Shown: positions 1 through 64,000 of the stretch, one piece after another
Layout: every line of letters starts with the position of its first letter
How positions within the stretch are numbered: the first letter of the stretch is position 1
Assembly (NCBI GenBank): GCA_046350655.1
Contig: JAXMAB010000005.1
Span: forward strand, 11,696 to 75,695
Reading direction: 5' to 3'
Length of the DNA: 64,000 nucleotides
DNA from: Planctomycetota bacterium
GTDB lineage: Bacteria > Planctomycetota > PLA2 > JAEUHO01
The notes under the pieces: generated by a model
What the model saw: only the letters and a program-made list of their open reading frames with translations
What the model was told of the DNA's origin: nothing
Database searches by the model: none
Translations under genes and position numbers: made by a program

Positions 1-1
1 G

Positions 2-107
2 GGGCCCGGAGACGGGTTCTGGACCCGATGAGGAGCCCTTTCGCCGAGCATGCCTCCCCGCAGCCCGGCGCCGCGCGGGCGCAGCAGGAGCGCTTTTCAG
101 ACGGAGC
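2..107. repeat. Copy 1 of a ~106-bp direct repeat (second copy at 181..287); the window starts inside or at the repeat
   Basis: Direct reading: 45 identical bases (gggcccggagacgggttctggacccgatgaggagccctttcgccg), then gcctccccgcagcccggcg and cgcgcgggcgcagcaggagcgc blocks shared with 181..287; about 93% identity, period about 180 bp. Confidence 0.8.
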
Positions 108-180
108 CAAGGCTCCGTCTGAAATCTGCTCCGTCGCGAGCCCGCGTGGGCCGAGGCGAGGGCAGGCGACGGAGGCGAAG

Positions 181-287
181 GGGCCCGGAGACGGGTTCTG
201 GACCCGATGAGGAGCCCTTTCGCCGCGTGTGCCTCCCCGCAGCCCGGCGTCGCGCGGGCGCAGCAGGAGCGCCTTTCAGACAGAACT
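181..287. repeat. Copy 2 of the ~106-bp direct repeat
   Basis: Same as above; the flanking sequence after copy 2 differs from that after copy 1, so this is a 2-copy dispersed-tandem repeat, not a longer array. Confidence 0.8.
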
Positions 288-1405
288 TAGGTCACCGACG
301 GCGCGCACGCGTCGGTCCAGACGCCGGCGGGTGCTCAGGGGCTTCCCCGTTCCGTGTCGCGCGCGGCGCCGGACGGGCGGACGGCCGGCGTCCGGGGGCC
401 CTCACTCCGGGACCCTCCCGCGGTGCCTCGGGGCGGGGCGCCGAAGGAGGCGGCGCGCCCTCCGGGTCGGATCCACCAGGAGAGTCGGCGAGAGGCATCT
501 CGGCGCCGGCTTCGAACGTCGCCTGTAACTCGGGGCTCGGAGCGATCGGCGGCGGCGCGCCGGCCGGCACTCCGGCACGCCGATCCTCCAGCAGCTTTGC
601 CCGAGGCGCGGCGCTTCGCGGGGAGGCGACCTGCTTCGGCTCTTGCGGTTTCGCGGACTTCGTCATGGGGACGCTCCGAACGGGGGACGAGGGCGTGGGA
701 CCGTCGAGCTGGCGTGTTGCGCACATGGACCGCTCACGCGGGCCTCAACGGCGAGGGGGTCGGCCGGACGGCCGCCCGCCCGGACGGCGCGGTGACGGGC
801 CCCGACGCGCCGCGTCCGGGTTCGACGCCACCGCTCGCGGATTCCCGCGAGACGGCGCCGTCCGTGAGGCGCCGTGTCACTTCGGGGGGACGAAGTGCGC
901 GACGCGCTCCGCCGCGATGCCGTGCAACTGGGTCTGGACGCGATGCTGGGCCCGATCGAACGCCGCGAGCATCGCGGCCTCCCACGTGCTCAACGGCGCG
1001 CGGTCGCCGGGGCGTGAACGACGGGAACGCGACGAGGCAGCGGCCGTCGGCTCGAGGCTCGACCTCGAGGCCCCGAAGGCGGCGGCCGTCGACAACCGAA
1101 TGGGGTACTGGACGCGCATGGTGCTTCGGCTCCGAGAGAGGTGCGCTTGCGTGTGGGTGGGCGGTCCCGAGGAACTGCCGGACGCGGTCGGCGGACGCGC
1201 CCCCCCACCGAACGCGTCCCGCCGAACTCGCGCCGCATCTCTGATGCCGACCGACGGGCCCTCGGGCGGCCGCGGCCCGGGAGTACCGGCGAGCGGTGCG
1301 CGGCGTTGGCGCCACGCTCCTGCGGTCACACCGGAACCGCGCGCCGCGCGCGCGGGCACGCGCCGATCGAGCCGGTGCGCCGGTCCGCGCGACTTCCTGG
1401 CGTTG

Positions 1406-1552
1406 CTAGCGTCCGAAGATGAGGTACAGCAGCACGATCGAACCCGGGACGCCGAGCAGCCAGAGCAGGACGGCCAGGCCCACCTTGCCCTCCTCCTTCT
1501 TGTTGGGCGGGCTGGGTGCGGGCAACTTCGACAGGGGCGAGTAGTCGTGCAT
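1406..1552 (-). CDS. Small (48 aa) membrane protein, DUF3309-like (MHDYSPLSKLPAPSPPNKKEEGKVGLAVLLWLLGVPGSIVLLYLIFGR)
   Basis: Internal Met of ORF 1406..1756; single clear TM helix, Lys-rich N-side, high GC3; the upstream part of the ORF is Arg-rich junk. Confidence 0.5.
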   Translation of the reverse strand: MHDYSPLSKLPAPSPPNKKEEGKVGLAVLLWLLGVPGSIVLLYLIFGR

Positions 1553-1776
1553 GGCGGGTCCTTTCCGGTCGGCGTGGAGGCGGGTCCCCCAGGGGGGCCG
1601 TCGGGGGTTGGATGCCGCCCGGCCGATCCCGGTCTCCTTTCGACGGGCGTCGTCCGTGACGTCGCCGGGGTTCGTACCCGTCGCCCTCCGCGTGTGGCCG
1701 GGGGGCGACACCGCGGCATCCAACCGACGCGCCTCCTCACGACATCCCGTCGTCACCGCGCCCGAGGGTCCTCATC

Positions 1777-2259
1777 ATGGCGATCGCCAAGTCGAAGAAG
1801 CGGGGACGTTCGGCCATCGACGTCCTCGAAGCCGATCACGTCCGGCTCCGCACCCTGCTCGGGCAGCTCGAGAAGGCGACGACGCCGGACCGCCGCGCCG
1901 ACCTCCTGGCCCGCACGAAGGCGGCGATCGTGTTGCACGCCGACGCGGAGGAGTCCGTCTTCTACCCCGCGTTCCGCGACGCCGCGCGGACGAAGGAGGA
2001 CAAGAAGCTGTTCTTCGAGGCGCACGAGGAGCACCACCTCGTCGACGTCGTGATCCCCGAGCTCGAGCAGGCGCCGCTCGCGGGCGACGTGTTCGCCGCC
2101 AAGGCGAAGGTGCTGATGGACCTCGTCGAGCACCACGCCGGCGAGGAAGAGGGGCAGATGTTCCCTCGCGCCCGCAAGCTGCTCGACGCGGAGGCGCTCG
2201 CGGAGCTCGGCGGTCGGCTGACCGCCGCCCTGCGGCCGGCGGCCCTTCAGCGGGCGTAG
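1777..2259 (+). CDS. Hemerythrin HHE cation-binding domain protein (160 aa)
   Basis: H..HxxxE / HHxxEE spacing (EADHVRLRTLL, EESVFYP, FEAHEEHH, VEHHAGEEE) typical of the hemerythrin-like family. Confidence 0.85.
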   Translation: MAIAKSKKRGRSAIDVLEADHVRLRTLLGQLEKATTPDRRADLLARTKAAIVLHADAEESVFYPAFRDAARTKEDKKLFFEAHEEHHLVDVVIPELEQAPLAGDVFAAKAKVLMDLVEHHAGEEEGQMFPRARKLLDAEALAELGGRLTAALRPAALQRA

Positions 2260-2310
2260 CGCGCCGCCCGGGCCTCGGCTCGACGCGCGGACCCGGAGGA
2301 CGCCGCGAGC

Positions 2311-2326
2311 CGCCGCTCGAGCGGCG
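2311..2326. terminator. Perfect 16-bp GC palindrome (cgccgctcgagcggcg) between convergent genes; candidate intrinsic terminator without U-tract
   Basis: Seen directly; lies 3' of the hemerythrin gene and 3' of the DUF1254 gene. Confidence 0.3.
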
Positions 2327-2498
2327 ACACGTACCCCTCGTTCGATCACGGTTCGCGCGGAACCGGCGAGCGGGATCCCGAGCCCCTTCCGCTGACGCGA
2401 GGCCCGGTCGCCGGCCGTCGACGCATGCAGGCGCCTACGGCGCCGTCGCGCGGGCCCGTCCCGCTGTGGAGTGCGCGGCCGGCCGCGGGCGGATCAGG

Positions 2499-3824
2499 TC
2501 ACTTCAGGCGCCGGATCGCCGGCGGGAACCACTCCCCACGCTTCACCGCGTCCTTGGGCACGTAGCAGCGGAAGGTCAACGAGAACCCCTTGCCGTCGGG
2601 CGCCGGCAGCCAGTTCGACTCCGGCACCGTCGCGTTCGGCTGCTTCGACAGCAGGATCCGGAGCGACCCGTCGGCCTCGGACGTCAGGCCGGAGTGGTTG
2701 TTCAGGTTGAACCGGTTCAGCCGGTTCGGGACGACGCGATACTCGGGCACGTCCACCAGGATGAGCGACCAGTAGGCGTTCACGACCGCGTCCGGCCGCG
2801 CGGCACCGGGGAACTCGAGGACGTACTCGTTCGCACCGTTGAGCGACTGGCCGTCCGCGTCCACCGTGGCCACGAAGTAGATCACCTCGTCGTTCGCGTT
2901 CGCCCAGATGCCGATGAGGTTGGCGGACGTGCGCTTCCAGTAGTCGGCCCCGTAGTTGCCGGTCCCCAGCGTCCCGAGCCAGTTGTTCCGGTACGCGCCG
3001 GACTTGGTCACCGCGTAGTGGAGGAACTCGGGGATCACCTCGCCACGGAGCAGTCCGTCGAGCGCCTTGCGGCCGTCCGGGCTCCGTGCGAGCCGGGCGA
3101 CCTCGCGGACCTTGGCCTGCATCTGCGCCGCCACCGGTGACACGTCGTGGGCGCTGGCGACGAGCTCCTCCGCCTTGTCGAAGAGCTCCACCCCCACCAG
3201 GTCCTTGCTCCCGATCGCGGGGACCTGGACCGGCGGCTGGATCTCCGGGCTCCCGAGGGCGGTGAGCTTGAACTGCCGCTGCAGGACGACCGCGCCGTCC
3301 CGGTCGTCCTTCAGCTCCACGCGCCCGAGCAGCTTCGCCTTGCGCGAGTTCAGCTCGATCCGGACCGCGTCCTGCGGGATCTCGGCCCTGGACCCCGGCG
3401 CCACGAAGGCGAACTTGCCGAACGGGTGGGCGGGGTAGTTGCGCTCGTTGATGTTGGTGATGACCTCGCCCCACTCGTCGAGGATCTGAGCGGTGTAGTA
3501 GCGCCCCTTCACCTCCGGCACGTCGAGCACGACGGGGGTCTTCTCGTCCACCGCGATCCACGCCTCGAGGTACGCGACGTCGAGATTCGGGTTCGCGAAG
3601 TCGGCCGAGCCGAGCGGGTTGTACTTGATGCGGTTGTACGCGATGCCCGGCTCGGCCAGGTCCGTCCGCTCCTGGCGGACCACGACGGCGCGGCCGAGGA
3701 GATAGACGTAGGCGTCGGCGACCGACGCCTTCTCCGACCCCACCGGCTCGCCGGCGAGGGCGCCCCGCGTGAGGGAGGCGAGGAGCAGCGCGGCGAGCGC
3801 CACGCGATCGAGCTTGAGTCCCAT
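2499..3824 (-). CDS. Secreted DUF1254/DUF1214 domain protein (441 aa), paralog 1
   Basis: Starts MGLKLDRVALAALLLASLTRGALA (signal peptide). Conserved family-like blocks (YLLGRAVVVRQ, YYTAQILDEWGEV, YWSLILVDVPEYRVVPNRLNRFNLNN, TFRCYVPK). The rest of ORF 2499..5474 upstream is Arg-rich junk. Confidence 0.85.
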   Translation of the reverse strand: MGLKLDRVALAALLLASLTRGALAGEPVGSEKASVADAYVYLLGRAVVVRQERTDLAEPGIAYNRIKYNPLGSADFANPNLDVAYLEAWIAVDEKTPVVLDVPEVKGRYYTAQILDEWGEVITNINERNYPAHPFGKFAFVAPGSRAEIPQDAVRIELNSRKAKLLGRVELKDDRDGAVVLQRQFKLTALGSPEIQPPVQVPAIGSKDLVGVELFDKAEELVASAHDVSPVAAQMQAKVREVARLARSPDGRKALDGLLRGEVIPEFLHYAVTKSGAYRNNWLGTLGTGNYGADYWKRTSANLIGIWANANDEVIYFVATVDADGQSLNGANEYVLEFPGAARPDAVVNAYWSLILVDVPEYRVVPNRLNRFNLNNHSGLTSEADGSLRILLSKQPNATVPESNWLPAPDGKGFSLTFRCYVPKDAVKRGEWFPPAIRRLK

Positions 3825-3871
3825 GATCGTGTCCCTTCGGGCGGAGAGAGGGTCGGGTTCCTTCGGTGCGC

Positions 3872-5389
3872 TCAGGGCTGCTTCTGGAAGTCCCCGGGCT
3901 TCCAGGTCCGGTCGAACCACGGCTGCAGCGGGCCATAGAGCCGCAGGAACACGAAGTAGCTCTTGCCGGGCATCGTCTGCACCCAGTTGTCTTCCGCGCC
4001 CTTCGGCGCCACCGGACCGAAGTGGACGGTGTACGACCGGTCCGCGTTGGCCTTCAGGCTCTTCTTGTTGCTGTCGATGCCCGCGCTCCGCTGGTCCGTC
4101 TCGAGCAGGCTCCGCGTCTGGCCGTCGTAGACGGTGAAGGCCCAGAAGTTGTTCACCGGGACCGGCGCCGGCAGCGTCACCGAGTAGGCCTTGCCCCCGT
4201 CGAGGTAGTCGCCGTCGGCGTCGCGATTGGTCATCGGGTAGACGGACCCGGTGCCGGGCTTCGGCGTCGACATGGCCGGCGTGACGCCCGTGGCGCTGTA
4301 GTGCCAGAGCACCCGCTTGTCGGAGTCCAGCGCGCCGTCGTCGAGGAAGTCGTACGTGCCGGCGAAGGACGCGAACCAGCGACGATCGGGGTAGTAGTAG
4401 ACGCTCCGGTCGCGGTTCGCGAACGAGATGGAACGGGCCGCGGCGTTGCCGATCGCCACGCCCTCCCGGAGGAGCCGCGCCATCCGCTCGTCGGGCGCGA
4501 ACGGCTTGCCCTTCTTGATGCCGATCGAGGCGAACAGCCCCAACGTCACGGGGTCCGCGGCGTCGGTCGGCTCGTACTGGATGACCGCGTCGATCTCCTC
4601 GAAGAACTTGGCGTCGTTCGCGTGGACGGTGTTGAACTGCACCCCGGAGACGTTGAAGAACTTCTGGGCCGGCGGGTTCGCGGCCTGCGCCAGCCGATAG
4701 TGGCGGAACGACTGCTTCACGGAGCCGACGGCGGCGGCGGTGTCCCCGTCCTTCGGGAACACGCGGAAGAACGCCATGTTGCGGTAGGTCCGCGTCCGGA
4801 CCTCGAAGGCGCCCGCCGGGATCGGCCCCTGGTACCCCTGGTGCGCGACCACGAACGTCCCGCCCTTGCCCTTGTCCGGGCCGACGGGGCCGAAGTCGGC
4901 GACATACCGGAAGAACGCGTCCTGGACCGGGCCGAGCACGCCCGGCGGCACCTCGAGGACGATGGGCCCGTCCTTCACGTCGAAGTCGAGCATGGCGTAC
5001 ACGGTCGTCGTGTTCGGCGTCAGGAAGAGGGATCGGGCGTCCAGCAGGCTCTCGGCGATGCCGAGATCCCCCGGCGCCATCCCGGCCTGCCGGAACCCCT
5101 GCATCACCGCGTACGCCGACGCGATCGGCACGCCGGCGAGGAAGGACTCGGCGGCGCGCGCCACGTCGAGGTAGTCGTAGGTCTTGGTGACGGTGTCGGC
5201 GCTCGGCATCCCGTCGAAGAAGCGGAGGGTCCCGAGCGTCCTCGTCTCGACGAGGTCCGGCGTGCGGATCGACTCCGGCACCGCCGCCTTGAACTTCGGC
5301 CCCGCGTCGCCCGCGGGGGGCTCGGCCCGTGCGAACGAGAACGCGACCCCCACGACGAGGGCGAAGGCGATCGGGTATGTGCACTTCAT
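3872..5389 (-). CDS. Secreted DUF1254/DUF1214 domain protein (505 aa), paralog 2
   Basis: Starts MKCTYPIAFALVVGVAFSFARA (signal peptide); ends FVFLRLYGPLQPWFDRTWKPGDF like paralog 1 (SLTFRCY/ LRLYGP); tandem with paralog 1. Confidence 0.85.
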   Translation of the reverse strand: MKCTYPIAFALVVGVAFSFARAEPPAGDAGPKFKAAVPESIRTPDLVETRTLGTLRFFDGMPSADTVTKTYDYLDVARAAESFLAGVPIASAYAVMQGFRQAGMAPGDLGIAESLLDARSLFLTPNTTTVYAMLDFDVKDGPIVLEVPPGVLGPVQDAFFRYVADFGPVGPDKGKGGTFVVAHQGYQGPIPAGAFEVRTRTYRNMAFFRVFPKDGDTAAAVGSVKQSFRHYRLAQAANPPAQKFFNVSGVQFNTVHANDAKFFEEIDAVIQYEPTDAADPVTLGLFASIGIKKGKPFAPDERMARLLREGVAIGNAAARSISFANRDRSVYYYPDRRWFASFAGTYDFLDDGALDSDKRVLWHYSATGVTPAMSTPKPGTGSVYPMTNRDADGDYLDGGKAYSVTLPAPVPVNNFWAFTVYDGQTRSLLETDQRSAGIDSNKKSLKANADRSYTVHFGPVAPKGAEDNWVQTMPGKSYFVFLRLYGPLQPWFDRTWKPGDFQKQP

Positions 5390-5997
5390 CGGGACTCCTC
5401 CTGGCTCCTGCGGGACGGTCGACCGCGTCGTGTGAGGCTCGGGGTCGGTCCTCTCGGGCGGGCTTCGTCGGCAAGTCGCCGAGGGCCCGGGGCGGAAGCG
5501 CGCGATTCTACGCGCCCCGCCACGCCGCGAGGTGTTCCGGGCACTCCTCGGCGCGACGCGGGGGCTCCCGTGGGCCACGTCCTGTCGCGGCCTCCCCGTC
5601 GAGTCGGGCCTCACGGCCCATCGCACCCCGGTCGCGCTCGGAAGGTGCATCCACGGGTGTCCCGTGAGAGGGCGAATCGAACGGGACCGACGTCGCCCGG
5701 TCGGCGCATGGGCACGCCCCAGGTCGAGGCGACGCACGACCCCGCGACGCGCGTGTCCGATTCGCCGTCCGTGGATCCCCGCGGCCGCGGACGGCCGGGC
5801 CCAGCGGTCCCGGGGAACGACCGCGTCACGGCGCGGGGGGTGCCGCCGGACGGCGCTCGCCTCCGCAACGGGCGGCCTGCCACGGCGGGCGGAGGCGTGC
5901 GGCAAGGACTCCACGGGACGGCGCCGTGGCATCGGACCGCGTACACGAACGAGCCCGGGCGCACGACGGTGTCGTGCGCCCGGGCGCGCAGCGACGG

Positions 5998-7479
5998 CTA
6001 GTGCTGGCCCTCGGCGCCGAAGCCCTCGTCGATGATCGAGGGGCCCCCACCGCCGATGAGCGCGCGGGGCTGCCCCGGCTCGGAGCCGATGACCGGCGGG
6101 CCGTGCTTGAGGCCCGCCTCGGCGACGTACGCGAGGAAGAGCGGCTTCGCGCACTCGCGGCCGAGCGCGTTCACGCGCTCCTGCATCGCAGCGACGCGGG
6201 CCGGCTGGGCCGTCGCGAGGTTGTTCTTCTCGTACGGGTCGTCGGCGAGGTTGTAGAGGTCGACGCTGGTCGGCACGAGCGTGCGCCAGATCAGCTTCCA
6301 CTCGCCCTGCCGGATCGCGGCGCGGAACGGCTCGATGTTGTAGACGAGCTCGGTGCGCGGCGAGGCCTTGTTCGAGGCCATCGTCTCCCACACGTCGAGG
6401 CCGTCGAGCGGCTTGCACTTCGCGGTGGACGCGCCGGCGAGCGCGGCGAACGTGGGGAACAGGTCGACGGCGTGCATCATGCCGGTGACCTCGCCCGCCT
6501 GGATGTGCCCGGGCCAGTTGGCGCAGGCGACGACGCGGCAGCCGCCCTCGAAGAGCTGGCCCTTGCCGCCGCGGTACGGACCGTTGTCGCAGGGGATCTT
6601 GATCTTCGAGACGTCCGCCATCTGGCCGGCGAACATCGCGTCGCGCGTGCCGCCGTTGTCGCTGTGGAAGACGATCAGCGTGTTGTCGCGCAGGCCCTTC
6701 TTCTCGAGGGCGGCGACGACCTTGCCGATGTTCTCGTCGAGGCAGTCCACCATCGCGGCGTACGTGCGGCGCGTGGGGTCCTCGATCGACGCGTACTTCG
6801 CGATCGTCTCCGGCGGCGCGAGATACGGCGTGTGCGGCGCGTTGAACGCGAGGTAGAGGTAGAAGGGCTTGCGCGGGTCCTGCGCCCCGATGTACTCGGC
6901 GGCGGCGGCGCCGAGGAGGTTCGTCGTGTAGCCCTCCTCGTAGACCGGCTTGTTGTCGCGGAACCAGTCGAGGACGCCGGCGTCGCCGTGCGTGTAGTAG
7001 TCGAGCTCGCCGATCGTGGCGCCGTAGGCGTAGTCGAAGCCGCGCTGCTTGGGCCAGTACTTCAGGTCGGAGTGCCCGAGGTGCCACTTGCCGATGATCG
7101 CGGTGGCGTACCCCGCCTCCTTGAGGCACTGCGGCGCGAGGAACTCGCTCGTGTCGAGGCCGTACGGCGCGGTCCCCGGGATGACGGCGGTCTGCAGGCC
7201 GTAGCGCCACGGATAGCGGCCCGTCATCAGGCACGCGCGCGTCTGCGTGCACATGCACTGGGTGTAGAACTGCGTGAACTTCGCGCCGCCGGACGCCAGC
7301 CTGTCGATGTTCGGCGTCTTGATGTCGGTGCAGCCGTTGAAGCCGACGTCCTTCCAGCCGAGGTCGTCGACCACGATGTGGAGGATGTTCGGCGGCTTGT
7401 CGGCGGCGTGCGCGCGGGGCGCGGGGAGCGCGGCGGCCAGCACGAGGGCGCACGCGACGAAGAGGGCAGGGGTTCGCAC
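5998..7479 (-). CDS. Arylsulfatase-family (alkaline-phosphatase superfamily) enzyme, 493 aa, signal peptide
   Basis: NILHIVVDDLGWKDVGFNG ... QCMCTQTRACLMTGRYP ... GKWHLGH ... FHSDNGG motif series of type I sulfatases; the nucleophile motif reads C-T-Q-T-R rather than the canonical C-x-P-x-R. Confidence 0.85.
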   Translation of the reverse strand: MRTPALFVACALVLAAALPAPRAHAADKPPNILHIVVDDLGWKDVGFNGCTDIKTPNIDRLASGGAKFTQFYTQCMCTQTRACLMTGRYPWRYGLQTAVIPGTAPYGLDTSEFLAPQCLKEAGYATAIIGKWHLGHSDLKYWPKQRGFDYAYGATIGELDYYTHGDAGVLDWFRDNKPVYEEGYTTNLLGAAAAEYIGAQDPRKPFYLYLAFNAPHTPYLAPPETIAKYASIEDPTRRTYAAMVDCLDENIGKVVAALEKKGLRDNTLIVFHSDNGGTRDAMFAGQMADVSKIKIPCDNGPYRGGKGQLFEGGCRVVACANWPGHIQAGEVTGMMHAVDLFPTFAALAGASTAKCKPLDGLDVWETMASNKASPRTELVYNIEPFRAAIRQGEWKLIWRTLVPTSVDLYNLADDPYEKNNLATAQPARVAAMQERVNALGRECAKPLFLAYVAEAGLKHGPPVIGSEPGQPRALIGGGGPSIIDEGFGAEGQH

Positions 7480-7690
7480 GGGATTCGTTCCTCGATCGGG
7501 GACGGCGGCGGAGTCTACCCGCGCCGGTGGGCGGCGTGAAATCGACGCGATCGGCGGAAAACGGATCGTCCATCCGCCGGCGGGACCGGGACCACGCCAC
7601 GTCCGGCGACCGGGCCGAACGTCCCCCGCCCGCGGACGGCGCTACGATCGTCCGGCTCGACGCCGCCCATCGGCCGAAGGAGGAACGCCC

Positions 7691-8080
7691 ATGCACGCCG
7701 ACACGCGCGCCTACAACGCCGCCCTCGCGCCCGCCGAGCGCGCGATCGCGAAGGCGCTCGCCGCGCGGATCGACGCGGCGCTCCCCGACGCCGAGAACAA
7801 GGTGTGGCACGCCCACCCGGTCTGGTTCCTCGACGGCAACCCGATCGTCGGGTACGGCAAGCTCAAGGGCTGCGTGCGCCTGCTGTTCTGGAGCGGGCAG
7901 TCGTTCCGGGCGAAGGGGCTGAAGCAGGAAGGCTCGTTCAAGGCCGCGGAGAAGCGCTACACCTCCGTCGACGAGATCGACGATGCGGAACTTGCCGCGT
8001 GGCTCGCCGACGCGCGGGTGATCCAGTGGGACTACGAGCACATCGTCCGTCGGAAGGGGAAGCTGGTGCGCCGCGCGTGA
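7691..8080 (+). CDS. DUF1801 domain protein (129 aa)
   Basis: Internal ATG of ORF 7274..8080 preceded by aggagga RBS; sequence WHAHPVWFLDGNPIVGYGKLKGCVRLLFWSGQSF typical of the YdhG/DUF1801 family. Confidence 0.75.
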   Translation: MHADTRAYNAALAPAERAIAKALAARIDAALPDAENKVWHAHPVWFLDGNPIVGYGKLKGCVRLLFWSGQSFRAKGLKQEGSFKAAEKRYTSVDEIDDAELAAWLADARVIQWDYEHIVRRKGKLVRRA

Positions 8081-8108
8081 GCCGCGGCGCGAGGACGGCG
8101 CCGCCGAC

Positions 8109-8315
8109 TCAGCGTCCTCGCGCGCCCGTCGCCGCGGCACCCGCCGCGGCCATCGGCGATGCGGCATGCACCGTCGAGCCGACGTTCATGTAGCGATGGT
8201 TCCCCTCGCAGCCGCGGAAGAGGAACGCGATCACGATCCCGCCGATCACGAAGTAGAGGATCAGCGCGACCACGCCGCCGAGGAACCCCTTCACCCGGTC
8301 GAGTCCGCGGCCCAT
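8109..8315 (-). CDS. Small membrane protein (68 aa), translationally coupled to the upstream gene (ATGA overlap)
   Basis: MGRGLDRVKGFLGGVVALILYFVIGGIVIAFLFRGCEG...; one TM helix; start overlaps the stop of 8315..8659. Confidence 0.45.
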   Translation of the reverse strand: MGRGLDRVKGFLGGVVALILYFVIGGIVIAFLFRGCEGNHRYMNVGSTVHAASPMAAAGAAATGARGR

Positions 8316-8659
8316 CAGTCGCCCCCCTTCGGACGCCCGCGCCCGCGCCACCGCGCGACGAGGCTGTCGAACCCGTAGGCGACCGCCGCGAACGCCGCGA
8401 TCGTGAAGACGGGCCCCATCGCCCACCCCAGCAGCGCCCACGCCACCTCGAGCTTCGACGCGCGGCCCGGCCCGGGCCCGAAGTGGGAGACCCGCTCCCA
8501 CAGCCGACCGAAGTTCGCGACGACGAACCACACCCAGAGCCCGAACGCCCCCACGGCCGCGGCCGCGCCGAGGACGCGGACGGCGGTCCCGACCATCGTC
8601 TTCGGGACGTCCGGCGTCGAGGGCGACGGCGCGGCACCTGCGGTGGGGTCGTTGCTCAT
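8315..8659 (-). CDS. Small membrane protein (114 aa), two predicted TM helices
   Basis: MSNDPTAG...VGTAVRVLGAAAAVGAFGLWVWFVVANFG...AWALLGWAMGPVFTIAAFAAVAYGF; GGAG RBS 6 nt upstream of the ATG. Confidence 0.5.
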   Translation of the reverse strand: MSNDPTAGAAPSPSTPDVPKTMVGTAVRVLGAAAAVGAFGLWVWFVVANFGRLWERVSHFGPGPGRASKLEVAWALLGWAMGPVFTIAAFAAVAYGFDSLVARWRGRGRPKGGD

Positions 8660-8821
8660 GGGAGCTCCGGCGGTTCCGTGCCGATCGGACGAGCGCGGCG
8701 TCGATCGCGCCGCCCTCGGCATCGCGTCAGGGTACTCGCGACGGCTCGCGGACGTTCCCCCTCCCCGACGGACGCGCCCGGCGCGGGCCGGGCCTCCCGG
8801 GTCGGCGACGTCGTCCGGCCC

Positions 8822-10573
8822 CTACCTCGGCGGCGGCTTCACCGACCAGTGCGAGGTCCCGCCCGACCCGCGCGCGAAGCCCTCGAGGAGCGTGGCGGCG
8901 TCGGTCCCGGCGTCGCCGATCCGCACCGTGTGCACGACGAGCCGTCGGAAGCGGTTCCAGCGCACGAAGGCGGCGACCTCCTCCTCGACGAGCAGGAACC
9001 GCCCGCCGCGGTGACGACCGTCGCTCACGAGCACGAGCGTGTCCGCCGCCGGCGTGCCCAGCTCGACGAGCGGCCCGGGGCCGACGCGGGCCAGGTCCGC
9101 CGCGATCCAGAGGCCGTCCAGGTGCTCGTGCCAGCGCGACCACCCCGGCGGCGTCGCGTCGAACACGCCGTCGAGCCGCGCGATCGACTTCGCGTCGCAG
9201 GGCAGGAGGCCGCGCCGCCCGAGGACCGCGTCCTCCTGGATCTTCGGCCAGGCGTCCCGCGAGCCGTCGCGGAGCGCCACGACGCCGAACCGTCCCTGCG
9301 GCCCCATCGCCGTCAGGGCGCGCGCGAGCTCACGGCGCACGACGGTCTGCTGCCGCTCCTGGCCCTGTCGGCCCACCCACGACGCGTCGGCGCCGAACCA
9401 GTCGATCGGCTTGCCGGTGCGCGCGAACGCGAGGTCCGCCGGGTAGACCATCGGCAGCGTCCAGTCCACCACGAACACGACGCCGTCGGCGGCGAGCCTG
9501 AGGCCGTAGAACGGCACCGTGGCCGCGACCGCCGCGGTCGTCGCCGGCACCGCGGGGACCTCGCGGCGGGCGTCGAAGCCGCCCGCGTCGATGGCCGCCT
9601 TCCGCGTCGCGAGCCAGCCCCCCCACGCGGCGGGGTCGTCGCCGAACGCCTGGCCCGAGAGCGCCCGCAGCGCCTCGACGGTCTCGCGCCGCTCCGCGCC
9701 GCGTGCGTCCGCCAGCCGCGCGACGAGCGTCCGCAGCATCCGGCCGGTCGTGGGCGCGGCCGCGCGCAGCGCGGCCAGCGTCGCGCGCCGCACGAGCACG
9801 TGCGGGTCCGACAGTCCCGCCTCGAGCGCCTCCTCGCCCGCGGGGCCGCAGCGCGCGACCGCCTCGATCGCCGCCTGCCGCAGGCACACCAGCGGCGACT
9901 GCGCCACCGACGTCAGGAGCGCGACCGCCTCCCGCGCCGCCACCCGCGCGAGCGCGTCGAGGACGAACACGCGCCGCGCGACGCTCCGCTTGCCGTCCTT
10001 CGCGCCGGCCTCGGCCCACCCGTCCCGCACGAGGAACCCCGCTGCGTCCGGCAGCGCCGCGAGGGCCGCGATCGCGGCCGCCTCGCGGGTCGCGAGCGCG
10101 CTCCGACGGAACGCGGGCGCCTGGTCGTGGATCGTCCCGAACACGGTCGGACGCGCGGCGAGGATCTCGGCGTCGAGCGCCTCGGCCGCTGCCACGGTGG
10201 CGAACGCGTCGTCGAGCAGCGTCGGCCCCGCGGCGAGCGCGCCCGAACGCGCGAGCGCGAGCGCCGCCTCGCCGCGCCGGGCCTCGATCACCGCGAGCGG
10301 GCGCGCGAGCAGCGCGAGCGCCGCGTTCGCGTCGTCCGGGATCGGGCTCACGTTCGCGTCCGAGTGCTGGCGCAGGATGGCCTGCCTCCGGTCGAGCGCC
10401 TCGCGCTGGCGCGCGGGGAACGCCTCGTCGTACGCCCGCTCCTCCGCCTGCAGCCGCCGCACCTCCGCGCGGAACGTGGCCACCGGGTCCGGGGCCGCGC
10501 GCGCCCCCGCACCGGCGACGACGACCGCGACGACGATCGCGAACCCCCGAACGACGGCCGGTCTCCGCTGCAT
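8822..10573 (-). CDS. Secreted HEAT/armadillo-like repeat protein (583 aa), function unknown
   Basis: Signal peptide MQRRPAVVRGFAIVVAVVVAGAGARA; repeated A(L/V)xxLxxxxD/PxVRxxA units (SDPHVLVRRATLAAL, LVCLRQAAIEAV); non-junk composition across the length. Confidence 0.6.
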   Translation of the reverse strand: MQRRPAVVRGFAIVVAVVVAGAGARAAPDPVATFRAEVRRLQAEERAYDEAFPARQREALDRRQAILRQHSDANVSPIPDDANAALALLARPLAVIEARRGEAALALARSGALAAGPTLLDDAFATVAAAEALDAEILAARPTVFGTIHDQAPAFRRSALATREAAAIAALAALPDAAGFLVRDGWAEAGAKDGKRSVARRVFVLDALARVAAREAVALLTSVAQSPLVCLRQAAIEAVARCGPAGEEALEAGLSDPHVLVRRATLAALRAAAPTTGRMLRTLVARLADARGAERRETVEALRALSGQAFGDDPAAWGGWLATRKAAIDAGGFDARREVPAVPATTAAVAATVPFYGLRLAADGVVFVVDWTLPMVYPADLAFARTGKPIDWFGADASWVGRQGQERQQTVVRRELARALTAMGPQGRFGVVALRDGSRDAWPKIQEDAVLGRRGLLPCDAKSIARLDGVFDATPPGWSRWHEHLDGLWIAADLARVGPGPLVELGTPAADTLVLVSDGRHRGGRFLLVEEEVAAFVRWNRFRRLVVHTVRIGDAGTDAATLLEGFARGSGGTSHWSVKPPPR

Positions 10574-10867
10574 CACGCACGCGCCTCCTTGGTGTCCGTA
10601 CAGTACCCGCGTCGGTCGTCGCGCGCCTGACGAGGCGGTCCGCCCCGACCGCGCGGTCACGTGGCCTCGCGGGCGCGCGCGCGAAGCCCGGGTCCCGCGG
10701 GAGCGGGGACGCGGAGCCGTTCCGCCGACGCAAGGCCCGTTCGCCGATTCGCCGCCCTCACACGGCCCGCGCCGCAGGCCCCCGTCGGCGGAGCCCGCCG
10801 CGGTGGGCCGGCCCACGTCCCCGGCCCGTCGATCGCGTCCGCTGGCCACCCTCGCTCGGGCGCTCGA

Positions 10868-11101
10868 TCAGGCCGGGCGATCCCGCGTGTCGAGGATCGC
10901 CGACACCGGGCACCCGTCGATGGCCCGCCGCATCGCGGCGAGTTCGGCATCCGTGGTGGGTTGCCGGACCACCGAGGCCGAGTACCCGTCCGCGTGCATG
11001 GCGAACAACGTCGGAGCGAGGTCGACGCAGGCCCCGTGGTTCAGGCACACCACCCGATCGACCACGAAGCGCCCCGGCGCCGGCGTGATGTCCTTCTTCA
11101 T
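10868..11101 (-). CDS. Small ferredoxin (77 aa), single [3Fe-4S]/[4Fe-4S]-type (Fdx family)
   Basis: MKKDITPAPGRFVVDRVVCLNHGACVDLAPTLF...IDGCPVSAI: the typical C-x-x-x-x-C ... CP arrangement of 7-8 kDa actinobacterial-type ferredoxins. Confidence 0.8.
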   Translation of the reverse strand: MKKDITPAPGRFVVDRVVCLNHGACVDLAPTLFAMHADGYSASVVRQPTTDAELAAMRRAIDGCPVSAILDTRDRPA

Positions 11102-11241
11102 GGTCGGATCGTACCGTCGCTTGCCGTCGCCGTTCGACGCGCCGTCGGCCGGCGCGTGGCGGCCCAGGTCGAGTTCCCCGCCGCGCCGGCCACCGGGCCT
11201 CGCGGTCCCGAAAGCACGACCGCCGCCGGGGCGGGGTCGTG

Positions 11242-12099
11242 TCAGCAGCGGAGGCGCATCGACTCGCGGCTGCGCTCGTGCGCGGCCGGGCTCTCGAAGC
11301 CCTTCGAGCGCGAGTGCGCCCAGGCCTTCTCGATCGACGCGACGGCGTCCGGCGTCTGGCACGCGGTGTCGCCGTGGTCCACCTCGACGGGGCCGATGCG
11401 CTTCGCGGCCGCGGTCGCGGCCTTGCGCAGGCGCGCGTCGCGGCAGCCGATCGAGAGGAGCGCCACGTTCATCGCGTACCGCACGGCGTTCGGCGCCGCG
11501 GCGATCCCGCGCTCGATCTCCGCGAGGCGGGCGTCGAACCACGCGTCGGGGACCGTCGGGTCGCACATCGCGAGCGCGCCGACGAGCGACCAGCCCATGG
11601 TGCGACGCGGCTCGTCGGGCGCCGCGAGCCAGGCGTCGGCCCGCGAGAGGCCGTGGGGCCCCTCGCACGCGACGGCGGCGACGTAGCCCTTGCACATCCG
11701 CACCATGCTCTCGCGCGCCCAGCGATCGAGCTCGGCGGGCGTCATCCGCGCGGGGTCGACGACCTTCACGGCGAGGTTGCGGGCGTCGAAGTTGCCGGTC
11801 GCCCAGAGCGCGAGCGCGAGGTCGTGGTCGACGCGGATGCGCTTGTGCAGCGTCTTGAGCGTCGCGAAGGAGACGCCGAACAGGGGCTCGACGGCGCCGT
11901 GGCGGAGGTAGGTCTTCTTCGTCTGGGCGGAGCCGGCCGCCTCGAGGGCCGCCATGGCTTCGGAGAGCGTCGTCCGCGCGCCGGCGTCGGCCGACCGCGG
12001 GGCCCGCTTCGCGAGGGGCGCCGGGGCGCGCTTCGCCGCGGGCGGCTTCGCGACCTTCGCGGCCTTCGCGGGCTCGGACTTCCGTCGACGCGTCGCCAT
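11242..12099 (-). CDS. DNA alkylation repair enzyme, AlkD/AlkC-like HEAT-repeat family (285 aa)
   Basis: Lys/Ala-rich N-terminus, then LEAAGSAQTKKTYLRHGAVEPLFGVSFATLKTL...WATGNFDARNLAVKVV...RWARESMVRMCKGYV, characteristic of the DNA_alkylation family. Confidence 0.75.
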   Translation of the reverse strand: MATRRRKSEPAKAAKVAKPPAAKRAPAPLAKRAPRSADAGARTTLSEAMAALEAAGSAQTKKTYLRHGAVEPLFGVSFATLKTLHKRIRVDHDLALALWATGNFDARNLAVKVVDPARMTPAELDRWARESMVRMCKGYVAAVACEGPHGLSRADAWLAAPDEPRRTMGWSLVGALAMCDPTVPDAWFDARLAEIERGIAAAPNAVRYAMNVALLSIGCRDARLRKAATAAAKRIGPVEVDHGDTACQTPDAVASIEKAWAHSRSKGFESPAAHERSRESMRLRC

Positions 12100-12432
12100 C
12101 GAGACCTCCGGCGAGGCATGGTACCCGCGCGGCGCGCGGCCCGACGGGGCCACGTGCCGCGCTCGCGCGCGCTCGGGGCCGGCGCGCCGACGCCCGCGCG
12201 GACCGTGACGACGGCCCCGCGACCGGCACCGTCGCGCCGCGGACCCGGGCGACGACGGGACACGGGACGTACGTCCGCGGGCGACGGTCCCCCGTCCGCC
12301 GACGCGAGGCCCGGTCGCCTCCGGGGTCGGCCCGTCGTGCGCGCCGCGCGGGGCCATCGCGCGCCAGGGGCCGCGAAAGGCCCGCGCGCGGGCCCGGTCG
12401 GTCCGGGCCCGCGCGAAGGACGAGGACGCGGG

Positions 12433-14751
12433 CTACCACGCCGCCGACGCCCGCTCGCGCCCGGCGGGGCGCGAGGCCGGCGCGCGCGGCGCGGGGTCGT
12501 CCGCGACGGCGCGGTCGTACGACCAGCCGGTCTTGAGCCCGAGCACGAACCACGCGAGGGCCGCGACGCCGCTCAGGAAGACCGTGTCGCCGACGATCCG
12601 GAGCCAGCGGAGCGTCGGGAGGACGCCCGACTGGAGGAACTCGGCGCTCCGCGCGTACCAGAGGCCGCGCTCGACGCTCGCCCGCGCCTGCAGGAGGCCG
12701 ACGGGGAGGAGCGAGAACAGGACCATGGCGGCGAGGCCGAGGTTGAGGGCGAAGAACGCGTAGCGGAGCGGCCCCTCGCGCCACGGGCGGCCCGCGGTCA
12801 GCCGCCGCAGGACCAGCAGGACGAGGCCGAGCGCCAGCAGGCCGTACACGCCGAACAGCGCGGTGTGGCCGTGGACCGGCGTCGTGTTGAGCCCCTGCAC
12901 GTAGTAGAGGGCGATGGGCGGGTTGATGAGGAAGCCGAACAGGCCGGCCCCGACGAGGTTCCAGAACGCGACGCCGGCGAAGAAGCGCAGCGGCCAGCGG
13001 TAGGCGCGCATCCACGGGGCCGCGCGCTCCTGCCGCAGGGTGTCGATGGCCTCCTTGCCGAGGAACACGAGGGGCACGACCTCGAGCGCGCTGAACGTCG
13101 CGCCCACGGCCATCACCGAGACCGGCGTCCCGCTGAAGTAGAGGTGGTGGAACGTGCCCGGGATGCCCCCCACCAGGAAGATGGACGTGGACGCGAGCAC
13201 GCTGCGCGTCGCGCTGGTGGCGCGGACGAGGCCCATGCGGGAGAAGATGAACGCGAGCGCGGCGGTCGCGAACACCTCCATGAACCCCTCGACCCAGAGG
13301 TGGACCACCCACCACCGCCAGTACTCCATCACGGAGAGGTGCGTGCGGGCCCCGAAGAAGAGGCCGGCGCCGTAGAACAGCCCGATCGCCGCGGCCGAGC
13401 CCGCGAACATCGTCACGAGCGGCCGGCGGTCGTCGGCGCCCCGCAGGGCGGGCCAGAGGCCGCGCAGCATGAGCACGAGCCAGAGCCCGAGGCCGACGAA
13501 CAGGGCGATCTGGAACGCCCGGCCGAGGTCGACGTACTCGTACCCCTGGTGGCCGAACCAGAAGCCCGTCACCGGGCCGAACCACTGCTTCACCGACGCC
13601 CACTCGCCCGCGAGCGAGCCCGCCACGACCAGCAGCAGGGCGACGAAGAGCGCGTTGACGCCGAACCGCTGCAGGCGCGGCTCGCGGCCGCCGACCGCCG
13701 GGGCGAGGAAGAGGCCCGCGGCCAGGAACGCCGTCGCGATCCAGAAGACGCCGGTCTGGAGGTGCCACGTGCGGGTCACCGCGTACGGCAGCCACTTCCC
13801 GAGCGGCAGCCCGAAGAACGCGTCGCCCTCGACCGTGTAGTGCGCGGTGAGCGCGCCGAGGGCCACCTGCACGACGAAGAGCGCGATGACGACGCCGCAG
13901 AACTTCCCGACGGCGCGCATCGAGGCCGTGGGGCGGATCGCGTCGAGCGGGTCCGTCGGCGGCGGCACGGGCGGGGCCTCCTCCGCGCGCCGGGCGTGGA
14001 ACCAGGCGAGGAGGGCGATCCCCGCGAGGAGCAGCACGATGCTCGCGACCGACCACAACACGTTGGCGCCGGAGGGCGCGTTCCCGACCAGGGGCTCGTG
14101 GGGCCAGTTGTTGGTGTACGAGACGTCGCTGCCCGGCCGGCGCGCCACGCACGCCCACGAGGTCCAGAAGAAGAACGTGGTCATGGCCGCGCGCCGCGCC
14201 GGGTCCGCGACGGCCGCCTCGTGCAGGGCGTAGTCGCGCCGCAACGGCGCCAGCGCCGGGTCGTCGCCGAACAGCGCGAGGTAGTGCGCGGCGGTGCGCG
14301 CGATCGCGGCCGCCCGGGCCGACGACACCGTGAGCGTGCCCGTCGCCGGGTCGAGGCGGTTCTCGCGCATCTCGCGGGCCACGCGGGCCGCGAGGGCGTC
14401 CCGGGCCTCGACCGGCAGGTCGGCGAACGGCGCGCCGTGCACGGTCCGCGCGAGCTCGTCGGTCAGGGCGACGGTCTCGCGGTGGAGCCAGTCCGCGCTC
14501 CAGTCGGGGGCCTGGTAGGCGCCGTGGCCCCAGATCGAGCCGACCTGCTGCCCCCCCATGCTCTGCCAGGCCTGTTGGCCGTCGAGGATCCCCTCGCGCG
14601 TCGCGAGCACGCGCCCGGTGCCCTCCTCGACGACCCGTTCGGGGATGGGCGGCGCCTGGCGGTAGATCTCCCGGCCGAAGAAGCCGAGGAGGCCGAACGC
14701 GCCGACGAGCACCGCGACGAGGACGTACGAGAGCCGGCGGGTGGAGGACAT
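12433..14751 (-). CDS. norZ: Quinol-dependent nitric oxide reductase large subunit (qNOR), 772 aa
   Basis: N-terminal periplasmic extension plus 12+ TM heme-copper-oxidase core (HLWVEGFMEVFATA, HHLYFSGTP, TPVHGHTALFGVYG); qNOR lacks a separate NorC and carries this N-terminal extension. Confidence 0.9.
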   Translation of the reverse strand: MSSTRRLSYVLVAVLVGAFGLLGFFGREIYRQAPPIPERVVEEGTGRVLATREGILDGQQAWQSMGGQQVGSIWGHGAYQAPDWSADWLHRETVALTDELARTVHGAPFADLPVEARDALAARVAREMRENRLDPATGTLTVSSARAAAIARTAAHYLALFGDDPALAPLRRDYALHEAAVADPARRAAMTTFFFWTSWACVARRPGSDVSYTNNWPHEPLVGNAPSGANVLWSVASIVLLLAGIALLAWFHARRAEEAPPVPPPTDPLDAIRPTASMRAVGKFCGVVIALFVVQVALGALTAHYTVEGDAFFGLPLGKWLPYAVTRTWHLQTGVFWIATAFLAAGLFLAPAVGGREPRLQRFGVNALFVALLLVVAGSLAGEWASVKQWFGPVTGFWFGHQGYEYVDLGRAFQIALFVGLGLWLVLMLRGLWPALRGADDRRPLVTMFAGSAAAIGLFYGAGLFFGARTHLSVMEYWRWWVVHLWVEGFMEVFATAALAFIFSRMGLVRATSATRSVLASTSIFLVGGIPGTFHHLYFSGTPVSVMAVGATFSALEVVPLVFLGKEAIDTLRQERAAPWMRAYRWPLRFFAGVAFWNLVGAGLFGFLINPPIALYYVQGLNTTPVHGHTALFGVYGLLALGLVLLVLRRLTAGRPWREGPLRYAFFALNLGLAAMVLFSLLPVGLLQARASVERGLWYARSAEFLQSGVLPTLRWLRIVGDTVFLSGVAALAWFVLGLKTGWSYDRAVADDPAPRAPASRPAGRERASAAW

Positions 14752-15371
14752 CACGACCTCCCCGCGCGCGCCGCGCGCAGCACCCGGGGGAACAGCAGCT
14801 CGTTCTCGACGCCGATGTGGAGGAGCAGGTCGCGGTCGAGCGTCGCGAGCTGGCGGTAGAGCTCGTGCCAGGTCGGGCACGCGTCGGGCGGCGGGCGGTA
14901 GGCGTCGGTGCGGCGTCGGAGCCCCGCGAGCACCTCGAGGGTCGTGTCGTGCTCGCCCCGCATCACCGCGACGGGCATGGCGAGGTGCGGGAGCGCGCCG
15001 GCGCGGATCATCGGGAACAGCACCTGCTCCTCCTTCGCGAGGTGAGGGAGCAGCTCGTCGCGCAGCCCGACGAGGGTCGTCGTGAGGTCGGCGGCGCGCG
15101 CCGCGTGGTCGGCATGCGCCGCGTCCACGCGCGTCGAGAGCGCGACCACGTCGTCGAGCTGCCGGCGCAGCGGGACGTGGAAGTGGGCCTCGATGCGGTC
15201 GCAGAGCGCGGACGGCTCGAGGCGGAGCCAGAGGTCCGCGGTCGTCGCGGGGCCGACGGCCGCCGCCGGGTCGAGCGGAAGGAGCGTGGCGGACGGGCCC
15301 GGCGAGGGGCGCGACGAGCAGGTGCACGGGGACGTGTCGGGTCGGGGGATCGAGCGAGCAACGGCATCCAT
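14751..15371 (-). CDS. Hemerythrin-like di-iron protein of the ScdA/DnrN/YtfE (NO-responsive) type, 206 aa; stop overlaps the norZ start (ATGA)
   Basis: Internal Met (MDAVARSIP...) with GGAG RBS; HHE-type motifs HFHVPLRRQLDD, HADHAARAADL, HLAKEEQVLFPM, MRGEHDTTLEVL, HIGVENELLFP. Confidence 0.75.
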   Translation of the reverse strand: MDAVARSIPRPDTSPCTCSSRPSPGPSATLLPLDPAAAVGPATTADLWLRLEPSALCDRIEAHFHVPLRRQLDDVVALSTRVDAAHADHAARAADLTTTLVGLRDELLPHLAKEEQVLFPMIRAGALPHLAMPVAVMRGEHDTTLEVLAGLRRRTDAYRPPPDACPTWHELYRQLATLDRDLLLHIGVENELLFPRVLRAARAGRS

Positions 15372-15454
15372 GGGGAATCTCCGGAGGACACCCCCCTTAC
15401 GCAGGCCGCGATCCACATCGAAAACCGTTGTGGCAAAACGACTTACGACGGAGC

Positions 15455-15484
15455 GTTGCGATCTGCGCAACACCTCGACCGTTG
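15455..15484 (-). promoter_or_regulatory. Candidate sigma-54 (-24/-12) promoter for the hemerythrin-norZ operon, overlapping a GTTGCG-N5-CGCAAC palindrome
   Basis: Minus strand reads caacGGtcgaggtgTTGCgcag (GG-N8-TTGC spacing correct; -12 element good, -24 weak). The + strand palindrome gttgcgatctgcgcaac is at 15455..15471. Sits 90-110 bp upstream of the ATG and adjacent to divergent norR. Confidence 0.25.
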
Positions 15485-15502
15485 CTATGATCACAACACG
15501 TT

Positions 15503-17074
15503 ATGAACAAGACAACCGATGGCGACGACCTCGTCCTGGGCCTCGCGTTGGACCTCACGGTGGCGCTGTCCACGGAGGACCGCTACCGCCGCGTCGTGGC
15601 GGCGGTGCGCCGCGCGCTGCCCTGCGACGCGGCCGTCCTGTTCCGCCTCGACGGCGACGACCTCGTGCCCGTGGCCGCCCACGGCCTCGCGCCGGAGGCC
15701 CTCGCCCGACGGTTCTCCCGGCGGGCGCACCCGCGCCTCGACGCGATCTGCCGCTCCGACGGCCCGACCAGCTTCCCGCCCGACTCGCCGCTGCCCGACC
15801 CGTTCGACGGCCTCCTCGCGGCGGACCCCGACGCCACGCGCCACGTGCACTCGTGCTTCGGCGCGCCGCTCCGCGTCGAGGACACCCTCGTCGGCGTCCT
15901 CACGGCGGACGCGATCGACCCCCGCGCGTTCGCCGAGGCCGACGCCAAGACCCTCCGCACCCTCGCCGCGCTCGCCGGGGCCGCGATGCGCACGTCGGCG
16001 CTGATCGACGCGCTCCGCACCGAGGCCCAGCGGCAGGAGCGCGTCGCCCGCGACCTCCTGCGCGACGGCGAGCAGCGGCACGGCGGCCACCTGCTCGGCG
16101 AGTGCGCCTCGATCCGCCGCCTGCGCGACGAGATCGCCCTCGTCGGCGGCACCGACTTTCCGGTGCTCGTGACGGGCGAGACCGGCGTCGGCAAGGAGCT
16201 CGTCGCGCGCGGGCTGCACGCGGCCTCGCGTCGCGCGGACCGCGCGCTGATCTACGTGAACTGCGCCGCGCTCCCCGAGAGCGTGGCGGAGAGCGAGCTG
16301 TTCGGCCACGTGCGCGGCGCGTTCACGGGCGCGGACCGCGAACGGCCGGGGAAGTTCGAGGTCGCGGACGGCGGGACCCTCCTCCTCGACGAGGTCGGGG
16401 AGCTGCCGCTGTCGGTCCAGCCGAAGCTGCTCCGCGCGCTGCAGCACGGCGAGATCCAGCGCGTGGGCTCCGACCGCGCGCTGCGGGTCGACGTGCGGGT
16501 CGTCGCGGCCACGAACCGCGACCTCGAGGCCGAGGTCGCCGCGGGGCGCTTCCGCGCGGACCTCTTCCACCGCCTCGACGTGTATCGCCTGCGCGTGCCG
16601 TCGCTCCGCGACCGCGCCGACGACATCCCGCTCCTCGCCGGCTGGTTCGCCGACGCGACCCACCTGCGGCTCGGCACCGGCCCCGTGCGCTGGACCGCGT
16701 CCGCGCGGGCGACCCTCCGCCGCGGGACGTGGCCCGGCAACGTCCGCGAGCTCGAGAACGTCGTGTCGCGGGCCGTCCTGCGGGCGTCGGCCGAGGTGCC
16801 CCGCGGGGCACCCGTCGTGCTCGAGGTGCGCCACCTGACGGATGCCCCGCCGGCCGGCGACGCGAGGCCCGCCCCGCCGCCCGCGCCCGTCCACGCGCCC
16901 CTCGCGGGCCGCACGCTCCGCGAGGCGACCGAGGACTACCAGCGCGCGGCGGTGCGCGCGGCCGTCGCGGGCCACGGCGGGAACTGGGCCGCCGCCGCGC
17001 GCGACCTCGGGATGCACCGCAGCAACCTCCACCACCTCGCGCGCCGCCTCGGGCTGCGCGAGCGGCCCCCCTGA
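15503..17074 (+). CDS. norR: Sigma-54-dependent nitric-oxide-responsive transcriptional activator NorR (GAF + AAA+ sigma-54 interaction + Fis-type HTH), 523 aa
   Basis: GAF region, then Walker A GETGVGKE, GAFTGA motif, ESELFGH, C-terminal HTH; divergent from the NO reductase operon. Confidence 0.9.
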   Translation: MNKTTDGDDLVLGLALDLTVALSTEDRYRRVVAAVRRALPCDAAVLFRLDGDDLVPVAAHGLAPEALARRFSRRAHPRLDAICRSDGPTSFPPDSPLPDPFDGLLAADPDATRHVHSCFGAPLRVEDTLVGVLTADAIDPRAFAEADAKTLRTLAALAGAAMRTSALIDALRTEAQRQERVARDLLRDGEQRHGGHLLGECASIRRLRDEIALVGGTDFPVLVTGETGVGKELVARGLHAASRRADRALIYVNCAALPESVAESELFGHVRGAFTGADRERPGKFEVADGGTLLLDEVGELPLSVQPKLLRALQHGEIQRVGSDRALRVDVRVVAATNRDLEAEVAAGRFRADLFHRLDVYRLRVPSLRDRADDIPLLAGWFADATHLRLGTGPVRWTASARATLRRGTWPGNVRELENVVSRAVLRASAEVPRGAPVVLEVRHLTDAPPAGDARPAPPPAPVHAPLAGRTLREATEDYQRAAVRAAVAGHGGNWAAAARDLGMHRSNLHHLARRLGLRERPP

Positions 17075-17113
17075 CCCGCGTCCCGCCGACGCGAGGCCCG
17101 CTACGATCCGGGG

Positions 17114-17620
17114 ATGGACGTCCCGGCCCTCGTCGCCCGTCTCGAGTCGTTCCCCGACGCCGTGGACGCGCTCGTGCGCGGCCTCGACCTCGCCGCGTGG
17201 CGCTGGCGCCCCGCGGACGGCGGCTGGTCGGCCCTCGAGATCGTCGGGCACCTGCGCGCGGAGGAACGCGACGACTTCCGCGTCCGGCTCGGCCTGCTCC
17301 TGCGCGACCCCGCCGCGCCGTGGGCCCCCCTCGACGCGGAGGCCGCCGTCACCGTGGGCCGGTTCCAGGAGCTCGATCCCGCGACCACGCTCGCCGCGTT
17401 CCGCGCGGAGCGCGCGGCGTCCGTCGCCTGGCTGCGCACGCTCGACGCGCCGCGCTGGGACCACGCGCGCGCGACGCGCGACGACGGCCCGTTGCACGCC
17501 GGCGACCTGCTCGCGTCGTGGGTCGCCCACGACGCCCGGCATCTCGGGCAGCTCGCGAAACGCCTGCACGGGCTCGCGGCCCGCGACGGCGCGCCGTTCT
17601 CGGTGCGGTACGCCGGCTGA
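17114..17620 (+). CDS. DinB/YfiT-like (DinB_2) metal-dependent protein, 168 aa
   Basis: WSALEIVGHLRAEERD ... WVAHDARHLGQL: the spaced His motif pattern of the DinB_2 family. Confidence 0.75.
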   Translation: MDVPALVARLESFPDAVDALVRGLDLAAWRWRPADGGWSALEIVGHLRAEERDDFRVRLGLLLRDPAAPWAPLDAEAAVTVGRFQELDPATTLAAFRAERAASVAWLRTLDAPRWDHARATRDDGPLHAGDLLASWVAHDARHLGQLAKRLHGLAARDGAPFSVRYAG

Positions 17621-17668
17621 CCGCGGGCCGGGCCCGCCCCGCGCGCCCCGTCCGGCCCACGGGCCCCG

Positions 17669-19606
17669 TCAGGCCACGGGATGCACGAGCCGCGCGATCG
17701 ACGTCCGCAGCGTCTCGACGGTGACCGGCTTGCTGACGACGAGGTCCACGCCGGACGGGCACTCCCCCGCCGCCTCCATCATCGACCCGAACCCCGTGAG
17801 CATCAGGATCGGGAGCCGGGGCCGGACCGCCTTCACGTGGAGCGCCAACGCGTCGCCGTTCATGCCCGGCATGGCGCGGTCGGTGACGACGACGTCGAAC
17901 GGCTCGGCCTCGACCAGCCGCAGCGCCGTCGCGCCGTCGGCCGACTCCCGCACCTCGTGCCCGTCGAGGCGGAGGTACTCGCCGATCACCCCGCGGACGC
18001 GCTCGTCGTCGTCCACCAGGAGCACGCGGCGGCGGGCCGGCGTCGAGACCGCGGGCGCGGGGGCCGCGGCGGCGACCCGCCTCGTCGCGCCGGGCACGGG
18101 GAACCGCAGCGTGAACGTGGTGCCGCGCGCGGGCGCGCTCTCGACGTCGACGTGGCCGTCGTGCCGCTGCACCACCCCGTAGACCATCGATAGGCCGAGG
18201 CCCGTGCCCCGCGCGCCCTTCGTGGTGAAGAACGGCTCGAAACACCGCGAGCGGACGGTCTCCGACATGCCGACGCCGGTGTCGCGCACCACGAGGACGA
18301 CCTCGCGGCCCTGCGTCGAGGTCTCGACGGTGATCCCGCCGCCGTCGGGCATCGCGTCGACCGCGTTGAAGAGGAGGTTCGTCAGCGCCTCGCGCAGCTC
18401 CGCCGCGTCGCCCGCGATCGCGGGGACGCGGCCGAGCCGCGTGCGCACCTCGATCGTCACGCCCTTCGCCTGCTGCTCGGCCTGCCAGCGCGGCTGCGTG
18501 AGCCCCACCGCCTCCGTGACCACGCGGTCGAGGTCGACGGGCGCGAGCGCCTCGCCGCCGGCGCGGTGGCGGTAGAACTCGCGCAGCCGGTCGACGACGC
18601 CGCCGGCATCGCGCGCCGCGGTGTGGATGAGGCGGATGTGCCGGAGCGCCGTCTCGCGGTCGGCGAGCCGCGCCGGGTTCGCCAGGAACAGCTCCGAGAA
18701 CCCGAGGATGCACGCGAGCGAGTTGTTGAAGTCGTGCGCGATGCCGCTCGCCATGGTGCCCAGCGCCCGCAGGCGCTCCTGGCGGACGTCGCGCTCCTCG
18801 GCCGCCTCGAGCTCGGCGAGGGCCCGCGACAGCCGCGCGTTCGCGTCGCGCAGCGCCTGCGCGGCCGCGTTGCGCGCGCTCACGTCGCGGACCGTCGCCA
18901 CGAGCGCGGGCGCCGCGTCGAGCTCGATGCGCGCGACGTTCACCTCCGCGTCGAACGACGACCCGTCGCCCCGCGTGCAGGCCTGCTCGAACGTCCGCCG
19001 CCGCGGCGTCGCGCCGGCGTCCGCGTCCCACCACGCGGGCTCCAGCGCGAACGGCGAGCGGGCGAGCAGCTCGGCGCGGCCGCGGCCGAACATCCGCTCG
19101 GCGACCGCGTTGCAGTCGAGGACCGCGTCGCGTCCGAGCAGGAACACGGCGTCGTTCGCGCCCTCGAACACCGCGCGGAACTTCCGCTCCGACGCCGCGA
19201 GCGCCGCCTCCGCCGCGCGCCGCTCCGTCACGTCGCGCGAGTTCACGACGATCCCCGCGATCGACGGCTCGTCGAGCGCGTTCTTCCCGACGCTGACGAG
19301 CGTGCGCCAGCCGCCGAGCTTGTGGCGGAAGCGGAACTCCGCGCGGCGCACCGAGTGCGGCGCGCTCAACGCCTCGAGGAACGCCGCGCGCAGCCCCGCG
19401 ACGTCGTCGGGATGCACGAACTCGAAGGCGGACCGCCCCACGAGCTCCTCCGGCGCGTACCCGACGCTCGCCTCGGCCGACGGGCTCTCGAACGTGATCG
19501 TCCCGTCCGGCTCGACGATCGTGATGATGTCGGTCGAGTGCTCGATGAGGGCGTGGATGCGCCGGTCGTCGAAGGCCTCGTGCGGCGATCGCGGGGTCGC
19601 GACCAT
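17669..19606 (-). CDS. Hybrid sensor histidine kinase: 2 PAS domains + HisKA/HATPase + C-terminal receiver (645 aa)
   Basis: Internal Met MVATPRSP with GGAGGGA RBS; H-box MASGIAHDFNNSL, N/G boxes NLLFNAVDAM, DTGVGM, GTGLGLSMV; receiver VLLVDDDERV...DVVVTDRAMPGMNG...KPV. Confidence 0.9.
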   Translation of the reverse strand: MVATPRSPHEAFDDRRIHALIEHSTDIITIVEPDGTITFESPSAEASVGYAPEELVGRSAFEFVHPDDVAGLRAAFLEALSAPHSVRRAEFRFRHKLGGWRTLVSVGKNALDEPSIAGIVVNSRDVTERRAAEAALAASERKFRAVFEGANDAVFLLGRDAVLDCNAVAERMFGRGRAELLARSPFALEPAWWDADAGATPRRRTFEQACTRGDGSSFDAEVNVARIELDAAPALVATVRDVSARNAAAQALRDANARLSRALAELEAAEERDVRQERLRALGTMASGIAHDFNNSLACILGFSELFLANPARLADRETALRHIRLIHTAARDAGGVVDRLREFYRHRAGGEALAPVDLDRVVTEAVGLTQPRWQAEQQAKGVTIEVRTRLGRVPAIAGDAAELREALTNLLFNAVDAMPDGGGITVETSTQGREVVLVVRDTGVGMSETVRSRCFEPFFTTKGARGTGLGLSMVYGVVQRHDGHVDVESAPARGTTFTLRFPVPGATRRVAAAAPAPAVSTPARRRVLLVDDDERVRGVIGEYLRLDGHEVRESADGATALRLVEAEPFDVVVTDRAMPGMNGDALALHVKAVRPRLPILMLTGFGSMMEAAGECPSGVDLVVSKPVTVETLRTSIARLVHPVA

Positions 19607-19985
19607 GGGACTCTCCCTCCGGGGACCGATCTCGACGCAAGCCCGATGCCACGCGTCGCGCTCCCGGGGCCGGGTCGTCACGCGGGGCAACCGTTGCGTC
19701 GCGTCGGCCTCCGGTGGCGGTCGAGGCGGGGGTACGCGAGGCCCGGTGGCCTGCGTGCGCCGCGTCCGACGGGCCTCGGGTGCGCATCCTTCGCGCTCCC
19801 CGGGGCGGATTCCTCGCATCCCCGGTGCCGGTATCCCTCGGAACCCGTCGCGATTTCGCGCCCCTGTGTCCTCGGGGATCACCGTGACGGCGAGGCCCGG
19901 CGCACCGCGAACCGCGCGCGTGGGGCGCCTCGCGATGCGCCCCGCGGTAGGATGACGGGCTGCACACGAGGGGTCCGGCGCGGCG

Positions 19986-20246
19986 ATGCTCCCGTTCTTC
20001 CACGCCCCGGTCCGATGGAGGCGGCGCGTGCCGCCGCCGCCCGCGTGCGCCACCTGCGGCGTCGCGTTCGCGACGCCCGGCGACACCTGCGCGCACTGCG
20101 GGGTCCCGCGGCCCGGGTTCGGCGAGGGCGCGGCCCCGGCCGGCGCGCCCGACCGGGAGCGCCGCGGGGGCGGCGTCGTGACGGCGCTCCGATGGCTGAC
20201 CTTCGTGAGCCTGTGCCTGCTCGCGCTCTCGCAGTGCCGCCGCTGA
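19986..20246 (+). CDS. Possible small zinc-ribbon protein with C-terminal hydrophobic tail (86 aa)
   Basis: CATCG-x11-CAHCG (two CxxC pairs) then VVTALRWLTFVSLCLLAL; weak RBS; sits in a 700-bp region between divergent genes. Confidence 0.25.
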   Translation: MLPFFHAPVRWRRRVPPPPACATCGVAFATPGDTCAHCGVPRPGFGEGAAPAGAPDRERRGGGVVTALRWLTFVSLCLLALSQCRR

Positions 20247-20324
20247 CGTGCCGGGGCGGACCATGGCCCCGGCCGCGGCGACGCCGCGCGAGCGCGTCGG
20301 CCGACCGTCGCGTATGTTCCTCCG

Positions 20325-20603
20325 GTGCCGACCGTCGAGCTGACCAGCCACCTGTACGCGTTCTTCCCCGCGCTCGCGGGGCGGGAGCTGCGGGTCGAGG
20401 CCTCGACGTTCGGCGAGGTCGTCGCGGCGTTGGAGCGCCTCGCGCCCGGGTTCGCCTTCTACGTCTGCGACGAGGCCGGGCGGATGCGCCAGCACGTCAT
20501 CGCCTACGTGGGGAACGAACGGGTCAAGGACCGAGGGACGCTCCGTGACCCCGTCGCACCGGACGACCGCGTCCTCATCGTGCAGGCGCTGAGCGGCGGC
20601 TGA
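20325..20603 (+). CDS. MoaD/ThiS-family ubiquitin-like sulfur-carrier protein (92 aa, C-terminal Gly-Gly), GTG start
   Basis: Size, beta-grasp-like pattern, ends ...VLIVQALSGG*; a C-terminal diglycine is the hallmark of this family. Confidence 0.65.
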   Translation: MPTVELTSHLYAFFPALAGRELRVEASTFGEVVAALERLAPGFAFYVCDEAGRMRQHVIAYVGNERVKDRGTLRDPVAPDDRVLIVQALSGG

Positions 20604-20629
20604 ACCCGCCGCGGCGCCCGGAGACCCCC

Positions 20630-21793
20630 ATGCCCCCCCGCCTCCTCGTCGGCACCCGCAAGGGTACGTTTATCGTCTCGAAGGGCCCGTCCGGCTGGCG
20701 CCCGCAGCTGTCCGGCCACGCCGGCTCCGGCGTCAACTTCGCCGCCCGCGACCCGCACACCGGCACGCTGTGGGCGCTGCTCGGCCACGGCCACTGGGGC
20801 GCCAAGCTCTCGCGGTCGAAGGACGGCGGCGCGACGTGGGCCGACGCGCCGCAGATCAAGTACCCGGCGGGCGCGCGTCACTACCTGCCGCCGCCGCCCA
20901 GCGAGACCGGGTCGGGCGAGGGCGCGCCGGTGCTCAAGCCCGCGACGCTCCTCAAGCTCTGGACGATGGAGTTCGGGCCGGGCGGGCGCGTCTACGTCGG
21001 GACGATCCCGGGCGGCCTCTTCGTGAGCCGCGACGGCGGCGAGTCGTTCGAGCTGAACCGCGGGCTGTGGGACCACGAGTCGCGCGGCGGCGACCTCTTC
21101 GCCGGCCCGGGCAACGGCGGCACGAAGTGGTACGGCACGCCCGCGGCGGAGGGCGAGTTCGCGCCGGGCATCCACTCGGTCGTGACGGACCCGCGCGACC
21201 CGGACCGCGTGCTCGTCGCGATCTCGACGGCGGGCGTGTTCGAGACGCGCGACGGCGGGAAGACGTGGCGCACGCGCAACCAGGGCCTCCGCATGGACTA
21301 CGGCCCGGACCCGACCGCCGAGTGGGCCGGGCACGACCCGCACGCCGTCGTCCGCTGCGAGGGGCAGCCCGACCACGTCTGGCAGCAGAACCACTGCGGC
21401 GTCTTCTACAGCGACGACTCCGCGGCGACGTGGCGGAAGGTCAGCGAGCCCTCGGCGGGCGCGCACTTCGGCTTCCCCGTCGCGGTGGACCCGAAGGACG
21501 GCCGCACCGCGTGGCTCGTGCCCGCGAAGGCCGACCAGCACCGCACGACGATCGACGGCGGGCTGTTCGTCGCGCGCACGCAGGACGCGGGCCGGACGTG
21601 GCAGCAGCTCCGCAAGGGCCTGCCGCAGGAGCACGCGTACGACGTGGTCTACCGCCACGCGCTCCACAACCGCGGCGACGTGCTCGCGTTCGGCAGCACG
21701 ACCGGCAACCTCTACGTCAGCGAGGACCGGGGCGACCACTGGCAGACGGTCGCGAACAACCTGCCGCCGGTGTACAGCGTCCGCTTCGAGTGA
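20630..21793 (+). CDS. BNR/Asp-box repeat protein (sialidase-like/Ycf48-like beta-propeller), 387 aa
   Basis: Six S/TxDxGxTW-type repeats: SKDGGATWAD, SRDGGESFE, TRDGGKTWRT, SDDSAATWRK, TQDAGRTWQQ, SEDRGDHWQT. Confidence 0.8.
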   Translation: MPPRLLVGTRKGTFIVSKGPSGWRPQLSGHAGSGVNFAARDPHTGTLWALLGHGHWGAKLSRSKDGGATWADAPQIKYPAGARHYLPPPPSETGSGEGAPVLKPATLLKLWTMEFGPGGRVYVGTIPGGLFVSRDGGESFELNRGLWDHESRGGDLFAGPGNGGTKWYGTPAAEGEFAPGIHSVVTDPRDPDRVLVAISTAGVFETRDGGKTWRTRNQGLRMDYGPDPTAEWAGHDPHAVVRCEGQPDHVWQQNHCGVFYSDDSAATWRKVSEPSAGAHFGFPVAVDPKDGRTAWLVPAKADQHRTTIDGGLFVARTQDAGRTWQQLRKGLPQEHAYDVVYRHALHNRGDVLAFGSTTGNLYVSEDRGDHWQTVANNLPPVYSVRFE

Positions 21794-21833
21794 GGGCCGC
21801 CGGGCCTCGCGTACCCACGGCCCCGAGTCCCCC

Positions 21834-22316
21834 ATGTACACGCCCGAAGCCCTCGCCGACCTCCACGCCCGCGGGCACACGAGCCTGCGCCGGCTCCTCG
21901 AGCACTGCGCCCCGTTCTCGGCGGACGAGCTCCGGCGGGAGCTCGACGGGTTCGGCTACCCGTCGATGCACCGCTCGTTCGCGCACGTGATCGGCGCGGA
22001 GCACTACTGGGTGGGCGTGCTGCACGGCGTCGTCGACGCCGAGGACCGCGACGACGCCTACCCGACCGTGGAGGCCCTCGAGGGCTGGCGCGGCGAGGTG
22101 GAGGCCCGGACGCGGGGGTACGTCGACGCGGCGTCGGTCGAGGAGCTGAACACGCCGCGCCCCGTGACGATGTGGGGCGGGCGGACGGCCCTGCTGGTGC
22201 CGGCGCGGGTCGTCGTGCGGACGTTCGCGCACCTCTACCAGCACCAGGGGCAGCTCGTCGCGATGTGCCGCCTGCTGGGCCGCCCGGCCACCGGGCTCGA
22301 CTTCCCCCTGGCGTGA
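21834..22316 (+). CDS. DinB_2 family protein (160 aa)
   Basis: HVIGAEHYWVGVL ... FAHLYQHQGQL His pattern; second DinB_2 paralog in the window. Confidence 0.7.
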   Translation: MYTPEALADLHARGHTSLRRLLEHCAPFSADELRRELDGFGYPSMHRSFAHVIGAEHYWVGVLHGVVDAEDRDDAYPTVEALEGWRGEVEARTRGYVDAASVEELNTPRPVTMWGGRTALLVPARVVVRTFAHLYQHQGQLVAMCRLLGRPATGLDFPLA

Positions 22317-22441
22317 GGGCGGCCGGACGCGGGGCGGCCGCGGCGCCCGTGAAGGCCGCGGCAAACCCGTGAAGGCCGCGTTAAGACGGAGTCGGCCGCC
22401 GCGCCCCGTCCGTTGGCTTCGGCGGCGGCGGGTTTCGTAGG

Positions 22442-23527
22442 ATGTCCGCGATCGTCCGGAGACCGCTGCCCACGATGCGAGCGTCGCGCGCCGCCCCCTC
22501 GCCGGACCCCCGCCCCGCCTCGCGGCGCGCGACCGCCCCGCCCCGGCCGGACCTCGATTCGTGGGCGGTCACGGAGCACGTCGTCGGGGTCGACCGACTG
22601 CTGGCGCGGGTCGCGGGGACGGCCCACGACGTGTTGCAGCTGGCGCCGGGCACCCTCGACGCCCGGCTCCACGTCTTCAGGGCGCGCGGGTTCGAGGCCG
22701 GCGGCGGCGAGGTGAACCTGCCGCTGCGGGCGCAGGGGCGGACGTTGCCCCACCTCGCGACGATCACGTTGCGGCTGGCGTGCCCCGGCGGCGGCGTCGT
22801 CAACGGCCGGCGCGTGGGGACCGGCTCGGTGGTGGTGTGGCGCCCGGGCGCGACGTACGACGGGATCGCCCCCGCGGGCGACCGCTGGGTCTCGCTGCTC
22901 GTGCCGCCGGACGAGCTGCCCCGGCGGGCCGGCGCCGCGCGCCGCGGGACGTGGTGGCGTTGGAGCACCTCGCTCCTGACGGCGGAACTGTCCCCCGAGG
23001 AGCTCGCGGAGGCGACCGCGCTCGTCGAGCGGACCGAGACGCTCGCGGGCGGCGCGCCGACCGTCGTCCCGGAACGGGTGGCGACCGACGTGCGCGCGCG
23101 CTGGATCGACCTGGCCGGCGCCGTGTTCGCGCGCGCCGAGCCCGCCCCCGCGCCGCGCGGCGCGACCTGGAGCGCGACGCTGGACGTGCGCGCCGCCGAC
23201 CGCTACCTGCGGGGGCACCTCGGCGCGACGGTGTACCTCGCCGACGTGTGCCGCGCGACCGGCGTGCCCCCGCGCACGCTCCAGGCCGCGTTCGCCCTGG
23301 TGCTCGGCTGCTCGCCGATGGCCTACCTCGAGACGCTCCGCCTGCACGCGGCGCTGCGCGCGCTGCGGGCCGACGAGGGCGCGGTCCCGGCGACCGTGCG
23401 GGACGTCGCGAAGCGCGTCGGGTTCTCGCACTACCCGCGGTTCAGCGCCGCGTTCCGGGCGCGTTTCGCGTCGAGCCCGGGCGAGATCCTGCAGCGCTCA
23501 CGGGAGACCCGCGCCGCCGGTCGTTGA
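22442..23527 (+). CDS. AraC/XylS-family transcriptional regulator (361 aa)
   Basis: C-terminal double HTH: LADVCRATGVPPRTLQAAFALVLGCSPMAYL ... VRDVAKRVGFSHYPRFSAAFRARF. Confidence 0.8.
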   Translation: MSAIVRRPLPTMRASRAAPSPDPRPASRRATAPPRPDLDSWAVTEHVVGVDRLLARVAGTAHDVLQLAPGTLDARLHVFRARGFEAGGGEVNLPLRAQGRTLPHLATITLRLACPGGGVVNGRRVGTGSVVVWRPGATYDGIAPAGDRWVSLLVPPDELPRRAGAARRGTWWRWSTSLLTAELSPEELAEATALVERTETLAGGAPTVVPERVATDVRARWIDLAGAVFARAEPAPAPRGATWSATLDVRAADRYLRGHLGATVYLADVCRATGVPPRTLQAAFALVLGCSPMAYLETLRLHAALRALRADEGAVPATVRDVAKRVGFSHYPRFSAAFRARFASSPGEILQRSRETRAAGR

Positions 23528-23553
23528 CGGGACCGCCCGGCGGGCGACGCCCG

Positions 23554-24102
23554 TCAGACGCGCTCCTTGAACTCCATCGTCTCGGTGTCGATGGCGATGC
23601 GGTCGCCGACGTTGCACATCACGCTCACGCGGAGCTTGATGCCGTTGTCGAGCGTGGCGTCCTTGAGGCCGCTCGCGGGCTGACCCTTCACGCTCGGCTC
23701 CGTGTCGGCGATCGTCGCCTCGATGACCGGGGGCAGCGTCACCGCCACCAGCGCGTCGTCGATCAGGAGCCCGCGGTAGAGGTCGGACTTCCACTTGAGG
23801 ACCTCCTCGAGGCCCTCCGCCGGCGCGCGCCACTCGTCGCCGGCCTTCGTGTAGAAGACCTCCTCGGCCCCGTCGCGGTAGCTGTGCTCGAGCTCCAGCG
23901 TCTCGGCCTCGAGGACCGGATAGCGGTCGTCGGGCTGGGCCGTGACCTCGCTCATCCGCCCCGTCAGGATCTCCTTGAACTTCATCTGGATGCGGCTGCG
24001 GCGGTCGCTCTTCCAGATGTTCCACTGCACGAGCCGGCACATCCGTCCGTCGACGGAGAGCAGCATGCCCTTGCGCGCATCGAGTGCCGTGACTTCAGCC
24101 AT
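23554..24102 (-). CDS. Elongation factor P-like protein (YeiP/EfpL family), 182 aa
   Basis: Internal Met MAEVTALDARKGMLL...; KOW-like N-domain and OB domains; resembles YeiP (RIQMKFKEILTGRMSE, GQPASGLKDATLDNGIKLRV). Confidence 0.8.
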   Translation of the reverse strand: MAEVTALDARKGMLLSVDGRMCRLVQWNIWKSDRRSRIQMKFKEILTGRMSEVTAQPDDRYPVLEAETLELEHSYRDGAEEVFYTKAGDEWRAPAEGLEEVLKWKSDLYRGLLIDDALVAVTLPPVIEATIADTEPSVKGQPASGLKDATLDNGIKLRVSVMCNVGDRIAIDTETMEFKERV

Positions 24103-24406
24103 GGGGACGGGCTCCGACGGGATCCGGTGACCGGGGGACTGCGGGAGGGGGGAATCTACCCGGACCGGCGCGGGCCGCCCCACCTCGCGCCCCCCGCTCC
24201 CCGGGGGCGCGCCGGGCCCCGAGGCGCGCCCTCACGGGGCGTCCTCGCCGACCCCGGCACGGCGGCGCGACGCCCCGGGGCACCCTCGGGCCCACCGGTA
24301 CGCGAGGCCCGGCCGCCGCGGCCCCGCCGGACGTGGCATCCTCGGGGCAACGTCGTTCGCGCGGAGGGGCGCGGCGACGTCCCCCCAACGAGACGGAGAG
24401 AACGTC

Positions 24407-25000
24407 ATGCGCAAGCCCTGGATCGTGTTCGCGTTCGTGGCCGCCGGAGCGTGCGGCTGGTTCGCCCGGAGCGCGTCGAGCGAGGACGCGCCGGCCGCCC
24501 CGGCCTGCACCCCGGAGCAGCAGGCGGCGATGGAGGCCCTCGCGCGGCCCGGTGAGATGCACGGCTGGCTCGGGAGCCACGTCGGCACCTACGACCTCGA
24601 CATCACGACGATCGACGCCGCGGGGAAGCCGGCGACGGCGAAGGCGACGGCCACGATCTCCATGGTCCTCGGGGGTCGCTTCCAGGAGCAGCGGCTCACC
24701 GGCACGTTCATGGGCAAGCCGTAAGAGGGCTACGGCCTCACCGGCTACGACAACCTGAAGAAGGAGTTCGTGAACTACTGGTTCGACACCATGGGGACCG
24801 CGCCCAGCGTGGCCCGCGGCGCCCGCTCCGCCGACGGCACGTCGCTGAAGATGACCGGGACGTGGGACATGCCGACGGGCCCGATGCCGTTCACGCAGGT
24901 GCTCACGGTCACCGGCGACAAGACGATGACGTTCAAGATGACGTCCACGATGGGCGGCAACGAGATGACGATGATGGAGGCGACGTACACGCGGAAGTAG
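24407..25000 (+). pseudogene. DUF1579-family secreted protein interrupted by an in-frame TAA (24722..24724); N-terminal ORF 24407..24724 and C-terminal ORF 24770..25000 are in the same frame
   Basis: ...RLTGTFMGKP*EGYGLTGYDNLKKEFVNYWFDTMGTAP... reads as one continuous DUF1579-like sequence across the stop (the G-x-G-x-x-GYDN block spans it); the signal peptide is at the N-terminus only. Confidence 0.7.
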
Positions 25001-25010
25001 CTCCGCGCCG

Positions 25011-25038
25011 GGCCGGGCGCCGCGCGCGGCGCCCGGCC
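25011..25038. terminator. 28-bp perfect GC palindrome (ggccgggcgccgcg|cgcggcgcccggcc) 11 bp after the DUF1579 stop; candidate terminator hairpin
   Basis: Seen directly. Confidence 0.45.
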
Positions 25039-25493
25039 CCGTCCGCCGGGACCGGATCCGCGGCGTTCGTCGCTCGGGCCGCGCGAGGTCGGCATCGGTC
25101 GTGGCCATGGGCGCTGCGCGACGGCGGGTCCGGCGCGACCCCGGCGCGGTCGACGCGAGACCCGAGGCGAAGCCCGCGCGCGGTCATGAAGACCGGATGA
25201 ACGACGCGGAACGGTCCGGCGATCGACGCACCGCTCCTTGAGTGGTTCGACGTCGATGGGATCGACGCCCGCCCATCCGTCGGCGCGGGGTGGCGGCGGT
25301 CCCGCGTGGATCGTGGAACGCGTGGCGAGGGGGACGCGCGTTACGAGCCGTCCATGGGATCGGACCGCGCGCGGCGGCGCATGGCGAAAGTCCCCAGTCG
25401 ATCGCCCCGACGCGACGTCGCGCCGGAAGTTCTCGATTGCGCTCCACGTTCGAATGCGTACGGTCGGCGTCCTCTCGATCCGAAGGAGTTCCC

Positions 25494-27980
25494 ATGCAGC
25501 GTGCGACGAGGTTGAGGGTGTGGGTCGCGACGTCCGTCGTGGCCGCGACGACGGTCGCGTGTGGCGGCGGCGGCGGAGGAGGCAGCGCGGGCGCGGGGAA
25601 CGCGGGCGTGGTCACGCTCCTCACGCCGACGGTGCCCGCCGCGACGACGGGCCTCGCGTACGCGGCCCGGTTCGATGCGACGTTCCCCCACGACCCGGGC
25701 ACGTTCCACGTCGCCTCGGGCCAGCTCCCGCCGGGCCTGAAGCTCGACACCGCGACGGGCGACCTCAGCGGCTACCCGCGCCAGGTCGGCGCGTTCCGTT
25801 TCGAGATCGCCGCCCGCGACGGCACCGACCTGACGCTGCCGCCGGGCCGGGACGCGACGTTCGCCGAGGCGCGGCGGAGCTTCGCGCTCGACGTCGCCCG
25901 CGGCGCGCCCCACATCCTGCCGCAGACGATGCCGTCCGCGCAGTACCGCGCGTCGTACGCCTATCCGATCGACGTCGCCGGCGGCACCGCGCCGTACACG
26001 TTCACGCTCGTCAGCGGGTCGCTCCCGGCGGGCCTCACCGTCGGCACCAACGGCGTGGTCGGCAGCTTCCCGACGCAGGCGCAGCCCGCGCCGTACGAGT
26101 TCGACGTGATGGTCACGGACGCGAACGGCCTCACCGACACGGCGTCGCTCTCGGTGGCGGTGGTCGTGAAGCCCCTCCTCATCCTCACCTCGAACCCGAT
26201 CCCGCAGGCCGCGAAGGACTTCGCGTACGTGCTGCCGATCGCGCTGGCGTCCACCGGCGGCGGCGCGCCGTTCTCGTGGTCGCAGGCCCCGCTCGGCGTC
26301 GGCGAGACGAGCCTGGCGGCGATCGGCATGCAGGTCACGCCGGACGGCCGGCTCACCGACCTCGGCACCGGCCCCTCGGCCCTCGGCACGTACAAGTTCA
26401 CGCTGCGGGTGACGGACGAGGCCACGCAGGTGGCGATGCGGCAGTACCAGCTCACGATCAACCCGGGCCCGGTCCTCACGGACATCACCCCGCGGCTGGC
26501 GTCGCTGCCGAGCCTGTACACCGTCACGGGCCTCAACTTCCAGCCCGGCGCGAGGCTCGTGCTCAAGCCCGGGCCGTCGGAGGCGACCTTCACCCCGACG
26601 TTCGTCTCGTCCACCCAGCTGACCTTCAGCCCGCCGTTCCCGACCCCCATCGGCGCCACCGGGCCCATCGACGTCAAGGTCCTGAACCCGGACGGCGGCT
26701 TCCACACGAAGGCCGCGGCGCTCGTCTTCCCGGCGAACAACCTCGGCTTCGCGACGAAGGGCTTCATCGGCAGCAGCCTCTCGAGCACGGGCCTCGACGC
26801 CGCGGACGTCAACGGCGACGGGTTCGCGGACATCGTCCACTGCGGCTCGGGCGCCATCACCGCCGTCTACAGCACGACGACGAGCACCGCCGGCGGCCTG
26901 ATCCTGCACATGAACCTCGGGACCACGAGCCCGACGTTCTCGACGCTCGTCCTCGACGGCGGCAACTACACGGACGTGAAGTTCGTGGACGTCAACGTGG
27001 ACGGCAAGCTCGACATCGTGGCGCTGGGCCACACGACGATCCGCGCGTGGATCGGGCTCGGCAACGGCACGTTCACCGTCGGGCCGACGACGACCCTCAA
27101 CGGCCCCGGCAGCCCGATGTGGCCCTCGGAGATGACCTTCGGCCGGTTCAACGCCGACGCCGTCCCGGACGTCGCGTTCGGCACCCCGAACTTCAACTAC
27201 CTGGGCTACCAGAACATCAACGGCCGCGTGTACTCGATGGCCGGCACCGGCACGGGCGCGTTCACGCCCCTCGACGCCGCCACGAGCACGATCTCGGGCA
27301 CCTACGGCGTCCTCTCCCTCCAGGCGATCGACACCGACAACGACGGGCACTCCGAGCTCGCGGCCGGCTGCGGCCTCAGCATCAGCGCGGGCCCCGCGTT
27401 CAACTTCACGACGCTCTCGGCCTCCGGGTTCTTCAACGGCTGGACGTCGCGCGGCGGGGCGATCAACCCGCCGCTCTACTCGAGCACGACGGGCACCGCC
27501 GTCGGCGACTTCCTCGGCAACGGCACCAAGCAGCTCGCGGCCATCACGAGCGGCTCGCCGAACTACAGCAACTACCAGGTCTTCCGCATCTACAGCGGGG
27601 CCGACCTCTCGACGATGACGACCCTGCCGGTGCCGAACGCGGCGGGCAAGTCGCTCGCGCCGATCGACGGCGACTTCGACACGAAGACCGACATCCTGCT
27701 GACGTCGTCGCAGAGCAACATCCTCGTCTACCGCGGCTCGACGCAGGCCATCGCGGTGACGCTCGACGCGGCCGCGGGCACGCCCGCGCTCTCGTCGCCG
27801 AAGACGGGCCGCGTCGTCTCGGCGGACATCAACGGCGACGGCATGCCGGACATCCTGGCGACGACCTCGTACTGGCACGTCAACGGGATGGCCTCGAACC
27901 ACGGCACGACGTACACCATGGGCAACACCGGCAACGGCGGCTCCATGGGCATCGTCTTCTACCTGAACACGTCGAACTGA
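25494..27980 (+). CDS. Large lipoprotein (828 aa) with putative Ig-like domains and FG-GAP/VCBS-type beta-propeller repeats
   Basis: GAAGGAG RBS; signal + lipobox (ATTVAC|GGGGGGG); repeated YxFxL...G-LPxGL units (YTFTLVSGSLPAGLTV, LPPGLKLDTATGDLSG) and many DxNGDGxxD(I/V) repeats (DVNGDGFADIV, DVNVDGKLDIV, DTDNDGHSELA, DINGDGMPDIL). Confidence 0.8.
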   Translation: MQRATRLRVWVATSVVAATTVACGGGGGGGSAGAGNAGVVTLLTPTVPAATTGLAYAARFDATFPHDPGTFHVASGQLPPGLKLDTATGDLSGYPRQVGAFRFEIAARDGTDLTLPPGRDATFAEARRSFALDVARGAPHILPQTMPSAQYRASYAYPIDVAGGTAPYTFTLVSGSLPAGLTVGTNGVVGSFPTQAQPAPYEFDVMVTDANGLTDTASLSVAVVVKPLLILTSNPIPQAAKDFAYVLPIALASTGGGAPFSWSQAPLGVGETSLAAIGMQVTPDGRLTDLGTGPSALGTYKFTLRVTDEATQVAMRQYQLTINPGPVLTDITPRLASLPSLYTVTGLNFQPGARLVLKPGPSEATFTPTFVSSTQLTFSPPFPTPIGATGPIDVKVLNPDGGFHTKAAALVFPANNLGFATKGFIGSSLSSTGLDAADVNGDGFADIVHCGSGAITAVYSTTTSTAGGLILHMNLGTTSPTFSTLVLDGGNYTDVKFVDVNVDGKLDIVALGHTTIRAWIGLGNGTFTVGPTTTLNGPGSPMWPSEMTFGRFNADAVPDVAFGTPNFNYLGYQNINGRVYSMAGTGTGAFTPLDAATSTISGTYGVLSLQAIDTDNDGHSELAAGCGLSISAGPAFNFTTLSASGFFNGWTSRGGAINPPLYSSTTGTAVGDFLGNGTKQLAAITSGSPNYSNYQVFRIYSGADLSTMTTLPVPNAAGKSLAPIDGDFDTKTDILLTSSQSNILVYRGSTQAIAVTLDAAAGTPALSSPKTGRVVSADINGDGMPDILATTSYWHVNGMASNHGTTYTMGNTGNGGSMGIVFYLNTSN

Positions 27981-28300
27981 CGTCGCCGGGCGGCCCGCCG
28001 CCCGCGGGGGAGGCCTCGGCCGCCTCCCCTCCCCTTCACGCCCCTGGCTGCTCCACAGCGTAAGACCACCGTCCGATCCTCTGATCGAAAGCTCGACGGC
28101 GTCCGCCAGGGGCGTACCTCTCCACCGAGCCGCGCGGGTCCCCGCGCGGCTCGGTCCGTTCCGGGGCCGCGCGCCTCCCGACGTCGCGCGGCGTCACGTG
28201 GCCGAGGAGGCGGCCGGGCCCGCGGACAGGCGACCGGCCGGCGGACGCGGGTCGAGTCACGGGACGCAGGACGCCCCGCGGGCCCACGCCGGGGCGGGGG

Positions 28301-28370
28301 CCGCGACGCCGCCGCGTCACGCCGCGTCACGCCGCGTCACGCCGCGTCACGCCACGCCACGCCGCGTTCG
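28301..28370. repeat. Tandem decamer microsatellite (gccgcgtcac)n: 4 perfect copies 28311..28350 flanked by degenerate copies
   Basis: Seen directly; lies in the convergent intergenic region between the lipoprotein gene and the sulfatase-like gene. Confidence 0.85.
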
Positions 28371-28440
28371 TCGCCCCCACCCGCACCGGGCCGGGCCTCG
28401 CGGTCCCGACGTCCGCGGCGACGCCGCGGCACGACCCTGT

Positions 28441-29943
28441 TCAGTGTCCCGAGTCGCTCCCGGCGGTCCAGAGCCGGTAGCGGTCGAGCACGGCTTCGCG
28501 GACGGCGCGCTGCGCCGCGTCGAACGCCGACGAGCGGGTCGCCGCGAGGTCCGCGGGCGCCGTCTCCCCGGGGTCGCGACGTCGGTCGAACCAGGCCTCG
28601 TCGCGCCAGGCGCCCGTGGCGAGGTCGAACGTCGCGGTCCACGCGAGGCCCGCGTCGCGGACGGCCACGCGCCGGAGGTCGGGGGCACCGGGCCCGGCCG
28701 CGGGCGCGGCCACGAGCGACGGAATCGGGTCGCCGCCGCCTTCGCCGCGGACGCGAGGAGCGAGGCTCGAGCCGTCGAGCCCGGCGTCGGCCGGGAGACC
28801 GGCGAGCTCCAGGAGGGTCGGCGCGACGTCCACGAGGCCGCACGTGGCGGGGACGCGGCCCGCGGGCCAGCCCGGCACGCGCACGACGAGGACCACGCGG
28901 ACGAGCTCCGGGGTCAGGTGGCGGCCGTGGTGCAGGGGCCCGTGCTCGCCGAACGCCTCGCCGTGGTCCGAGCAGACGACGACGACGGTCCCCGCCGGGA
29001 GCGCGTCCACCGCCTCGAGCGTGCGGCGGAGCCGCCCGTCCACGAACCGCAGGCTGCGGAGGTACGCCTGCCTGAGCTCGGCGACGAGGGCGGGACCGCC
29101 CGGGGCGTCGCGCCAGGCGCCGTCGAGCCACGCGGCGTACCGACCGAGCAGGGCGTCCGCGCGGGGGGCGCCGATCGCGCGGACGAGCGCGTCGTGGCGG
29201 CAGGGGTCGGCGAGGCGCGCCGCGAGGAAGGCGGCCCCGAGGTCGGCGGGCGCGGGCCCCGCGCCCGGGGCGCCGAGCGCGGTGACGAGGCGCGCGACGT
29301 CGGCGTCGTGCGACGCGTCGCAGCGGCCGCGCGCGGCGGCGCTCTTGTCGCCGTAGGGGTCGTGCGGCGCGTAGGTGTGGAGGAAGAGGAAGAACGGTCG
29401 GTCCTTCGGGCGCGCGCGGTCCCAGCGCTCGACGACGCCGCGCGGATCCTCGGCGTCGAAGTCCTCCGACGCCGTCTCGAACCCGTTCGAGAGCCCGCTC
29501 GCGCGGCTCACCCACCCGCCGCCCGTGACCGCGGCGGTCCACCAACCGGCGCGGGCGAATCGCGCCGCCAGCGTCGGCACGCCGGAGGCGAGCCGCGTCC
29601 CGGGCGCGACCTCGACGAACCCGTGGTTCCACGGGTCGAGGCCCGTGAGCAGCGTCGCGATGGACGGCCCCGTCCACGAGGACGCGGCGAGGGCGTCGTC
29701 GAACCGCGTCGCCTTCCCGGCCCAGGCCTCGAGGCTCGGCAGGCCGGGCGAGCCGGGCGCCGGCGTCACCGCGTCGGCCCGCAGCGTGTCGAGGCAGATC
29801 ACGACGATCCCGGGGATCGGCGCGTGCACGACGACGGGACGGCGCCCGGGCAGGGCGGACGAACGTCCCAGTCCCCACGCCGCGGCGACGAGGAGCGCGA
29901 CGACGAGGAGGAACGCGGCACGGCGCACTCCCCGGGATAGCAA
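28441..29943 (-). CDS. Sulfatase-like hydrolase/transferase (alkaline-phosphatase superfamily), 500 aa, N-terminal TM/signal
   Basis: GIVVICLDTLRAD ... WNHGF ... LFLHTYAPHDPY ... VVVCSDHGEAFGEHG: metal-ligand blocks of the sulfatase/phosphodiesterase fold; no CxPxR. Confidence 0.7.
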   Translation of the reverse strand: MLSRGVRRAAFLLVVALLVAAAWGLGRSSALPGRRPVVVHAPIPGIVVICLDTLRADAVTPAPGSPGLPSLEAWAGKATRFDDALAASSWTGPSIATLLTGLDPWNHGFVEVAPGTRLASGVPTLAARFARAGWWTAAVTGGGWVSRASGLSNGFETASEDFDAEDPRGVVERWDRARPKDRPFFLFLHTYAPHDPYGDKSAAARGRCDASHDADVARLVTALGAPGAGPAPADLGAAFLAARLADPCRHDALVRAIGAPRADALLGRYAAWLDGAWRDAPGGPALVAELRQAYLRSLRFVDGRLRRTLEAVDALPAGTVVVVCSDHGEAFGEHGPLHHGRHLTPELVRVVLVVRVPGWPAGRVPATCGLVDVAPTLLELAGLPADAGLDGSSLAPRVRGEGGGDPIPSLVAAPAAGPGAPDLRRVAVRDAGLAWTATFDLATGAWRDEAWFDRRRDPGETAPADLAATRSSAFDAAQRAVREAVLDRYRLWTAGSDSGH

Positions 29944-30074
29944 TCCCCATGCCCCGCCGAAACAGGTCCCGGGACCATTCTCGACCCGATTTCGGGACCT
30001 TCGCCCGCCCTCGGCTTTACGCGCCTGTCGAAAGTCCTACACCCGGGGCTTCGGGCCCGCCGGACGTCCCTGCC

Positions 30075-31139
30075 TCACTTTGGAGGGGTCGCGGCGGCGG
30101 CCGGCGCCTCGAGGCGCGTCACGTGGAGCGCGCCGTCGCGTCCGACGACGAGGTGCGCGACGGTGGTCGCGCCGGCGCGCAGGCACGTCGGCACGGTGGA
30201 CGTCGCGTCCACGACGACCTCGACCGCGCCGACGTGGGACGCCCCGTCCCAATGGCCGACGACGCAGAGCGGGCGGCCGACCGGCGTCGGCGCGGGCCGG
30301 CCGTCGTCGTCCCGCGCGCCGTCGGCGATCCACCGCGAGAGCCGCGCGATCGTCTCGGCGCACGCGTACGGCGGCCCGTCGGCCGGCATCCGCTCGACGG
30401 CGTCCTCCTTCATCGACGCGACGAGCGCGCTGGCCTCGGGTCGGCCGGGCACGACGGACACGCACGTGCCCCCCTCGATCGTCGCGGCGTACGTGTCGTA
30501 CCGGAGGCCGCCCGGCGCGCAGGACGCCTCGCCCTCGTGGCACCGCACGCACTGCGCGGCGAGGATCGGCGCCACGTCGCGCCAGCGCAGCGGCGCGCCG
30601 TCGGCGACGGGCGGCGGCGTGCCCGCCCCGCTCGGAGTCGGCGGTGCGCCCGCGTCCGCGGCGCCCGGCGTCGGCGTCGCCGCCGGCGGCGCCGACGCGG
30701 CCGCGACCGGCTCCGTCCCGCGGGCCGCCGCGACGGCCGGCCCCTCCGCGCCCGCCTCGATCCAGCGCTCGATCGTCCGGAGGTCGGCCTCCGGGAGCGG
30801 CTGGCCGTCCGTCGGCATCGCGGGCTTCGCGCGCCCGCGGATGCGCGCGGTCAGGGAGCCCTTCTCCGGGTGTCCGGCGACGAGCACCCCGCGCCCCGCG
30901 ACGCCGCGACGGAGCGCGGGCCACGTGTCGAGCGCGAGCCCGCCGAGCGCGCGCCCCGCGCGATGGCACTTGACGCACGCCCGCTCGAAGACGACGCGGA
31001 CGTCCGCCCACGTCGGCGGGGCGGCGTCGTCGGTGGCGTCCGCCGGGCGGCCCGCGGCGAGGGCGAGGAGGACGACGGACGGCAACACGGCGACGGACCA
31101 CCACGCGCGGACGCGGTGCGACGGAGAGGGCGCGGACAT
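30075..31139 (-). CDS. Secreted dihaem c-type cytochrome-like protein (PSCyt-like), 354 aa, two CxxCH motifs separated by a Pro/Ala-rich linker
   Basis: Signal peptide; WADVRVVFERACVKCHRAG and WRDVAPILAAQCVRCHEG (both CxxCH in the same W..V...C context as planctomycete-type cytochrome c domains). Confidence 0.7.
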   Translation of the reverse strand: MSAPSPSHRVRAWWSVAVLPSVVLLALAAGRPADATDDAAPPTWADVRVVFERACVKCHRAGRALGGLALDTWPALRRGVAGRGVLVAGHPEKGSLTARIRGRAKPAMPTDGQPLPEADLRTIERWIEAGAEGPAVAAARGTEPVAAASAPPAATPTPGAADAGAPPTPSGAGTPPPVADGAPLRWRDVAPILAAQCVRCHEGEASCAPGGLRYDTYAATIEGGTCVSVVPGRPEASALVASMKEDAVERMPADGPPYACAETIARLSRWIADGARDDDGRPAPTPVGRPLCVVGHWDGASHVGAVEVVVDATSTVPTCLRAGATTVAHLVVGRDGALHVTRLEAPAAAATPPK

Positions 31140-31310
31140 GGACGCTCCGGGACACCGCCGGCGCGCGACCCGCGAGGACCGCGCGCCCCCGGGACGTGGA
31201 GAGGCACCTCCTCGCGTTCCAGGTACGTCGCCTCCCGCGACCGTCCGCGGCGCGGCGCCCGTGGAATGCGCTCAAGTCCGAGCCGCGGACGGCCGCCCCC
31301 CGCCGCCGCG

Positions 31311-34300
31311 TCAACGCGCGGCGGGCGGGTCGGACGGCGGCGGGCCGCCCGCGGCCGGTCCCGGCGCCGCGTCCGCCCGAGCGCCGTGCGCCACGCGCGC
31401 GACCTCCTCGAGGTCGAGCTCGGCGATCGCCCTCGCGGCCTCGCGTTCGTGGGCGCCCGAGCTGACGAAGCGCGACGTGAGGGCGTCGAAGAGGCTGTAG
31501 AGGGCGGGGACGACGAACAGCGTGAGCAGCGTCGAGACCATCACGCCGCCGACGACGGCGACCGCCATGGGCTGCCGGACCTCGCCGCCCGGCCCCTGGG
31601 CGAGGGCCGCGGGCAGCGCGCCCGCGAGCGTCGCCACCGTCGTCATCAGGATCGGGCGCAGGCGCGTCGGGCAGGCCTCGACGAGCGCGGCGGACGCGTC
31701 GAGGCCCGTCAGGCGGCGCTGGTTCGTGAAGTCCACGAGCAGGATCGAGTTCTTCTTCACGATGCCCATCAGCAGCACGAGGCCGATGAACGAGTAGAGG
31801 TTGAGCGAGAGCCCGGTCCACGCGAGCGCCGCCAGCGCCCCGGTCAGGCTGAACGGGAGCGCGATCAGCACCGTGATCGGGTGCACGAACGAGTTGAACT
31901 GGCTCGCGAGGATCATGTACGCGACGACGAGCCCGAGGAGCAGCGCGAAGTTGAGCTCGGCGAACGACTCCTTGAGCGCCGCCGACTGGCCGGAGAGCGC
32001 GGTCGTGTACCCGGGCGGCAGGAGCTCCTGCGCGATCCGCCGGGCCTCCTCGACCGCCGTCGCCTGCGACGCGCCCGTGGCGACGTTCGCGTTGATCGTG
32101 ATGGCCCGCTCCCGGCCGCGGCGCGTGATCGCGAAGAGCGACTCGGTCGTCCGGACGTCGACGAGCGACGACAACGGCACGAGCGTGCCGTCGGCCGCGC
32201 GGACGCGCAGGAGGGCGAGGTCGCGCTCCCGCGTGCGCTGGTCCGAGAGCAGGCGGACGCGGATGTCGTACCGCCGGCCGCCGTCCTCGCGGGTGCCCGC
32301 GCGGACGCCGCCGACGAGCACGTTGACGGCCTGCGCGATGTCCTCGACGCTGACGCCGGCGTGCGCGGCGCGCGCGCGGTCCGGCACGATCTGCGTCTCG
32401 GGCATGCCGGCGCGGTAGTCGGAGTCGACGTCGGCGAAGAGGCGCTCGTCGGCCCGCATGCGCTCCATCACCTGCTGCGCGGCCGTCGCGAGCGTCCCCC
32501 AGTCGCGCCCGCGGATCGCGAGCTCGACCGGGAACCCGCGGCGGGCCGTGAACCCCTGCTGCGAGAGGTCCTGGAAGGCCGCGCGCCGCGCGGCGCCCTT
32601 CGACAGGAGCGGGCGCACCTCGTTGACGAACTCCTGCGACGAAAGGCGCCGCTGGTCGCGCGGGACGAGCTTGACGTTCAGGTTGCCGACGTTCACGAGG
32701 CCCAGGGAGAGGCCGCCGCCGATCGACATGAACACGTTCTCGACCTCGGGGCGCGCGAGGAGCACGTCCTCGCAGGCCCGCATCTCGGCGTCCGTGAGGT
32801 CGATCGACGCGCTGGCCGGGGTCTGCACGCGCACCTGCACGCGCGAGAGGTCCTGCGACGGCGTCAGCTCGCGGCGGAGCGTGCCGAGGAAGTGGAACGA
32901 CCCCGCGAACACCGCGACGCCGAGGAGCACGATCGGCACGCGCCAGCGGAGCACCGTCGGCAGCGCGCGCCGGTAGGCCGCCGCCATCCCGTCGAACGCC
33001 GCCTCGACGGCGCGCCCGAGGCGCGTCGTCCGCCGGCCCACCGCCAGGAACTGCGAGCACCGCGACGGCGTCAGCGTCAACGCCTCGAGCAGCGAGAGCA
33101 TGACCGCGACGGAGATCGTGACGCCGAACTGGAAGAAGAAGCGGCCCACGATGCCGCGCATGAACGCGACGGGCAGGAAGATCGCGACGATGGCCGCCGA
33201 CGCGGCGAGCGCCGCGAACGAGATCTCGCGCGCGCCCGCGACCGCCGCCCGGACGCGGCCCTCGCCGTGCTCGGCCCGCCGGAAGATGTTCTCGAGCACC
33301 ATGATGGCGTCGTCCACGACGATGCCGACGGCGAGCGAGAGGCCGAGCAGCGTGAACGTGTTCAGCGTGAAGCCCAGGAAGTGCATCACGGCGAACGTCC
33401 CGACGATCGAGGTCGGGATCGACAGCAGCACGTTGATCGTCGAGGAGATGGAGCCCAGGAACAGCCAGCAGACGAGCGCCGTCAGCAGGACCGCCAGGAT
33501 CAGCGTCAGCTCGATCTCGTGGATCGACTCCTCGACCGGCGTCGTCGAGTCGAACACGATCGCGACGTCCACGCCCTCGGGGAGCGTCGGCCTGAGCTCC
33601 TTCAGGCGCTCCTGCACGCCGTGGGCGATCGCGACGGCGTTGGCCCCGCGCTGCTTGCGCACCCCGAGGCCCTGCGCGGGCTGCCCGTTGTTCCGCGCGA
33701 TCACGCGCCGGTCCTCGAGCCCGTCCTCGACGGTGGCGACGTCCGCGAGCGTCGTGACGGTCCCCTCGCGCTCCGCGACCACGAGCGCGCGGAACTCGTC
33801 GACGCCGTGCGCCTCGCCGCGCAGGCGGACGTTGAGCTCGCGGTCGCGGCCCTCGAAGCGGCCGGCGGGCAGCTCGACGTGCTGCCGCTCGAGCGCGCGG
33901 ACGACGTCCGCGGCCGTGACGTTGCGCGCGTCCATGCGGACGGCGTCGAGCCACACGCGCAGGCTCCGCTCGCGGTAGCCGCCGAGGAGGATCTCGCCGA
34001 CGCCGGGCACCGTCTGGAGCCGCTCCCTCACCCGCCGCGCGAGCTCCGCCAGCTCCTGCGGCGGCCGCAGCCCGGTCACCGCGGCCCAGAGGATCGGCTG
34101 GTCCTCGGGGTTGCTCTTCGTGATCACCGGCGGGTCGAGGGCCCGGGGCAGGCGGCGCTGGGCCTGCGCCACGCGCGTCTGCGTCTCCTGCAGCGCCGCG
34201 TCGATGTCGCGGCCGACCTCGAACTCGAGCGTGACGGTCGCGCGCCCCTGCTGGCTCGAGGACGAGATGTCCACGATGCCCTCGACGCTCATGCACGCGT

Positions 34301-34505
34301 CCTCGACCAGCTCGACGACGTCGGTCTCCATCGTCTCGGGCGACGCGCCCTCGAGGGTCAACGAGACCGTGACCTGCGGGAAGTCGACGTCGGGCATCTG
34401 GCTGACGCCCAGCTCCCGGAAGCCGAGGGCCCCGAACACGATCAGGCCCGCCATCAGCATCCACGCGAAGACGGGCTTGCGGACCGCGGCGTCGGACAGC
34501 CTCAT
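31311..34505 (-). CDS. RND-family efflux permease (AcrB/CzcA-like, HAE-type), 1064 aa
   Basis: MRLSDAAVRKPVFAWMLMAGLIVFG start; 12-TM two-repeat architecture; conserved AVGIVVDDAIMVLENIFR motif; the rest of ORF 31311..38192 is junk. Confidence 0.9.
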   Translation of the reverse strand: MRLSDAAVRKPVFAWMLMAGLIVFGALGFRELGVSQMPDVDFPQVTVSLTLEGASPETMETDVVELVEDACMSVEGIVDISSSSQQGRATVTLEFEVGRDIDAALQETQTRVAQAQRRLPRALDPPVITKSNPEDQPILWAAVTGLRPPQELAELARRVRERLQTVPGVGEILLGGYRERSLRVWLDAVRMDARNVTAADVVRALERQHVELPAGRFEGRDRELNVRLRGEAHGVDEFRALVVAEREGTVTTLADVATVEDGLEDRRVIARNNGQPAQGLGVRKQRGANAVAIAHGVQERLKELRPTLPEGVDVAIVFDSTTPVEESIHEIELTLILAVLLTALVCWLFLGSISSTINVLLSIPTSIVGTFAVMHFLGFTLNTFTLLGLSLAVGIVVDDAIMVLENIFRRAEHGEGRVRAAVAGAREISFAALAASAAIVAIFLPVAFMRGIVGRFFFQFGVTISVAVMLSLLEALTLTPSRCSQFLAVGRRTTRLGRAVEAAFDGMAAAYRRALPTVLRWRVPIVLLGVAVFAGSFHFLGTLRRELTPSQDLSRVQVRVQTPASASIDLTDAEMRACEDVLLARPEVENVFMSIGGGLSLGLVNVGNLNVKLVPRDQRRLSSQEFVNEVRPLLSKGAARRAAFQDLSQQGFTARRGFPVELAIRGRDWGTLATAAQQVMERMRADERLFADVDSDYRAGMPETQIVPDRARAAHAGVSVEDIAQAVNVLVGGVRAGTREDGGRRYDIRVRLLSDQRTRERDLALLRVRAADGTLVPLSSLVDVRTTESLFAITRRGRERAITINANVATGASQATAVEEARRIAQELLPPGYTTALSGQSAALKESFAELNFALLLGLVVAYMILASQFNSFVHPITVLIALPFSLTGALAALAWTGLSLNLYSFIGLVLLMGIVKKNSILLVDFTNQRRLTGLDASAALVEACPTRLRPILMTTVATLAGALPAALAQGPGGEVRQPMAVAVVGGVMVSTLLTLFVVPALYSLFDALTSRFVSSGAHEREAARAIAELDLEEVARVAHGARADAAPGPAAGGPPPSDPPAAR

Positions 34506-35944
34506 TTGCCGCCCATCGCCGCATCCATCGCCGCGTCCGGCGGGCCGTTCGCGGGCCCCGCCGCCGCCCCCGCCGCCTTGCCGGCCGTCGGGTCGACCAC
34601 CGCCACCGCGGTCCCGTCCGCGAGGACGTTGCCCCCGCGCACGACGATCGCGTCGCCCTCCTTCAGGCCCGCCACGACCTCGACGAGCCCGTCGCGCGTG
34701 CGCAGGCCGAGCGTGAGGACGCGCGCCTTCGCCTTGCCGTCGTCGACGACGAACGCGAGCCAGCCCTTCTCGCCGGGCTGCAGGGCCGCCTCCGGCACCG
34801 CGATGGCCCGCGCCCGCTTCGTCTCGACCGACACCGTCGCGTAGTAGCCCGGCCGGAGCGTCGGGTCGGGCGACGGCAGCTCCGCCAGGCACTCGACCAT
34901 CCGCGTGACCGCGCTCGCCGTCTCGTCGACGTGCACGAGCGTCGCGGGGTGGACGCGGTCGCCGAGCGACGGCACCACGACGCCCGCGGGCATCCCCGCC
35001 GCCACGCGCGCCGACTCGGGCTCCGTGACGCGGAACCGCACCCGCAGGCGCGTGCGGTCCACGATCTCCGCGATCGCGTCGCCCGCGCGCAGGTACTGGC
35101 CCACGTTGGCGTGCCGGCGGCGCACGACCCCGCGCAGCGGCGAGCGGACCACGGTGTCCTCGGCGGTGCGCACCGCGATCGCGAGCCGCGACTCGGCCTG
35201 CGCGACCTCGGCCTCCGCCTCGACGACGGCCGCCTTCGCGACCCCGAGCGCGCCCTCGGCCTCCTGCTTCGCGCCCTCGGCCTCGCGGTGCGCCGCCTGC
35301 GCGACGCCGACCGCGTCGCGCCGCCGGTCCACCTGCGCGCGCATCTGCGCGACCTCCTCCACCGACACGGCCCCGGGCGACGACTTCCGCAGGTCCTCGC
35401 GCCGCGCGAGCATCTCCTGGCCCTCGCGCAGGTCGGTGCTCGCCGCGCTCGTGAGCGCCGACGCGCGCTCGACGCCCGCCGCCGCGCGCGTGACCGCCGC
35501 CTCCGCCCGCGGGACCGCGGCCGCGGCCGTCGCCACGGCGGCCCGCGCCTGCGCCACCGACTTCTCGGCCTCCGCCTGGGCGAGCAGCCGGCGCGAGCGG
35601 TCGACGACGGCGAGCTCGGTCGTCGTCTCGACCAGCGAGCCCTCGTCGAAGCCGAGCGACTCGACGACGCCGTCCACCCGCGCGGGGACCGTCACCACCT
35701 GGTACGCCTCGAGCGAGCCCGTCCCCTCGACGACGTACACGAGGTCGCGCGGGGCGACCGTCGCGACGACCACCGGCGCGGTGCGCGTGGGCCGGGGCTT
35801 CGCCTTGGCCTCCTCGCCGCCGCCGCAGGCCGCGAGCGCCGCCGCGAGCACGAGCGCGGCCGCGCCGCGCACGCCGCGGAGCCGCGCGACCGCCTGCGGC
35901 GACCCGGGACGGACCCTCCCTGCGGCGATCGTGAGCGTGCCCAT
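34502..35944 (-). CDS. RND efflux membrane-fusion (periplasmic adaptor) lipoprotein, 480 aa; stop overlaps the RND start
   Basis: Lipobox LAAC|GGG; long coiled-coil (AEAEKSVAQARAAVATAAAAV...) flanked by beta-barrel/lipoyl-like segments; ATGA coupling with the RND gene. Confidence 0.85.
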   Translation of the reverse strand: MGTLTIAAGRVRPGSPQAVARLRGVRGAAALVLAAALAACGGGEEAKAKPRPTRTAPVVVATVAPRDLVYVVEGTGSLEAYQVVTVPARVDGVVESLGFDEGSLVETTTELAVVDRSRRLLAQAEAEKSVAQARAAVATAAAAVPRAEAAVTRAAAGVERASALTSAASTDLREGQEMLARREDLRKSSPGAVSVEEVAQMRAQVDRRRDAVGVAQAAHREAEGAKQEAEGALGVAKAAVVEAEAEVAQAESRLAIAVRTAEDTVVRSPLRGVVRRRHANVGQYLRAGDAIAEIVDRTRLRVRFRVTEPESARVAAGMPAGVVVPSLGDRVHPATLVHVDETASAVTRMVECLAELPSPDPTLRPGYYATVSVETKRARAIAVPEAALQPGEKGWLAFVVDDGKAKARVLTLGLRTRDGLVEVVAGLKEGDAIVVRGGNVLADGTAVAVVDPTAGKAAGAAAGPANGPPDAAMDAAMGGK

Positions 35945-36206
35945 GGGAGGACGTTGTCCTCCCCGGCAGGGTTCGTCCAGCGTCTTCCCCGGCGCGCGGC
36001 CGGGCACGCGCGCCATCGCGGGACCACCGCCCCGCCGTGCCCGCGGTCGGACCGCGGGGCCCGCGAGGCCCGCCCGCCGTCGTCGGCGGCACGCGGGCCT
36101 CGCGGTCCCTCGCCCCGGGACGCGTCCGGACGGGCGGTGCCGCGGCACGCGACGGCTCGGGCGCGGCGAGCGCGGCCCGCCGCCCGGCCACCGCTATGAT
36201 CGCGCC

Positions 36207-37145
36207 GTGCCGACGCTGCGCTCCCTCTCCGACGGTCTCGCCACCGAGGTCCTCGACGGCGAGACGCTGCTCGCGGCGCTCGTCCGCGCCCGCGTGCCCG
36301 TGGCCCACGCGTGCGGCGGGCTCGCGAGGTGCTCGACCTGCCGCGTGCGGGTCGTGGGCGGCCTCGACGCCTGCACCCCCCGCACCGACGACGAGCGGGC
36401 CATCGCCACGCGGCTGGGCCTCGAGGACGCCGTGCGGCTCGCCTGCCAGACGCGGGCGACCGGCGACGTCGAGGTGCGGCGGCTGGTCCTCGACCCCGAG
36501 GACTACGAGCTGACGAAGCAGTTCACCGCGCGGCCCGCGGGCGACGGCCCGCCGCGCGCGTCCATGGGCCGCGAGGCGCCCGTCGCGGTGCTGTTCGCCG
36601 ACGTGGCGGGGTTCACGGGCCTGTCGGAGCGGCTGCCCGCGTACGACGTCGTCCACGTGCTGCACCGGTGGTTCCACCTCGCGACGACCGTCGTGGACGG
36701 GCTCGGCGGGCGCGTCGACAACTACATGGGCGACGGCCTGCTGGCGGTCTTCGCGGGCGAGGGGCCCGCGCCGGCGCGCGCCGCGGTGCGCGCGGCGCTC
36801 GGGCTCCTCGAGGCGTCGGACCGGATGGCGGCGTACCTCGCGACCGCCTACGGGCAGCCGTTCGCCGTGCGCATCGGGGTCCACGCGGGCGTCGTCGTGG
36901 TGGGCTCGCCGACGCCGTGGCACCGCGAGCGCGACACCGTGATCGGCGACGTCGTCAACTTCGCCAGCCGCATCGAGGCGGCGAACAAGGAGCTCGGGAG
37001 CCGGCTGCTCGTGTCGGACGTCGTCTGGGCCGACGTCGCCGACGAGGCCGTGGCGGGCCGTCGCGTGGAGGTCGAGATCCGCGGCAAGCAGGGCGTCCAC
37101 GCGCTCGTAGAGGTCCTTTCCCTCACCGCTCCGCCGCCGGCGTGA
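36207..37145 (+). CDS. Fusion of a plant-type [2Fe-2S] ferredoxin domain and a class III adenylate/guanylate cyclase domain (312 aa), GTG start
   Basis: CGGLARCSTC ... LACQT (C-x5-C-x2-C...C) then cyclase motifs VLFADVAGFT, YMGDGLLAVF, RIGVHAGVVVVG, GDVVNFASRIE; the start codon is uncertain. Confidence 0.8.
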   Translation: MPTLRSLSDGLATEVLDGETLLAALVRARVPVAHACGGLARCSTCRVRVVGGLDACTPRTDDERAIATRLGLEDAVRLACQTRATGDVEVRRLVLDPEDYELTKQFTARPAGDGPPRASMGREAPVAVLFADVAGFTGLSERLPAYDVVHVLHRWFHLATTVVDGLGGRVDNYMGDGLLAVFAGEGPAPARAAVRAALGLLEASDRMAAYLATAYGQPFAVRIGVHAGVVVVGSPTPWHRERDTVIGDVVNFASRIEAANKELGSRLLVSDVVWADVADEAVAGRRVEVEIRGKQGVHALVEVLSLTAPPPA

Positions 37146-37199
37146 CGCGCGAGTTCGACCGCACGCCGCGGGACGCGGGGCCCGCGCGCCCCGCGTAGG

Positions 37200-38346
37200 G
37201 TGCGTCGCATGCGCCCGCCGCCCCTCCCCCGACCGCCCGCCGCGCCGCGGCCCCCCGCCGCGGCGGCCCTCGTCGAGGCCGATCCCCGCTGGGCCCGCGT
37301 GCTCGCGCGCGACCCGGCCGCCGACGGCGCGTTCGTGTACGCGGTCCGCACGACGGGCGTGTGCTGCCGGCCGTCGTGCCCGTCGCGGCGGCCGCGGCCG
37401 GAGCACGTCGAGTTCCACGCCGACGTCGCCGCGGCGCGGGCGGCGGGGTTCCGCGCGTGCCGGCGCTGCGCCCCCGAGGGGCCCGCGCCGGCCGACGTGC
37501 GCGCCGCCCGCGTCGCCGCGCTGTGCCGGCGCCTCGAACGCGACGGCCCCACGCCGACGCTCGCCGACCTCGGCCGCCTCGTGGGGCTCTCGCCGTTCCA
37601 CGTCGCGCGCGTGTTCCGCGCGGCGACGGGCGTGACGGTCCGCGCGTACGCCGCGGCGCACCGCGCGCGCCGCGCGCGGGCCACGCTGCGGACCCGCCCG
37701 ACCGTGGCCGCGGCGCACGCGGCCGCGGGCTACGGCTCGGCCTCGCGGTTCTACGCGACCGCCGCCGCGCGTCTCGGCATGACGCCGCGCGCCTACCGCG
37801 CCGGCGGCGCCGGCCTCGAGCTGCGCTACGCGACCGCGCCCTGCGACCTCGGCACCGTGCTCGTCGCGGCCACGCCGCGCGGGATCGCGGCGATCCTCCT
37901 CGGCGACGCGGACGGCCCGCTCGTGCGCGACCTCGCGCGGCGCTTCCCGCGCGCGACGCGCGTGCGCGACGCGGCGGGCCTCGCGTCCCGCGTGCGCGAC
38001 GTCGTCCGCGCGGTGGCGGAGCCGCGCCTCGCGGCGCGTCTCCCGCTCGACGTGCGCGGGACGGCGTTCCAGCAGCGCGTGTGGGCGGCGCTCGCGGCGG
38101 TGCCCGCCGGCGCGACGACGACGTACGCGGCGGTCGCGCGCGCTCGGCGCGCCGCGCGCGGTGCGCGCCGTGGCCGGCGCGTGCGCGGCCAATCCCGTCG
38201 CCGTCGCGATCCCGTGCCATCGCGTGCGGCGCTCGGACGGCGCGCTCGCGGGCTATCGCTGGGGCGTCGCGCGCAAACGCGCCCTGCTCGCGCGCGAGGC
38301 CGTCGCGACGACCGGGGGCCCCCGTCGCGCGCCCCCCGGTGGGTGA
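37200..38346 (+). pseudogene. ada: Ada-type tri-domain gene (Ada Zn-binding N-domain + AraC HTH + O6-methylguanine-DNA methyltransferase) with a frameshift near 38135..38145 inside a gcgcgcgc run
   Basis: Frame A: [21 protein letters not shown]...CRRC (Ada metal site), AraC HTH, MGMT start [18 protein letters not shown]...TTYAAVA. The continuation ...[43 protein letters not shown] (PCHR active site) is only in the other frame (ORF 38161..38346). One missing base in tacgcggcggtcgcgcgcgc|tcgg would restore the frame. Confidence 0.75.
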
Positions 38347-38882
38347 ATCCCGGCCCACGCGCCGCGATCCATGCAACAATGCGCCGCGTCGAACGGGTCC
38401 ACGGGCCCGTCCGGCGTTCGAGTTGCTCTCCGTTCGCTGATCCAGGTGCGTCCGCACCCACGACGACGATCGCCAGGCCGATTCGATGCGGCCCTTCGTC
38501 GGAGTTCGGATCACGCCTCGCGCCCCCCGCTCACGCCGTCTCGCGCGTCCTCACGGTCGTGTCCGCGCTCGCGCGTCCGGATCCACGGGCCGTGCGGGCG
38601 GCCGACGGTCCATGGGCCCCGGCGGCTGCGCGGGCCCGCGCGTCGCGCCGGGCCCCTCCGACGGCTCCGCGCCTTCGTGCGCCTTCCCTTCGTGCTCCCT
38701 TTCTTCGTGCGTCGAGCGGCGCGTCCCGCGCCGCCCCACGCCCACGCGGTCCTCTGTGGGTCCGCGTGCTCTGCGATGGATGCTCGGTGAAGCACCGGCC
38801 GTCCTGCTCCGACGGGAGGCCCGCGGCCTCCACTCGACCGGAGTCCTTCCGTACGGCCGCGTTGAGTTCAACGAAAGCAATC

Positions 38883-39215
38883 ATGGGTAAGCGAATCTAC
38901 TGCGGCAACCTCTCCTTCCAGTCCAGCCAGGACGACGTCCGCGCGCTCTTCTCGGCGCACGGCGAGGTCACCGACGTCCACATGGTCATGGACCGCGAGA
39001 CGGGCCGCCCGCGCGGCTTCGCGTTCGTGGAGATGGCGACCGACGAGCAGGCCAAGGCGGCGATCCAGGCCCTCGACGGCCACTCGGCCGGCGGCCGCAA
39101 CCTGAAGGTCAACGAGGCCCAGGCGCGCGAGGAGCGCGGCGGCGGCGGTGGCGGCTACGGCGGCGGCGGCGGTGGCGGCGGCTACGGCGGCGGCTCGCGC
39201 GGCGGCCGGTACTAG
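38883..39215 (+). CDS. RRM-type RNA-binding protein with Gly-rich tail (110 aa)
   Basis: RNP-2 IYCGNL and RNP-1 RGFAFVEM motifs; C-terminal [22 protein letters not shown]; internal Met of junk ORF 37200..39215. Confidence 0.9.
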
Positions 39216-39226
39216 TTCCTCCGCGC

Positions 39227-39322
39227 AGGGCGAGGCGGTCCGCCGCCTCGCTCTGCCGCTCGGGGCGAGGCGGTCCCCCGCCTCGCTCCGCCGCATCGGG
39301 CGAGGCGGACCCCCGCCTCGCC
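39227..39322. repeat. Three tandem 35-bp units each forming a 9-bp-stem GC hairpin (gcgaggcgg-N4-ccgcctcgc) immediately 3' of the RRM gene
   Basis: Hairpins at 39229..39250, 39264..39285 and 39299..39320; loops tccg/tccc/accc; period exactly 35 bp. Confidence 0.85.
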
Positions 39323-39363
39323 CCGAGTCCTCCGCACCTCGCGCCCGGCCCCGGGACCCCCAC

Positions 39364-39663
39364 ATGCCGATCGACGACCGCAAGTTCAAGCGCCTGACGC
39401 TCGCCAACGTGGACGTCGCGCCGCTCAAGCGCGGCGTGTACGCGCTCTACGCGAAGCGCGAGCTCGTGTTCCTCGGCCACGCGGCGGGGAAGGGCGACAC
39501 GCTCCGCAGCCGGCTGCGCGCGCACCTCACCGGCGCGACGAACGGGCTCACGCACTACAAGCGCGAGACCTCCATGCAGCCGAAGGCGCGCCTCAAGGCG
39601 CTCCTCGACGAATACGTCGCGGCGAACGGGCACCCGCCCGCGCAGAACGCCGCGAAGAAGTGA
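39364..39663 (+). CDS. Hypothetical small protein (99 aa), possibly a degenerate GIY-YIG-like fold
   Basis: MPIDDRKFKRLTLANVDVAPLKRGVYALYAKRELVFLGHAAGKGDTLRSRLRAHL; non-junk composition; internal Met of ORF 39148..39663. Confidence 0.45.
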   Translation: MPIDDRKFKRLTLANVDVAPLKRGVYALYAKRELVFLGHAAGKGDTLRSRLRAHLTGATNGLTHYKRETSMQPKARLKALLDEYVAANGHPPAQNAAKK

Positions 39664-39879
39664 CCGCGTAGCCCCCGCGCGGGGACGCGAGGCCCGGCCC
39701 GCCGCGGGACCGCGAGGCCCGGTCCGTCGCGGGTCGCGCGCAGGGAACCGCCCGGACGCCTCGCGCGGTCCGCCGCGGCCCCGGCGACGATGGGGTCGTG
39801 ACGCCCGACGTCCCGCCCCCCGCCGCGCCGCCCCCCGCCGCGCCGCCGGCCGACGCGCGCGCCGCGCGACCCGCGGCCC

Positions 39880-41571
39880 GTGCTCGTGACCGGCGCCACC
39901 GGGTACGTGGGCGGCCGCCTCGTGCCGCGCCTGCTCGAGGCCGGGCATCGCGTGCGCGCGCTCGCGCGCGACCCCCGCAAGCTCGCCGGCCGCGCCTGGA
40001 GCGCCGACCCGGGCCTCGAGATCGCGGCGGGCGACGTGCTCGACGAAGCCTCCCTCGCGGCGGCGTGCCGCGGCTGCCGCGCGGCCTACTGGCTCGTCCA
40101 CTCGATGGACGCGCGCCACGCGGACTTCGCCGAGGCCGACCGTCGGGCCGCCGCGGCGATGGCGCGGGCCGCCGCCGAGGCGGGCCTCGAGCGGATCGTG
40201 TACCTCGGCGGCCTCGGCGAGGACGGCCCCGACCTGTCGCCGCACCTGCGCTCGCGCGCCGAGGTGGCGCGCGTCCTCGCGTCGGGGCCCGTGCCCGTGA
40301 CGACGCTGCGCGCGGGGATGATCCTCGGGTCGGGCAGCGCGTCGTTCGAGATCCTGCGCTACCTCGTGGACCGCCTGCCCGCCATGGTGACGCCGCGCTG
40401 GGTCGGCACGCCGTGCCAGCCCGTCGCGATCCGCGACGTGCTCGGCTGGCTGGTCGGCGTGCTCGACGCGCCGGCCGCGGCGGGCCGCACGTTCGACGTG
40501 GGCGGCCCCGAGGTGCTCACGTACCGGCGGCTCATGGAGGTCTACGCCGAGGAGGCCGGGCTCCCGCGCCGGTGGATCGTCCCCGTGCCGATCCTCTCGC
40601 CGCGGCTCTCGTCGTACTGGATCCACCTGGTCACGCCGGTCCCCGCCGCGCTCGCGCGCCCGCTCGCGGAGGGGCTCCGCAACCCCGTCGTCGCCCACGA
40701 CGACGCGCTGCGCACGCTGCTGCCGCGCGACCTCCTGACCCCGCGCGAGGCGATCCGCCTCGCGCTCGAGCGGTTCCGCCACGACGCGACGGAGACGCAC
40801 TGGACCGACGCGGGGCGCCTCCCCGCGGCGGAGTGGAGCGACCCCGACGACCCGGCGTGGGCCGGCGGCACCGTGCGCGAGGACGTGCGCCGCGTCGTCG
40901 TCGCGGCGCCCATCGAGCGCGCGTGGGCGCCGGTCGCGCGGATCGGCGGGCGCACGGGCTGGTACCACGCGGACGGCCTCTGGGCCCTGCGCGGCCGCCT
41001 CGACCGGCTCGTCGGCGGCGTGGGGCTGCGCCGCGGGCGGCGCCATCCCGTGGACCTGCGCGTCGGCGACGCGCTCGACTTCTGGCGCGTCGTCGAGGTG
41101 GACCCGCCCCGCCGGCTGCGGCTCGTGGCCGAGATGCGCCTGCCGGGCCGCGCGACGCTCTCGATCGACCTGCGCGCGCTCGACGCCGGGCGCACCGAGA
41201 TCGTCTCGACGGCGCGGTTCGCGCCGCGCGGCCTCCTGGGCCTCGCGTACTGGACGGCCGTGGCCCCGATGCACCACGGCGTCTTCCACGGGCTCTTGAA
41301 GGGGCTCGCGAAGGCCGCGCGGGCGCGCGTGCTCGAGGGCCCCGAGGTCGTGCGCGTCCCGCGGCGCGCGAGGCCTCGCGCGGCGGCGGGCGCCCGCGCG
41401 CTGACGGCCGCGGCCGCGACGCCGGGATGCGACGCCGGGATGCGACGGAAGCGTTGCATCGCGCGCGGTCCACGCGACGCGGGCCCGGGACCCCGCGACG
41501 CGCGCACCCTCCGCGGGGTTCAATGGCGCGGGGTCGCGCGACGCGCGCGCAGGTCGAGGGGAGCGCCCCCG
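39880..41571 (+). CDS. NAD(P)-binding NmrA/SDR-like domain fused to DUF2867; 3' end unresolved (no in-frame stop before the next gene's start; the ORF runs on to 43197)
   Basis: GTG start; Rossmann GATGYVGGRLV; C-terminal domain (WxxxD...GGRTGWYH...LRG..D...VGD..DFWRV) DUF2867-like; followed by a low-complexity linker containing a 13-bp tandem duplication. Confidence 0.6.
41418..41443. repeat. Perfect 13-bp tandem duplication (gacgccgggatgc x2) in the linker between the DUF2867 and DUF1549 coding regions
   Basis: Seen directly; 13 is not a multiple of 3, so the duplication (or its absence) changes the downstream frame. Confidence 0.8.
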
Positions 41572-43197
41572 ATGCGTGCGTCGCGCGAGGTCCCGTCGGC
41601 CGCGGCCGGCCGGCGCCGTGCCCGCGCGGTCCCGGCGCTCGCGGTCGCGGCGCTCACGCTGCTGCCGCTCGCGTCGCCGTCGGTCGCGCCGGCGCGCGCC
41701 GCGCCCGAGCCGCCCGCGGCCGCGGCGCCGTGGGCCGCCGCGTCCGCGCGCGTGGACGCGCTCGTCCGCGCGCGGCTCGACGAGCTGGGGATCGCGCCGG
41801 CCCCGCGGTGCAGCGACGAGACGTTCGTGCGCCGCGCCTACCTCGACGTGACGGGGACGCTCCCGCGCCTCGACGAGGTGCGCGCGTTCCTGCGGAACCA
41901 GAAGCCGGACCGCCGCGCCGCGCTCGTCGACGCGCTGCTCGAGCGCGAGGAGTACGCCGACTACCTCGCGATGCGCTGGTGCACGCTCCTGCGGGTCAAG
42001 TCGGAGTTCCCGATCAACCTGTGGCCGAACGCCGTCCAGGCCTACCACCGGTGGATCCGGACCCAGGTCCGCGACAACGTCCCGTGGGACCGGTTCGCGC
42101 GCGCGCTCCTCACGTCGAGCGGCAGCAACGTCCGCGTGCCCGCGGTCAACTTCTACCGCGCGGTGCAGAAGAAGGACCCGCCGACCCTCGCGCGCGCGGT
42201 GGCGCTCACCTTCCTCGGCTGCCGCGCGGAGGCCTGGGAGAAGGCGCGGCTCGACGGCCTCGCGGCGTGCCTCGCGCGCGTGGGGTGGAAGACGACGGCG
42301 GAGTGGAAGGAGGAGATCGTCTTCTTCGACGTCACGAAGCCCGGTCTGCCCTCGACGACGCTCCCGGACGGCACCGTCGTGAAGCTGCCGCCGCGGCAGG
42401 ACCCGCGCGAGGTGCTCGCCGACTGGGTGGTGTCGCCGTCGAACCCGTGGTTCGCGCGGGCGATCGCGAACCGCGTCTGGTCGTGGCTGCTCGGCACCGG
42501 GATCGTGCACGAGCCCGACGACCTCCGGCCCGACAACCCGCCGTCGAACCCGGCGCTGCTCGAGCTCCTCGAGCGCGAGACGGTCGCCGGCGGCTTCGAC
42601 CTGAAGCACCTCTACCGCGTGATCCTCAACTCGCAGACGTACCAGCGCGCGTCGGTGCCGACCACCGACGACCCGCGCGCGGAGGCGGCGTTCGCGCACT
42701 ACCCGGTGCGCCGCCTCGAGGCCGAGGTGCTCATCGACGCCATCAACCAGGTGACCGGCACCGCCGAGGAGTACACGAGCAAGATCCCGGAGCCGTTCAC
42801 CTTCATGCCCGAGGGGCAGCGCTCGATCGCGCTGGCCGACGCCAGCGTGTCGAGCCCGTTCCTCGAGCTCTTCGGCCGCTCCGCGCGGGTGACGGGCCTC
42901 GAGTCGGAGCAGCGCGCCGCGCTGCCGACGGTGGCGCAGCGCCTCCACCTGCTCAACTCGACGCACCTGCGGCGCAAGCTCGAGCAGGGCCCGAACATGG
43001 CGGCGATGCTGAAGCCGACGGCGTGGCCCCGCGACACGTACGACACGCTGTACCTCACGATCCTGTCGCGGTACCCCACCGCGGCCGAGCTCGAGGCCGT
43101 CCGCGCGTACCAGGACGACGTCGGCGGCCTCGCGCGGGCCGGGACGGACCTCGCGTGGGCGCTGATCAACGGCGCCGAGTTCCAGTGCCGCCACTGA
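41572..43197 (+). CDS. DUF1549/DUF1553 (PSD1-type) secreted protein, planctomycete-like, 541 aa
   Basis: GAGGGGAG RBS; signal peptide; FVRRAYLDVTGTLP, EEYADYLAMRWCTLLRV, NLWPNAVQAYHRWI (DUF1549 block), then DUF1553-like C-half (NRVWSWLLGTGIVHEPDDL, NPALLELL). Confidence 0.8.
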   Translation: MRASREVPSAAAGRRRARAVPALAVAALTLLPLASPSVAPARAAPEPPAAAAPWAAASARVDALVRARLDELGIAPAPRCSDETFVRRAYLDVTGTLPRLDEVRAFLRNQKPDRRAALVDALLEREEYADYLAMRWCTLLRVKSEFPINLWPNAVQAYHRWIRTQVRDNVPWDRFARALLTSSGSNVRVPAVNFYRAVQKKDPPTLARAVALTFLGCRAEAWEKARLDGLAACLARVGWKTTAEWKEEIVFFDVTKPGLPSTTLPDGTVVKLPPRQDPREVLADWVVSPSNPWFARAIANRVWSWLLGTGIVHEPDDLRPDNPPSNPALLELLERETVAGGFDLKHLYRVILNSQTYQRASVPTTDDPRAEAAFAHYPVRRLEAEVLIDAINQVTGTAEEYTSKIPEPFTFMPEGQRSIALADASVSSPFLELFGRSARVTGLESEQRAALPTVAQRLHLLNSTHLRRKLEQGPNMAAMLKPTAWPRDTYDTLYLTILSRYPTAAELEAVRAYQDDVGGLARAGTDLAWALINGAEFQCRH

Positions 43198-43214
43198 CGC
43201 CGGAGGACCCGACG

Positions 43215-44543
43215 ATGCGCACCGCCCCCACCCGTCGCGCCGTGCTGCGGACCGGGCTCGCCGGCGCCGCCGCGTGCCTGCTCGGCGACCACGCCGCCGT
43301 CCGCGCGTGGGCCGGCGGGCCTCGCGTGACGGCGGGGAAGGCCCGGTCCGTCGTCCAGATCTGGATGTGGGGCGGCCCCAGCCACCTCGACACGTTCGAC
43401 CCGAAGCCCGAGGCGGGCAGCGCCTACGCGGGCCCGCTGACGCGGCCCGTCGAGACCAACGTGCCGGGGATGCGGATCTCGGAGCTCCTGCCCCTGCTCG
43501 CGAAGCAGGGCGACAAGTACGCGCTGATCCGCAGCATGACCCACGGCAACTTCGGCCACGAGACGGCCGCCTACATGGTGCAGACGGGCCGCAAGCCCGG
43601 CGAGCGGATCGTCTACCCGACCGTCGGCGCGGTCGTGGCGCACTTCCGCGGCGAGACCGCCGACGACGCGGCGCGCCTGCCCCCCTACGTGGTGCTCACG
43701 GAGCCGCAGGGGCGGTTCGACGAGGCGGGGTTCCTCGGCACGCGCTACCGGCCGTTCGCGACGGGCGGCGACCCGTCGCAGCCGCGTTTCCTCGTCGAGG
43801 GCATCGTCGCGGCGGGCATCACCGAGGCGCAGCAGCGCGAGCGCCGGGCGCTGCTCGACCGGCTCGACGTGCTGCGCCGCGCCGTCCCGTCGAACCCCGC
43901 GGTGCGGGCGCTCGCGCGGTCCGAGGAGCAGGCGTACGAGCTGATCCTCGGCGCCGGCGCGCGCACGTTCGACCTCTCGACCGAGCCCGACGCGCTGCGC
44001 GACCGGTACGGGCGCACGAAGTTCGGCCAGTCGTGCCTCGTCGCGCGCCGCCTGGTCGAGCAGGGCGTGCCGTACGTGACGATCAACTACGCGGGCTGGG
44101 ACACCCACAAGGACAACTTCCCGGAGATGCGCCGCAAGCTCCCCGAGCTCGACCGCGGCCTCGCGACGCTCCTCGAGGACCTCGCCGACCGCGGCCTGCT
44201 CGCGAGCACCATCGTCTGGTGCGGCGGCGAGTTCGGCCGCACGCCGAAGGTCGACACCGAGGCGCCGTGGAACGGCGGCCGCGGCCACTGGGGGAAGGTG
44301 TTCTCGACGCTCGTCGCGGGCGGCGGCTTCAAGGGCGGCCGCGTCGTCGGCGCGTCGGACGCGAAGGGCGAGGAGGTCAGGACGCGGCCGGTGTACCCGC
44401 GCGACCTCATCGCGAGCATGTACAGGCTGCTCGGCATCGAGCCCGACGCGCGGCTCCCCCACCCCGAGGGCGCCGAGACCTTCGCGCTGCCCACCGCGGC
44501 CGACGACGTCCCGTCGGGCGGGATCCTCAAGGAGCTGCTGTGA
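43215..44543 (+). CDS. DUF1501 protein (sulfatase-like fold) with Tat signal, 442 aa
   Basis: GGAGGA RBS; RRAVLRTGLAGAAA twin-arginine signal; QIWMWGGPSHLDTFDPKP, MTHGNFGHETAAYM, CGGEFGRTPK, GRGHWG motifs of the DUF1501 family. Confidence 0.85.
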   Translation: MRTAPTRRAVLRTGLAGAAACLLGDHAAVRAWAGGPRVTAGKARSVVQIWMWGGPSHLDTFDPKPEAGSAYAGPLTRPVETNVPGMRISELLPLLAKQGDKYALIRSMTHGNFGHETAAYMVQTGRKPGERIVYPTVGAVVAHFRGETADDAARLPPYVVLTEPQGRFDEAGFLGTRYRPFATGGDPSQPRFLVEGIVAAGITEAQQRERRALLDRLDVLRRAVPSNPAVRALARSEEQAYELILGAGARTFDLSTEPDALRDRYGRTKFGQSCLVARRLVEQGVPYVTINYAGWDTHKDNFPEMRRKLPELDRGLATLLEDLADRGLLASTIVWCGGEFGRTPKVDTEAPWNGGRGHWGKVFSTLVAGGGFKGGRVVGASDAKGEEVRTRPVYPRDLIASMYRLLGIEPDARLPHPEGAETFALPTAADDVPSGGILKELL

Positions 44544-46789
44544 GCCGCGCGCGCGCCGGCGGGACGCGCCGCGCCGCCGCGGCGGTCGCGCTGCTGGCGC
44601 TCGCGTGCGCCGCGGCCCCGCGCGCGGCCGCCGACGGCCCGCACGCCGGGTACGTGTTCCCCGCGGGCGGGCGCCAGGGGACGACGTTCGAGGTGACGGT
44701 CGCGGGGCAGTACCTCAAGGACACGGTGGCCGCGCACGTGTCCGGCACGGGCGTCACCGCGAAGGTGCTCGCCGAGGAGCGGCCGCTGACCCCGAAGGAG
44801 GAGGACGAGCTGCGCAAGGCCCTGGAGGCGTTCCAGGCGAAGCGGCGCGCGCCCGGCGGCGTCACCGCCGACGAGGTGAAGGCCGCCGAGGCGACGCGCC
44901 GGCGGCTGCAGCGGTTCGGCCGCCCCCCCGCCAACCCGTCCATCGGCGAGTTCGTCACGCTGGAGGTCGCGGTCGACGCGGCCGCGGCGCCGGGCCGGCG
45001 CGAGCTGCGGCTCGCGACCCAGGCGGGCCTCACGAACCCCGTCGTGTTCGAGGTCGGGACGCTGCCGGAGGTGAGCGAGGCCGCGTGGGAGAGCGTCGGC
45101 GGCCCCGCGGGCCTCGCGCCCGACCGCGAGGCGAAGGGCCGCGAGACCCGCGTCACGCTCCCCGTGACGCTCAACGGCCAGATCCCGCCCGGCGGCATGG
45201 ACCGCTACCGCTTCCGCGCCGAGCAGGGGATGCCCCTCGTCGTGGTCGTGCGCGCGCGCGAGCTGATCCCGTACATCGCCGACGCGGTGCCCGGCTGGTT
45301 CCAGGCGACGGTCGCGTTGTACGACGCCAAGGGCCGCGAGCTCGCCTTCAGCGACGACTACCGCTTCCACCCCGACCCCGTCCTCTTCTTCCGCATCCCC
45401 GCGACGGGCGAGTACGTGCTCGAGGTGAAGGACGCGCTCTTCCGGGGCCGCGAGGACTTCGTCTACCGCATCTCCGCGGGCGAGCTGCCGTTCGTGACCG
45501 CGGTCTTCCCCCTCGGCGGCCGGGTCGGCACCGAGACGTCCCTCCTCGCCTCGGGGTGGAACCTCCCGTTCCGCACCGTGGCCCTCGACCTCCGGACGGT
45601 GGAGCCGGGCGTGCACGTCGTGCCCGACCCGCGCGTCGCCAACCCCGTGCCCTACGCCGCCGACACGCTCCCCGAGGTGGCCGAGGAGGAGCCCGACGAC
45701 GAGGCCGGCCAGCTCGTCCCGCGGCCGGTCGTCGTCAACGGCCGCATCGACGCGCCCGGCGACGTCGACGTCTTCCGGTTCAACGCCTCGGCGGGCGAGC
45801 GCATCGTCGCGGAGGTCCTCGCGCGACGGCTCGACTCGCCCCTCGACGCGCGCCTCGTGGTGACGGACGCCTACGGCAAGCAGGTCGCGCTCAACGACGA
45901 CCACGAGGACAAGGGCGCGGGCCTCGACACGCACCACGCCGACGCGTACGTCGCGTTCACCGTCCGGACGAGCGGCGTGTGCCGCGTGACGCTCGAGGAC
46001 GCGCAGCACGCCGGCGGCCCCGCGCACGCGTACCGCCTCCGGATCGGCCCCCCGCGCCACGACTTCGAGCTCCGCGTCACGCCCTCGACGCTCAACCTGC
46101 GCGCGGGCGCGAGCGTCCCCCTCACGGTCCACGCCCTGCGCCGCGACGGCTTCGACGGCGAGATCGAGGTGGTGCTCCGCGACGCGCCGAAGGGCTTCAC
46201 GCTCACGGGCGACCCCATCGCGAAGGGGGCCGACCGCGGCCGCTACACGCTGGACGCGCCGACCTCCGTCGCCGACGGGATGTTCACGCTGCGCGTCGAG
46301 GGGCGCGCGCGGCTCCACGGGCGCGTCGCGGTCCGCGAGGCGGTCCCCGCCGACGACATGATGCAGGCCTTCATCTACCGCCACCTCGTGCCCGCGCAGC
46401 AGCTCGTGGGCGCGGTCGTCGGGCGGCTGCGGGCCCCGGGCGCGACGCGGTACGTCTCCGAGGTCCCGGTGCGCATCCCGGCCGGCGGCACGGCGAAGGT
46501 CGAGGTGAGCCTCGCGCGGCTCCCCCCGAACGTCGGCAACCTCGAGTTCGTCCTCGACGCGCCGCCCGACGGCATCACGCTGAAGGGCGTCCGCGCGCTC
46601 CCGGACACGACCGAGCTGGTCCTCGCCGCCGACCCCGCGAAGGTGAAGCCCGGCGTCCGCGGCAGCCTCATCGTGAACCTCTCGGGCGAGCGCACCGCGA
46701 CCGCCGGCGCCGCGGCGCCCGCCGCCGCGCGCCGCCGCGTCGCCCTCGGCGTGCTGCCCGCGCTGCCGTTCGAGGTCGTGCGCCCCTGA
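44540..46789 (+). CDS. Large secreted protein (749 aa) with repeated beta-sandwich (PPC/Ig-like) segments, GTG start overlapping the DUF1501 stop (GTGA)
   Basis: Signal peptide ALLALACAAAPRAAA; repeated G..D.YRF...G..L modules (DRYRFRAEQG, DVFRFNASAGE, YRLRIGPP); coding-like composition across the full length. Confidence 0.65.
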   Translation: MSRARAGGTRRAAAAVALLALACAAAPRAAADGPHAGYVFPAGGRQGTTFEVTVAGQYLKDTVAAHVSGTGVTAKVLAEERPLTPKEEDELRKALEAFQAKRRAPGGVTADEVKAAEATRRRLQRFGRPPANPSIGEFVTLEVAVDAAAAPGRRELRLATQAGLTNPVVFEVGTLPEVSEAAWESVGGPAGLAPDREAKGRETRVTLPVTLNGQIPPGGMDRYRFRAEQGMPLVVVVRARELIPYIADAVPGWFQATVALYDAKGRELAFSDDYRFHPDPVLFFRIPATGEYVLEVKDALFRGREDFVYRISAGELPFVTAVFPLGGRVGTETSLLASGWNLPFRTVALDLRTVEPGVHVVPDPRVANPVPYAADTLPEVAEEEPDDEAGQLVPRPVVVNGRIDAPGDVDVFRFNASAGERIVAEVLARRLDSPLDARLVVTDAYGKQVALNDDHEDKGAGLDTHHADAYVAFTVRTSGVCRVTLEDAQHAGGPAHAYRLRIGPPRHDFELRVTPSTLNLRAGASVPLTVHALRRDGFDGEIEVVLRDAPKGFTLTGDPIAKGADRGRYTLDAPTSVADGMFTLRVEGRARLHGRVAVREAVPADDMMQAFIYRHLVPAQQLVGAVVGRLRAPGATRYVSEVPVRIPAGGTAKVEVSLARLPPNVGNLEFVLDAPPDGITLKGVRALPDTTELVLAADPAKVKPGVRGSLIVNLSGERTATAGAAAPAAARRRVALGVLPALPFEVVRP

Positions 46790-46869
46790 GGGGCGACGGC
46801 GCCGCGGCTGCGTTCCCGGCCGAATCCTCGCGGTCGCCGCCCCCGACCCGAGGCCCGGTGCGCGCCGCG

Positions 46870-48093
46870 TCAGCCGCGCCGCACGCGCACCCGGCCCACG
46901 ATGGCCGCCAGGGCCTCGCGCACGGTCTCCGTCCGCGGCGCGCGGACGAGGACGTGGCCCTCGCCCTCGTAGCCCTCGGCGACGGCCTGGCCCACGCGCG
47001 GCGGGTTCACCTCGACGACGACGTCGCCGAGCTCCGCCACGACCTCGTCGAGCCCGGTCACCGCCGCGACGCGCGTCCCCTGCCCCTGGCTGCGCAGGAA
47101 CGCCGCGCCCGCGGCGGCCGTGCGGCGCGGCGGGTCGAACGTCTCGTGGACCACCAGGCGCACCCACGCCGGGATCATGTCGACGCCGTGCGTGAGCGAC
47201 ATCATCGGCATGATGTGGACGCCCGGCGGCCGCGCGCCGACCTCGGAGACGACCGCCGAGCCGTCGGCGCGGCGGAACCACTCCATGTGCGTGAGGCCCG
47301 TGCCCATGCCGAGGGCCGCGAGCGCCGCGAGGCCCGTCGGCACGAACGCGGCGAAGTCCGGCGCGTCCTCCTCGCGGGGCAGCAGCACGCAGTACTGGAT
47401 CCACGGGTTCTCGAGCACCGTCAGCGGGCCCGGCAGGTACCGCGTCCCGGACCACCAGACCGGCCGGCCGCGCACCGAGACCGTCTCGAAGGTGAGCTCG
47501 TCGCCGGTCACGAACTCCTCGGCCTGGACGGGCCGCGCGGGCGCCGGCGCGAGCGCCGCGAGCGCCTCCTCGAGGCCGGCCGCGTCGCGCACGCGATAGG
47601 TCGCCTTCGCGCCGAGGCCGTCCGGCGGCTTCACGACGACGGGGAACCCCACCTCGCGCACGAACGCGCGGCCGTCGGCGGCGCTCGCGAGCAGCCGGGA
47701 GCGCGCGACCGGGACGCCCGCGGCGCGCAGCACCTCCTTCATCCGCGCCTTGTCGCGGAACCCGCGCACCGTCTCCGCCGACATCCCCGGGACGCCCGCG
47801 AGGTCGCGGGCGCGCGCGACGGGCGCCTGCAGCTGCTCGAGGACGCCGAACAGCCGGTCCACGGGCCCCACCTCGGCGGCCAGCGATCGGCACGCGCCCG
47901 CCAGCGCGTCGGCGTCGAGGGCGTCGGCGACGCGGCGGTGCCCGGCGAGGCCCGCGCGGACGTCCGGCGGCAGCCGCTCGACGTCGTCCTGCGTGATCAC
48001 GCAGGGCCGCGCGCCCTCGAGCGCGACCAGCGCGCGGACGTAGCGGACCGTGTTCTCCTGGAAGAACGGCGCGACGAGCACGGCGGTGAGCAT
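46870..48093 (-). CDS. ATP-grasp domain protein (407 aa)
   Basis: FPVVVKPPDGLGAKATYRV ... EEFVTGDELTFETV ... typical ATP-grasp fold segments. Confidence 0.7.
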   Translation of the reverse strand: MLTAVLVAPFFQENTVRYVRALVALEGARPCVITQDDVERLPPDVRAGLAGHRRVADALDADALAGACRSLAAEVGPVDRLFGVLEQLQAPVARARDLAGVPGMSAETVRGFRDKARMKEVLRAAGVPVARSRLLASAADGRAFVREVGFPVVVKPPDGLGAKATYRVRDAAGLEEALAALAPAPARPVQAEEFVTGDELTFETVSVRGRPVWWSGTRYLPGPLTVLENPWIQYCVLLPREEDAPDFAAFVPTGLAALAALGMGTGLTHMEWFRRADGSAVVSEVGARPPGVHIMPMMSLTHGVDMIPAWVRLVVHETFDPPRRTAAAGAAFLRSQGQGTRVAAVTGLDEVVAELGDVVVEVNPPRVGQAVAEGYEGEGHVLVRAPRTETVREALAAIVGRVRVRRG

Positions 48094-48369
48094 GGCGCCC
48101 GTCCTACCCGAGCGGCGGTCCCGGGGGAAGGGGCCGGCGCGCGACGCCGGTACGATCGACCGGTGCCGTCGTCCGCCCGACCCGACCCGCCGCCCACGCC
48201 CCGCCGCCGCGGCCGCGGCGACCTCGTCGCGCTCGCCGTGCTCGGCGGCTTCGTCGCGCTGCGCCTCCTGCTCGGGGGCGGGGCGGGCGAGTGGGTCGTG
48301 ATCGGCGTCGTCGCCGCGCTCCTCTTCCTGCGCCCGCGGCGCTGACGCGCCGCGCGCCGCCGGGCCGCG

Positions 48370-49875
48370 TCAGCGCGCGTCGGGGACGACGAGGCCCGGG
48401 AGCATCTCGCCCGTGGCGGCGAGGTTGAGGTGGAGCTCGAAGCACGTGCGCAGGTCGTGGCGGAGGTGGCCGGGCCGGCAGCGCTCGAGGTAGCGCAGCA
48501 GGTAGTCGCGGTAGGCCGGGTGCGCGCACCGCGTGACGATGGTCGCCGCGCGCTCCGCGGGCGCGAGGCCGCGGAGGTCGGCGAGCCCGTGCTCGGTCAC
48601 GATCACGCGGGTCGAGTGCTCGTTGTGGTCGACGTGGCTGCACATGGGCACCACGGTCGAGATGCGGCCGCCCTTCGCGGTGGACGGGGCGACGAAGATC
48701 GGGACCGCGGCGTTGCGCGCGAAGTCGCCGCTGCCGCCGATGCCGTTCACGACGTGGGTGCCGCCGACGTGCGTCGAGTTCACGTGCCCGTAGAGGTCCA
48801 CCTCGAGGGCGGCGTTGAGCGAGATGAGGCCGAGCCGGCGGATCACCTCGGGGTGGTTCGACACCTCCTGCGGGCGCATCACGATCCGCGGCGCGTACCG
48901 CTCGAGCCCGTCGGCGACGCGGCGCTGCGCGGCGTCGGTCAGCGTGAGCGCCGTGGTGCTCGCGCCGACGATCTTCCCCTCGTCGAGGAGGTCGAGGACG
49001 GCGTCCTGCAGCACCTCGGAGTACATGAAGAACGGCGGCACGTCGGCGTGGCCGCCGAGCCCCCGCAGGACCGCGTTCGCGACGTTCCCGACGCCGGCCT
49101 GCACCGGCAGGAACTCCTTCGGGATGCGGCCCGCGCGCATCTCGCCGAGGAGGAACCGCACGACGTGGTCCGCGATGCGCTCGCTCACCGCGTCCGGCGC
49201 GTCGAACGCGGCGACGCCGTCGGGCTCGTCGGTCTCGACCACGCCGACGACGCGGCGCGGGTCCACCGCGGCATAGGGCCAGCCGATGCGCGTCAGCGGC
49301 GCCTCGATCGGGATCGGGTGGCGGTGGTGCGGCGGCGGCAGGACGACGACGTCGTGCAGCTCGCGCAGCCGCGGCGCGTGCCGGCGGTTGATCTCCAGCA
49401 CCACGCGCTGCGCGCACGCGAGCCAGGTCGGCGACGCGCCGATGCTGGTCGTGAGGTACACGCGGCCGTCCGGCGTCACCTCCGTCGCCTCGACGACGGC
49501 GACGTCGAGGGGCCCGAACTCGCCCGCCGCGACCATCTGCGGCACCGACGAGAGGTGCATGTCCACGAACGCGACCCGCCCGGCGTTCACCTGCGCCCGG
49601 AGCGCGGGGCTGCTCTGGTACGGCGCGCGCCACGCCACCGCCTCGGCCTCGGCCAGCGTCTCGTCGAGCGCGCGGCCCGTGGAGGCGCCCGCGAGCACGC
49701 GGATGCGGTACGGCTCGCCGCGGGCGTGCGCCGCGCGGGCGCGCGCGGCGAGCGCGCGCGGGACCGCCTTCGCCGAACCGGCGGGCGTGAACCCGCTGAA
49801 GCCGACCAGGGCGCCGTCGGGGATCAGGGCCGCCGCCTCGTCGGCGGTCAACGTCGGGAACGGGGCGTGGGCCAT
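48370..49875 (-). CDS. Acetyl-CoA hydrolase/transferase family protein (succinyl-CoA:acetate CoA-transferase-like), 501 aa
   Basis: Two-domain CoA-transferase layout with the GxGGxxD-containing block NGIGGSGDF and the catalytic-Glu region EVDLYGHVNS of the AcetylCoA_hydro family. Confidence 0.85.
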   Translation of the reverse strand: MAHAPFPTLTADEAAALIPDGALVGFSGFTPAGSAKAVPRALAARARAAHARGEPYRIRVLAGASTGRALDETLAEAEAVAWRAPYQSSPALRAQVNAGRVAFVDMHLSSVPQMVAAGEFGPLDVAVVEATEVTPDGRVYLTTSIGASPTWLACAQRVVLEINRRHAPRLRELHDVVVLPPPHHRHPIPIEAPLTRIGWPYAAVDPRRVVGVVETDEPDGVAAFDAPDAVSERIADHVVRFLLGEMRAGRIPKEFLPVQAGVGNVANAVLRGLGGHADVPPFFMYSEVLQDAVLDLLDEGKIVGASTTALTLTDAAQRRVADGLERYAPRIVMRPQEVSNHPEVIRRLGLISLNAALEVDLYGHVNSTHVGGTHVVNGIGGSGDFARNAAVPIFVAPSTAKGGRISTVVPMCSHVDHNEHSTRVIVTEHGLADLRGLAPAERAATIVTRCAHPAYRDYLLRYLERCRPGHLRHDLRTCFELHLNLAATGEMLPGLVVPDAR

Positions 49876-50564
49876 CCGCGGATGCTACGGACCGCGGGGC
49901 GCAGGTCCCGCGCCGGCCGCACCGGCCGCGGCCACGGACGCGGGCTCCCCCGCGACGTCCGCGGGCGCCGGCGCCCCGCCCTCCGCCGCGGGCCCGCCCC
50001 CGCGGTCGCCGCCGCGGCGGCGGCCGACGCCCCCGCGGCCGGGTCCGCGCCGGCCGCCGGGCCTCGCGTCCCGGAACCCCGAGCGCGTCCTGCTCGCCTC
50101 GGGCCACCGGCGTCCCGTCGGCGACCGGCGTCCCGCCGGCGCCCGCGGGGCCGGCCGGCCGCCCGGTCGGCGCGGCGTCGCCGCCCGGTCCGACCGCGAA
50201 CCGCCCCGTGGGACACCGTCGATGCATCGCGTCGCTCCTACCCCTAGGACGGAATCGCCCGGTGGCCGACGCCAACGATCGGACGCCGGCGCCGCGCCGC
50301 GCCCGATCTGAACGCCGTCTTCACGACCGGAACGGTCCGGGCGGTCCTCCCGTCCCCCCGGGAGCCATGGCAAACCAAGAACCTGTCCCCGTAGCCTCCG
50401 TGCTGCGCCCGTCGATCCTCTCGCGGCGGCGGGCTTGCTCGCCTCGCGTCGGTCTCGCCGGGCTCGCGACGGGCCCTCCTGGGATCGGCTCCAACTCCAG
50501 CCGGGGCGCTCCCGGCGTCGATGGTCTACGAGGCGCCGCCCCCGCGCCGACGCAGGAACCCGTC

Positions 50565-50936
50565 ATGGCCCGCATCCTCGTCCTCGACGACGACGACGAC
50601 GTCCGTCCCGTGCTCGTCGAGCTGCTCACGAGGAAGGGGCACGTCGTCGTCGAGGCGCGCGACGGGCTCGTGGACCTCCGGGCCGTCGGCCCGGTCGACC
50701 TCGCCATCACGGACGTGTTCATGCCGGGCGCGGACGGGCTCGAGTTCCTGATGCGCGCCGGGCGCGAGGCGCCGCGGATGCCGGTCCTGATGCTGACCGG
50801 CGACCCCTTCTTCCGCGGCATGGACGTGCTGACGGTCGGGCGCCAGCTGGGCGCCAAGGCGGTCCTCATGAAGCCGGTGGACGTGGCGGCGCTGCTGTGC
50901 GCGGTGGACGCGGCGCTCGCCGGGTCGGGCGCGTGA
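50565..50936 (+). CDS. Stand-alone response-regulator receiver (CheY-like), 123 aa
   Basis: ILVLDDDDDVR...DLAITDVFMPGADG...LMLTG...KAVLMKPVD: DD, D (phospho-acceptor), T, K positions present; no output domain. Confidence 0.85.
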   Translation: MARILVLDDDDDVRPVLVELLTRKGHVVVEARDGLVDLRAVGPVDLAITDVFMPGADGLEFLMRAGREAPRMPVLMLTGDPFFRGMDVLTVGRQLGAKAVLMKPVDVAALLCAVDAALAGSGA

Positions 50937-50988
50937 CGCGCGGGGCGGGATGCGGCCGGTCGGCCGCTGCGTTGGGAAGGAACCCCCC

Positions 50989-51288
50989 GTGACGGAGGCC
51001 TGCGTGCCGGACGACGAGCTCCACTTCCCCCTCGACACCGACGAGCTGATCGCGCTCGCCGGCGGCCTCGACCTCGCGACGCGGCTGCGCGAGCGCGTCG
51101 ACGGGTGGCGCCGCGAGACGGGCTCGACGGCGCGCACCCACCCGCGCCTCGAGGGGACGACCTTCGTGGTCCCGGTGGACTGCCTCGACGTCGCGGCGGC
51201 GTGCCTCGCCGCGGACGAGGACCACGCGACGTACGCCGGCCTCGTCGGCCGGCTGCGCGCGGGCGCGGCGGCGCGCGGCGGCCGGTGA
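50989..51288 (+). CDS. Hypothetical acidic protein (99 aa), GTG start
   Basis: GGGAAGGAA RBS 6 nt upstream of GTG; Asp/Glu-rich non-junk composition; 52 bp after the receiver gene. Confidence 0.4.
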   Translation: MTEACVPDDELHFPLDTDELIALAGGLDLATRLRERVDGWRRETGSTARTHPRLEGTTFVVPVDCLDVAAACLAADEDHATYAGLVGRLRAGAAARGGR

Positions 51289-51399
51289 GCGGGCCACGGG
51301 ACGACGGACGCCCCGGCGCCGGACCGCGAGGCCCGGTGGCCGGCCGGTCCCCGGCGTAGACTCGGCGGGCGCGCCCCGACGGCGCGGCGGAGACGGCCC

Positions 51400-53097
51400 A
51401 TGCGCGCGACCACGTCGTTCGTGACCCGGATCGGGGCCTGCCTCGTGGCGGCGCTCGCCGCGCTCGCGGGGGCCGGCGGGCCGGCGCGCGCGGACGGCGC
51501 CGACGTCGAGGAGGCGAAGCGCCTGCGGGACGCGTCGGCGGAGGACTGGAACGCGCAGCGGTACGCGGACGCGGCCGCGAAGCTCCGCCGCGCGCTCGCG
51601 ATCTACGCGGCCGCGCCGGACCGGTTCCGCGACGACCTCGCCGTGACGCGGCGGGCCCTCGTGTGGAACCTCGTCAAGTCGGGCGACCTGGAGGCGGCGT
51701 TCGCGCCGTTCGACGCGTTGCTCGTCGCGGGCCGGTCGGAGCCGACCGTGCGGCGCGAGCTGTTCACCGCGTACGGCGCGCTCTGGGAGGCCGCGCGCGA
51801 CGCGGGGTCGCTCGAGGGCGCCCACCAGGTGCTCGACCGCGTGCGCCTGCGGGCGTCGGCCGAACGCGACGCCGGCGTCGCGTCGCAGGTCCTGCACGAC
51901 CTCGCGAGCATCGCGCGCGACCGCGGCGCGCCGGACGAGGCGCTGCGCCTCCTCGAGCAGGCGGTGACCGAGCGGCGGGACGCGAAGGCCTCCACCGAGC
52001 TCGCGTGGAGCCTCAACAACCTCGCCAACCTCCACCTGGCGGAGGGGCGCCTCGACGCGGCCCTCGCCCCGCTCCTCGAGGCGCAGCGCCTCGTGCTCGA
52101 GCAGGGCGCGATCTCGCCCCAGGCGGCGGTGGGCGTGAACACGCGGACCGTCCTCGACCGGCTCGCGGGCGGCGAGACGCCGACCGCGGCGCGGCGCGCG
52201 TGGGTGTGGGACATGGCGGAGGTCGCCGCCGCGAGCGAGGTCGCGACGGTCCACCGGCCCGAGGTGCTGCTGCGGGCGGCGCTGCGCCTCGACGCGAAGG
52301 CGGGCGGGCCGTCCGAGCGGCTCGCGTCGGCCCGGCGGCTCGCGAAGCTGGTCGTGACGCCGACCGCGGCGCCCGTGGAGATCCGCGCCGACCTGCTGCT
52401 GCACGCCGCGACGGTCGCGATCGGCGCGGGCGGGGCGACGGACGCGCTGGGCTGGCTCGCGTCGGTGGACGTGGGCACGGGCCCCGCGGCGGGACACCTC
52501 GCCGCGCGGCGCGGCGTGGCGGTCGCGCTCGCCCGCGCGGCGCAGCAGCAGGGCGGCGAGACGACGGCGGCCGTCGAGGAGGCCCGCGGCGCGCTGAAGG
52601 CGCTGGGCGACCGCGGGCTCCGCGAGGCGAGCCTCGACGCCCTGGTCGTCGCGGCCGACCGCGCGGGGCTGACGTCGCTCGCGGGCTCGATGCGCGAGGA
52701 GCTCGCGGCCTCGAAGCGCGACGGGCAGCCCGGGGCGCGGGGCGCCTCCGCGATGTCGGGGGGCGACGTCGCGAAGTTCCGCGAGCTCGGGCCCCACGAC
52801 CCCGTGTTCGAGCTGCGGGCCGTCGGCATCCGGCTGCGCGTGACCGACCTCCTGACGCAGACGGTCGTCGAGCTCGACGGCACGTGGCAGCCGCAGGCCG
52901 TCGCGGTGCACGGGCTGACGCTCAAGGGCTTCGGGGCGTACGTGCGCCTGGACGGGTTCGCGTACGGCGAGGCCGCGGCCGCGTCGAACGGCGGGCCGAC
53001 GACGTTGACGCTCGACGCGGTCGAGCCGTACCTCGTCGTGCCGGCCGCCACCCCGCTCCGCATCCTCAAGAACGGCGCCGTCACCTACGCCCCCTGA
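51400..53097 (+). CDS. Secreted TPR-like alpha-helical repeat protein (565 aa)
   Basis: Signal peptide MRATTSFVTRIGACLVAALAALAGAGGPARA; TPR-like blocks (ELAWSLNNLANLHLAEGRLDAALAPLLEAQRL). Confidence 0.65.
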   Translation: MRATTSFVTRIGACLVAALAALAGAGGPARADGADVEEAKRLRDASAEDWNAQRYADAAAKLRRALAIYAAAPDRFRDDLAVTRRALVWNLVKSGDLEAAFAPFDALLVAGRSEPTVRRELFTAYGALWEAARDAGSLEGAHQVLDRVRLRASAERDAGVASQVLHDLASIARDRGAPDEALRLLEQAVTERRDAKASTELAWSLNNLANLHLAEGRLDAALAPLLEAQRLVLEQGAISPQAAVGVNTRTVLDRLAGGETPTAARRAWVWDMAEVAAASEVATVHRPEVLLRAALRLDAKAGGPSERLASARRLAKLVVTPTAAPVEIRADLLLHAATVAIGAGGATDALGWLASVDVGTGPAAGHLAARRGVAVALARAAQQQGGETTAAVEEARGALKALGDRGLREASLDALVVAADRAGLTSLAGSMREELAASKRDGQPGARGASAMSGGDVAKFRELGPHDPVFELRAVGIRLRVTDLLTQTVVELDGTWQPQAVAVHGLTLKGFGAYVRLDGFAYGEAAAASNGGPTTLTLDAVEPYLVVPAATPLRILKNGAVTYAP

Positions 53098-53340
53098 CGC
53101 CGAGGGCCGGCGGCGCGCCGCGTCGGCCCCTCCGTCGGGGGCGCCCCGTCGGGACGGGGGCGACGCCGCGCCACGCGCCCGTCGGCCCGCGGCGGGCCCG
53201 CGGGCCCGGCCCCCGCGGCGTCCGCGGGCCCGGCGGCGGGCGCGGACCGCGCCGCGCCCGGGGCCGCGGCAAGCCCCCCCTCCTCCCTCCGCCGCCTGCG
53301 GCGGCCGCCGGGACCGGCCCCGGCGGCGGGACCACCGAGG

Positions 53341-53375
53341 TCTTATATAACTGTACGTTTGTATAGTTGACTTAT
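53341..53375. promoter_or_regulatory. AT-rich island (tcttatataactgtacgtttgtatagttgactta) in an otherwise ~80% GC intergenic region, 64-98 bp upstream of the multiheme cytochrome operon; contains the near-palindrome ACTGTA-N6-TATAGT (CTGT-N8-ATAG) and TTGACT
   Basis: Seen directly; the strongest local compositional anomaly in the window. Confidence 0.5.
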
Positions 53376-53438
53376 GGGGCGGCGGGGGCAGACTGGGCCC
53401 GGTGGGACGCGCGGGCGCCCCGCCGGAGGCCAGAGCCC

Positions 53439-55004
53439 ATGAGCGCCCGGATCCTCGCCCTCGTCGTCGCCGCCGCGGTGGCGGCCGTCCTCGGCTTCGG
53501 CTGGCTCGTCGCGCCCGGCGCCGCGGCGCCGCCCCGCGACGACCCGCGGGCCCACCTGCCGGTCCGCCCGGCGCCGACGGACCACGCGCCGTTCTTCACG
53601 GCCCCCTTCGCCGACGGGCCCGCGGTGACGGCCGCGTGCCTGCGCTGCCACGAGGACGCCGCGGACGAGGTCCGCGCCACGACGCACTGGACGTGGGAGG
53701 GGGCCCACGCGAAGGACCCGGCGACGGGGGCGGACGTCGCGCTCGGCAAGCGGAACGGGATCAACAACTTCTGCATCGGCGTGGCGGCGAACTGGCCCCG
53801 CTGCACGTCGTGCCACGCCGGGTACGGCTGGAAGGACGACGGCTTCCTCGCCCGCGCGCGCGCGACGGACGTGGACTGCCTCGTGTGCCACGACACCTCG
53901 GGCCTGTACCAGAAGGACCCCGCGGGCGCGGGCGCCCCGGCCGCGGGCACCGACCTCCTCGCGGTCGCGCGCAGCGTCGGCCGCTCGAGCCGGGCGACGT
54001 GCGGCGCCTGCCACTTCAAGGGCGGCGGGGGCGACGGCGTGAAGCACGGCGACCTCGACGAGACCATGACCTTCCCGGCGGAGCGCGTCGACGTCCACAT
54101 GGGCCGGCACGGCCTCGCGTGCGCCGACTGCCACCGGACCGAGCACCACCGCGTCGCCGGCCGCCTCCTGCCCCCCACCGAGGACGCGGCGACGCGCGTG
54201 CGGTGCACCGACTGTCACGCCGCGCGGCCGCACGGCGACGCGCGGCTCGACGCGCACACCGCGACCGTCGCGTGCGAGACGTGCCACGTGCCGCGGTTCG
54301 CGGCCGAGACCCCGACGAAGCTCTTCTGGGACTGGTCGAAGGCCGGACGCGACGGCGAGCCGGAGGCGGTCGCCGAGGCCGTCCGGCAGGAGATCCTCGC
54401 GGGCGGCGAGGCCGCGCGCCACGTCGCGCCGGAGATCGTCGCGCTGCTGCGGCGCGTCGGCGACGACCCCGACCTCCACGTCCACTACGACAAGAAGAAG
54501 GGCCTGTTCCTCGTCGGTCGGCGGCAGGTGCCGGTCTACCGCTGGTACGACGGGACCACCGCGCGCCACGTCCCGGGGCAGCGGTGGGACGGCCCCGAGC
54601 CCCTGCCGGTGAACGCGCCGCAGGGCGCCGTCCGCGACCCGCGCGCGAAGATCCACCCGTTCAAGGTGCACCGCGGCGTCCAGCCGTTCGACGCGTCGGC
54701 CCGCCACCTGCTCGTGCCGCACACGTTCGGCCCGGGCGGCTACTGGAGCGCCTTCGACTGGGAGCGCGCGCTGCGGACCGGCGCCGCGGCGTCGGGCGTG
54801 CCCTACAGCGGCGAGCGCACCTGGATCGCGACGGAGATGTGGTGGCCGCAGGAGCACATGGTGGCGCCGAGGACCGACGCCCTGCGGTGCGTCGACTGCC
54901 ACGGCGACGGCGGGCGGATGGACTGGCGGGCCCTCGGCTACCCGGGCGACCCCGCCGTCGCCGGCGGGCGCGAGCAGGTGGGCGCGACGGGAGGTGCGCG
55001 ATGA
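53439..55004 (+). CDS. Periplasmic octaheme c-type cytochrome (8 CxxCH), octaheme tetrathionate-reductase-like family, 521 aa
   Basis: GGAGG RBS; signal peptide; CLRCH, CTSCH, CLVCH, CGACH, CADCH, CTDCH, CETCH, CVDCH. Confidence 0.85.
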   Translation: MSARILALVVAAAVAAVLGFGWLVAPGAAAPPRDDPRAHLPVRPAPTDHAPFFTAPFADGPAVTAACLRCHEDAADEVRATTHWTWEGAHAKDPATGADVALGKRNGINNFCIGVAANWPRCTSCHAGYGWKDDGFLARARATDVDCLVCHDTSGLYQKDPAGAGAPAAGTDLLAVARSVGRSSRATCGACHFKGGGGDGVKHGDLDETMTFPAERVDVHMGRHGLACADCHRTEHHRVAGRLLPPTEDAATRVRCTDCHAARPHGDARLDAHTATVACETCHVPRFAAETPTKLFWDWSKAGRDGEPEAVAEAVRQEILAGGEAARHVAPEIVALLRRVGDDPDLHVHYDKKKGLFLVGRRQVPVYRWYDGTTARHVPGQRWDGPEPLPVNAPQGAVRDPRAKIHPFKVHRGVQPFDASARHLLVPHTFGPGGYWSAFDWERALRTGAAASGVPYSGERTWIATEMWWPQEHMVAPRTDALRCVDCHGDGGRMDWRALGYPGDPAVAGGREQVGATGGAR

Positions 55005-57010
55005 GCCGTCGAGCCCTCCTCCTCGCCGCGGTCCTCGTCGCGGGCGCGGGCGTCGCGCGGGCCGGCAGCCCGATGCACCCCGACGTCCGCCTCCTCGACG
55101 ACGCCGGGGACGGCGTGCTCGAGAGCGGGCGGCCCGTGTCGCCCGCGCGGACCTGCGGGCAGTGCCACGACGTCGAGTTCATCGAGCGCCACGACTTCCA
55201 CGCGACGCTGGGCGCCGACGAGACGATGGCGCCGGGCACGGTCCCGGGCGGGCGCCCCTGGGACACGAGCGCGGGCCCGTTCGGGCGCTGGGACCCGGCG
55301 ACGAACCGCCGCCTCGCCCTCGACGACGACGCGCGCTTCGACCTCGGCGTCGCCGACTGGGTGCGGACCGTCGGGCAACGGCACGTCGGCGGCGGGCCCG
55401 CGCGGCTCGGCCGCGACGGCCGCCCGCTCGACGGCGACGGGCCGCGCGTCGAGACGCACGCCCTGGACCCGGCCAGCGGCCGGCCCGTCCCGTGGGACTG
55501 GGCGGCCTCGGGGACCGCGGAGCTCGACTGCTTCCTCTGCCACGTCCCCGGCGCGCGCGCGGACCTGCGCCGCGAGACGCTCGCCGCCGGACGGTTCCGC
55601 TGGGCGGCCACCGCGAGCCTCGTCGGCACCGGGCTCGCGGCCGCCGACGGCGACGGGTTCCGCTGGGTGCGCGAGGCGTTCACGAAGCACGGCACCGCGG
55701 ACCGGACGCGTCTGCCCCTCGGCCGCCCGACCGCGGCGGCCTGCGGCGCGTGCCACCTCGACCCGGACGCCGGCGCGAAAGGGACGTTCGTCGCCCGCGA
55801 CCCGCGCGCGGGCGGCCAGGTGGTCGCGCCCGGCCGCGTGGCCGACGCGGCGCTCGACCTCGCCGACAAGGACGCGCAGACGCAGCCCTTCGACGTCCAC
55901 GCCGCGCGGCTCGTCGGGTGCACCGACTGCCACCACAGCCTGAACGACCCCGCGCGCTTCTCCGAGGCCGCGGGCAGCCGGCCCGGGCACCTCGCCTACG
56001 ACGCGCGGCGGCTCGGGGTCGGCGACTTCGTGCGCACGCCGAGCCACGACCTCGCGAAGGGCACCTCGTCGCGCCCGCACGCCGCCGAAGGGCTCGACGG
56101 GACGGGGCGGCGCTGCGACGCCTGCCACGACGTCGCCGACGACCACGGGCGCTGGCTCCCCGCCGTCGGCCGGCACCTGCAGACGCTCTCGTGCGAGGCC
56201 TGCCACGTCCCCCGCGTCCCGACGGCGTCGGTCGAGCAGACGGACTGGACCGTGCTCGACGCCTCGGGCGGGCCCGTCGTCGCCCACCGCGGCGTCGAGG
56301 GCGCGATCGACGACCCGGCCGCGCTCCTCACGGGGTACGAACCCGTGCTCCTGCCGCGCCGCGACGCGGACGGCCGGACGCGGTACGTCCCCCACGCGCT
56401 CTCGACCACGTGGACGTGGGTCGGCGGCGTGCCGGAGCGCCCCGTGCGCCCGTTCGACCTCCGGGCCGCCTGGTTCGGCGCCGACGGCGCGCCGCACCCC
56501 GACGTCGTCGCCGCCCTCGACGCGGACCACGACGGCCGCCTCGCCGCGACGGAGCTCGCGCTCGACACGCCCGCGAAGGCGGCGGCCGTCCGCGCGCGCC
56601 TCGAGGCCGTCGGCATCGCCGCGCCGCGCATCGTCGGCACCGTGGAGCCGACGGGGCTCCACCACGGCGTCGTCGCCGCGGGGGCCGTCCGACGGTGCGA
56701 GACGTGCCACGCGTCGGACGGGCGGCTCGCCCGTCCGACGGTCGTGGCGACGCGGGTCCCCGCCGGCGCCGTCGCGACGTTCGTCGCGCACCGGTCGGTC
56801 TCGCTCGGCGGGACGCTCTCGGGCCGCGACGGCGCGCCGCTCGTCCACACGCCCTCGACCGCGGCGGCGGGCCGCTTCGTCCCCCGCAGGGACGACGCGG
56901 GCGTGCTCGACCTCGTGGGACTGCTCGCGTTCGTGGGCACCGCGCTCGGCGTCGCCGGGCACGCCCTCGCGCGGGTCGTGGCGCACCGACGCGCCGGGAG
57001 GACGTCATGA
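55001..57010 (+). CDS. Heptaheme c-type cytochrome with C-terminal transmembrane anchor, 669 aa; start overlaps the upstream stop (ATGA)
   Basis: Signal peptide; CGQCH, CFLCH, CGACH, CTDCH, CDACH, CEACH, CETCH; C-terminal VLDLVGLLAFVGTALGVAGHAL helix. Confidence 0.85.
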   Translation: MSRRALLLAAVLVAGAGVARAGSPMHPDVRLLDDAGDGVLESGRPVSPARTCGQCHDVEFIERHDFHATLGADETMAPGTVPGGRPWDTSAGPFGRWDPATNRRLALDDDARFDLGVADWVRTVGQRHVGGGPARLGRDGRPLDGDGPRVETHALDPASGRPVPWDWAASGTAELDCFLCHVPGARADLRRETLAAGRFRWAATASLVGTGLAAADGDGFRWVREAFTKHGTADRTRLPLGRPTAAACGACHLDPDAGAKGTFVARDPRAGGQVVAPGRVADAALDLADKDAQTQPFDVHAARLVGCTDCHHSLNDPARFSEAAGSRPGHLAYDARRLGVGDFVRTPSHDLAKGTSSRPHAAEGLDGTGRRCDACHDVADDHGRWLPAVGRHLQTLSCEACHVPRVPTASVEQTDWTVLDASGGPVVAHRGVEGAIDDPAALLTGYEPVLLPRRDADGRTRYVPHALSTTWTWVGGVPERPVRPFDLRAAWFGADGAPHPDVVAALDADHDGRLAATELALDTPAKAAAVRARLEAVGIAAPRIVGTVEPTGLHHGVVAAGAVRRCETCHASDGRLARPTVVATRVPAGAVATFVAHRSVSLGGTLSGRDGAPLVHTPSTAAAGRFVPRRDDAGVLDLVGLLAFVGTALGVAGHALARVVAHRRAGRTS

Positions 57011-57657
57011 GCGGTCGCGTCCGGCTCTACTCGGTCTACGAGCGGCTGTGGCACTGGGCCCAGGCCGGCACCGTGCTCCTCCTCCTGGCCACGGGCCTCG
57101 AGCTGCGCGGGACGTTCGCGCTCCTCGGCTTCGCGGCGGCCGTCCGCGTGCACGAGGTCGCCGGCTTCGTGCTGCTCGGCAACGCGGCGCTCGGGCTGTT
57201 CTACTTCCTGACGAGCGGCGCGATCCGCCAGTACGTCGGCGCGCCGCGCGACTTCGCGACGCTCGCCGTGCGGCAGGCCCGCTACTACCTCCGCGGGATC
57301 TTCCGCGGCGAGCCGCACCCCGTCGCCCGCACGAAGGAGGCGCGGCTCAACCCGCTCCAGCAGGTCGTGTACGTCGGCATCCTGAACGTGCTCCTGCCGT
57401 GGCAGCTGCTCACCGGCCTCGCGATGTGGGGCCTCGACCGCTGGCCCGCGCTCGAGGCGGCCGTCGGCGGGCTCGTCACGCTCGCCCCGCTCCACGCACT
57501 GGGCGCGTGGCTCTTCGCGACGTTCGTCGTCGCGCACGTCTACCTGACGACCACGGCGGGCCCGCGACCGGTGTCGGGCCTCGTCGCGATGGTGACCGGC
57601 TGGGAGGAGGAGGCGCCCCGCGCGGCGGCGCCCGCCCCGAAGGAGGTGGTGTCGTGA
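57007..57657 (+). CDS. Membrane b-type cytochrome (Ni/Fe-hydrogenase / formate dehydrogenase gamma / PhsC-like), 216 aa; ATGA overlap
   Basis: RVRLYSVYERLWHWAQAGTVLLLLATG (conserved ERxxHW start), 4 TM helices with His ligand candidates (VRVHEVAG, LHALGAWLFATFVVAHVY). Confidence 0.8.
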   Translation: MSGRVRLYSVYERLWHWAQAGTVLLLLATGLELRGTFALLGFAAAVRVHEVAGFVLLGNAALGLFYFLTSGAIRQYVGAPRDFATLAVRQARYYLRGIFRGEPHPVARTKEARLNPLQQVVYVGILNVLLPWQLLTGLAMWGLDRWPALEAAVGGLVTLAPLHALGAWLFATFVVAHVYLTTTAGPRPVSGLVAMVTGWEEEAPRAAAPAPKEVVS

Positions 57658-58175
57658 AGCGCCCCGGCCCCGGCCGCTACTGGAACCCCTACGTCGGCGG
57701 CGCCGTGCTCGGCACCGTCCTGTTCGTCTCCTTCCTGCTGACGGGCCACGGCCTCGGCGCCTCCGGCGGCGTCGCCCGCGTCGTCGTCGCCGCGCAGAAG
57801 GTCGTCGCCCCCGACCACGTCGACCGCACCGCGCTGCTGGCCGAGCTCGGCGGCGGCACGCGCGACCCGCTCGACGCGTGGGTCGTGGTCGGCATCCTCG
57901 GCGTCGCGCTCGGCGGGGCCGCCTCCGGCCTCCTCGCGGGGCGCTGGCGCCTCGAGACGTTCCGCGGTCCCCGCGTCGCGGTGCGCACGCGCTGGCTCCT
58001 CGCCCTCGCCGGCGGGACGGTCATGGGCTTCGCCGCGCGCCTCGCCCGCGGCTGCACGTCGGGCCAGGCCCTGACCGGCGGCGCGACGCTCGCCGTCGGC
58101 TCGTGGGTCTTCATGTTCGCGGTGTTCGCGGGCGGCTACCTCGTCGCGTGGCCGCTGCGCCGGCTCTGGAAGTGA
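57654..58175 (+). CDS. YeeE/YedE-family sulfur-compound transporter, N-terminal half-protein (173 aa); GTG start overlapping the upstream stop (GTGA)
   Basis: GxxxGxxGxC motif FAARLARGCTSGQALTGGA; 4 TM helices. Confidence 0.75.
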   Translation: MKRPGPGRYWNPYVGGAVLGTVLFVSFLLTGHGLGASGGVARVVVAAQKVVAPDHVDRTALLAELGGGTRDPLDAWVVVGILGVALGGAASGLLAGRWRLETFRGPRVAVRTRWLLALAGGTVMGFAARLARGCTSGQALTGGATLAVGSWVFMFAVFAGGYLVAWPLRRLWK

Positions 58176-58182
58176 GGCCGCC

Positions 58183-59505
58183 ATGCCCCTCGCCCTCGTG
58201 CCCCTCGCCCTCGCCCCCCTCCACCTCGACGGCGCCCTCGTCCCGCTGCTGCTCGGCGCCGCGTTCGGCGCGACGCTCGAGCGCTCCGGCTTCGGCGACG
58301 CCCGTCGCCTCGCCGCCCAGTTCACGCTGACCGAGATGCGCGTCCTCAAGGTGATGTTCACCGCGATCGTGACGTGCCTCCTGTGGATCACGCTCGCGAC
58401 GACGGCCGGCTGGATGGACTTCGGCGCGCTCGCGGTGAACCCCACGTACCTCGGGACCGCCGTCGTCGGCGGCCTCCTGCTCGGCATGGGCTTCGTCGTG
58501 GGCGGGTACTGCCCCGGCACCTCCATCGTCTCGGCGGCGACGGGGAAGGTGGACGGGATGTTCTTCCTCGGCGGCGTCGGCGCCGGCGTCTTCCTGTTCG
58601 GCGAGGCGGGCGGCGCGTTCCGCACCTTCTACGACACGGCCGGCGCGCTCGGCCGCGTGACGCTCCCCGACGTGCTCGGGCTCCCGTTCGGCGTCGTGGT
58701 CGCCCTCGTCGTGCTGATGGCGGCGGGGATGTTCGCGGGCGCCGAGGCGATCGAGCGGCGCTTCGGACCCGGCCCCGCGCCCGCCGACGCGAGGCCCGGC
58801 GGCCCGCGCCCCGCGCGCTCCGGCGGCCTCGCGCGCGCCGGCGCCCTGGCCGCGCTGGTCGCGGTCCTCGTCGCGTTCGCGTCGCCCGCCGCCGGCGGCG
58901 GCGCGGTCGCCGCGCGTGTCGGGCTCCTGCGCCCCGCGCACGACGCCACGCTCGCGTCGCGGTCCGTCCACGCCGACCCCGTCGAGGTGGCGGGCCTCCT
59001 CCACCGCGAGCTCGGCGGCAAGCCCGCGCGGTTCGACCTCGTGCTCCTCGACGTGCGCGACCCGTCGTCGTGGAACCGCTTCCACCTCGAGGACGCGCGC
59101 TCGACGACCCTCGACCGCCTCCGCGGCGACGAAGGGCGCGCGTGGGCCGACCCGCGCCACGCGACGTCGATCAAGGTCGTGCTGGGCGACGACGAGGCGC
59201 GGGCCGAGGAGGCCTGGCGCCTCCTCGCGGCGCACGGCGCGAAGCACGTCTACGTCCTCGCGGGCGGCGTGAACCTCTGGCTCGACGTCTTCCGCGACGG
59301 GAGGATGGACGCCGCGCCGGCCCGCGGCGCCGCCGCGACGGACACGCTGCGGCACGCCTTCCCCGCGTCGCTCGGGGCCCGGTGGCCGTTCGCGCGGCCC
59401 GACGAGGCGACGTACCGGCGGATCCTCGCGACGAAGGCCCGGGCGTTCGCGCCGCGCGTGAAGCCCGTCACGAAGTCCGTCGCGGCCTCCGGCGGCTGCG
59501 GCTGA
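58183..59505 (+). CDS. YeeE/YedE C-terminal half fused to a rhodanese-like domain (440 aa); the rhodanese lacks the catalytic Cys; the protein ends -SGGCG
   Basis: GFVVGGYCPGTS YeeE motif; rhodanese fold DLVLLDVRDPSSWNRFHLEDA ... KHVYVLAGGVNLW (Leu-Ala where the Cys loop is expected); C-terminal ...KSVAASGGCG*. Confidence 0.75.
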   Translation: MPLALVPLALAPLHLDGALVPLLLGAAFGATLERSGFGDARRLAAQFTLTEMRVLKVMFTAIVTCLLWITLATTAGWMDFGALAVNPTYLGTAVVGGLLLGMGFVVGGYCPGTSIVSAATGKVDGMFFLGGVGAGVFLFGEAGGAFRTFYDTAGALGRVTLPDVLGLPFGVVVALVVLMAAGMFAGAEAIERRFGPGPAPADARPGGPRPARSGGLARAGALAALVAVLVAFASPAAGGGAVAARVGLLRPAHDATLASRSVHADPVEVAGLLHRELGGKPARFDLVLLDVRDPSSWNRFHLEDARSTTLDRLRGDEGRAWADPRHATSIKVVLGDDEARAEEAWRLLAAHGAKHVYVLAGGVNLWLDVFRDGRMDAAPARGAAATDTLRHAFPASLGARWPFARPDEATYRRILATKARAFAPRVKPVTKSVAASGGCG

Positions 59506-59526
59506 CCGCGGGCCGGGCCCGGCCGG

Positions 59527-61104
59527 TCACTCCTTGCCGGCGGTCACGAACGGCCGGTCGTCGGTGCGGAACGGCGACGCGGGCAGCCCCGTGGGCCCGA
59601 CGAGCGTCGCGGCCTCCGGGGCGTCGGCCCACGCGTACCGCACCGCCACGGGGTGCGGCACCTTCGGCGAGCTCACGACCACCGTGTCCCCCTCGATCCG
59701 CGCGCGCGCCGGCACGAACTCGCCCTTGGCGCTCGCGACGGCGAACCCCTCCGGGTCGCGCCCGTCCGACGTGGCCAGCCCGGCGCCCGCCCGGTCGAAC
59801 TCGAGGACGACCCGCCCCTTGTCGACGCGGTGCGCCCGGAGCGTGGGGCCCGACGGCTCGACGTCGGCCTGCCCGTAGTCGTCGTGCCGCGCGATCAGCG
59901 CGAGCCGGCGGCCGAGCTCCTGCTTGTTCTTCGGGTGGATGTCCGCGTCCTCGCCGATGTCGATCGCGACGGCGAGGCCGACGTGGGGCAGCGTGGCCGC
60001 CGTGAGCCGCTGCGCCTCGCGCAGCTCCGCCCACGGGCTCGCGAGCCCCGACGGCGCGGGCCGGCCGAAGTTCGCGAGCTGCACCACGTGGAACGGCAGG
60101 TCGTCGCGGCCGAACGCGCGCCGCCACGCCTTCACGAGCGTCGGCAGGAGCACGCGGTACTGCGCCGCGCGGGGCGCGTTGCTCTCGCCCTGGTACCAGA
60201 CGACGCCGCGGACCGAGAGCGGCACCAGCGGCGCCACCATCCCGTTCCACAGGGAGCCCGGGAACCCGAGGCCCGCCCGCGGGTCGTCCGGCTCGAGCGG
60301 CTCCGGCGGCGGCGTGCGCCCGGCGCGGCGGTCGCTGTCGGCCTCCTGGCGCCACTTCCGCCACGCCTTCTCGAACTTGGCCTGCGCCGCCGCGCGGTCG
60401 TAGCCCGCGAGCGGCTTCGTGACGCGCGCCCACATCCCGAGGAGCGCGGGCTCGCCCTCGACCGCGTCCGCGGGCGTCCAGGCCTCCGCGAGCGTGCCCC
60501 CCACCGACGACACCACGAGCCCGACGGGGACGCGCAGCGACGCGTGGAGGTCGCGCCCGAAGAACCACGCGGTCGCCGAGAAGCCGCCCACGGTGTCGGG
60601 GCGCGCGACGACCCACGAGCCCGCGGCCTCGCGCGCGGGCGCGGCGGCGGCACGGTACGTCGTGGTGAACATCCGCACCGACGGCAGGTCGGCGGCCTTG
60701 CGCTCGGCCTCCGCGTCGCGCACGCCCGCGACGGTCATCTGCATGTTCGACTGGCCCGAGCACAACCACACCTCGCCGACGAGCACGTCCGCGGCGACGG
60801 CGCGCGTCCGCCCGACGGCGACCAGCTCGAACGGCCCGCCCGCCGGCACGGCGTCGAGGGTGACCTGCCAGCGTCCGCCCGCGGCCGTCACGGCCTTCGC
60901 CGTGCGGTCCGCGAACGTCACGACGACCTCCTCGCCCGCGGACGCGGTGCCCCACACGACGAGCGGCCGGTCGCGCTGGAGCACCGCGTGGTCGGTGAAG
61001 ACCGGCGCGAGCGCGACGTCGGCGCGCGCCGGCGCGGCGAGGGCGGCCGCGACGGGCGCGGCGAGGGCGACGACCGCGAGCACGGGAGCGAGGGCGCGCA
61101 GCAT
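59527..61104 (-). CDS. Sialate O-acetylesterase-family (SASA/DUF303, SGNH-like) carbohydrate esterase, 525 aa
   Basis: Signal peptide; GEVWLCSGQSNMQM catalytic-Ser block; VVWYQGESN second block; two-domain layout. Confidence 0.8.
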   Translation of the reverse strand: MLRALAPVLAVVALAAPVAAALAAPARADVALAPVFTDHAVLQRDRPLVVWGTASAGEEVVVTFADRTAKAVTAAGGRWQVTLDAVPAGGPFELVAVGRTRAVAADVLVGEVWLCSGQSNMQMTVAGVRDAEAERKAADLPSVRMFTTTYRAAAAPAREAAGSWVVARPDTVGGFSATAWFFGRDLHASLRVPVGLVVSSVGGTLAEAWTPADAVEGEPALLGMWARVTKPLAGYDRAAAQAKFEKAWRKWRQEADSDRRAGRTPPPEPLEPDDPRAGLGFPGSLWNGMVAPLVPLSVRGVVWYQGESNAPRAAQYRVLLPTLVKAWRRAFGRDDLPFHVVQLANFGRPAPSGLASPWAELREAQRLTAATLPHVGLAVAIDIGEDADIHPKNKQELGRRLALIARHDDYGQADVEPSGPTLRAHRVDKGRVVLEFDRAGAGLATSDGRDPEGFAVASAKGEFVPARARIEGDTVVVSSPKVPHPVAVRYAWADAPEAATLVGPTGLPASPFRTDDRPFVTAGKE

Positions 61105-61194
61105 GCGCCGAGCGTACCCGGGCGGGCCCGCGTTCCGCCGCCGGACCGGCCACCGGGCTCGGACCGCCTCCGTCCCCCGCGGTAGGGTGACGCC

Positions 61195-62076
61195 ATGGAC
61201 CGCCCCGCCCCCGCCCCCGACGCCGCCGCGGCCCCGGACGCCGACGTCGCCTCGGCCGCCGACGCGCTCGTCCGCGTGCTCGGCGGGGGCCGGCGCGTCG
61301 TGGCGCTGACGGGCGCCGGCGTCAGCACCGCGTCCGGCATCCCCGACTACCGCGACGAGACCGGCGCGTGGAAGCGCCGTCCGCCGGTCGTGCTCGCGGA
61401 CTTCCTCGCCCACGAGGCCACCCGCCGCCGGTACTGGGCCCGCAGCCTCGTCGGCTGGCCGGCGTTCCACGCCGCGACGCCGAACGCCGCGCACGCGGCC
61501 CTCGCGCGCCTCGAGGCCGCGGGCGTCGTCGCGGACGTCGTGACGCAGAACGTCGACGGGTTGCACCAGCGCGCCGGGAGCGCGCGGGTCGTCGACCTCC
61601 ACGGACGCCTCGACACGGTGGTCTGCCTCGTCTGCGGCGCTCGCGCGTCGCGGGCGTCGGTCCAGGCGCGGCTCGAGGCGGCGTTTCCCCACCTCGCGGC
61701 ACGCGAGGCCCGGCGCGCGCCCGACGGCGACGCCGACCTCGAGGGCGACGCGCTCGCCGCGTTCGCGCCGCCCGAGTGCGCGTCGTGCCGCGGGACGCTG
61801 AAGCCCGACGTCGTGTTCTTTGGCGAGTCCGTGCCCGCGGCGCGCGTCGCCGACGCGTACGCGCGCGTCGCGGCCGCCGACGCGCTGCTCGTCGTCGGCA
61901 CGTCGTTGAAGGTCTTCTCCGGCTTCCGCTTCGTGCGGGCGGCGGCGGAGCGGGGCACGCCCGTCGCGATCCTGAACCGCGGCGTGACCCGCGGCGACGC
62001 GCTGGCGGCGGTGAAGGCGGACGGGCCCTGCGGTCCCGTGCTGGACGCCCTCGCCCGGCGGCTCGCCCCCGCCTGA
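61195..62076 (+). CDS. cobB: NAD-dependent protein deacylase, Sir2/CobB family (293 aa)
   Basis: GAGVSTASGIPDYR, TQNVDGLHQRAG, HG, Zn ribbon CLVCG...CASCRG, VVFFGE. Confidence 0.85.
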   Translation: MDRPAPAPDAAAAPDADVASAADALVRVLGGGRRVVALTGAGVSTASGIPDYRDETGAWKRRPPVVLADFLAHEATRRRYWARSLVGWPAFHAATPNAAHAALARLEAAGVVADVVTQNVDGLHQRAGSARVVDLHGRLDTVVCLVCGARASRASVQARLEAAFPHLAAREARRAPDGDADLEGDALAAFAPPECASCRGTLKPDVVFFGESVPAARVADAYARVAAADALLVVGTSLKVFSGFRFVRAAAERGTPVAILNRGVTRGDALAAVKADGPCGPVLDALARRLAPA

Positions 62077-62102
62077 CCGGCCGCGGCGCCCGCGCCGCGG
62101 GG

Positions 62103-63452
62103 TCAGCGCGCGGCGCGGGGGCGCGTCGCCGGGACGGTCGCCGCGGCGAGGTGCGCGCGGAACCAGTCGCGGGCCGCGACGGCCACCGAGGCGAGCGCGC
62201 CGCGCTCCTCGAAGAGGTGCGTCGCGCCCGGCACGACCACGAGGCGGTGCTCGACGGAGAGGTGCGGGAGCACCTCGCGGTGCAGCGCGAGCACGTCCGG
62301 GTCGTCGCCCCCGACGACCAGGAGCAGCGGCGCGGCGACGCGCGCGAGCGTCGTCGGCGCCACGAGATCGGGGCGGCCGCCGCGGGAGACGACGGCCGCG
62401 ACCTCGTCCGGGAGCGCCGCGGCGGCGACGAGGGCCGCCGCCGCGCCGGTGCTGGCGCCGAACAGGCCCACGGGCAGGCCGCGGACCTCCGCGAGGTCGT
62501 CGAGCGACGCGATCGTGTCGGCGACGCGGCGCGCGAGCAGCCCGACGTCGAAGCGCAGGCGGCCGGTGGACTCGTCCTCCGCGGCCTCGCGCTCGGAGAG
62601 GAGGTCGAGCAGCAGCGTCGCGAACCCGGCCTCCTCGAGGACGCGGGCCACCTCGCGGTTGCGCGGGCTCCGCCGACCGCTCCCGCTCCCGTGCGCGAAG
62701 ACCACGACGCCGGTCGCGCCGCGGGGCACGACGAGGTCGCCGGCGAGCACCGCGTCGCGGGTGCGCACGGCGACGGAGCGGTGGGTCGTCGGCGGCACGG
62801 GCCCGGGCCGCGCCTCCCGCCGGCGCGCCGCGGCCAGCAGGGCCGCGACCTCGTCGTCGCCCACCGGGGCGAAGTCCTCGTAGGCCGCGCCGACCGCGCG
62901 GAGGTCCGCGGGCTGCTCGAGGACGACGACCTCGTCGGCCACGCGCCGCATCGCGGCCACGACGTCCGGGCTGCCGACGGGCGCGGCGAGGACGAGGCGC
63001 GCGGCCCCGCGGCCGCGCAGCCACGCGAGCGCCGCGCGCGCCGTGGCGCCCGTCGCGAGGCCGTCGTCCACGACGACGACGACGCGCCCGGCGACGTCGA
63101 GGGGGCCCCGCCCCTCGCGATAGGCCGCCTCGCGCCGCGCGAGCTCCGCCCGCTCGCGGGCGACGGCCTCCTCGAGCGCGGCCGGCGCCGGCGCGACCGC
63201 GCGCACGACGTCGTCGTTCCACACGACGACGCCGGCCGGCCCGAGCGCGCCGAGGGCGAGCTCCGGCTGGCGCGGCGCGCCGACCTTGCGGACGACGAGC
63301 ACGTCGAGCGGCGCGCGCAGCGCGACGGCGACCTCGTCGGCGACGGGCACGCCGCCCCGCGGCAGCGCGAGCACGATCGGCGGGACGGGGAAACGTCCGA
63401 CGAGCGCCGCACCGAGCCGTCGCCCCGCATCCTGACGGTCCGTGAACCACAT
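62103..63452 (-). CDS. Phosphoribosyltransferase-domain / dienelactone-hydrolase-like (alpha/beta hydrolase) fusion protein, 449 aa
   Basis: GGAGGCG RBS; N-terminal PRT fold (VVVVDDGLATGAT), C-terminal VVFAHGSGSG ... LFGASTGAAAAL nucleophile elbow GxSxG ... GGDDP ... H. Confidence 0.75.
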   Translation of the reverse strand: MWFTDRQDAGRRLGAALVGRFPVPPIVLALPRGGVPVADEVAVALRAPLDVLVVRKVGAPRQPELALGALGPAGVVVWNDDVVRAVAPAPAALEEAVARERAELARREAAYREGRGPLDVAGRVVVVVDDGLATGATARAALAWLRGRGAARLVLAAPVGSPDVVAAMRRVADEVVVLEQPADLRAVGAAYEDFAPVGDDEVAALLAAARRREARPGPVPPTTHRSVAVRTRDAVLAGDLVVPRGATGVVVFAHGSGSGRRSPRNREVARVLEEAGFATLLLDLLSEREAAEDESTGRLRFDVGLLARRVADTIASLDDLAEVRGLPVGLFGASTGAAAALVAAAALPDEVAAVVSRGGRPDLVAPTTLARVAAPLLLVVGGDDPDVLALHREVLPHLSVEHRLVVVPGATHLFEERGALASVAVAARDWFRAHLAAATVPATRPRAAR

Positions 63453-64000
63453 GGTCGCCTCCGCCGACCGCGCCCGCGGTCGCGACGGCCCGGCCGTCCG
63501 GGCCGCGCCCGTCCCCATGCGACCGGCGTACCGTCCGCGCAACCGACGCAACCCATTGCCGGAAAGAGCTTTACATCTGCAACGATCCCGCCGTGCCGCC
63601 CCGGGCGGGTCCCTGACCCCAGGGGGTGCGCGGGGCTCCCCGATCGCCCACTCCCCCCGGGTCCGCGGGATTCCTGTTGTGTCCCCCGCGGCCCGTGGTG
63701 GACTCTCACGCGTCGGAGGGTCCCTGCGGTCCCGACGACGAAACGAGTGGAAGCCCGTTCGACGGTCGCGTCTCCCCCGAGATCGCGCACCCCGCCCGGC
63801 CGAGCCCGTTCCTCCTTGGTCGCAGGTCTTCGCAGGCTCGACGGGTCGCGCGAGGGAAGTCCCCAGGAAAGTGCACGGCGCGTCGGTCCCGCAATGGCTC
63901 GTCGCTCCCGGAGTCTGGCTCGAACGGATGGTCGGTTGCTCCTCGTTTCCGCGGTCTCCCGCGCGCCCCTCGGCGCCGGCTCGCCGCTCCGTCTCCCGCG

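Follow-up and report, generated by a model that had tools for sequence, protein, structure and literature searches.

The DUF1501 and PSCyt2/PSD1 protein families rank with the largest expansions of unknown function in Planctomycetota and Verrucomicrobiota. Genomes of these phyla carry dozens of copies, and to our knowledge no member of either family has been characterized. A search of the literature on the DUF1501, DUF1549, DUF1553, and PSCyt families found no functional study. In the DNA analyzed here (64,000 nucleotides of contig JAXMAB010000005.1 from a Planctomycetota bacterium, hereafter the window), a PSCyt2/PSD1 gene and a DUF1501 gene, designated B and C, are followed by a third gene, D, which encodes a large exported protein. 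The locus raises the question of whether the three genes make up one functional unit and, if so, what each protein contributes.

Gene structure and coding potential

B, C, and D were confirmed as genuine genes on the plus strand. GC3 was 0.99–1.00 in the expected phase across each of the three genes, and the phase switched at 43200 and 44500. The intervals of the genes in Table 1 run from the start codon to the end of the stop codon. B and C start with ATG; GAGGGGAG was read directly from the sequence upstream of the former, and GGAGGA is located upstream of the latter. D starts with GTG at 44540 within CTGCTGTGAGCC and overlaps the TGA stop codon of C (44541–44543) by 4 nt, and AAGGAG is located ahead of this GTG at 44529–44534. 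Starts, stops, and phase agreed exactly with the coordinates and gene structure given in the original prediction, and the GTG start overlapping the C stop as GTGA was likewise seen in the sequence. The coding potential of D, for which a check had been proposed, was borne out by a GC3 of 1.00 and more than 6472 homologues. D matched NCBI entry MFO0932018.1 from a Planctomycetota MAG at 100%, and its family comprises 9527 representative clusters at 50% identity.

The genes after D are convergent (46870–48093 and 48370–49875, both on the minus strand). A scan of 39–48 kb for sigma-70 promoters and intrinsic terminators, together with an Rfam search, found none, which is uninformative in a planctomycete of 77% GC.

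Table 1 Features of the B–C–D locus and the evidence for each (positions in the window).
Feature	Position	Strand	Evidence
Gene B, short-form PSCyt2 (DUF1549) + PSD1 (DUF1553) protein, 541 aa	41572..43197	+	Pfam, GC3, start/stop
Gene C, DUF1501 protein, 442 aa, putative twin-arginine leader	43215..44543	+	Pfam, GC3, start/stop
Gene D, exported multi-beta-sandwich protein, 749 aa, GTG start	44540..46789	+	GC3, AF2 model, homologues
C/D junction, GTGA overlap and Shine-Dalgarno-like AAGGAG	44529..44543	+	letters of the sequence
PPC-like module 1 of D, residues 202–314	45143..45481	+	model strands, invariant columns, homology to module 2
PPC-like module 2 of D, residues 397–503	45728..46048	+	weak Pfam PPC match, homologues above PPC threshold, 5sv5 TM 0.78, invariant columns

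Conservation of the B–C–D operon

Linkage was analyzed at 63 loci of GTDB representatives with enough DNA upstream of D. B, C, and D were found in the same order and on the same strand at 55 loci (87%), and C–D was kept in three further loci. D occurred without B and C at 5 of the 63 loci and was also found as tandem duplicates; therefore, D can function or persist apart from the other two. The triad is distributed over Planctomycetota, Verrucomicrobiota, Lentisphaerota, Acidobacteriota, and Gemmatimonadota, with 45–69% identity across the five phyla and 60–69% for C, and it was also present at relatives of D with only 39–45% identity. The mean column identity was 60% for B, 74% for C, and 58% for D.

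The estimated C–D gap had a median of 47 nt and was zero or less in 13 of the 55 orthologous loci, and the 4-nt GTGA overlap occurred again in loci L085 and L089. The overlap of start and stop codons points to translational coupling in several lineages. Pairwise distances of the three proteins were correlated (Mantel r of 0.68 for B–C, 0.70 for C–D, and 0.76 for B–D; 0 of 500 permutations as high), a correlation that common vertical descent would by itself also produce. Rosetta-stone fusions of D to B or C were absent among the long D homologues, which carried only PPC and, in one case, an alpha/beta-hydrolase plus PKD fusion.

The triad is a very widespread and tightly conserved operon of exported proteins and an ordinary member of a known, uncharacterized kind. 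The linkage to DUF1501 that was to be looked for in other genomes is conserved, and the view of the triad as a single exported unit holds in that the genes are co-oriented, tightly spaced, inherited together, and each predicted to encode an exported protein. The original prediction had also regarded D as a non-standard partner, which was not the case: in this B/C subfamily D regularly takes the third place, as seen from the 55 of 63 loci and the distant relatives, and a PPC-like partner has been published (PMC3542564).

The DUF1501 protein

C matched Pfam DUF1501 (PF07394) at 320.7 bits (cut-off 27, E 2e-95), covering 374 of the 390 profile positions. The leader (TRRAVLRTG) has an RR motif ahead of a hydrophobic stretch; R7 and R8 are conserved at 90% or more, and the Pfam TAT_signal profile matched only at E 0.3. 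Such a twin-arginine (Tat-type) leader would imply export in the folded state. Invariant motifs of C are WxWGGxSHxDTFDPKP, SMTHG, HET, GWDTH, GEFGRTP, and GGRGHW.

The AF2 model of C was poor (pLDDT 65), above all in the presumed active-site loops. A Foldseek search with this model returned S1 sulfatases, LtaS, and YejM at E 1e-6 to 1e-4, with carrageenan and aryl sulfatases as the best matches; many S1 sulfatases were matched at E 9e-7 to 5e-4 and a probability of about 1.0, with TM values of 0.3–0.4 because of the poor model. The modelled fold of C is that of the alkaline-phosphatase/sulfatase superfamily, which upholds the sulfatase-like fold proposed earlier for DUF1501. Searches of the PDB by sequence and profile gave nothing meaningful for C, the thermonuclease matches (E about 0.06–0.3) being chance, and hhalign of the C profile against the Sulfatase-family gene of the same window was not significant (E 0.31).

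C shares its overall modelled fold and, putatively, periplasmic export with type I sulfatases, LtaS, YejM (PbgA), and phosphoethanolamine-type transferases, but differs from them in having no detectable sequence similarity, no membrane anchor, and its own set of invariant motifs. None of the 57 C orthologues contained the formylglycine signature (C/S)xPxR(-x4-T-G); therefore, C is not a type I sulfatase. According to a manual alignment, an invariant H-E-T...TG segment would occupy the region of this signature. With H-E-T putatively in place of the formylglycine motif, transfer of a phospho- or related ester would be likelier than hydrolysis of a sulfate ester. C may be an alkaline-phosphatase-superfamily metallo-hydrolase or transferase. 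Because its model is poor, we based the assignment of C as the putative catalytic subunit on fold and motif conservation.

The PSCyt2/PSD1 protein

B has an N-terminal Sec-type signal peptide and matched Pfam PSCyt2 (PF07583) at 105.9 bits (cut-off 29.8, E 3.7e-30) and PSD1 (PF07587) at 151.7 bits (cut-off 28.5, E 3.1e-44). Pfam gave no match to the PSCyt1/haem domain in B, and the CxxCH haem-binding motif was absent from B in 57 of 57 orthologues. Searches of the PDB by sequence or profile found no meaningful relative. The protein terminates in AEFQCRH, and F-x-x-R/Q-H followed immediately by the stop codon was conserved in 59/59 orthologues. It is probable that this strictly conserved free end (EFxxRH-COOH) docks into a partner protein or a metal site. 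B may serve as an obligate helical partner of C, each DUF1501 protein of this kind being accompanied by one.

The third protein

D starts with a Sec-type signal peptide and did not match any family above threshold; searches of the PDB by sequence and profile gave nothing meaningful. The AF2 model (pLDDT 82, pTM 0.77) contained, after the signal peptide, a TIG/Ig-like domain interrupted by a helical hairpin (residues 35–180), PPC-like module 1, an Ig-like domain (318–381), PPC-like module 2, a further Ig-like domain (508–600), and a C-terminal beta-sandwich region (602–747). The best Foldseek match was the tandem collagen-binding domain of ColG (5iku, s3a-s3b; 8.6e-13), followed by the N-terminal domains of DeCLIC, and the PPC domain 5sv5 was superposed on D with a TM of 0.78 (rmsd 2.6, 117 columns).

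The profile search for PPC-type domains proposed earlier gave a weak match to Pfam PPC (PF04151) at residues 408–456 (16.5 bits, below the cut-off of 25.9; E 0.016), and many D orthologues exceeded the threshold (e.g., P0137 at 44.9 bits). The D.YRF..G module occurs twice, at residues 221 and 410, and the two PPC modules are homologous (29% identity, E 3e-12), indicating an internal duplication. Module 1 carries MDRYRF, an invariant DAVPGW loop, and RGREDFVYR, and module 2 carries GDVDVFRF and the invariant NDDHEDKGxGLxTHHAD loop. The earlier description of D as a large secreted beta-sandwich protein with repeated modules was thus supported by its signal peptide, its model, and the homology of its modules.

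Neither Pfam, NCBIfam, nor the fold search found a catalytic or peptidase domain in D, and the model contained beta-sandwiches only; we rejected the name "peptidase" given to some homologues in databases. As modelled, D is a non-catalytic chain of Ig/TIG-like domains and two ColG-type PPC beta-sandwiches. It shares the two beta-sandwich modules and the GDxDxF motif with the collagen-binding/PPC domains of ColG and ColH, but it lacks a peptidase domain, its modules alternate with Ig/TIG domains, and its PPC score is below the Pfam threshold. The low-confidence internal loops of the model (250–252, 458–466, and 608–614) coincide with the invariant segments DAVPGW, DKGxGLxTHHAD, and DDMMQAFxYRHLV. 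D would be a rigid chain whose most conserved loops are those that the model cannot order by itself. Its likeliest role is to bind the substrate (a polymer or a surface) or to scaffold B and C.

Comparison with known gene clusters

Kamneva et al. (2012) reported a four-gene DUF1501 cluster of PVC bacteria, comprising a DUF1501 protein, a PPC-like protein with a signal peptide and a weak PPC match, a PSCyt1/Big_2/PSCyt2/PSD1 protein, and a PSCyt1/WD40 protein (PMC3542564). Both systems have a DUF1501 protein, putatively of Tat type in the present case, beside a PSCyt2/PSD1 protein, and an extra exported protein with weak PPC and otherwise unrecognized conserved regions; the published one resembles D by its description. 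However, B is a short form without the PSCyt1 haem domain and Big_2, and no WD40/PSCyt1 gene adjoined the triad in the window or at the 55 triad loci, leaving a three-gene unit. The triad also reaches beyond PVC bacteria to Acidobacteriota and Gemmatimonadota. We did not assign it to the four-gene cluster.

In long PSCyt proteins, carbohydrate-binding or Ig modules are part of the same polypeptide (PMC3542564; PMC5615132). What these proteins hold in cis as beta-sandwich binding modules, D would supply in trans. PSD1/PSCyt2 genes are present in 41 copies in R. baltica (PMC2754498). DUF1800–DUF1501 gene pairs of Proteobacteria (PMC5122149) also combine a DUF1501 protein, Tat-exported as C is predicted to be, with a function-unknown operon partner, whereas the partner here is PSCyt2/PSD1 and a PPC-type third gene is not described for those pairs.

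The window presents nothing categorically new; it presents one sub-type as a strictly ordered three-gene operon with a non-catalytic PPC/Ig protein in third place. Two easy mis-annotations are corrected, that of C as a "sulfatase" and that of D as a "peptidase". With three soluble exported proteins, invariant motifs, and the conserved C-terminal His of B, the triad is a well-defined target for biochemistry.

Possible functions of the triad

We consider it probable that the operon encodes one conserved, exported (periplasmic or beyond) module of three proteins, in which C is the catalytic component, B its obligate helical partner, and D the binding or scaffold component. B, C, and D may form a physical complex. 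Order and adjacency in 87% of the loci, kept across five phyla and at identities as low as 39%, the co-divergence of the three genes, and the start-stop overlap suggesting translational coupling in several lineages argue for this module and against D as a functionally unrelated passenger merely co-transcribed with B and C. The loci without B and C and the lack of fusions are in favor of a passenger, which we regard as very unlikely. D could also be a client that B and C modify, mature, or help to export and that then works on its own as a secreted protein, adhesin-like or with a binding role. Its constant position downstream of B and C, its occurrence alone or in tandem copies in some genomes, and its conserved unmodelled His/Asp/Thr-rich loops, as potential modification sites, would fit this role. 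However, many B–C pairs are without a D-type gene (PMC3542564; PMC2754498), so B and C need no D client; B–D co-divergence equals that of B–C in strength, and we know of no precedent for such an arrangement. This role is quite unlikely.

As for the substrate, the original prediction tentatively proposed a sulfated or complex polymer. A machine for binding and processing such a polysaccharide, in which C would be the sulfatase-like enzyme and D would bind the carbohydrate, would agree with the sulfatase matches of the C model, with the link of PSCyt genes to sulfatases and carbohydrate-binding modules (PMC5615132), and with the GH43, GH27, GH28, BNR sialidase, GH38, and GH127 genes that adjoin some triads. 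It is nonetheless unlikely and was unsupported by our data, as the formylglycine motif is absent from the C orthologues and the triad is not consistently flanked by sulfatase or glycan genes. The neighbors in the window are an SDR/DUF2867 gene and an ATP-grasp gene, and no sulfatase or CAZyme family recurred among the 106 immediate neighbors of the triad loci. Designation as a polysaccharide utilization locus was rejected, since CAZyme, sulfatase, and SusC/D-type transporter genes were not consistently co-located with it. The cross-phylum identity of C points to one fixed substrate, unlike diversifying glycan loci. Kamneva et al. placed their cluster in an electron-transport/cytochrome system at intracellular membranes of PVC bacteria, in keeping with the name PSCyt2 and with the correlation of DUF1501 clusters with compartmentalized PVC species (PMC3542564). 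For the present B/C subfamily this is highly improbable, and we rejected it because of the missing haem motif: CxxCH occurred in none of B, C, and D across 57 orthologous triads, B has no PSCyt1 domain, and the triad is common in Acidobacteriota and Gemmatimonadota too.

A more specific form of the three-protein module is possible but doubtful. The triad would be an ancient, near-universally ordered orthologous complex with D as an obligate specificity or scaffold subunit, and C would be a new exported alkaline-phosphatase-superfamily enzyme with a His/Thr-based center in place of formylglycine, acting on one fixed, widely available substrate (e.g., a component of the envelope or some common ester or organophosphorus compound), not on variable glycans. 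If so, it would offer the best experimental entry to the DUF1501/PSCyt/PSD expansion, as its most conserved and least paralogous representative.

The 106 neighbors fell into 101 Pfam families. ORFs of 130–190 aa downstream of D were rejected as L-PSP matches, being unrelated sequences. Ribonuc_L-PSP was the sole recurrent family, represented by an FkbO/L-PSP-like gene of about 400 aa at 13–14 loci.

Gene structure of the B-C-D unit

The GC content of the window is approximately 77%, and third codon positions are nearly all G or C; thus, the reading phase is easily traced. Three successive genes on the + strand occupy 41.6-46.8 kb and encode a PSCyt2/PSD1 protein (B), a DUF1501 protein (C), and an exported beta-sandwich protein (D). 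GC3 in the expected phase was 0.99-1.00 for B, C, and D, and the phase changed exactly at the gene junctions. Owing to the location of the GTG start codon of D, this start overlaps the stop codon of C as GTGA. The start and stop codons and the GC3 phase confirmed the coordinates, gene lengths, and overlap of the original prediction, and D passed the check on coding potential by its GC3 and by its homologues, which number more than 6472. The next two genes are convergent to D, indicating that D is the last gene of the unit.

Coordinates of features in the window, in surveyed D-encoding loci of other genomes (L handles), and in the D protein
Feature	Source	Position	Strand	Remarks
Gene A	window	39880 onward		SDR NAD-binding and DUF2867; junction with B about 41380-41571
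B	window	41572-43197	+	541 aa; ATG with GAGGGGAG upstream
C	window	43215-44543	+	442 aa; GGAGGA ahead of ATG
D	window	44540-46789	+	749 aa; GTG start within ...AAGGAGCTGCTGTGA...
ATP-grasp enzyme gene	window	46870-48093		convergent to D
Succinate/acetate CoA-transferase gene	window	48370-49875		convergent to D
Sulfatase-family gene	window	28444-29943	-	Pfam Sulfatase
PSCyt1 gene	window	30078-31139	-	planctomycete cytochrome c
Mechanical ORF	window	31314-38192	-	2293 aa
HlyD-type membrane-fusion gene	window	34505-36148		other frame than the 2293-aa ORF
FkbO/L-PSP neighbour	L089	11290-12351		
FkbO/L-PSP neighbour	L012	2683-4038	-	
Small two-CxxC protein	L004	9654-9947		
Small two-CxxC protein	L001	10340-10627		
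D paralogues	L050	7001-9376, 10804-13176		B-C-D-D'
D paralogues	L060	4466-6829, 6943-9249		B-C-D-D'
D-like gene	L061	4322-9310 (whole region)		without B and C
D-like gene	L078	1289-6296 (whole region)		without B and C
TIG/Ig-like domain	D, AF2 model	residues 35-180		
PPC1	D, AF2 model	residues 202-314		
Ig-like domain	D, AF2 model	residues 318-381		
PPC2	D, AF2 model	residues 397-503		
Ig-like domain	D, AF2 model	residues 508-600		
C-terminal beta-sandwich region	D, AF2 model	residues 602-747		

Gene A, directly upstream of B, has no in-frame stop codon before B, and the public record consequently contains a single 1105-aa 'DUF2867 domain-containing protein' (MFO0932016.1) that swallows B. A (529 aa) and B (539 aa) are separate genes in a close relative (L085). 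Alignment to this locus showed that the window lacks a 16-nt segment holding the stop codon of A; despite this loss, B is still equipped with a ribosome-binding site, a start codon, and a signal peptide. Either the 16 nt were truly deleted, so that A reads through, or the MAG consensus is wrong here.

D is a regular partner of B and C

D has a 100% identical counterpart among the hypothetical proteins of a Planctomycetota MAG (MFO0932018.1), and full-length relatives are approximately 50% identical. Against a library of 50%-identity representatives, D matched 9527 clusters at E <= 1e-3 and 1697 at E <= 1e-30. Three of three arbitrarily chosen homologues on long contigs, including one from a Lentisphaerae MAG and one from a Thermoguttaceae MAG, are encoded behind a PSCyt2/PSD1 gene (526-541 aa) and a DUF1501 gene (442-460 aa).

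We surveyed one genome per species, which yielded at least 589 D-encoding loci, and analyzed the best 80. Grouped by record title, these belong to Verrucomicrobiota (37), Planctomycetota (18), Acidobacteriota (12), 'Bifidobacteriaceae' MAGs (5, the title being probably wrong), unclassified bacteria (4), Lentisphaerota (2), and Gemmatimonadota (2). The triad is carried by the species-representative MAGs of L011, L014, L018, L041, and L054, titled Bifidobacteriaceae or Bifidobacterium, probably wrongly; outside such records it is typical of PVC and Acidobacteria.

Of the best 80 loci, 63 extend 3.3 kb or more upstream of D, and gene order was counted at these. Genes B, C, and D follow one another on one strand, as in the window, at 55 of the 63; C-D without B was found at three, and D alone at five. 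The surveyed proteins are 48-63% (B), 57-69% (C), and 44-56% (D) identical to those of the window, and the intergenic gaps are small (medians 62 nt and 47 nt, the latter between C and D). When a D relative 39% identical to the window protein was used as the starting point, three of three further contexts were B (528-543 aa)-C (448-461 aa)-D (730-777 aa). Thus, the linkage of D to DUF1501 is conserved in other genomes, as checked from the D side, and the earlier view of the third component as a non-standard partner is refuted for this subfamily.

Pairwise distance matrices of 57 triads were correlated, with r = 0.68 for B-C, 0.70 for C-D, and 0.76 for B-D; none of 500 label permutations gave values as high. 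Hence, the agreement between D and B is no weaker than that between the members of the classical B-C pair. As shared descent alone also yields correlated distances, these values show inheritance as a unit, not contact between the proteins.

Clusters of DUF1501 with PSCyt/PSD1 proteins were already described by Kamneva et al. (2012; PMC3542564). The window triad is an unexceptional instance of an operon that is very common, of a type sketched in that study. The three-gene variant with a short B (a form without PSCyt1), its breadth beyond PVC, and the D architecture were not found in the literature searched; they extend a kind that is known and uncharacterised and do not form a new one. The role of DUF1501/PSCyt/PSD systems is a real and long-standing question, to which the triad contributes a clean, conserved target and no more.

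Neighbours of the triad

The genes adjoining the 55 triads are heterogeneous (106 genes, 101 Pfam families), and glycoside hydrolases are present at some loci without being recurrent. Thus, the triad resembles a self-contained module more than a component of a glycan-utilisation locus. The sole recurrent neighbour is a protein of approximately 400 aa with FkbO/Hyg5-like (chorismatase-type) and L-PSP/RidA domains, found at 13-14 of about 55 loci (L089, L012, and 12 further loci), mostly in Verrucomicrobiota and usually located either divergently to B or directly behind D; this gene is absent from the window. In Thermoguttaceae-type loci (L001, L004, L007, L008, and L013), a small CxxC...CxxC protein (about 98-127 aa, 77-93% mutual identity) is encoded immediately 3' of D. 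The window has no counterpart.

Architecture of D

Pfam gave no family above threshold for D; PPC was matched weakly, below threshold (E 0.016). The repeated D.YRF..G modules noted in the original prediction were verified, as the two align at 29% identity (E 3e-12). Helices in the AF2 model (pLDDT 82, pTM 0.77) are confined to the signal peptide and a single hairpin (residues 85-126) that forms an insertion in the first domain; the rest is all beta. Among PDB structures, the model best matched collagenase ColG in its calcium-bound tandem collagen-binding domain (5iku, 8.6e-13). The N-terminal beta-sandwich domains of DeCLIC, a channel, ranked next, and 5sv5, a single PPC domain, superposed with a TM of 0.78. 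D is thus a multi-beta-sandwich protein, as predicted, with the PPC fold assigned by the model.

No catalytic fold or family was found in D by Pfam, NCBIfam, fold search, or PDB profile search; therefore, the name 'peptidase' given to some homologues in databases is unfounded. The three low-confidence internal stretches of the model (residues 250-252, 458-466, and 608-614) fall on segments that rank among the most invariant (DAVPGW, DKGxGLxTHHAD, and DDMMQAFxYRHLV). These loops may be binding loops that become ordered only on a partner or ligand.

Several D homologues depart from the usual arrangement. P0145, a metagenomic homologue of 1239 aa, has C-terminal alpha/beta-hydrolase and PKD domains, which could reflect either an error in gene calling or a genuine fusion to an enzyme of the esterase type. 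A second D paralogue lies in tandem or close by at L050 and L060 (Verrucomicrobiota), and at L080 a full triad faces a second, convergent D. The D-like genes of L061 and L078 (Verrucomicrobiia), which lack B and C, have a different conserved context in common: directly upstream lies a gene for a GH16/GH43-like protein followed by one for a YgjP-like metallopeptidase. At L066, the gene upstream of D encodes a beta-propeller/cytochrome c peroxidase-type protein.

B and C proteins

B matched Pfam PSCyt2 (DUF1549) and PSD1 (DUF1553), has a signal peptide, and is a short form of its family. Pfam detected no PSCyt1 domain in B, and CxxCH was absent from the window protein and 57 orthologues; thus, nothing backs a cytochrome role for B. 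All 59 B orthologues end at the identical position (...E-F-x-x-R/Q-H, then the stop codon), indicating that the free C-terminus is functionally constrained. No PDB relative of B was found.

C matched DUF1501, and its orthologues are extremely conserved (mean column identity 74%), with the invariant motifs WxWGGxSHxDTFDPKP, SMTHG, HET, GWDTH, GEFGRTP, and GGRGHW. The structure model of C was poor (pLDDT 65) and matched S1 sulfatases, the lipoteichoic-acid synthase LtaS, YejM, and other alkaline-phosphatase-superfamily proteins (E 1e-6 to 1e-4), so the premise of a sulfatase-like fold holds. No sequence-level similarity of C to any solved structure or to the Sulfatase-family gene of the window was demonstrable, and the formylglycine signature (C/S)xPxR...TG was present in none of 57 C orthologues. 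Manual alignment would place the invariant H115-E116-T117...T-G after the beta-strand at the site of the sulfatase nucleophile motif, which suggests a centre of the Thr/His type, like that of superfamily members catalysing phospho-transfer. A conserved RR pair in the leader fits Tat export of C as a folded, possibly metal-loaded putative enzyme.

Proposed module and alternatives

We consider it rather probable that B, C, and D function as one module in which D is a non-catalytic subunit; any particular chemistry is much less so. In this single exported module, C, of the alkaline-phosphatase superfamily, would be the catalytic subunit, B its obligate helical partner, and D a binding or scaffold subunit. 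Long PSCyt proteins carry fused Laminin_G, F5/8-C, and Big_2 modules (PMC3542564, PMC5615132), and D might supply beta-sandwich modules of this kind in trans rather than in cis. The fixed gene order, small gaps, and start/stop overlap in several lineages fit co-translational assembly; rival readings make D a client of B and C or a passenger of the operon.

The sulfatase-like fold of C had led to the idea of a machine for sulfated polymers or glycans. What chiefly weakens this idea is the lack of the formylglycine motif in C, together with the non-glycan gene context of the triads. An electron-transport system, the other role considered, is likewise weakened, as haem motifs are absent.

Other genes in the window

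In the Sulfatase-family gene, T-G-P-S-I...T-G replaces the CxPxR formylglycine motif; therefore, its product is probably not a true sulfatase. It adjoins the PSCyt1 gene, and PSCyt-sulfatase adjacency has been noted in the literature. The 2293-aa ORF, a mechanical call, does not represent a single gene: an AcrB-type RND pump accounts for just the C-terminal 1000 residues, and the HlyD-type gene is separate. Spurious ORFs of great length occur commonly in the window, which is GC-rich.

Follow-up and report, generated by a model that had tools for sequence, protein, structure and literature searches.

What does a short, sharply AT-rich segment contribute in front of a cytochrome operon when nearly everything around it is G and C? 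A promoter, an operator, an RNA element and a chance resemblance to a known binding site are all conceivable answers, and prior knowledge offers little guidance: to our knowledge hardly any promoter or operator of Planctomycetota has been described, and the organisms concerned are uncultured. Our literature search found nothing usable on the regulation of otr or on planctomycete promoters, and returned no description of a promoter consensus in Planctomycetota. We analysed the segment within a 64,000 bp stretch of planctomycete DNA (hereafter the window) and compared it with orthologous loci. The locus of the window is referred to as W and related loci by L-numbers.

A low-GC island in front of the otr operon

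Direct reading of the window returned tcttatataactgtacgtttgtatagttgacttat at positions 53341-53375, identical to the sequence quoted in the first-pass annotation, which had described an AT-rich island within almost pure G+C. All of the motifs listed there were recovered: ACTGTA (53350-55) pairs with TATAGT (53362-67) in five of six positions, CTGT-N8-ATAG spans 53351-66, TGTA occurs at 53352-55 and 53360-63, and the hexamer TTGACT occupies 53367-72. The description of the island itself also proved correct. With 25.7% GC it ranks below every other 35-mer of the entire 64 kb (median of all 35-mers 77%; whole-window GC 76.1%), there are only three other 35-mer stretches at or below 45% GC in the window, and at a scale of 20 nt the window minimum, 25% GC, again falls on the island. 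Its AT-richness is far beyond chance. The island is located inside a 341 bp gap that runs from the stop of a TPR gene (53097) to the ATG of the cytochrome gene otr (53439), which begins 64-98 bp downstream of it, and the rest of this gap is as GC-rich as had been claimed (Table 1). The spacer between the TPR gene and the island is context that lies outside the conserved module. Nothing equivalent is present in L001, the closest relative, in which an ORF of 244 aa terminates 28 bp ahead of the island; the idea that the spacer is a leftover of this extra ORF was rejected, as there is no similarity between them.

Table 1. Coordinates of the features of the otr locus in the 64,000 bp window.
Feature	Position	Strand	Remarks
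TPR-repeat gene upstream of the gap	51400-53097		
GC-only spacer, TPR gene stop to island	53098..53340	.	85-97.5% GC; many imperfect inverted repeats
GGGACC (conserved as cGGACC)	53328..53333	+	34-39 bp 5′ of the -35-like TTG
AT-rich island	53341..53375	+	26% GC; extent as in the first-pass annotation
Conserved AT-rich block, candidate operator/regulator docking site	53343..53366	+	imperfect 9-6-9 dyad
ACTGTA-N6-TATAGT near-palindrome (includes CTGT-N8-ATAG)	53350..53367	+	5/6 pairs in W
TATAGT, alternative -10	53362..53367	+	last T is the first of the TTGACT hexamer; wATrsT in all loci
TTGACT, -35-like hexamer of the favoured sigma-70-type promoter	53367..53372	+	3′ edge of the island
CAGACT, -10-like hexamer	53389..53394	+	16 nt after the -35, outside the island; A2 and T6 kept
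Predicted transcription start	53400..53402	+	6-8 nt after the -10-like hexamer
GGAGG ribosome-binding site	53425..53429	+	9 nt 5′ of the ATG; GGAG(G) kept in orthologues
otr, octaheme tetrathionate-reductase-family c-type cytochrome, first gene of the operon	53439..55004	+	TIGR04315
Rest of the conserved operon	55005..59505	+	Pfam matches
Second multihaem cytochrome	to 57010	+	Pfam
Cytochrome b561	to 57657	+	Pfam
YeeE/YedE sulfur transporter	57660-58175	+	Pfam
YeeE/YedE fused to rhodanese	58183-59505	+	Pfam

The identity of the downstream gene was assigned by a profile search, in which Otr matched TIGR04315 with 507 bits (E=3.8e-152) against a cutoff of 375, and the gene has a GC3 of 0.98. Its closest relatives come from uncultured Planctomycetota; looking up the exact Otr protein of the window turned up no recorded contig. 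The five-gene order that starts with otr is also present in L002, L003, L004 and L009, and the shorter contigs of L001, L025 and L026 have the same gene order as far as they reach. DUF1549/DUF1553 proteins are encoded elsewhere in the window and fit a planctomycete origin.

Conservation of the island and of two promoter-like hexamers

To gather orthologous upstream regions, a genome scan and a metagenome scan (one each) were combined with look-ups of homologues of Otr. The island was found at the same offset 5′ of otr in eight loci (W, L001, L002, L025, L045, L003, L041 and L042) with 66-92% Otr identity, the seven others being from uncultured Planctomycetota. Loci at 62% Otr identity or less (L004, L009, L043, L044 and L046) have the same operon and no island, and at least two of these, L004 and L044, apparently use another upstream region with a TAGGAT -10-like hexamer. 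The upstream gene is a TPR gene in W, the 244-aa ORF of no known identity in L001, a CHAT-TPR gene in L025, a sigma-54 activator gene in L045, a divergent metallophosphoesterase gene in L003, a divergent ArsR-family gene in L041 and ruvB in L042; L002 was left out of this comparison because its contig contains too little upstream sequence. Since the island is kept with otr while the known upstream neighbours all differ, it belongs to the otr operon, of which it is a cis element in one clade. The earlier proposal that the island is a regulatory element of the cytochrome operon is thus supported by its conservation 5′ of otr in eight loci. Further upstream, cGGACC keeps the same offset in W, L001, L002, L025 and L045 and is displaced by one position in L042.

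The conserved portion was delimited with a gap-free alignment anchored on the TTG of TTGACT, in which identities were averaged pairwise over seven non-redundant loci. Mean pairwise identity is 0.59 over the 27 bp 5′ of TTG (37% GC) and 0.75 over the -35-like hexamer, compared with 0.32-0.40 over the flanks and spacer (71-83% GC). The pattern AT..AACT....G.....AT..TTG is invariant in the seven loci, and upstream of the TTG corresponds in the window to A 53345, T 53346, AACT 53349-53352, G 53357, A 53363 and T 53364.

Two hexamers stand out at and beyond the 3′ edge of the island. The TTG of the first is invariant in all eight loci, which read TTGACA (four), TTGACT (two), TTGTGA (one) and TTGCGA (one). 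TTGACW occurs once in 64 kb, at the island, against 7.25 ± 2.74 expected, and in W and the five related loci that read TTGACW this hexamer is the only one in the locus. The second, a -10-like hexamer with A at its second and T at its sixth position (A2/T6), was found 15-17 nt 3′ of the first in 8/8 loci (16 nt in six, 15 nt in L041 and 17 nt in L042), as CAGACT in W, GAGACT in four loci and TAGGCT, GAGAAT and CATAGT in the others. When each downstream segment was shuffled, an equally good hexamer at those spacings was obtained with P=0.002-0.017 per locus; the hexamers of L041 and L042 bear no sequence relation to the rest, so the recurrence of A2/T6 is not just a matter of shared ancestry. 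The second hexamer falls outside the coordinates of the island in the first-pass annotation, which had been unable to align a convincing sigma-70 -35/-10 pair. That statement holds for the single sequence: a consensus sigma-70 scan of the window alone returned no hexamer pair at the island, CAGACT agreeing with TATAAT at 3/6 positions and the TTGACT/CAGACT pair lying below the scan threshold. It does not hold comparatively, given a conserved -35-like TTGACT with a -10-like hexamer 16 nt downstream. tRNA genes, which could have served to calibrate house-keeping promoters, were found neither in the window nor when six related loci (L001-L004, L009 and L025) were scanned for them.

Across these loci the two hexamers retain their position, spacing and sequence features in association with otr, and we infer that TTGACT and CAGACT are used as promoter hexamers, with a start near 53401. 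The arrangement would constitute a sigma-70-type core promoter composed of a strong -35 (TTGACT), a 16-nt spacer and a weak, GC-rich -10 (CAGACT), from which transcription starting at about 53401 would give the transcript a leader of some 38 nt that includes the ribosome-binding site GGAGG. It is like known sigma-70 promoters in its TTGACA-like -35, its spacer of 15-17 nt and a -10 with the critical A2 and T6, and like those that have an upstream site in its conserved AT-rich block at about -35 to -61 and in being followed 40-70 nt further on by a ribosome-binding site and ATG; it differs from the usual sigma-70 promoter in the unusually high GC content of its -10 (CAGACT or GAGACT).

The upstream block as a candidate regulator docking site

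The conserved AT-rich block of 24-27 bp (53340-53366), which in this promoter would directly abut the -35, exceeds the needs of a core promoter and is a plausible docking site for a regulator. The first-pass annotation had seen an operator or an entry site for a regulator rather than a simple promoter, and a site for a specific regulator is indeed made plausible by conservation of the block beyond the core hexamers. The near-palindrome listed there, ACTGTA-N6-TATAGT, pairs at 2/6 positions in L002 and at 3/6 in each of L025 and L003. In its longer form, AACTGTA-N6-TATAGTT, centred 8.5 bp 5′ of TTG, it accounts for 34/66 pairs in six non-redundant loci (L045 left out) and is poor in L002 and L025 (4/11 pairs). 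Among the centres tested on the same six loci, one 12.5 bp 5′ of TTG was best, with 36/66 pairs. This centre defines a 9-6-9 dyad with the consensus CTATAyAAC-N6-GTTGTATAs, which reads TTATATAAC-tgtacg-TTTGTATAG in W (6/9 arm pairs), CTATATAAC-N6-GTTGTATAC in L002 and L025 (7/9) and CGATACAAC-N6-GTTGTATAC in L045 (7/9, with seven contiguous perfect pairs); arm pairing is 7/9 in L041, 3/9 in L003 and 3/9 in L042. Against a column-shuffle null the better dyad is marginal (family-wise P=0.057), and the dyad symmetry of the block is suggestive rather than established. The TGTA-N4-TGTA direct repeat, likewise listed as a feature of the island, was discarded, being conserved in no orthologue but the near-identical L001.

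As far as our literature search reached, the motif CTATAyAAC-N6-GTTGTATAs beside TTGACW is undescribed, and it is confined to a small clade of uncultured Planctomycetota. The first-pass annotation had asked whether the motif defines a regulon. It is present in a single copy in the 64-kb window, and no sign of a regulon was found: searches of the window and of approximately 100 kb of related DNA with the full motif (up to 3-4 mismatches), with half-motifs and with a W-type dyad matrix revealed no further convincing site, the next-best match to the matrix (10.7 bits at 41438) lying within a coding region. The adjacent orphan receiver (50208-50936), which had been put forward as a candidate regulator, was also rejected, since by Pfam it consists of a receiver domain alone, with no DNA-binding domain; its synteny extends to L001, the closest relative, but to none of the other island-bearing loci.

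A lead to the type of regulator was provided by L041 (69% Otr identity), in which a divergent 125-aa ArsR/SmtB-family gene (HTH_5) and otr have in common a 98-bp intergenic region that contains the island. Homologues of this ArsR protein in unrelated contexts have a 9-6-9 palindrome just 5′ of their own genes, namely CTATTACAC-agcata-GTGTAGTAG in L047, GTATTACAC-aacata-GTGTATTAC in L048 and GTATTACAT-cgatcg-ATGTAATAC in L051, and from these three palindromes we built an ArsR-operator weight matrix (sTATTACAy-N6-rTGTAATAs). The L041 island, CTATTACAC-tactcg-ATGAAATAG, scores 21.2 bits with the same dyad centre at -12.5, and the next-best site in that locus scores 2.5 bits. By this match the L041 block is very probably the operator of the adjacent ArsR regulator, and it indicates that a regulator can dock at the position directly 5′ of the conserved TTGACT.

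The block of W shares with the L041-type operator its geometry, its position and the outer sTAT...ATAs, and differs from it in the inner bases. It scores -2.0 bits with the L041-type matrix, ranking 119th of 64,000 positions, and tblastn over the 64 kb (E<=10) found no ArsR-family gene in the window; an L041-type ArsR operator was accordingly rejected for W. ArsR genes next to otr were identified in four loci from different phyla, L041 and, with the gene immediately 5′ of otr, L010 (Myxococcales, BigR/SqrR-like), L021 and L017. The ArsR protein of L041 resembles SmtB and not BigR/SqrR, and its homologues stand beside an RND pump, a TonB receptor and an MtrA-domain gene, so that the adjacency of ArsR and otr in L041 could be incidental. 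ArsR-type repressors that respond to sulfane sulfur are encoded beside YeeE-type transporters, and persulfide-sensing ArsR repressors typically have YeeE/rhodanese genes next to them (PMC12423496).

Operators of ArsR/SmtB proteins are AT-rich imperfect inverted repeats at autoregulated promoters (SmtB, CzrA, BigR/SqrR, and SoxR/sHdrR of Hyphomicrobium). The block is like them in its AT-rich 9-6-9 dyad with sTAT...ATAs outer positions, in abutting the predicted core promoter, in the 21-bit match at the same position in L041 and in the presence of YeeE/rhodanese genes in the operon; it is unlike them in the negative score in W, in the lack of an ArsR gene within 64 kb and in the marginal dyad. 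The likeness to ArsR/SmtB operators appears to be one of architecture, and membership of the block among them is not established. An ArsR/SmtB repressor is nevertheless the only candidate family with any support, all of it indirect, and the more specific suggestion that the regulator of W is an ArsR-family paralogue strikes us as rather doubtful. Tentatively, and somewhat short of what we would call probable, the block of W may be the operator of a regulator, perhaps a winged-helix protein responsive to sulfur or redox state, of tetrathionate/thiosulfate-type respiration in an uncultured Planctomycetia clade, the operator having been exchanged in L041 for that of an SmtB-like ArsR.

A different partition of the same letters would place the promoter inside the island. 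On this reading TATAGT is a -10 without a -35, transcription starts near 53374, the dyad (9-6-9 or AACTGTA-N6-TATAGTT) is a classical repressor operator lying over the spacer and -10, an arrangement near to what the first-pass annotation had in mind, and TTGACT/CAGACT is either incidental or a second, tandem promoter. By sequence TATAGT is the better -10, matching TATAAT at 5/6 positions in W where CAGACT does not; it is conserved as wATrsT in 8/8 loci with A2 and T6 invariant, and it sits in the most easily melted DNA of a 76%-GC context. ArsR-family repressors, moreover, usually overlap the core promoter, and the ArsR-gene promoter of L051 has a like layout (a palindrome ending in AATAC, then TTGAAC) in which the equivalent hexamer AATACT must be the -10, as the ATG follows at a distance of only about 31 nt. 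Against this, no locus has a -35-like hexamer 16-18 nt upstream of TATAGT or a TGn extension, and the reading leaves unexplained both the TGACA of the perfect TTGACA that four loci have and the recurrent A2/T6 hexamer at 15-17 nt, whose individual P values are low and which is made of unrelated sequence in L041 and L042. We consider a promoter inside the island, including its tandem version, unlikely.

Alternatively, the block may require no specific regulator and act as UP-like DNA, or as DNA that is readily bent or opened, strengthening a promoter with a weak -10 via the alpha-subunit of RNA polymerase. Under the favoured promoter it covers about -35 to -61, the usual place of UP elements, the seven loci keep it AT-rich in the midst of much more GC-rich flanks, and its dyad symmetry is statistically insecure. 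When compared by eye with the published consensus nnAAAWWTWTTTTnnnAAAnnn, however, only about 7 of the 14 specified positions match, three of them at a degenerate W, and the invariant AACT and G lie outside the UP consensus and would be needless for mere AT-richness. The misfit to the A/T-tract consensus, together with these invariant positions containing G and C, argues for sequence-specific recognition, and the L041 block strongly matches the operator of a specific regulator. We therefore regard a purely UP-like role as distinctly unlikely.

For the favoured reading, a sigma-70-type promoter with an operator in the adjoining block, protein binding at the block is inferred from its pattern of conservation. 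The block would most likely dock a dimeric sequence-specific regulator that controls access of RNA polymerase, for which a winged-helix geometry is suggested, and it may double as an AT-rich upstream element that offsets the weak -10. On balance we think it reasonably probable that the otr control region combines a promoter with a probable operator in the AT-rich block.

Remaining resemblances and the meaning of the locus

The other ALTERNATIVES covered were ECF, sigma-54, an RNA element, a regulon and the orphan receiver. An alternative sigma factor could be suspected because the island contains an invariant AAC, followed in most loci by GAC 17 nt later, as in an ECF-type promoter (TATAAC-N17-GAC), and planctomycetes encode many ECF sigma factors; for sigma-54, a GG-N10-GC string is present in W at 53376-53389 and L045 has a gene for a sigma-54 activator on its upstream side. 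What would be the ECF -10 is unconserved (GAC, GTG or GCG), inspection of L001 and L002 showed no GG-N10-GC string at the corresponding position, chance alone would produce such a string in GC-rich DNA, and neither type explains the conserved A2/T6 hexamer. With their elements unconserved, both readings were rejected as very unlikely. The dyad AACTGTA-N6-TATAGTT, centred at 53358.5, would lie at about -42 of the predicted start and overlap the -35, which recalls class II CRP/FNR sites (-41.5), but the island has neither TGTGA-N6-TCACA nor TTGAT-N4-ATCAA, and this dyad is weak in L002 and L025 (4/11). We rejected identification of the island as a site for CRP/FNR, as a sigma-54 promoter or as any known RNA.

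The resemblance of CTGT-N8-ATAG to a LexA/SOS operator, to which the first-pass annotation had drawn attention, is real in that W and the near-identical L001 are one mismatch from the gammaproteobacterial core CTGT-N8-ACAG. Such one-mismatch matches are no more frequent than chance (2 in the window against 7.09 ± 2.46 expected), and the half-sites are not kept in the orthologues, which read CTGG..ATAC (L002), CTGT..ATAC (L025 and L003), CTCT..ATAC (L045) and CTAC..ATAG (L041). The genes downstream serve respiration and sulfur transport rather than DNA damage, and the host is a planctomycete and not a gammaproteobacterium. A LexA box was rejected on these grounds as highly improbable. An RNA element (a leader hairpin, riboswitch or sRNA) has a next to negligible probability and was likewise rejected, for the stable hairpin into which the W sequence folds across the island (z=-4.8) is specific to W, RNAalifold yields 0 consensus pairs in seven orthologues, no Rfam family matches over the island, and conservation follows the promoter hexamers and not paired columns.

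The island is probably the control region of the sulfur-related otr operon, comprising a probable promoter and a probable regulator docking site just 5′ of it. As such it would act like an ordinary regulated bacterial promoter; it shows no new mechanism and is not mechanistically surprising. If the proposed exchange of operators is true, the TTGACW and weak -10 scaffold with its swap in L041 would represent regulator swapping on a fixed core promoter. The otr control region offers a rare comparatively defined promoter (-35, spacer and -10) with a conserved upstream motif, in front of a respiratory and sulfur-transport operon, and may be of use for reading transcription signals in high-GC planctomycete genomes, for the search for the regulator and for the design of expression tools.

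Surroundings of the island in the window

Scanning the window with the weight matrix built on the 9-6-9 dyad of the AT-rich island upstream of otr (the octaheme tetrathionate-reductase-family cytochrome gene) gave a single match besides the island itself; this match lies within a DUF1549/DUF1553 gene (39802-43197) and is probably due to chance. A 243 bp spacer (53098-53340), which has a GC content of 85-97.5% and contains numerous imperfect inverted repeats, separates the TPR gene from the island; other GC-only low-complexity stretches occur in the window, for example at 49903-50185. At the equivalent position the closest relative, L001, carries an ORF of 244 aa that belongs to no known family and ends 28 bp before its island, and comparison of the window spacer with this ORF revealed no similarity. 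A short cGGACC motif, situated outside the AT-rich block, is kept at the same offset in four island-bearing orthologous loci (L001, L002, L025 and L045) and is shifted by 1 in a fifth, L042.

Among the intergenic stretches of the window, 15397-15518 ranks second in AT-richness (its lowest GC over 35 nt is 37%). It lies between the gene for a qNOR-type nitric-oxide reductase and a divergent GAF/sigma-54-activator gene, in what looks like a NorR-type pair. A GG-N10-GC string was also noted by eye on the minus strand near 15404-15419.

Coordinates of motifs, dyad matches and genes in the window and at other loci
Feature	Locus	Position	Strand	Remarks
GGATGCGAC-ggaagc-GTTGCATCG	window	41438-41461		dyad matrix match, 10.7 bits
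cGGACC	window	53328-53333		34-39 bp upstream of -35-like TTG
qNOR-type nitric-oxide reductase gene	window	12433-15373	-	NorB cytochrome-c-like domain, COX1
GAF + sigma-54-activator gene	window	15519-17074	+	divergent from qNOR-type gene
TAGGAT, -10-like	L004	1225-1235		G-rich upstream region
TAGGAT, -10-like	L044	1463-1473		G-rich upstream region
sTATTACAy-N6-rTGTAATAs	L047	2474-2497
sTATTACAy-N6-rTGTAATAs	L048	2404-2427
sTATTACAy-N6-rTGTAATAs	L051	345-368
sTATTACAy-N6-rTGTAATAs	L041	1422-1445

Upstream regions of other otr loci

Two planctomycete otr operons that are more distant (L004 and L044, 57-61% identity) have, in place of the island, G-rich upstream sequence carrying a -10-like hexamer, and therefore the promoter has turned over while the operon itself is conserved. 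At the 77%-identical locus L045, the island-bearing otr is immediately preceded by a gene (1614-2798) for a sigma-54 enhancer-binding protein with an AAA+ domain and HTH_8; this adjacency may be incidental, because no conserved -24/-12 element was found.

The Myxococcales locus L010 has an AT-rich island of its own (9440-9545), unrelated to that of the window, which contains GATAAC...GTTATC and TCGATAA repeats together with a -10-like hexamer, TAGGAT. Downstream of this island is an arsR-otr pair with both genes in the same orientation; the ArsR encoded there is BigR/SqrR-like, and ArsR genes also precede otr at L021 and L017.

Palindrome of an SmtB-like ArsR subfamily

Genes of an SmtB-like ArsR subfamily, to which the divergent arsR gene of L041 belongs, carry the 9-6-9 palindrome sTATTACAy-N6-rTGTAATAs directly 5′ of their own coding sequences. 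The otr island of L041 matches this palindrome at 21.2 bits, and the palindrome is presumably the autoregulatory operator of the subfamily.

Follow-up and report, generated by a model that had tools for sequence, protein, structure and literature searches.

The octaheme cytochrome c Otr of Shewanella oneidensis (SO_4144) was crystallised in 2004, its physiological role was never established (PMC12949373), and papers published in 2023-2026 term its native function cryptic. The Shewanella protein is described as soluble and periplasmic, with electrons thought to be fed to it via CymA (PMC12949373). In vitro it shows very low activity with tetrathionate and thiosulfate and higher activity with nitrite and hydroxylamine; deletion of otr in Shewanella produced no tetrathionate phenotype, and otr transcripts in sediment increased 36-fold with tetrathionate. 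The catalytic site of Otr has been defined as the heme 2 motif together with a Lys and a Cys residue (bioRxiv 10.1101/2023.04.20.537704). In lucinid symbionts, a divergent soxY and a soxZ gene adjoin otr. The GGC arm of SoxY carries all intermediates of its pathway and reacts with tetrathionate to give an S-thiosulfonate (PMC5336275, PMC11237559), and a relay from the SoxY Cys to a channel Cys has been proposed by the Dahl group. Of the membrane proteins handling such compounds, YeeE/TsuA is an assimilatory thiosulfate importer; in StYeeE the N-terminus is outside and the C-terminus inside, helix H7 reversing the two halves. PmpA and PmpB are half-size subunits of about 130 aa each, encoded by adjacent genes, with one conserved Cys apiece and without H7 or extra domains, for which a heterodimer was proposed (PMC11582611).

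Here we analyze a five-gene cassette in which an Otr-family cytochrome is combined with a channel of this kind. Our literature search revealed neither a published description of the cassette nor a characterised system with the same gene set, in line with the sequence-only reading of this DNA, whose author was aware of none.

Organization and conservation of the cassette

The window, i.e., the whole analyzed stretch of 64,000 nucleotides from a Planctomycetota bacterium, carries five genes on the same (+) strand at positions 53439-59505: g1 (53439..55004, 521 aa), g2 (55001..57010, 669 aa), g3 (57007..57657, 216 aa), g4 (57654..58175, 173 aa) and g5 (58183..59505, 440 aa), the latter encoding SGGCG as its last residues before the stop codon. 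The g1/g2 and g2/g3 junctions are ATGA overlaps, the g3/g4 junction is a GTGA overlap, and g4 and g5 are separated by a 7-nt gap, exactly as had been read initially; a GGAGG-type ribosome-binding site is located 6-10 nt 5' of every start. The five genes form a single operon-like unit and are presumably co-translated. The AT-rich element TTATATAACTGTACGTTTGTATAGTTGACTTAT upstream of g1 (53338..53375, +), which is kept in loci L001 and L002 and not in L003, is the probable promoter/operator of the cassette; scanning of this region for the sigma-70 consensus gave no match. At the other end, GC-rich hairpins (59500..59560, no strand assigned; RNAfold energy of -31.3 kcal/mol for 59496-59560), lying between g5 and the downstream minus-strand gene, whose 3' ends converge, may serve as a terminator.

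At least 565 g2 loci were found in several phyla, and the best 80 of them were inspected. The product of g5 comprises an N-terminal channel part (g5N) and a C-terminal rhodanese-arm part (g5C), and the order of the six segments of the cassette is identical in 59 of the 60 species-representative genomes with a long enough contig. This colinearity, recovered in the gene-neighbourhood search suggested by the sequence-only reading, places the association of g1-g5 far beyond chance. The hosts are Chloroflexota, Planctomycetota, Actinomycetota, Thermodesulfobacteriota/Deltaproteobacteria-labelled and Acidobacteriota (Holophagae) MAGs. Natural fusions also occur: g1 is fused to g2 in one locus (L082), the C-terminal helix of g2 runs straight into the cytochrome b in 65 of 78 loci, and g5N is joined to g5C in 63 of 66. 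The rhodanese-arm family is small, numbering 286 clusters, and every context examined, down to members with 31-32% identity, was an Otr cassette. These observations bear on a nitrogen-related reading, in which g1-g3 would be a nitrite/hydroxylamine reductase module and the YeeE/rhodanese genes mere neighbours. Such a module would agree with the in vitro activity of Otr being highest with nitrite and hydroxylamine, but the colinearity, the overlapping or fused genes and the arm family restricted to Otr exclude chance adjacency, and nitrogen-cycle genes are absent from the recurrent cassette neighbours. We therefore regard this explanation as highly improbable.

Multiheme cytochromes and the cytochrome b

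By its sequence, g1 is a member of the Otr family. It scored 507.3 bits against the NCBIfam model TIGR04315 (curated cut-off 375), aligned over the full length with the Shewanella structure (PDB 1SP3, E=4e-135), and possesses eight CxxCH motifs, at positions 67, 122, 147, 188, 228, 256, 279 and 484. The catalytic-site elements G103-K104, C112 (in NNFC) and C122-T-S-C-H126 (53745..53816, +) correspond to the Lys ligand of heme 2 (K104), the non-heme Cys (C112) and the heme 2 motif (C122xxCH126). They are invariant in the g1 alignment (A3) and kept in 80-81 of 81-82 tblastn matches, and the Otr catalytic heme site is fully conserved. While sharing the eight CxxCH motifs, the Lys ligand and the catalytic-site Cys with Shewanella Otr, g1 differs from it in a 19-residue hydrophobic N-terminus (residues 5-23 by hydropathy) and in having its own heme wire, cytochrome b, channel and arm alongside. 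The initial assignment of g1 to a sulfur-oxyanion-reducing clade could not be upheld, as it assumes a function that was never established for Otr (PMC12949373).

The g2 protein contains seven CxxCH motifs, no Cys outside them, a signal-like N-terminus and a C-terminal transmembrane anchor (residues 635-660 by hydropathy; 56903..56980, +) followed by the basic tail AHRRAGRTS; in the AF2 model, this region forms a helix spanning residues 634-668. The sole Foldseek match of the model was 1SP3 (E=3.5e-7), and hhalign related g2 to the g1 family (98.3%, E=1.4e-14), with DWVRTVGQRHVGGGP of g2 facing NWPRCTSCHAGYGW of g1 in the N-terminal part. Compared in this way, g2 is an Otr paralog which has lost the active site, being devoid of the heme 2 cysteines, the Lys and the Cys. 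The same combination, a seven-heme Otr relative minus these three elements, is found in MmcA of the Methanosarcina Rnf complex, but g2 is much longer, has the C-terminal anchor and is usually fused to the cytochrome b. An assignment of g2 to MmcA itself was rejected: the score against the MmcA model TIGR04314 was 29.1 bits (cut-off 250), and no Rnf genes were found near the cassette. The analogy with MmcA makes electron conduction the most likely role of g2.

The product of g3 scored 80.9 bits against Ni_hydr_CYTB (PF01292; gathering score 30.1) and 120.9 bits against the PhsC equivalog model, which is below the cut-off of 204, aligning with PhsC positions 55-245. Four putative heme-ligand residues, H16, H49, H163 and H177, are invariant in 78 sequences, and g3 is accordingly classified as a diheme cytochrome b with PhsC as the nearest relative. 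Like PhsC, HydC and FdnI, such a four-His diheme protein would connect an outward-facing redox partner with the quinone pool; unlike PhsC, g3 lacks the first helix, and its partner is a c-type cytochrome, not a molybdoenzyme. The missing helix may be replaced by the anchor of g2. Fusions of multiheme cytochromes with cytochromes b, comparable to the fused g2-g3, are known, e.g., CbcL of Geobacter. In locus L065, g2 and g3 occur as a pair with other small multiheme cytochromes, which is consistent with a reusable quinol module. The octaheme, membrane-anchored heptaheme and cytochrome b components recognized earlier were thus all recovered by CxxCH counts, hydropathy, TIGR04315 and PF01292.

The split channel and the rhodanese-arm module

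Both g4 and g5N exceeded the gathering score (27) of the Pfam model Sulf_transp, with 70.5 bits for g4 (profile positions 175-309) and 43.0 bits for g5N (profile positions 2-201). The g4 protein (57654..58175, +) resembles the C-terminal half of YeeE, or PmpA, and its sole Cys, C134, resides in an RGCTSG motif (nt 58047-58064) kept in 68 of 73 loci, most of the five misses being g4 matches which end at a contig end. The counterpart of C134 is Cys293 of StYeeE or the PmpA Cys (PMC7449682, PMC11582611). Residues 1-194 of g5 (58183..58764, +; Sulf_transp and AF2 helices) resemble the N-terminal half of YeeE, or PmpB, with an additional H7-like helix. Their C110, the equivalent of StYeeE Cys91, lies in GGYCPGTS (nt 58501-58524), being invariant in the alignment and retained by 66 of 68 loci. 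Judging from these matches, g4 and g5N are two halves of a YeeE/PmpAB-type channel with both essential Cys residues kept, as in YeeE/TsuA and SoxT. The equivalent of YeeE Cys22 is absent from g4/g5N, and the channel is made of two genes, not of a single polypeptide with halves joined by H7. In the latter respect it is close to PmpA/PmpB, from which it differs in the larger size of the subunits (173 and 440 aa) and in all that g5 adds to PmpB: the H7-like helix, a further transmembrane helix, the presumably external rhodanese domain and the arm. The TsuA equivalog model gave only 39.7 bits (g4) and 13.3 bits (g5N) at a cut-off of 400, and in the window no TusA/YeeD-type cytoplasmic acceptor was found near the cassette.

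Since YeeE/TsuA imports thiosulfate for assimilation, the whole cassette might be an assimilatory sulfur-scavenging importer, in which the cytochromes only provide external reducing power that frees or resets sulfur on the arm and channel Cys residues in a DsbD-like manner. In the loci inspected the channel genes are never missing, the hosts are mostly heterotrophs, and the cysteine set of the cassette is small and strictly conserved, all of which would fit such an importer. However, 15 hemes and a diheme cytochrome b are a large outlay for stoichiometric thiol reduction, and the Otr catalytic heme site is fully conserved; we consider the importer rather improbable. Trafficking of selenium (or tellurium), with Otr reducing a selenite-like species and a YedE-like channel and Cys arm importing or passing on the element, is suggested by a weak match of g4 to the YedE/FdhT selenium model (33.8 bits), by selenocysteine variants existing in both the Otr and YeeE families (in the latter at GUxSG, i.e., at the position of g4 C134), and by the similarity of the upstream regulator of the cassette to TsoR of a selenoprotein operon. 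Yet every selenium-model score was far below its cut-off, Sec codons did not occur at any key Cys position in the 80 loci, and the recurrent neighbours, which included neither selD/selA nor YedF, have functions in sulfur relay, which makes this possibility very slight.

Downstream of the channel part, g5 has an Arg-rich linker (residues 191-218, 6 Arg) and an additional transmembrane helix (residues 219-240; both within 58753..58902, +, by hydropathy and charge), modelled by AF2 as a helix at 213-233. Stand-alone homologs of g5C start at this very helix, which there serves as a signal anchor. Together with the StYeeE topology and the Arg-rich linker, these N-termini predict a location of the rhodanese-arm module outside the cytoplasm, on the same side as the cytochromes.

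The rhodanese-homology domain (residues 260-373; 58960..59301, +) scored 37.4 bits against PF00581 (cut-off 22.2), and its model was matched by Foldseek to rhodaneses with probability 1.0, so that both the split channel and the rhodanese fold noticed in the initial reading were recovered. Among PDB sequences, the Cys-less domain of Alr3790 matches best. The earlier statement that the domain lacks Cys holds, with no Cys anywhere in it; its placing of the active site at VLAGGVN does not, since this is the ordinary C-terminal 'vyvLdGGxxxW' motif of rhodaneses. The catalytic-Cys position lies within VVLGDDEARA (residues 332-341, nt 59176-59205) and is occupied by Gly here and by Ser in most homologs. 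With such an acidic Ser/Gly-Asp-Glu loop, the domain is probably a scaffold, and not the sulfur-binding module that was initially supposed. The candidate sulfur-binding element is instead the C-terminal tail. It follows an extension (59302..59487, +) which is packed on the rhodanese domain (pLDDT 88-97 for residues 371-430), contains the invariant P406 and gave no family match. The SGGCG arm itself (G438-C439-G440; 59488..59502, +) is kept in 62/62 genome homologs, in 41/41 sequences of the g5 alignment (A2) and in 118/150 best family representatives. Its pLDDT in the AF2 model is below 50, and the tail is thus probably flexible. The earlier suggestion of a flexible sulfur-carrying tail is therefore plausible.

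SoxY, too, is exported, as is predicted for g5C, and has a Cys within Gly-Gly-Cys-Gly(-Gly) at its very C-terminal end. Searches with Pfam (including PF13501), the NCBIfam SoxY models and the PDB detected no SoxY homology, and the resemblance is hence that of a short motif. Moreover, g5 differs from SoxY in the rhodanese scaffold instead of the SoxY fold, in the membrane-tethered or channel-fused state and in having no SoxZ, which was not encountered among the recurrent cassette neighbours either.

Possible mechanism and its implications

Taken together, these features lead us to a tentative reading, to which we give slightly less than an even chance: a sulfur species with an S-S bond would be processed on the SoxY-like arm by an Otr complex linked to quinol, and the product would be imported. 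The five proteins would assemble in the membrane into a single complex that links an electron module to a sulfur module. In the former, g3 would exchange electrons with the (mena)quinone pool, and g2, a heme wire anchored beside g3, would relay them to g1, the catalytic Otr octaheme on the outer face of this membrane. In the latter, g4 and g5N would form a two-subunit pore lined by one essential Cys from each half, while the extra transmembrane helix of g5 would put the non-catalytic rhodanese scaffold outside the cell, with Cys439 of the flexible -GGCG arm acting as a SoxY-type swinging arm. An extracellular S-S compound (tetrathionate, another polythionate or polysulfide) would form a Cys-S-S(n)-X adduct with the thiol of the arm, which Otr (heme 2, Lys104, Cys112) would reduce with quinol-derived electrons; thiosulfate or sulfane sulfur would then be set free next to the outer C134 of g4, or transferred to it, and pass via C110 of g5 into the cytoplasm. 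The complex itself, the arm location, the covalent carriage, the substrate and the way in which electrons flow are all inferred here.

The phyla bearing the cassette use menaquinone. The tetrathionate/thiosulfate couple, at +198 mV (PMC8528874), lies well above menaquinol, which favours the reductive direction. The opposite one is conceivable as well: a SoxXA-like Otr would oxidatively conjugate thiosulfate, or else sulfide/polysulfide, with the Cys of the arm, electrons would flow from g1 via g2 and g3 to quinone, and the sulfane sulfur on the arm would travel through the channel to be oxidised or assimilated in the cytoplasm, much as was proposed for the route from SoxYZ to SoxT. The analogy of the arm with SoxY and the published idea of a SoxY-to-channel relay are in its favour, as are the SQR-III, TusE/DsrC and DsrE2 genes neighbouring the cassette in 5-6 loci and the ArsR-type regulator gene found in 53 loci, which recalls sox/sHdr regulation. 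The same neighbours, the SoxY analogy and the relay idea, along with the soxY and soxZ genes adjoining otr in lucinid symbionts and the response of otr transcripts to tetrathionate, also speak for the preferred reading. On the other hand, oxidation of thiosulfate at about +198 mV into a menaquinone pool would be strongly uphill, the cassette has no SoxB/SoxZ-like partner inside, and the in vitro thiosulfate oxidase activity of Otr is very low; thus we judge oxidative operation unlikely. A diheme cytochrome b works both ways, which agrees with the oxidative direction and counts against the reductive reading we prefer, as do the presence of a product importer, unusual for a respiratory reductase, the lack of a TusA/YeeD-type acceptor near the cassette in the window, and the restriction of the SoxY resemblance to a short motif.

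The idea of arm-bound sulfur may be carried further, to a proposal that we consider doubtful but worth stating: the physiological substrate of Otr would be a sulfur adduct on a protein Cys arm (the rhodanese-GGCG protein or, in Gammaproteobacteria, divergent SoxYZ), not a free anion, and a four-Cys relay from Otr C112 via arm C439 and channel C134 to C110 would couple external quinone-linked redox to vectorial sulfur import. A carrier-bound substrate, if true, would account for the poor turnover of free tetrathionate in vitro. The very low activity of Shewanella Otr with tetrathionate and thiosulfate, its higher activity with nitrite and hydroxylamine and the deletion result count against the preferred reading; they would fit a carrier-bound substrate and do not by themselves show one.

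The five-gene membrane module of Otr, channel and arm is real and widely conserved, occurring in at least 565 species-level genomes, among them Anaerolineae and Planctomycetota that abound in wastewater and sediment, and is apparently undescribed. The strictly conserved partnership of Otr with a sulfur channel and a SoxY-like Cys arm points to sulfur bound to a protein as the material on which Otr acts, and carrier-bound sulfur as its substrate is a concrete, testable hypothesis. If true, it would be the first hand-off from a carrier arm to a YeeE channel hard-wired in one polypeptide, and this natural fusion offers a test of how arm-held sulfur in the periplasm crosses the membrane via YeeE/SoxT-type proteins. 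Where otr is counted in metagenome surveys as a marker of "tetrathionate reductase", a different process may be mislabelled.

Structure of the operon and its electron-transfer proteins

The sequence-only reading had described a five-gene operon with overlapping starts and stops, and its coordinates, junctions and counts of eight and seven CxxCH motifs were all found as proposed. The operon, entirely on the plus strand, consists of g1 (53439-55004), with eight CxxCH motifs; g2 (55001-57010), with seven; g3 (57007-57657), a cytochrome b recognized by the curated Ni_hydr_CYTB profile; g4 (57654-58175), covering positions 175-309 of the Sulf_transp profile; and g5 (58183-59505), which covers Sulf_transp positions 2-201, continues into a rhodanese domain and terminates in ...SGGCG, the -GGCG end having been correctly recognized from the sequence. 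The curated profiles concur with the domain identities assigned in that reading. The consecutive junctions are ATGA, ATGA and GTGA overlaps followed by a 7-nt gap, and each of the five genes is preceded by a GGAGG-like ribosome-binding site. As the G+C content of the window is ~77%, mechanical ORF lists were swamped by spurious frames; that the five ORFs are high-GC artefacts clustered by chance was rejected in view of the GC3 values of the g1 and g5 frames (0.96-0.98), the domain matches of all five genes and conservation. The non-haem cysteines of the whole operon are the invariant g1 C112, g4 C134, g5 C110 and g5 C439, together with one non-conserved residue, g5 C65.

The g1 protein belongs to the family of the octahaem tetrathionate reductase (Otr) of Shewanella. 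It aligns end to end with this protein (PDB 1SP3, E=4e-135) and, as C122xxCH, K104 and C112, retains all three elements which define the Otr catalytic site, namely the second haem motif, the Lys ligand and a conserved Cys (bioRxiv 10.1101/2023.04.20.537704). These residues are invariant in 31 aligned g1 homologs, and the catalytic-site elements are kept in 80-81 of 81-82 genomic hits; each of the best 120 g1 matches was closer kin than the Shewanella otr. The physiological function of Otr ‘has never been established’: tetrathionate respiration of Shewanella ANA-3 was unaffected by otr deletion, and the in vitro activities of Otr with tetrathionate and thiosulfate are very low in comparison with those with nitrite and hydroxylamine (PMC12949373). 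Nitrogen chemistry is one rival explanation of the cassette. In a marine acidobacterium, a 36-fold increase of otr transcripts was observed upon tetrathionate addition (PMC8528874). A link between these induction data and the cassette was considered and dropped: an Acidobacteriota locus with a g5 homolog does carry the cassette, but its otr is truncated by the contig edge, and no locus matched both Flieder qPCR primers together.

No specific family matched g2. Its AlphaFold model (pLDDT 84) retrieved Otr as the only match in the PDB (E=3.5e-7), and profile-profile alignment with the g1 family (98.3% probability, E=1.4e-14) paired g2 haems 3-7 with g1 haems 4-8. When the N-terminal modules were aligned alone, the g1 segment ‘NWPRCTSCHAGYGW’ faced ‘DWVRTVGQRHVGGGP’ of g2, from which the Otr Lys and Cys are also missing. 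Considering the homology to Otr and the loss of the haem-2 motif, Lys and Cys, g2 is an Otr paralog devoid of the active site. The same evolutionary step, active-site loss from Otr, was described for the electron conduit MmcA (bioRxiv 10.1101/2023.04.20.537704), which g2 may resemble in role, although it falls outside the MmcA family. The C-terminus of g2 comprises a TM helix and a basic tail. The g3 cytochrome b possesses four invariant His residues (H16, H49, H163 and H177); PhsC is the closest to it, but g3 scored under the PhsC model cut-off and is thus no PhsC equivalog.

Channel halves and the rhodanese arm

The g4 protein and the N-terminal half of g5 (g5N) fall within the Sulf_transp superfamily; both failed the TsuA equivalog test and appear to be PmpA/PmpB-like. 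The split PmpB and PmpA proteins were proposed to form a heterodimer making a YeeE-like channel, with one of the Cys residues that are essential in YeeE (Cys91 and Cys293; PMC7449682) in each half (PMC11582611), and this description fits g5N and g4, carrying one key Cys each (C110 in GGYCPGTS and C134 in RGCTSG, respectively). A purely assimilatory importer is a rival explanation of the cassette. Selenocysteine variants occur in both the Otr (WP_331457571.1) and YeeE families, and that of YeeE has its selenocysteine at GUxSG, the position equivalent to g4 C134 (selenoproteome review), which suggests that C134 is chemically active. Selenium handling is a further rival explanation that these variants bring in; among the fetched loci, none had selenocysteine at the key Cys positions.

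The fold of the g5 rhodanese domain was recognized by Foldseek with a probability of 1.0. The domain had been noted as Cys-less in the sequence-only reading, and the absence of the catalytic Cys stands; the site indicated there, VLAGGVN, turned out to be the normal ‘vyvLdGG..W’ motif, the real site being VVLGDDEARA (332-341), where the catalytic-Cys position is occupied by Gly in the window and by Ser in most relatives. The same loop is also Cys-less in the closest solved relative, Anabaena Alr3790. A catalytic role of the domain was rejected in view of the lack of Cys and the acidic loop.

The order of elements in g5 is the H1-H6 half, an H7-like helix, a six-Arg linker, one extra TM helix and the rhodanese domain. 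Taking as the reference the topology of the YeeE crystal structure, with the N-terminus outside, the C-terminus inside and helix H7 inverting the two halves (PMC7449682), and adding the extra TM helix, the linker would be cytoplasmic, and the rhodanese domain and the tail would be located outside the cell. This location is independently supported by rhodanese-arm modules encoded by separate genes (~200-215 aa), since their N-termini show a signal-anchor arrangement, in which ‘GQPT’ follows a basic n-region and a strongly hydrophobic helix. In the g5 model the final five residues have pLDDT <50 and the 180 residues before them are confident, a pattern that would suit a rigid scaffold carrying a flexible tail. 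The -GGCG end (sometimes -GGCGG) is shared by 62/62 genomic homologs of full length and by 41/41 aligned database homologs, with identities down to 38%.

In SoxY, the Cys of the ‘VTIGGC’ swinging arm bears every Sox intermediate (PMC11237559) and forms an S-thiosulfonate with tetrathionate (PMC5336275). The g5 tail may be likened to this arm in role, although the g5 protein is no SoxY. As phmmer on the PDB and hmmscan on NCBIfam with the tail or C-terminal extension returned nothing relevant to SoxY, homology was dropped, and the likeness stays at the motif level only. In lucinid symbionts otr is adjoined by a divergent soxY together with soxZ. The Dahl group proposed that sulfur may move from the SoxY Cys via the pore-lining Cys residues of YeeE-like SoxT channels (PMC11582611).

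Conservation and genomic neighborhood

With one genome per species, a pattern scan revealed at least 565 loci that code for a relative of g2; inspection covered the best 80. Chloroflexota (Anaerolineae and relatives) and Planctomycetota account for most of these 80, and the labels Actinomycetota, Thermodesulfobacteriota, Deltaproteobacteria and ‘archaeon’ occur on one locus each; most of the loci originate from MAGs, and such labels as ‘archaeon’ may be binning errors. One ‘archaeon’-labelled contig (L024, DATKXY010000198.1) carries the whole cassette; as it resembles the bacterial loci, it may represent either a binning error or horizontal transfer. The nearest relative of the window is a Planctomycetia MAG (locus L001) with 89-92% protein identity.

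Among the 60 loci whose flanks are long enough, 59 have the six segments g1, g2, g3, g4, g5N and g5C (the rhodanese-arm part of g5) in the same order. The g2 and g3 genes form a single ORF in 65/78 loci. In 63/66 loci g5N and the rhodanese-arm module make up one protein, and in the remainder the module is a separate gene. In loci L082/L083 (8001-10547), a complete Otr and a four-haem C-terminal part of g2 with its TM anchor constitute one 848-aa, 12-haem protein, a separate g2 gene being absent. The one exception among the 60, L065 (7470-13508), alone of the inspected loci lacks Otr and YeeE; its g2-like protein has an additional region at the N-terminus and, like the separately encoded cytochrome b, lies between two small NrfB/c3-like multihaem cytochromes. 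The occurrence of the pair beside other multihaem cytochromes is consistent with the view of g2 and g3 as a reusable quinol module. An exhaustive HMMER search with g5 residues 217-440 against 1.84 billion representative proteins yielded only 286 clusters of the rhodanese-arm family; the GGCG(G) end is present in 118 of the best 150 of them, most of the others being fragment-like. For stand-alone members, including those of 31-32% identity, the retrievable context was always the cassette, one contig being too short.

In 53 loci the Otr gene is immediately preceded, on its own strand, by a gene for an ArsR/SmtB-family regulator of ~110 aa (e.g., L009 1965-2303; L005 5323-5655). The regulator scores above the family cut-off and has conserved ‘LHAxIC’ and ‘SRHL’ motifs; its best specific matches, TsoR and the sulfite-sensing BigR, were both under cut-off. 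A type III sulfide:quinone reductase gene (649 bits vs 525) adjoins the cassette in 5-6 Chloroflexota loci (L004, L021, L023, L031, L032, L048; e.g., L021 4930-7818), in a block with genes of TusE/DsrC-family, DsrE2-like and 251-aa proteins. In the window, genes for the ArsR-type regulator, sulfide:quinone reductase, TusE/DsrC and DsrE2 are all absent, and the flanks encode unrelated functions. In this 78% GC genome, the g1 start is preceded at a distance of ~65-100 nt by an AT-rich island, TTATATAACTGTACGTTTGTATAGTTGACTTAT (53338-53375), in which TTGAC(T/A) and an imperfect inverted repeat occur. The island is kept in the close relatives L001 and L002, not in L003. This island is probably the promoter/operator of the clade without the ArsR-type regulator gene; the sigma-70 promoter scan gave no site.

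Several other features were observed. Two GC-rich hairpins at 59496-59560 (RNAfold -31.3 kcal/mol), between g5 and a convergent minus-strand gene of a SASA-type esterase, may serve as a bidirectional terminator. Upstream of the operon, the same strand encodes a stand-alone CheY-like receiver domain (50566-50936) and a secreted TPR-like protein (51400-53097), whose link with the cassette was not seen in other genomes. The long stop-free frame at 39802-43197, NAD-dependent epimerase-like at its N-terminus, followed by a signal-like segment and a region that by eye resembles planctomycete DUF1549/DUF1553-type proteins, probably comprises two genes. In one metagenomic contig (L111, 2325-2936) a ThiF-family (E1-like) gene directly precedes Otr in the same orientation, which may be coincidence.

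Proposed mechanism and its significance

The best-supported reading is that g1-g5 form a single membrane complex. Quinol would be oxidized at g3, and the electrons would pass through the haem wire of g2 to the Otr active site beyond the membrane. The non-catalytic rhodanese domain, tethered to the channel, would serve as the scaffold of the flexible Cys439 arm, which would covalently bring a sulfur substrate to Otr, the product to the mouth of the channel, or both; through the pore of g4 and g5, with C134 and C110 in its lining, the sulfur product would enter the cell. The sequences establish the gene structure, family memberships, residue conservation, colinearity and fusions, whereas the complex itself, the position of the arm, covalent carriage, the direction of the electrons and the substrate are inferred. 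The phyla carrying the cassette are known as menaquinone users. We favor the reductive direction, presumably on tetrathionate, polythionate or polysulfide, because menaquinol lies far below the tetrathionate/thiosulfate couple (+198 mV, a value quoted in PMC8528874) and also because tetrathionate reacts spontaneously with a SoxY-type arm. The oxidative, SoxXA-like direction is a rival explanation.

In literature searches combining Otr or octahaem cytochromes with YeeE or SoxY, the cassette was not described. All its parts come from known superfamilies, and hence it constitutes no new category; the combination of the parts, the family of rhodanese-GGCG arms and an inactive Otr paralog as a wire appear to be undescribed. 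This widespread cassette bears directly on two questions, namely what Otr does and how carrier-bound sulfur crosses the membrane.
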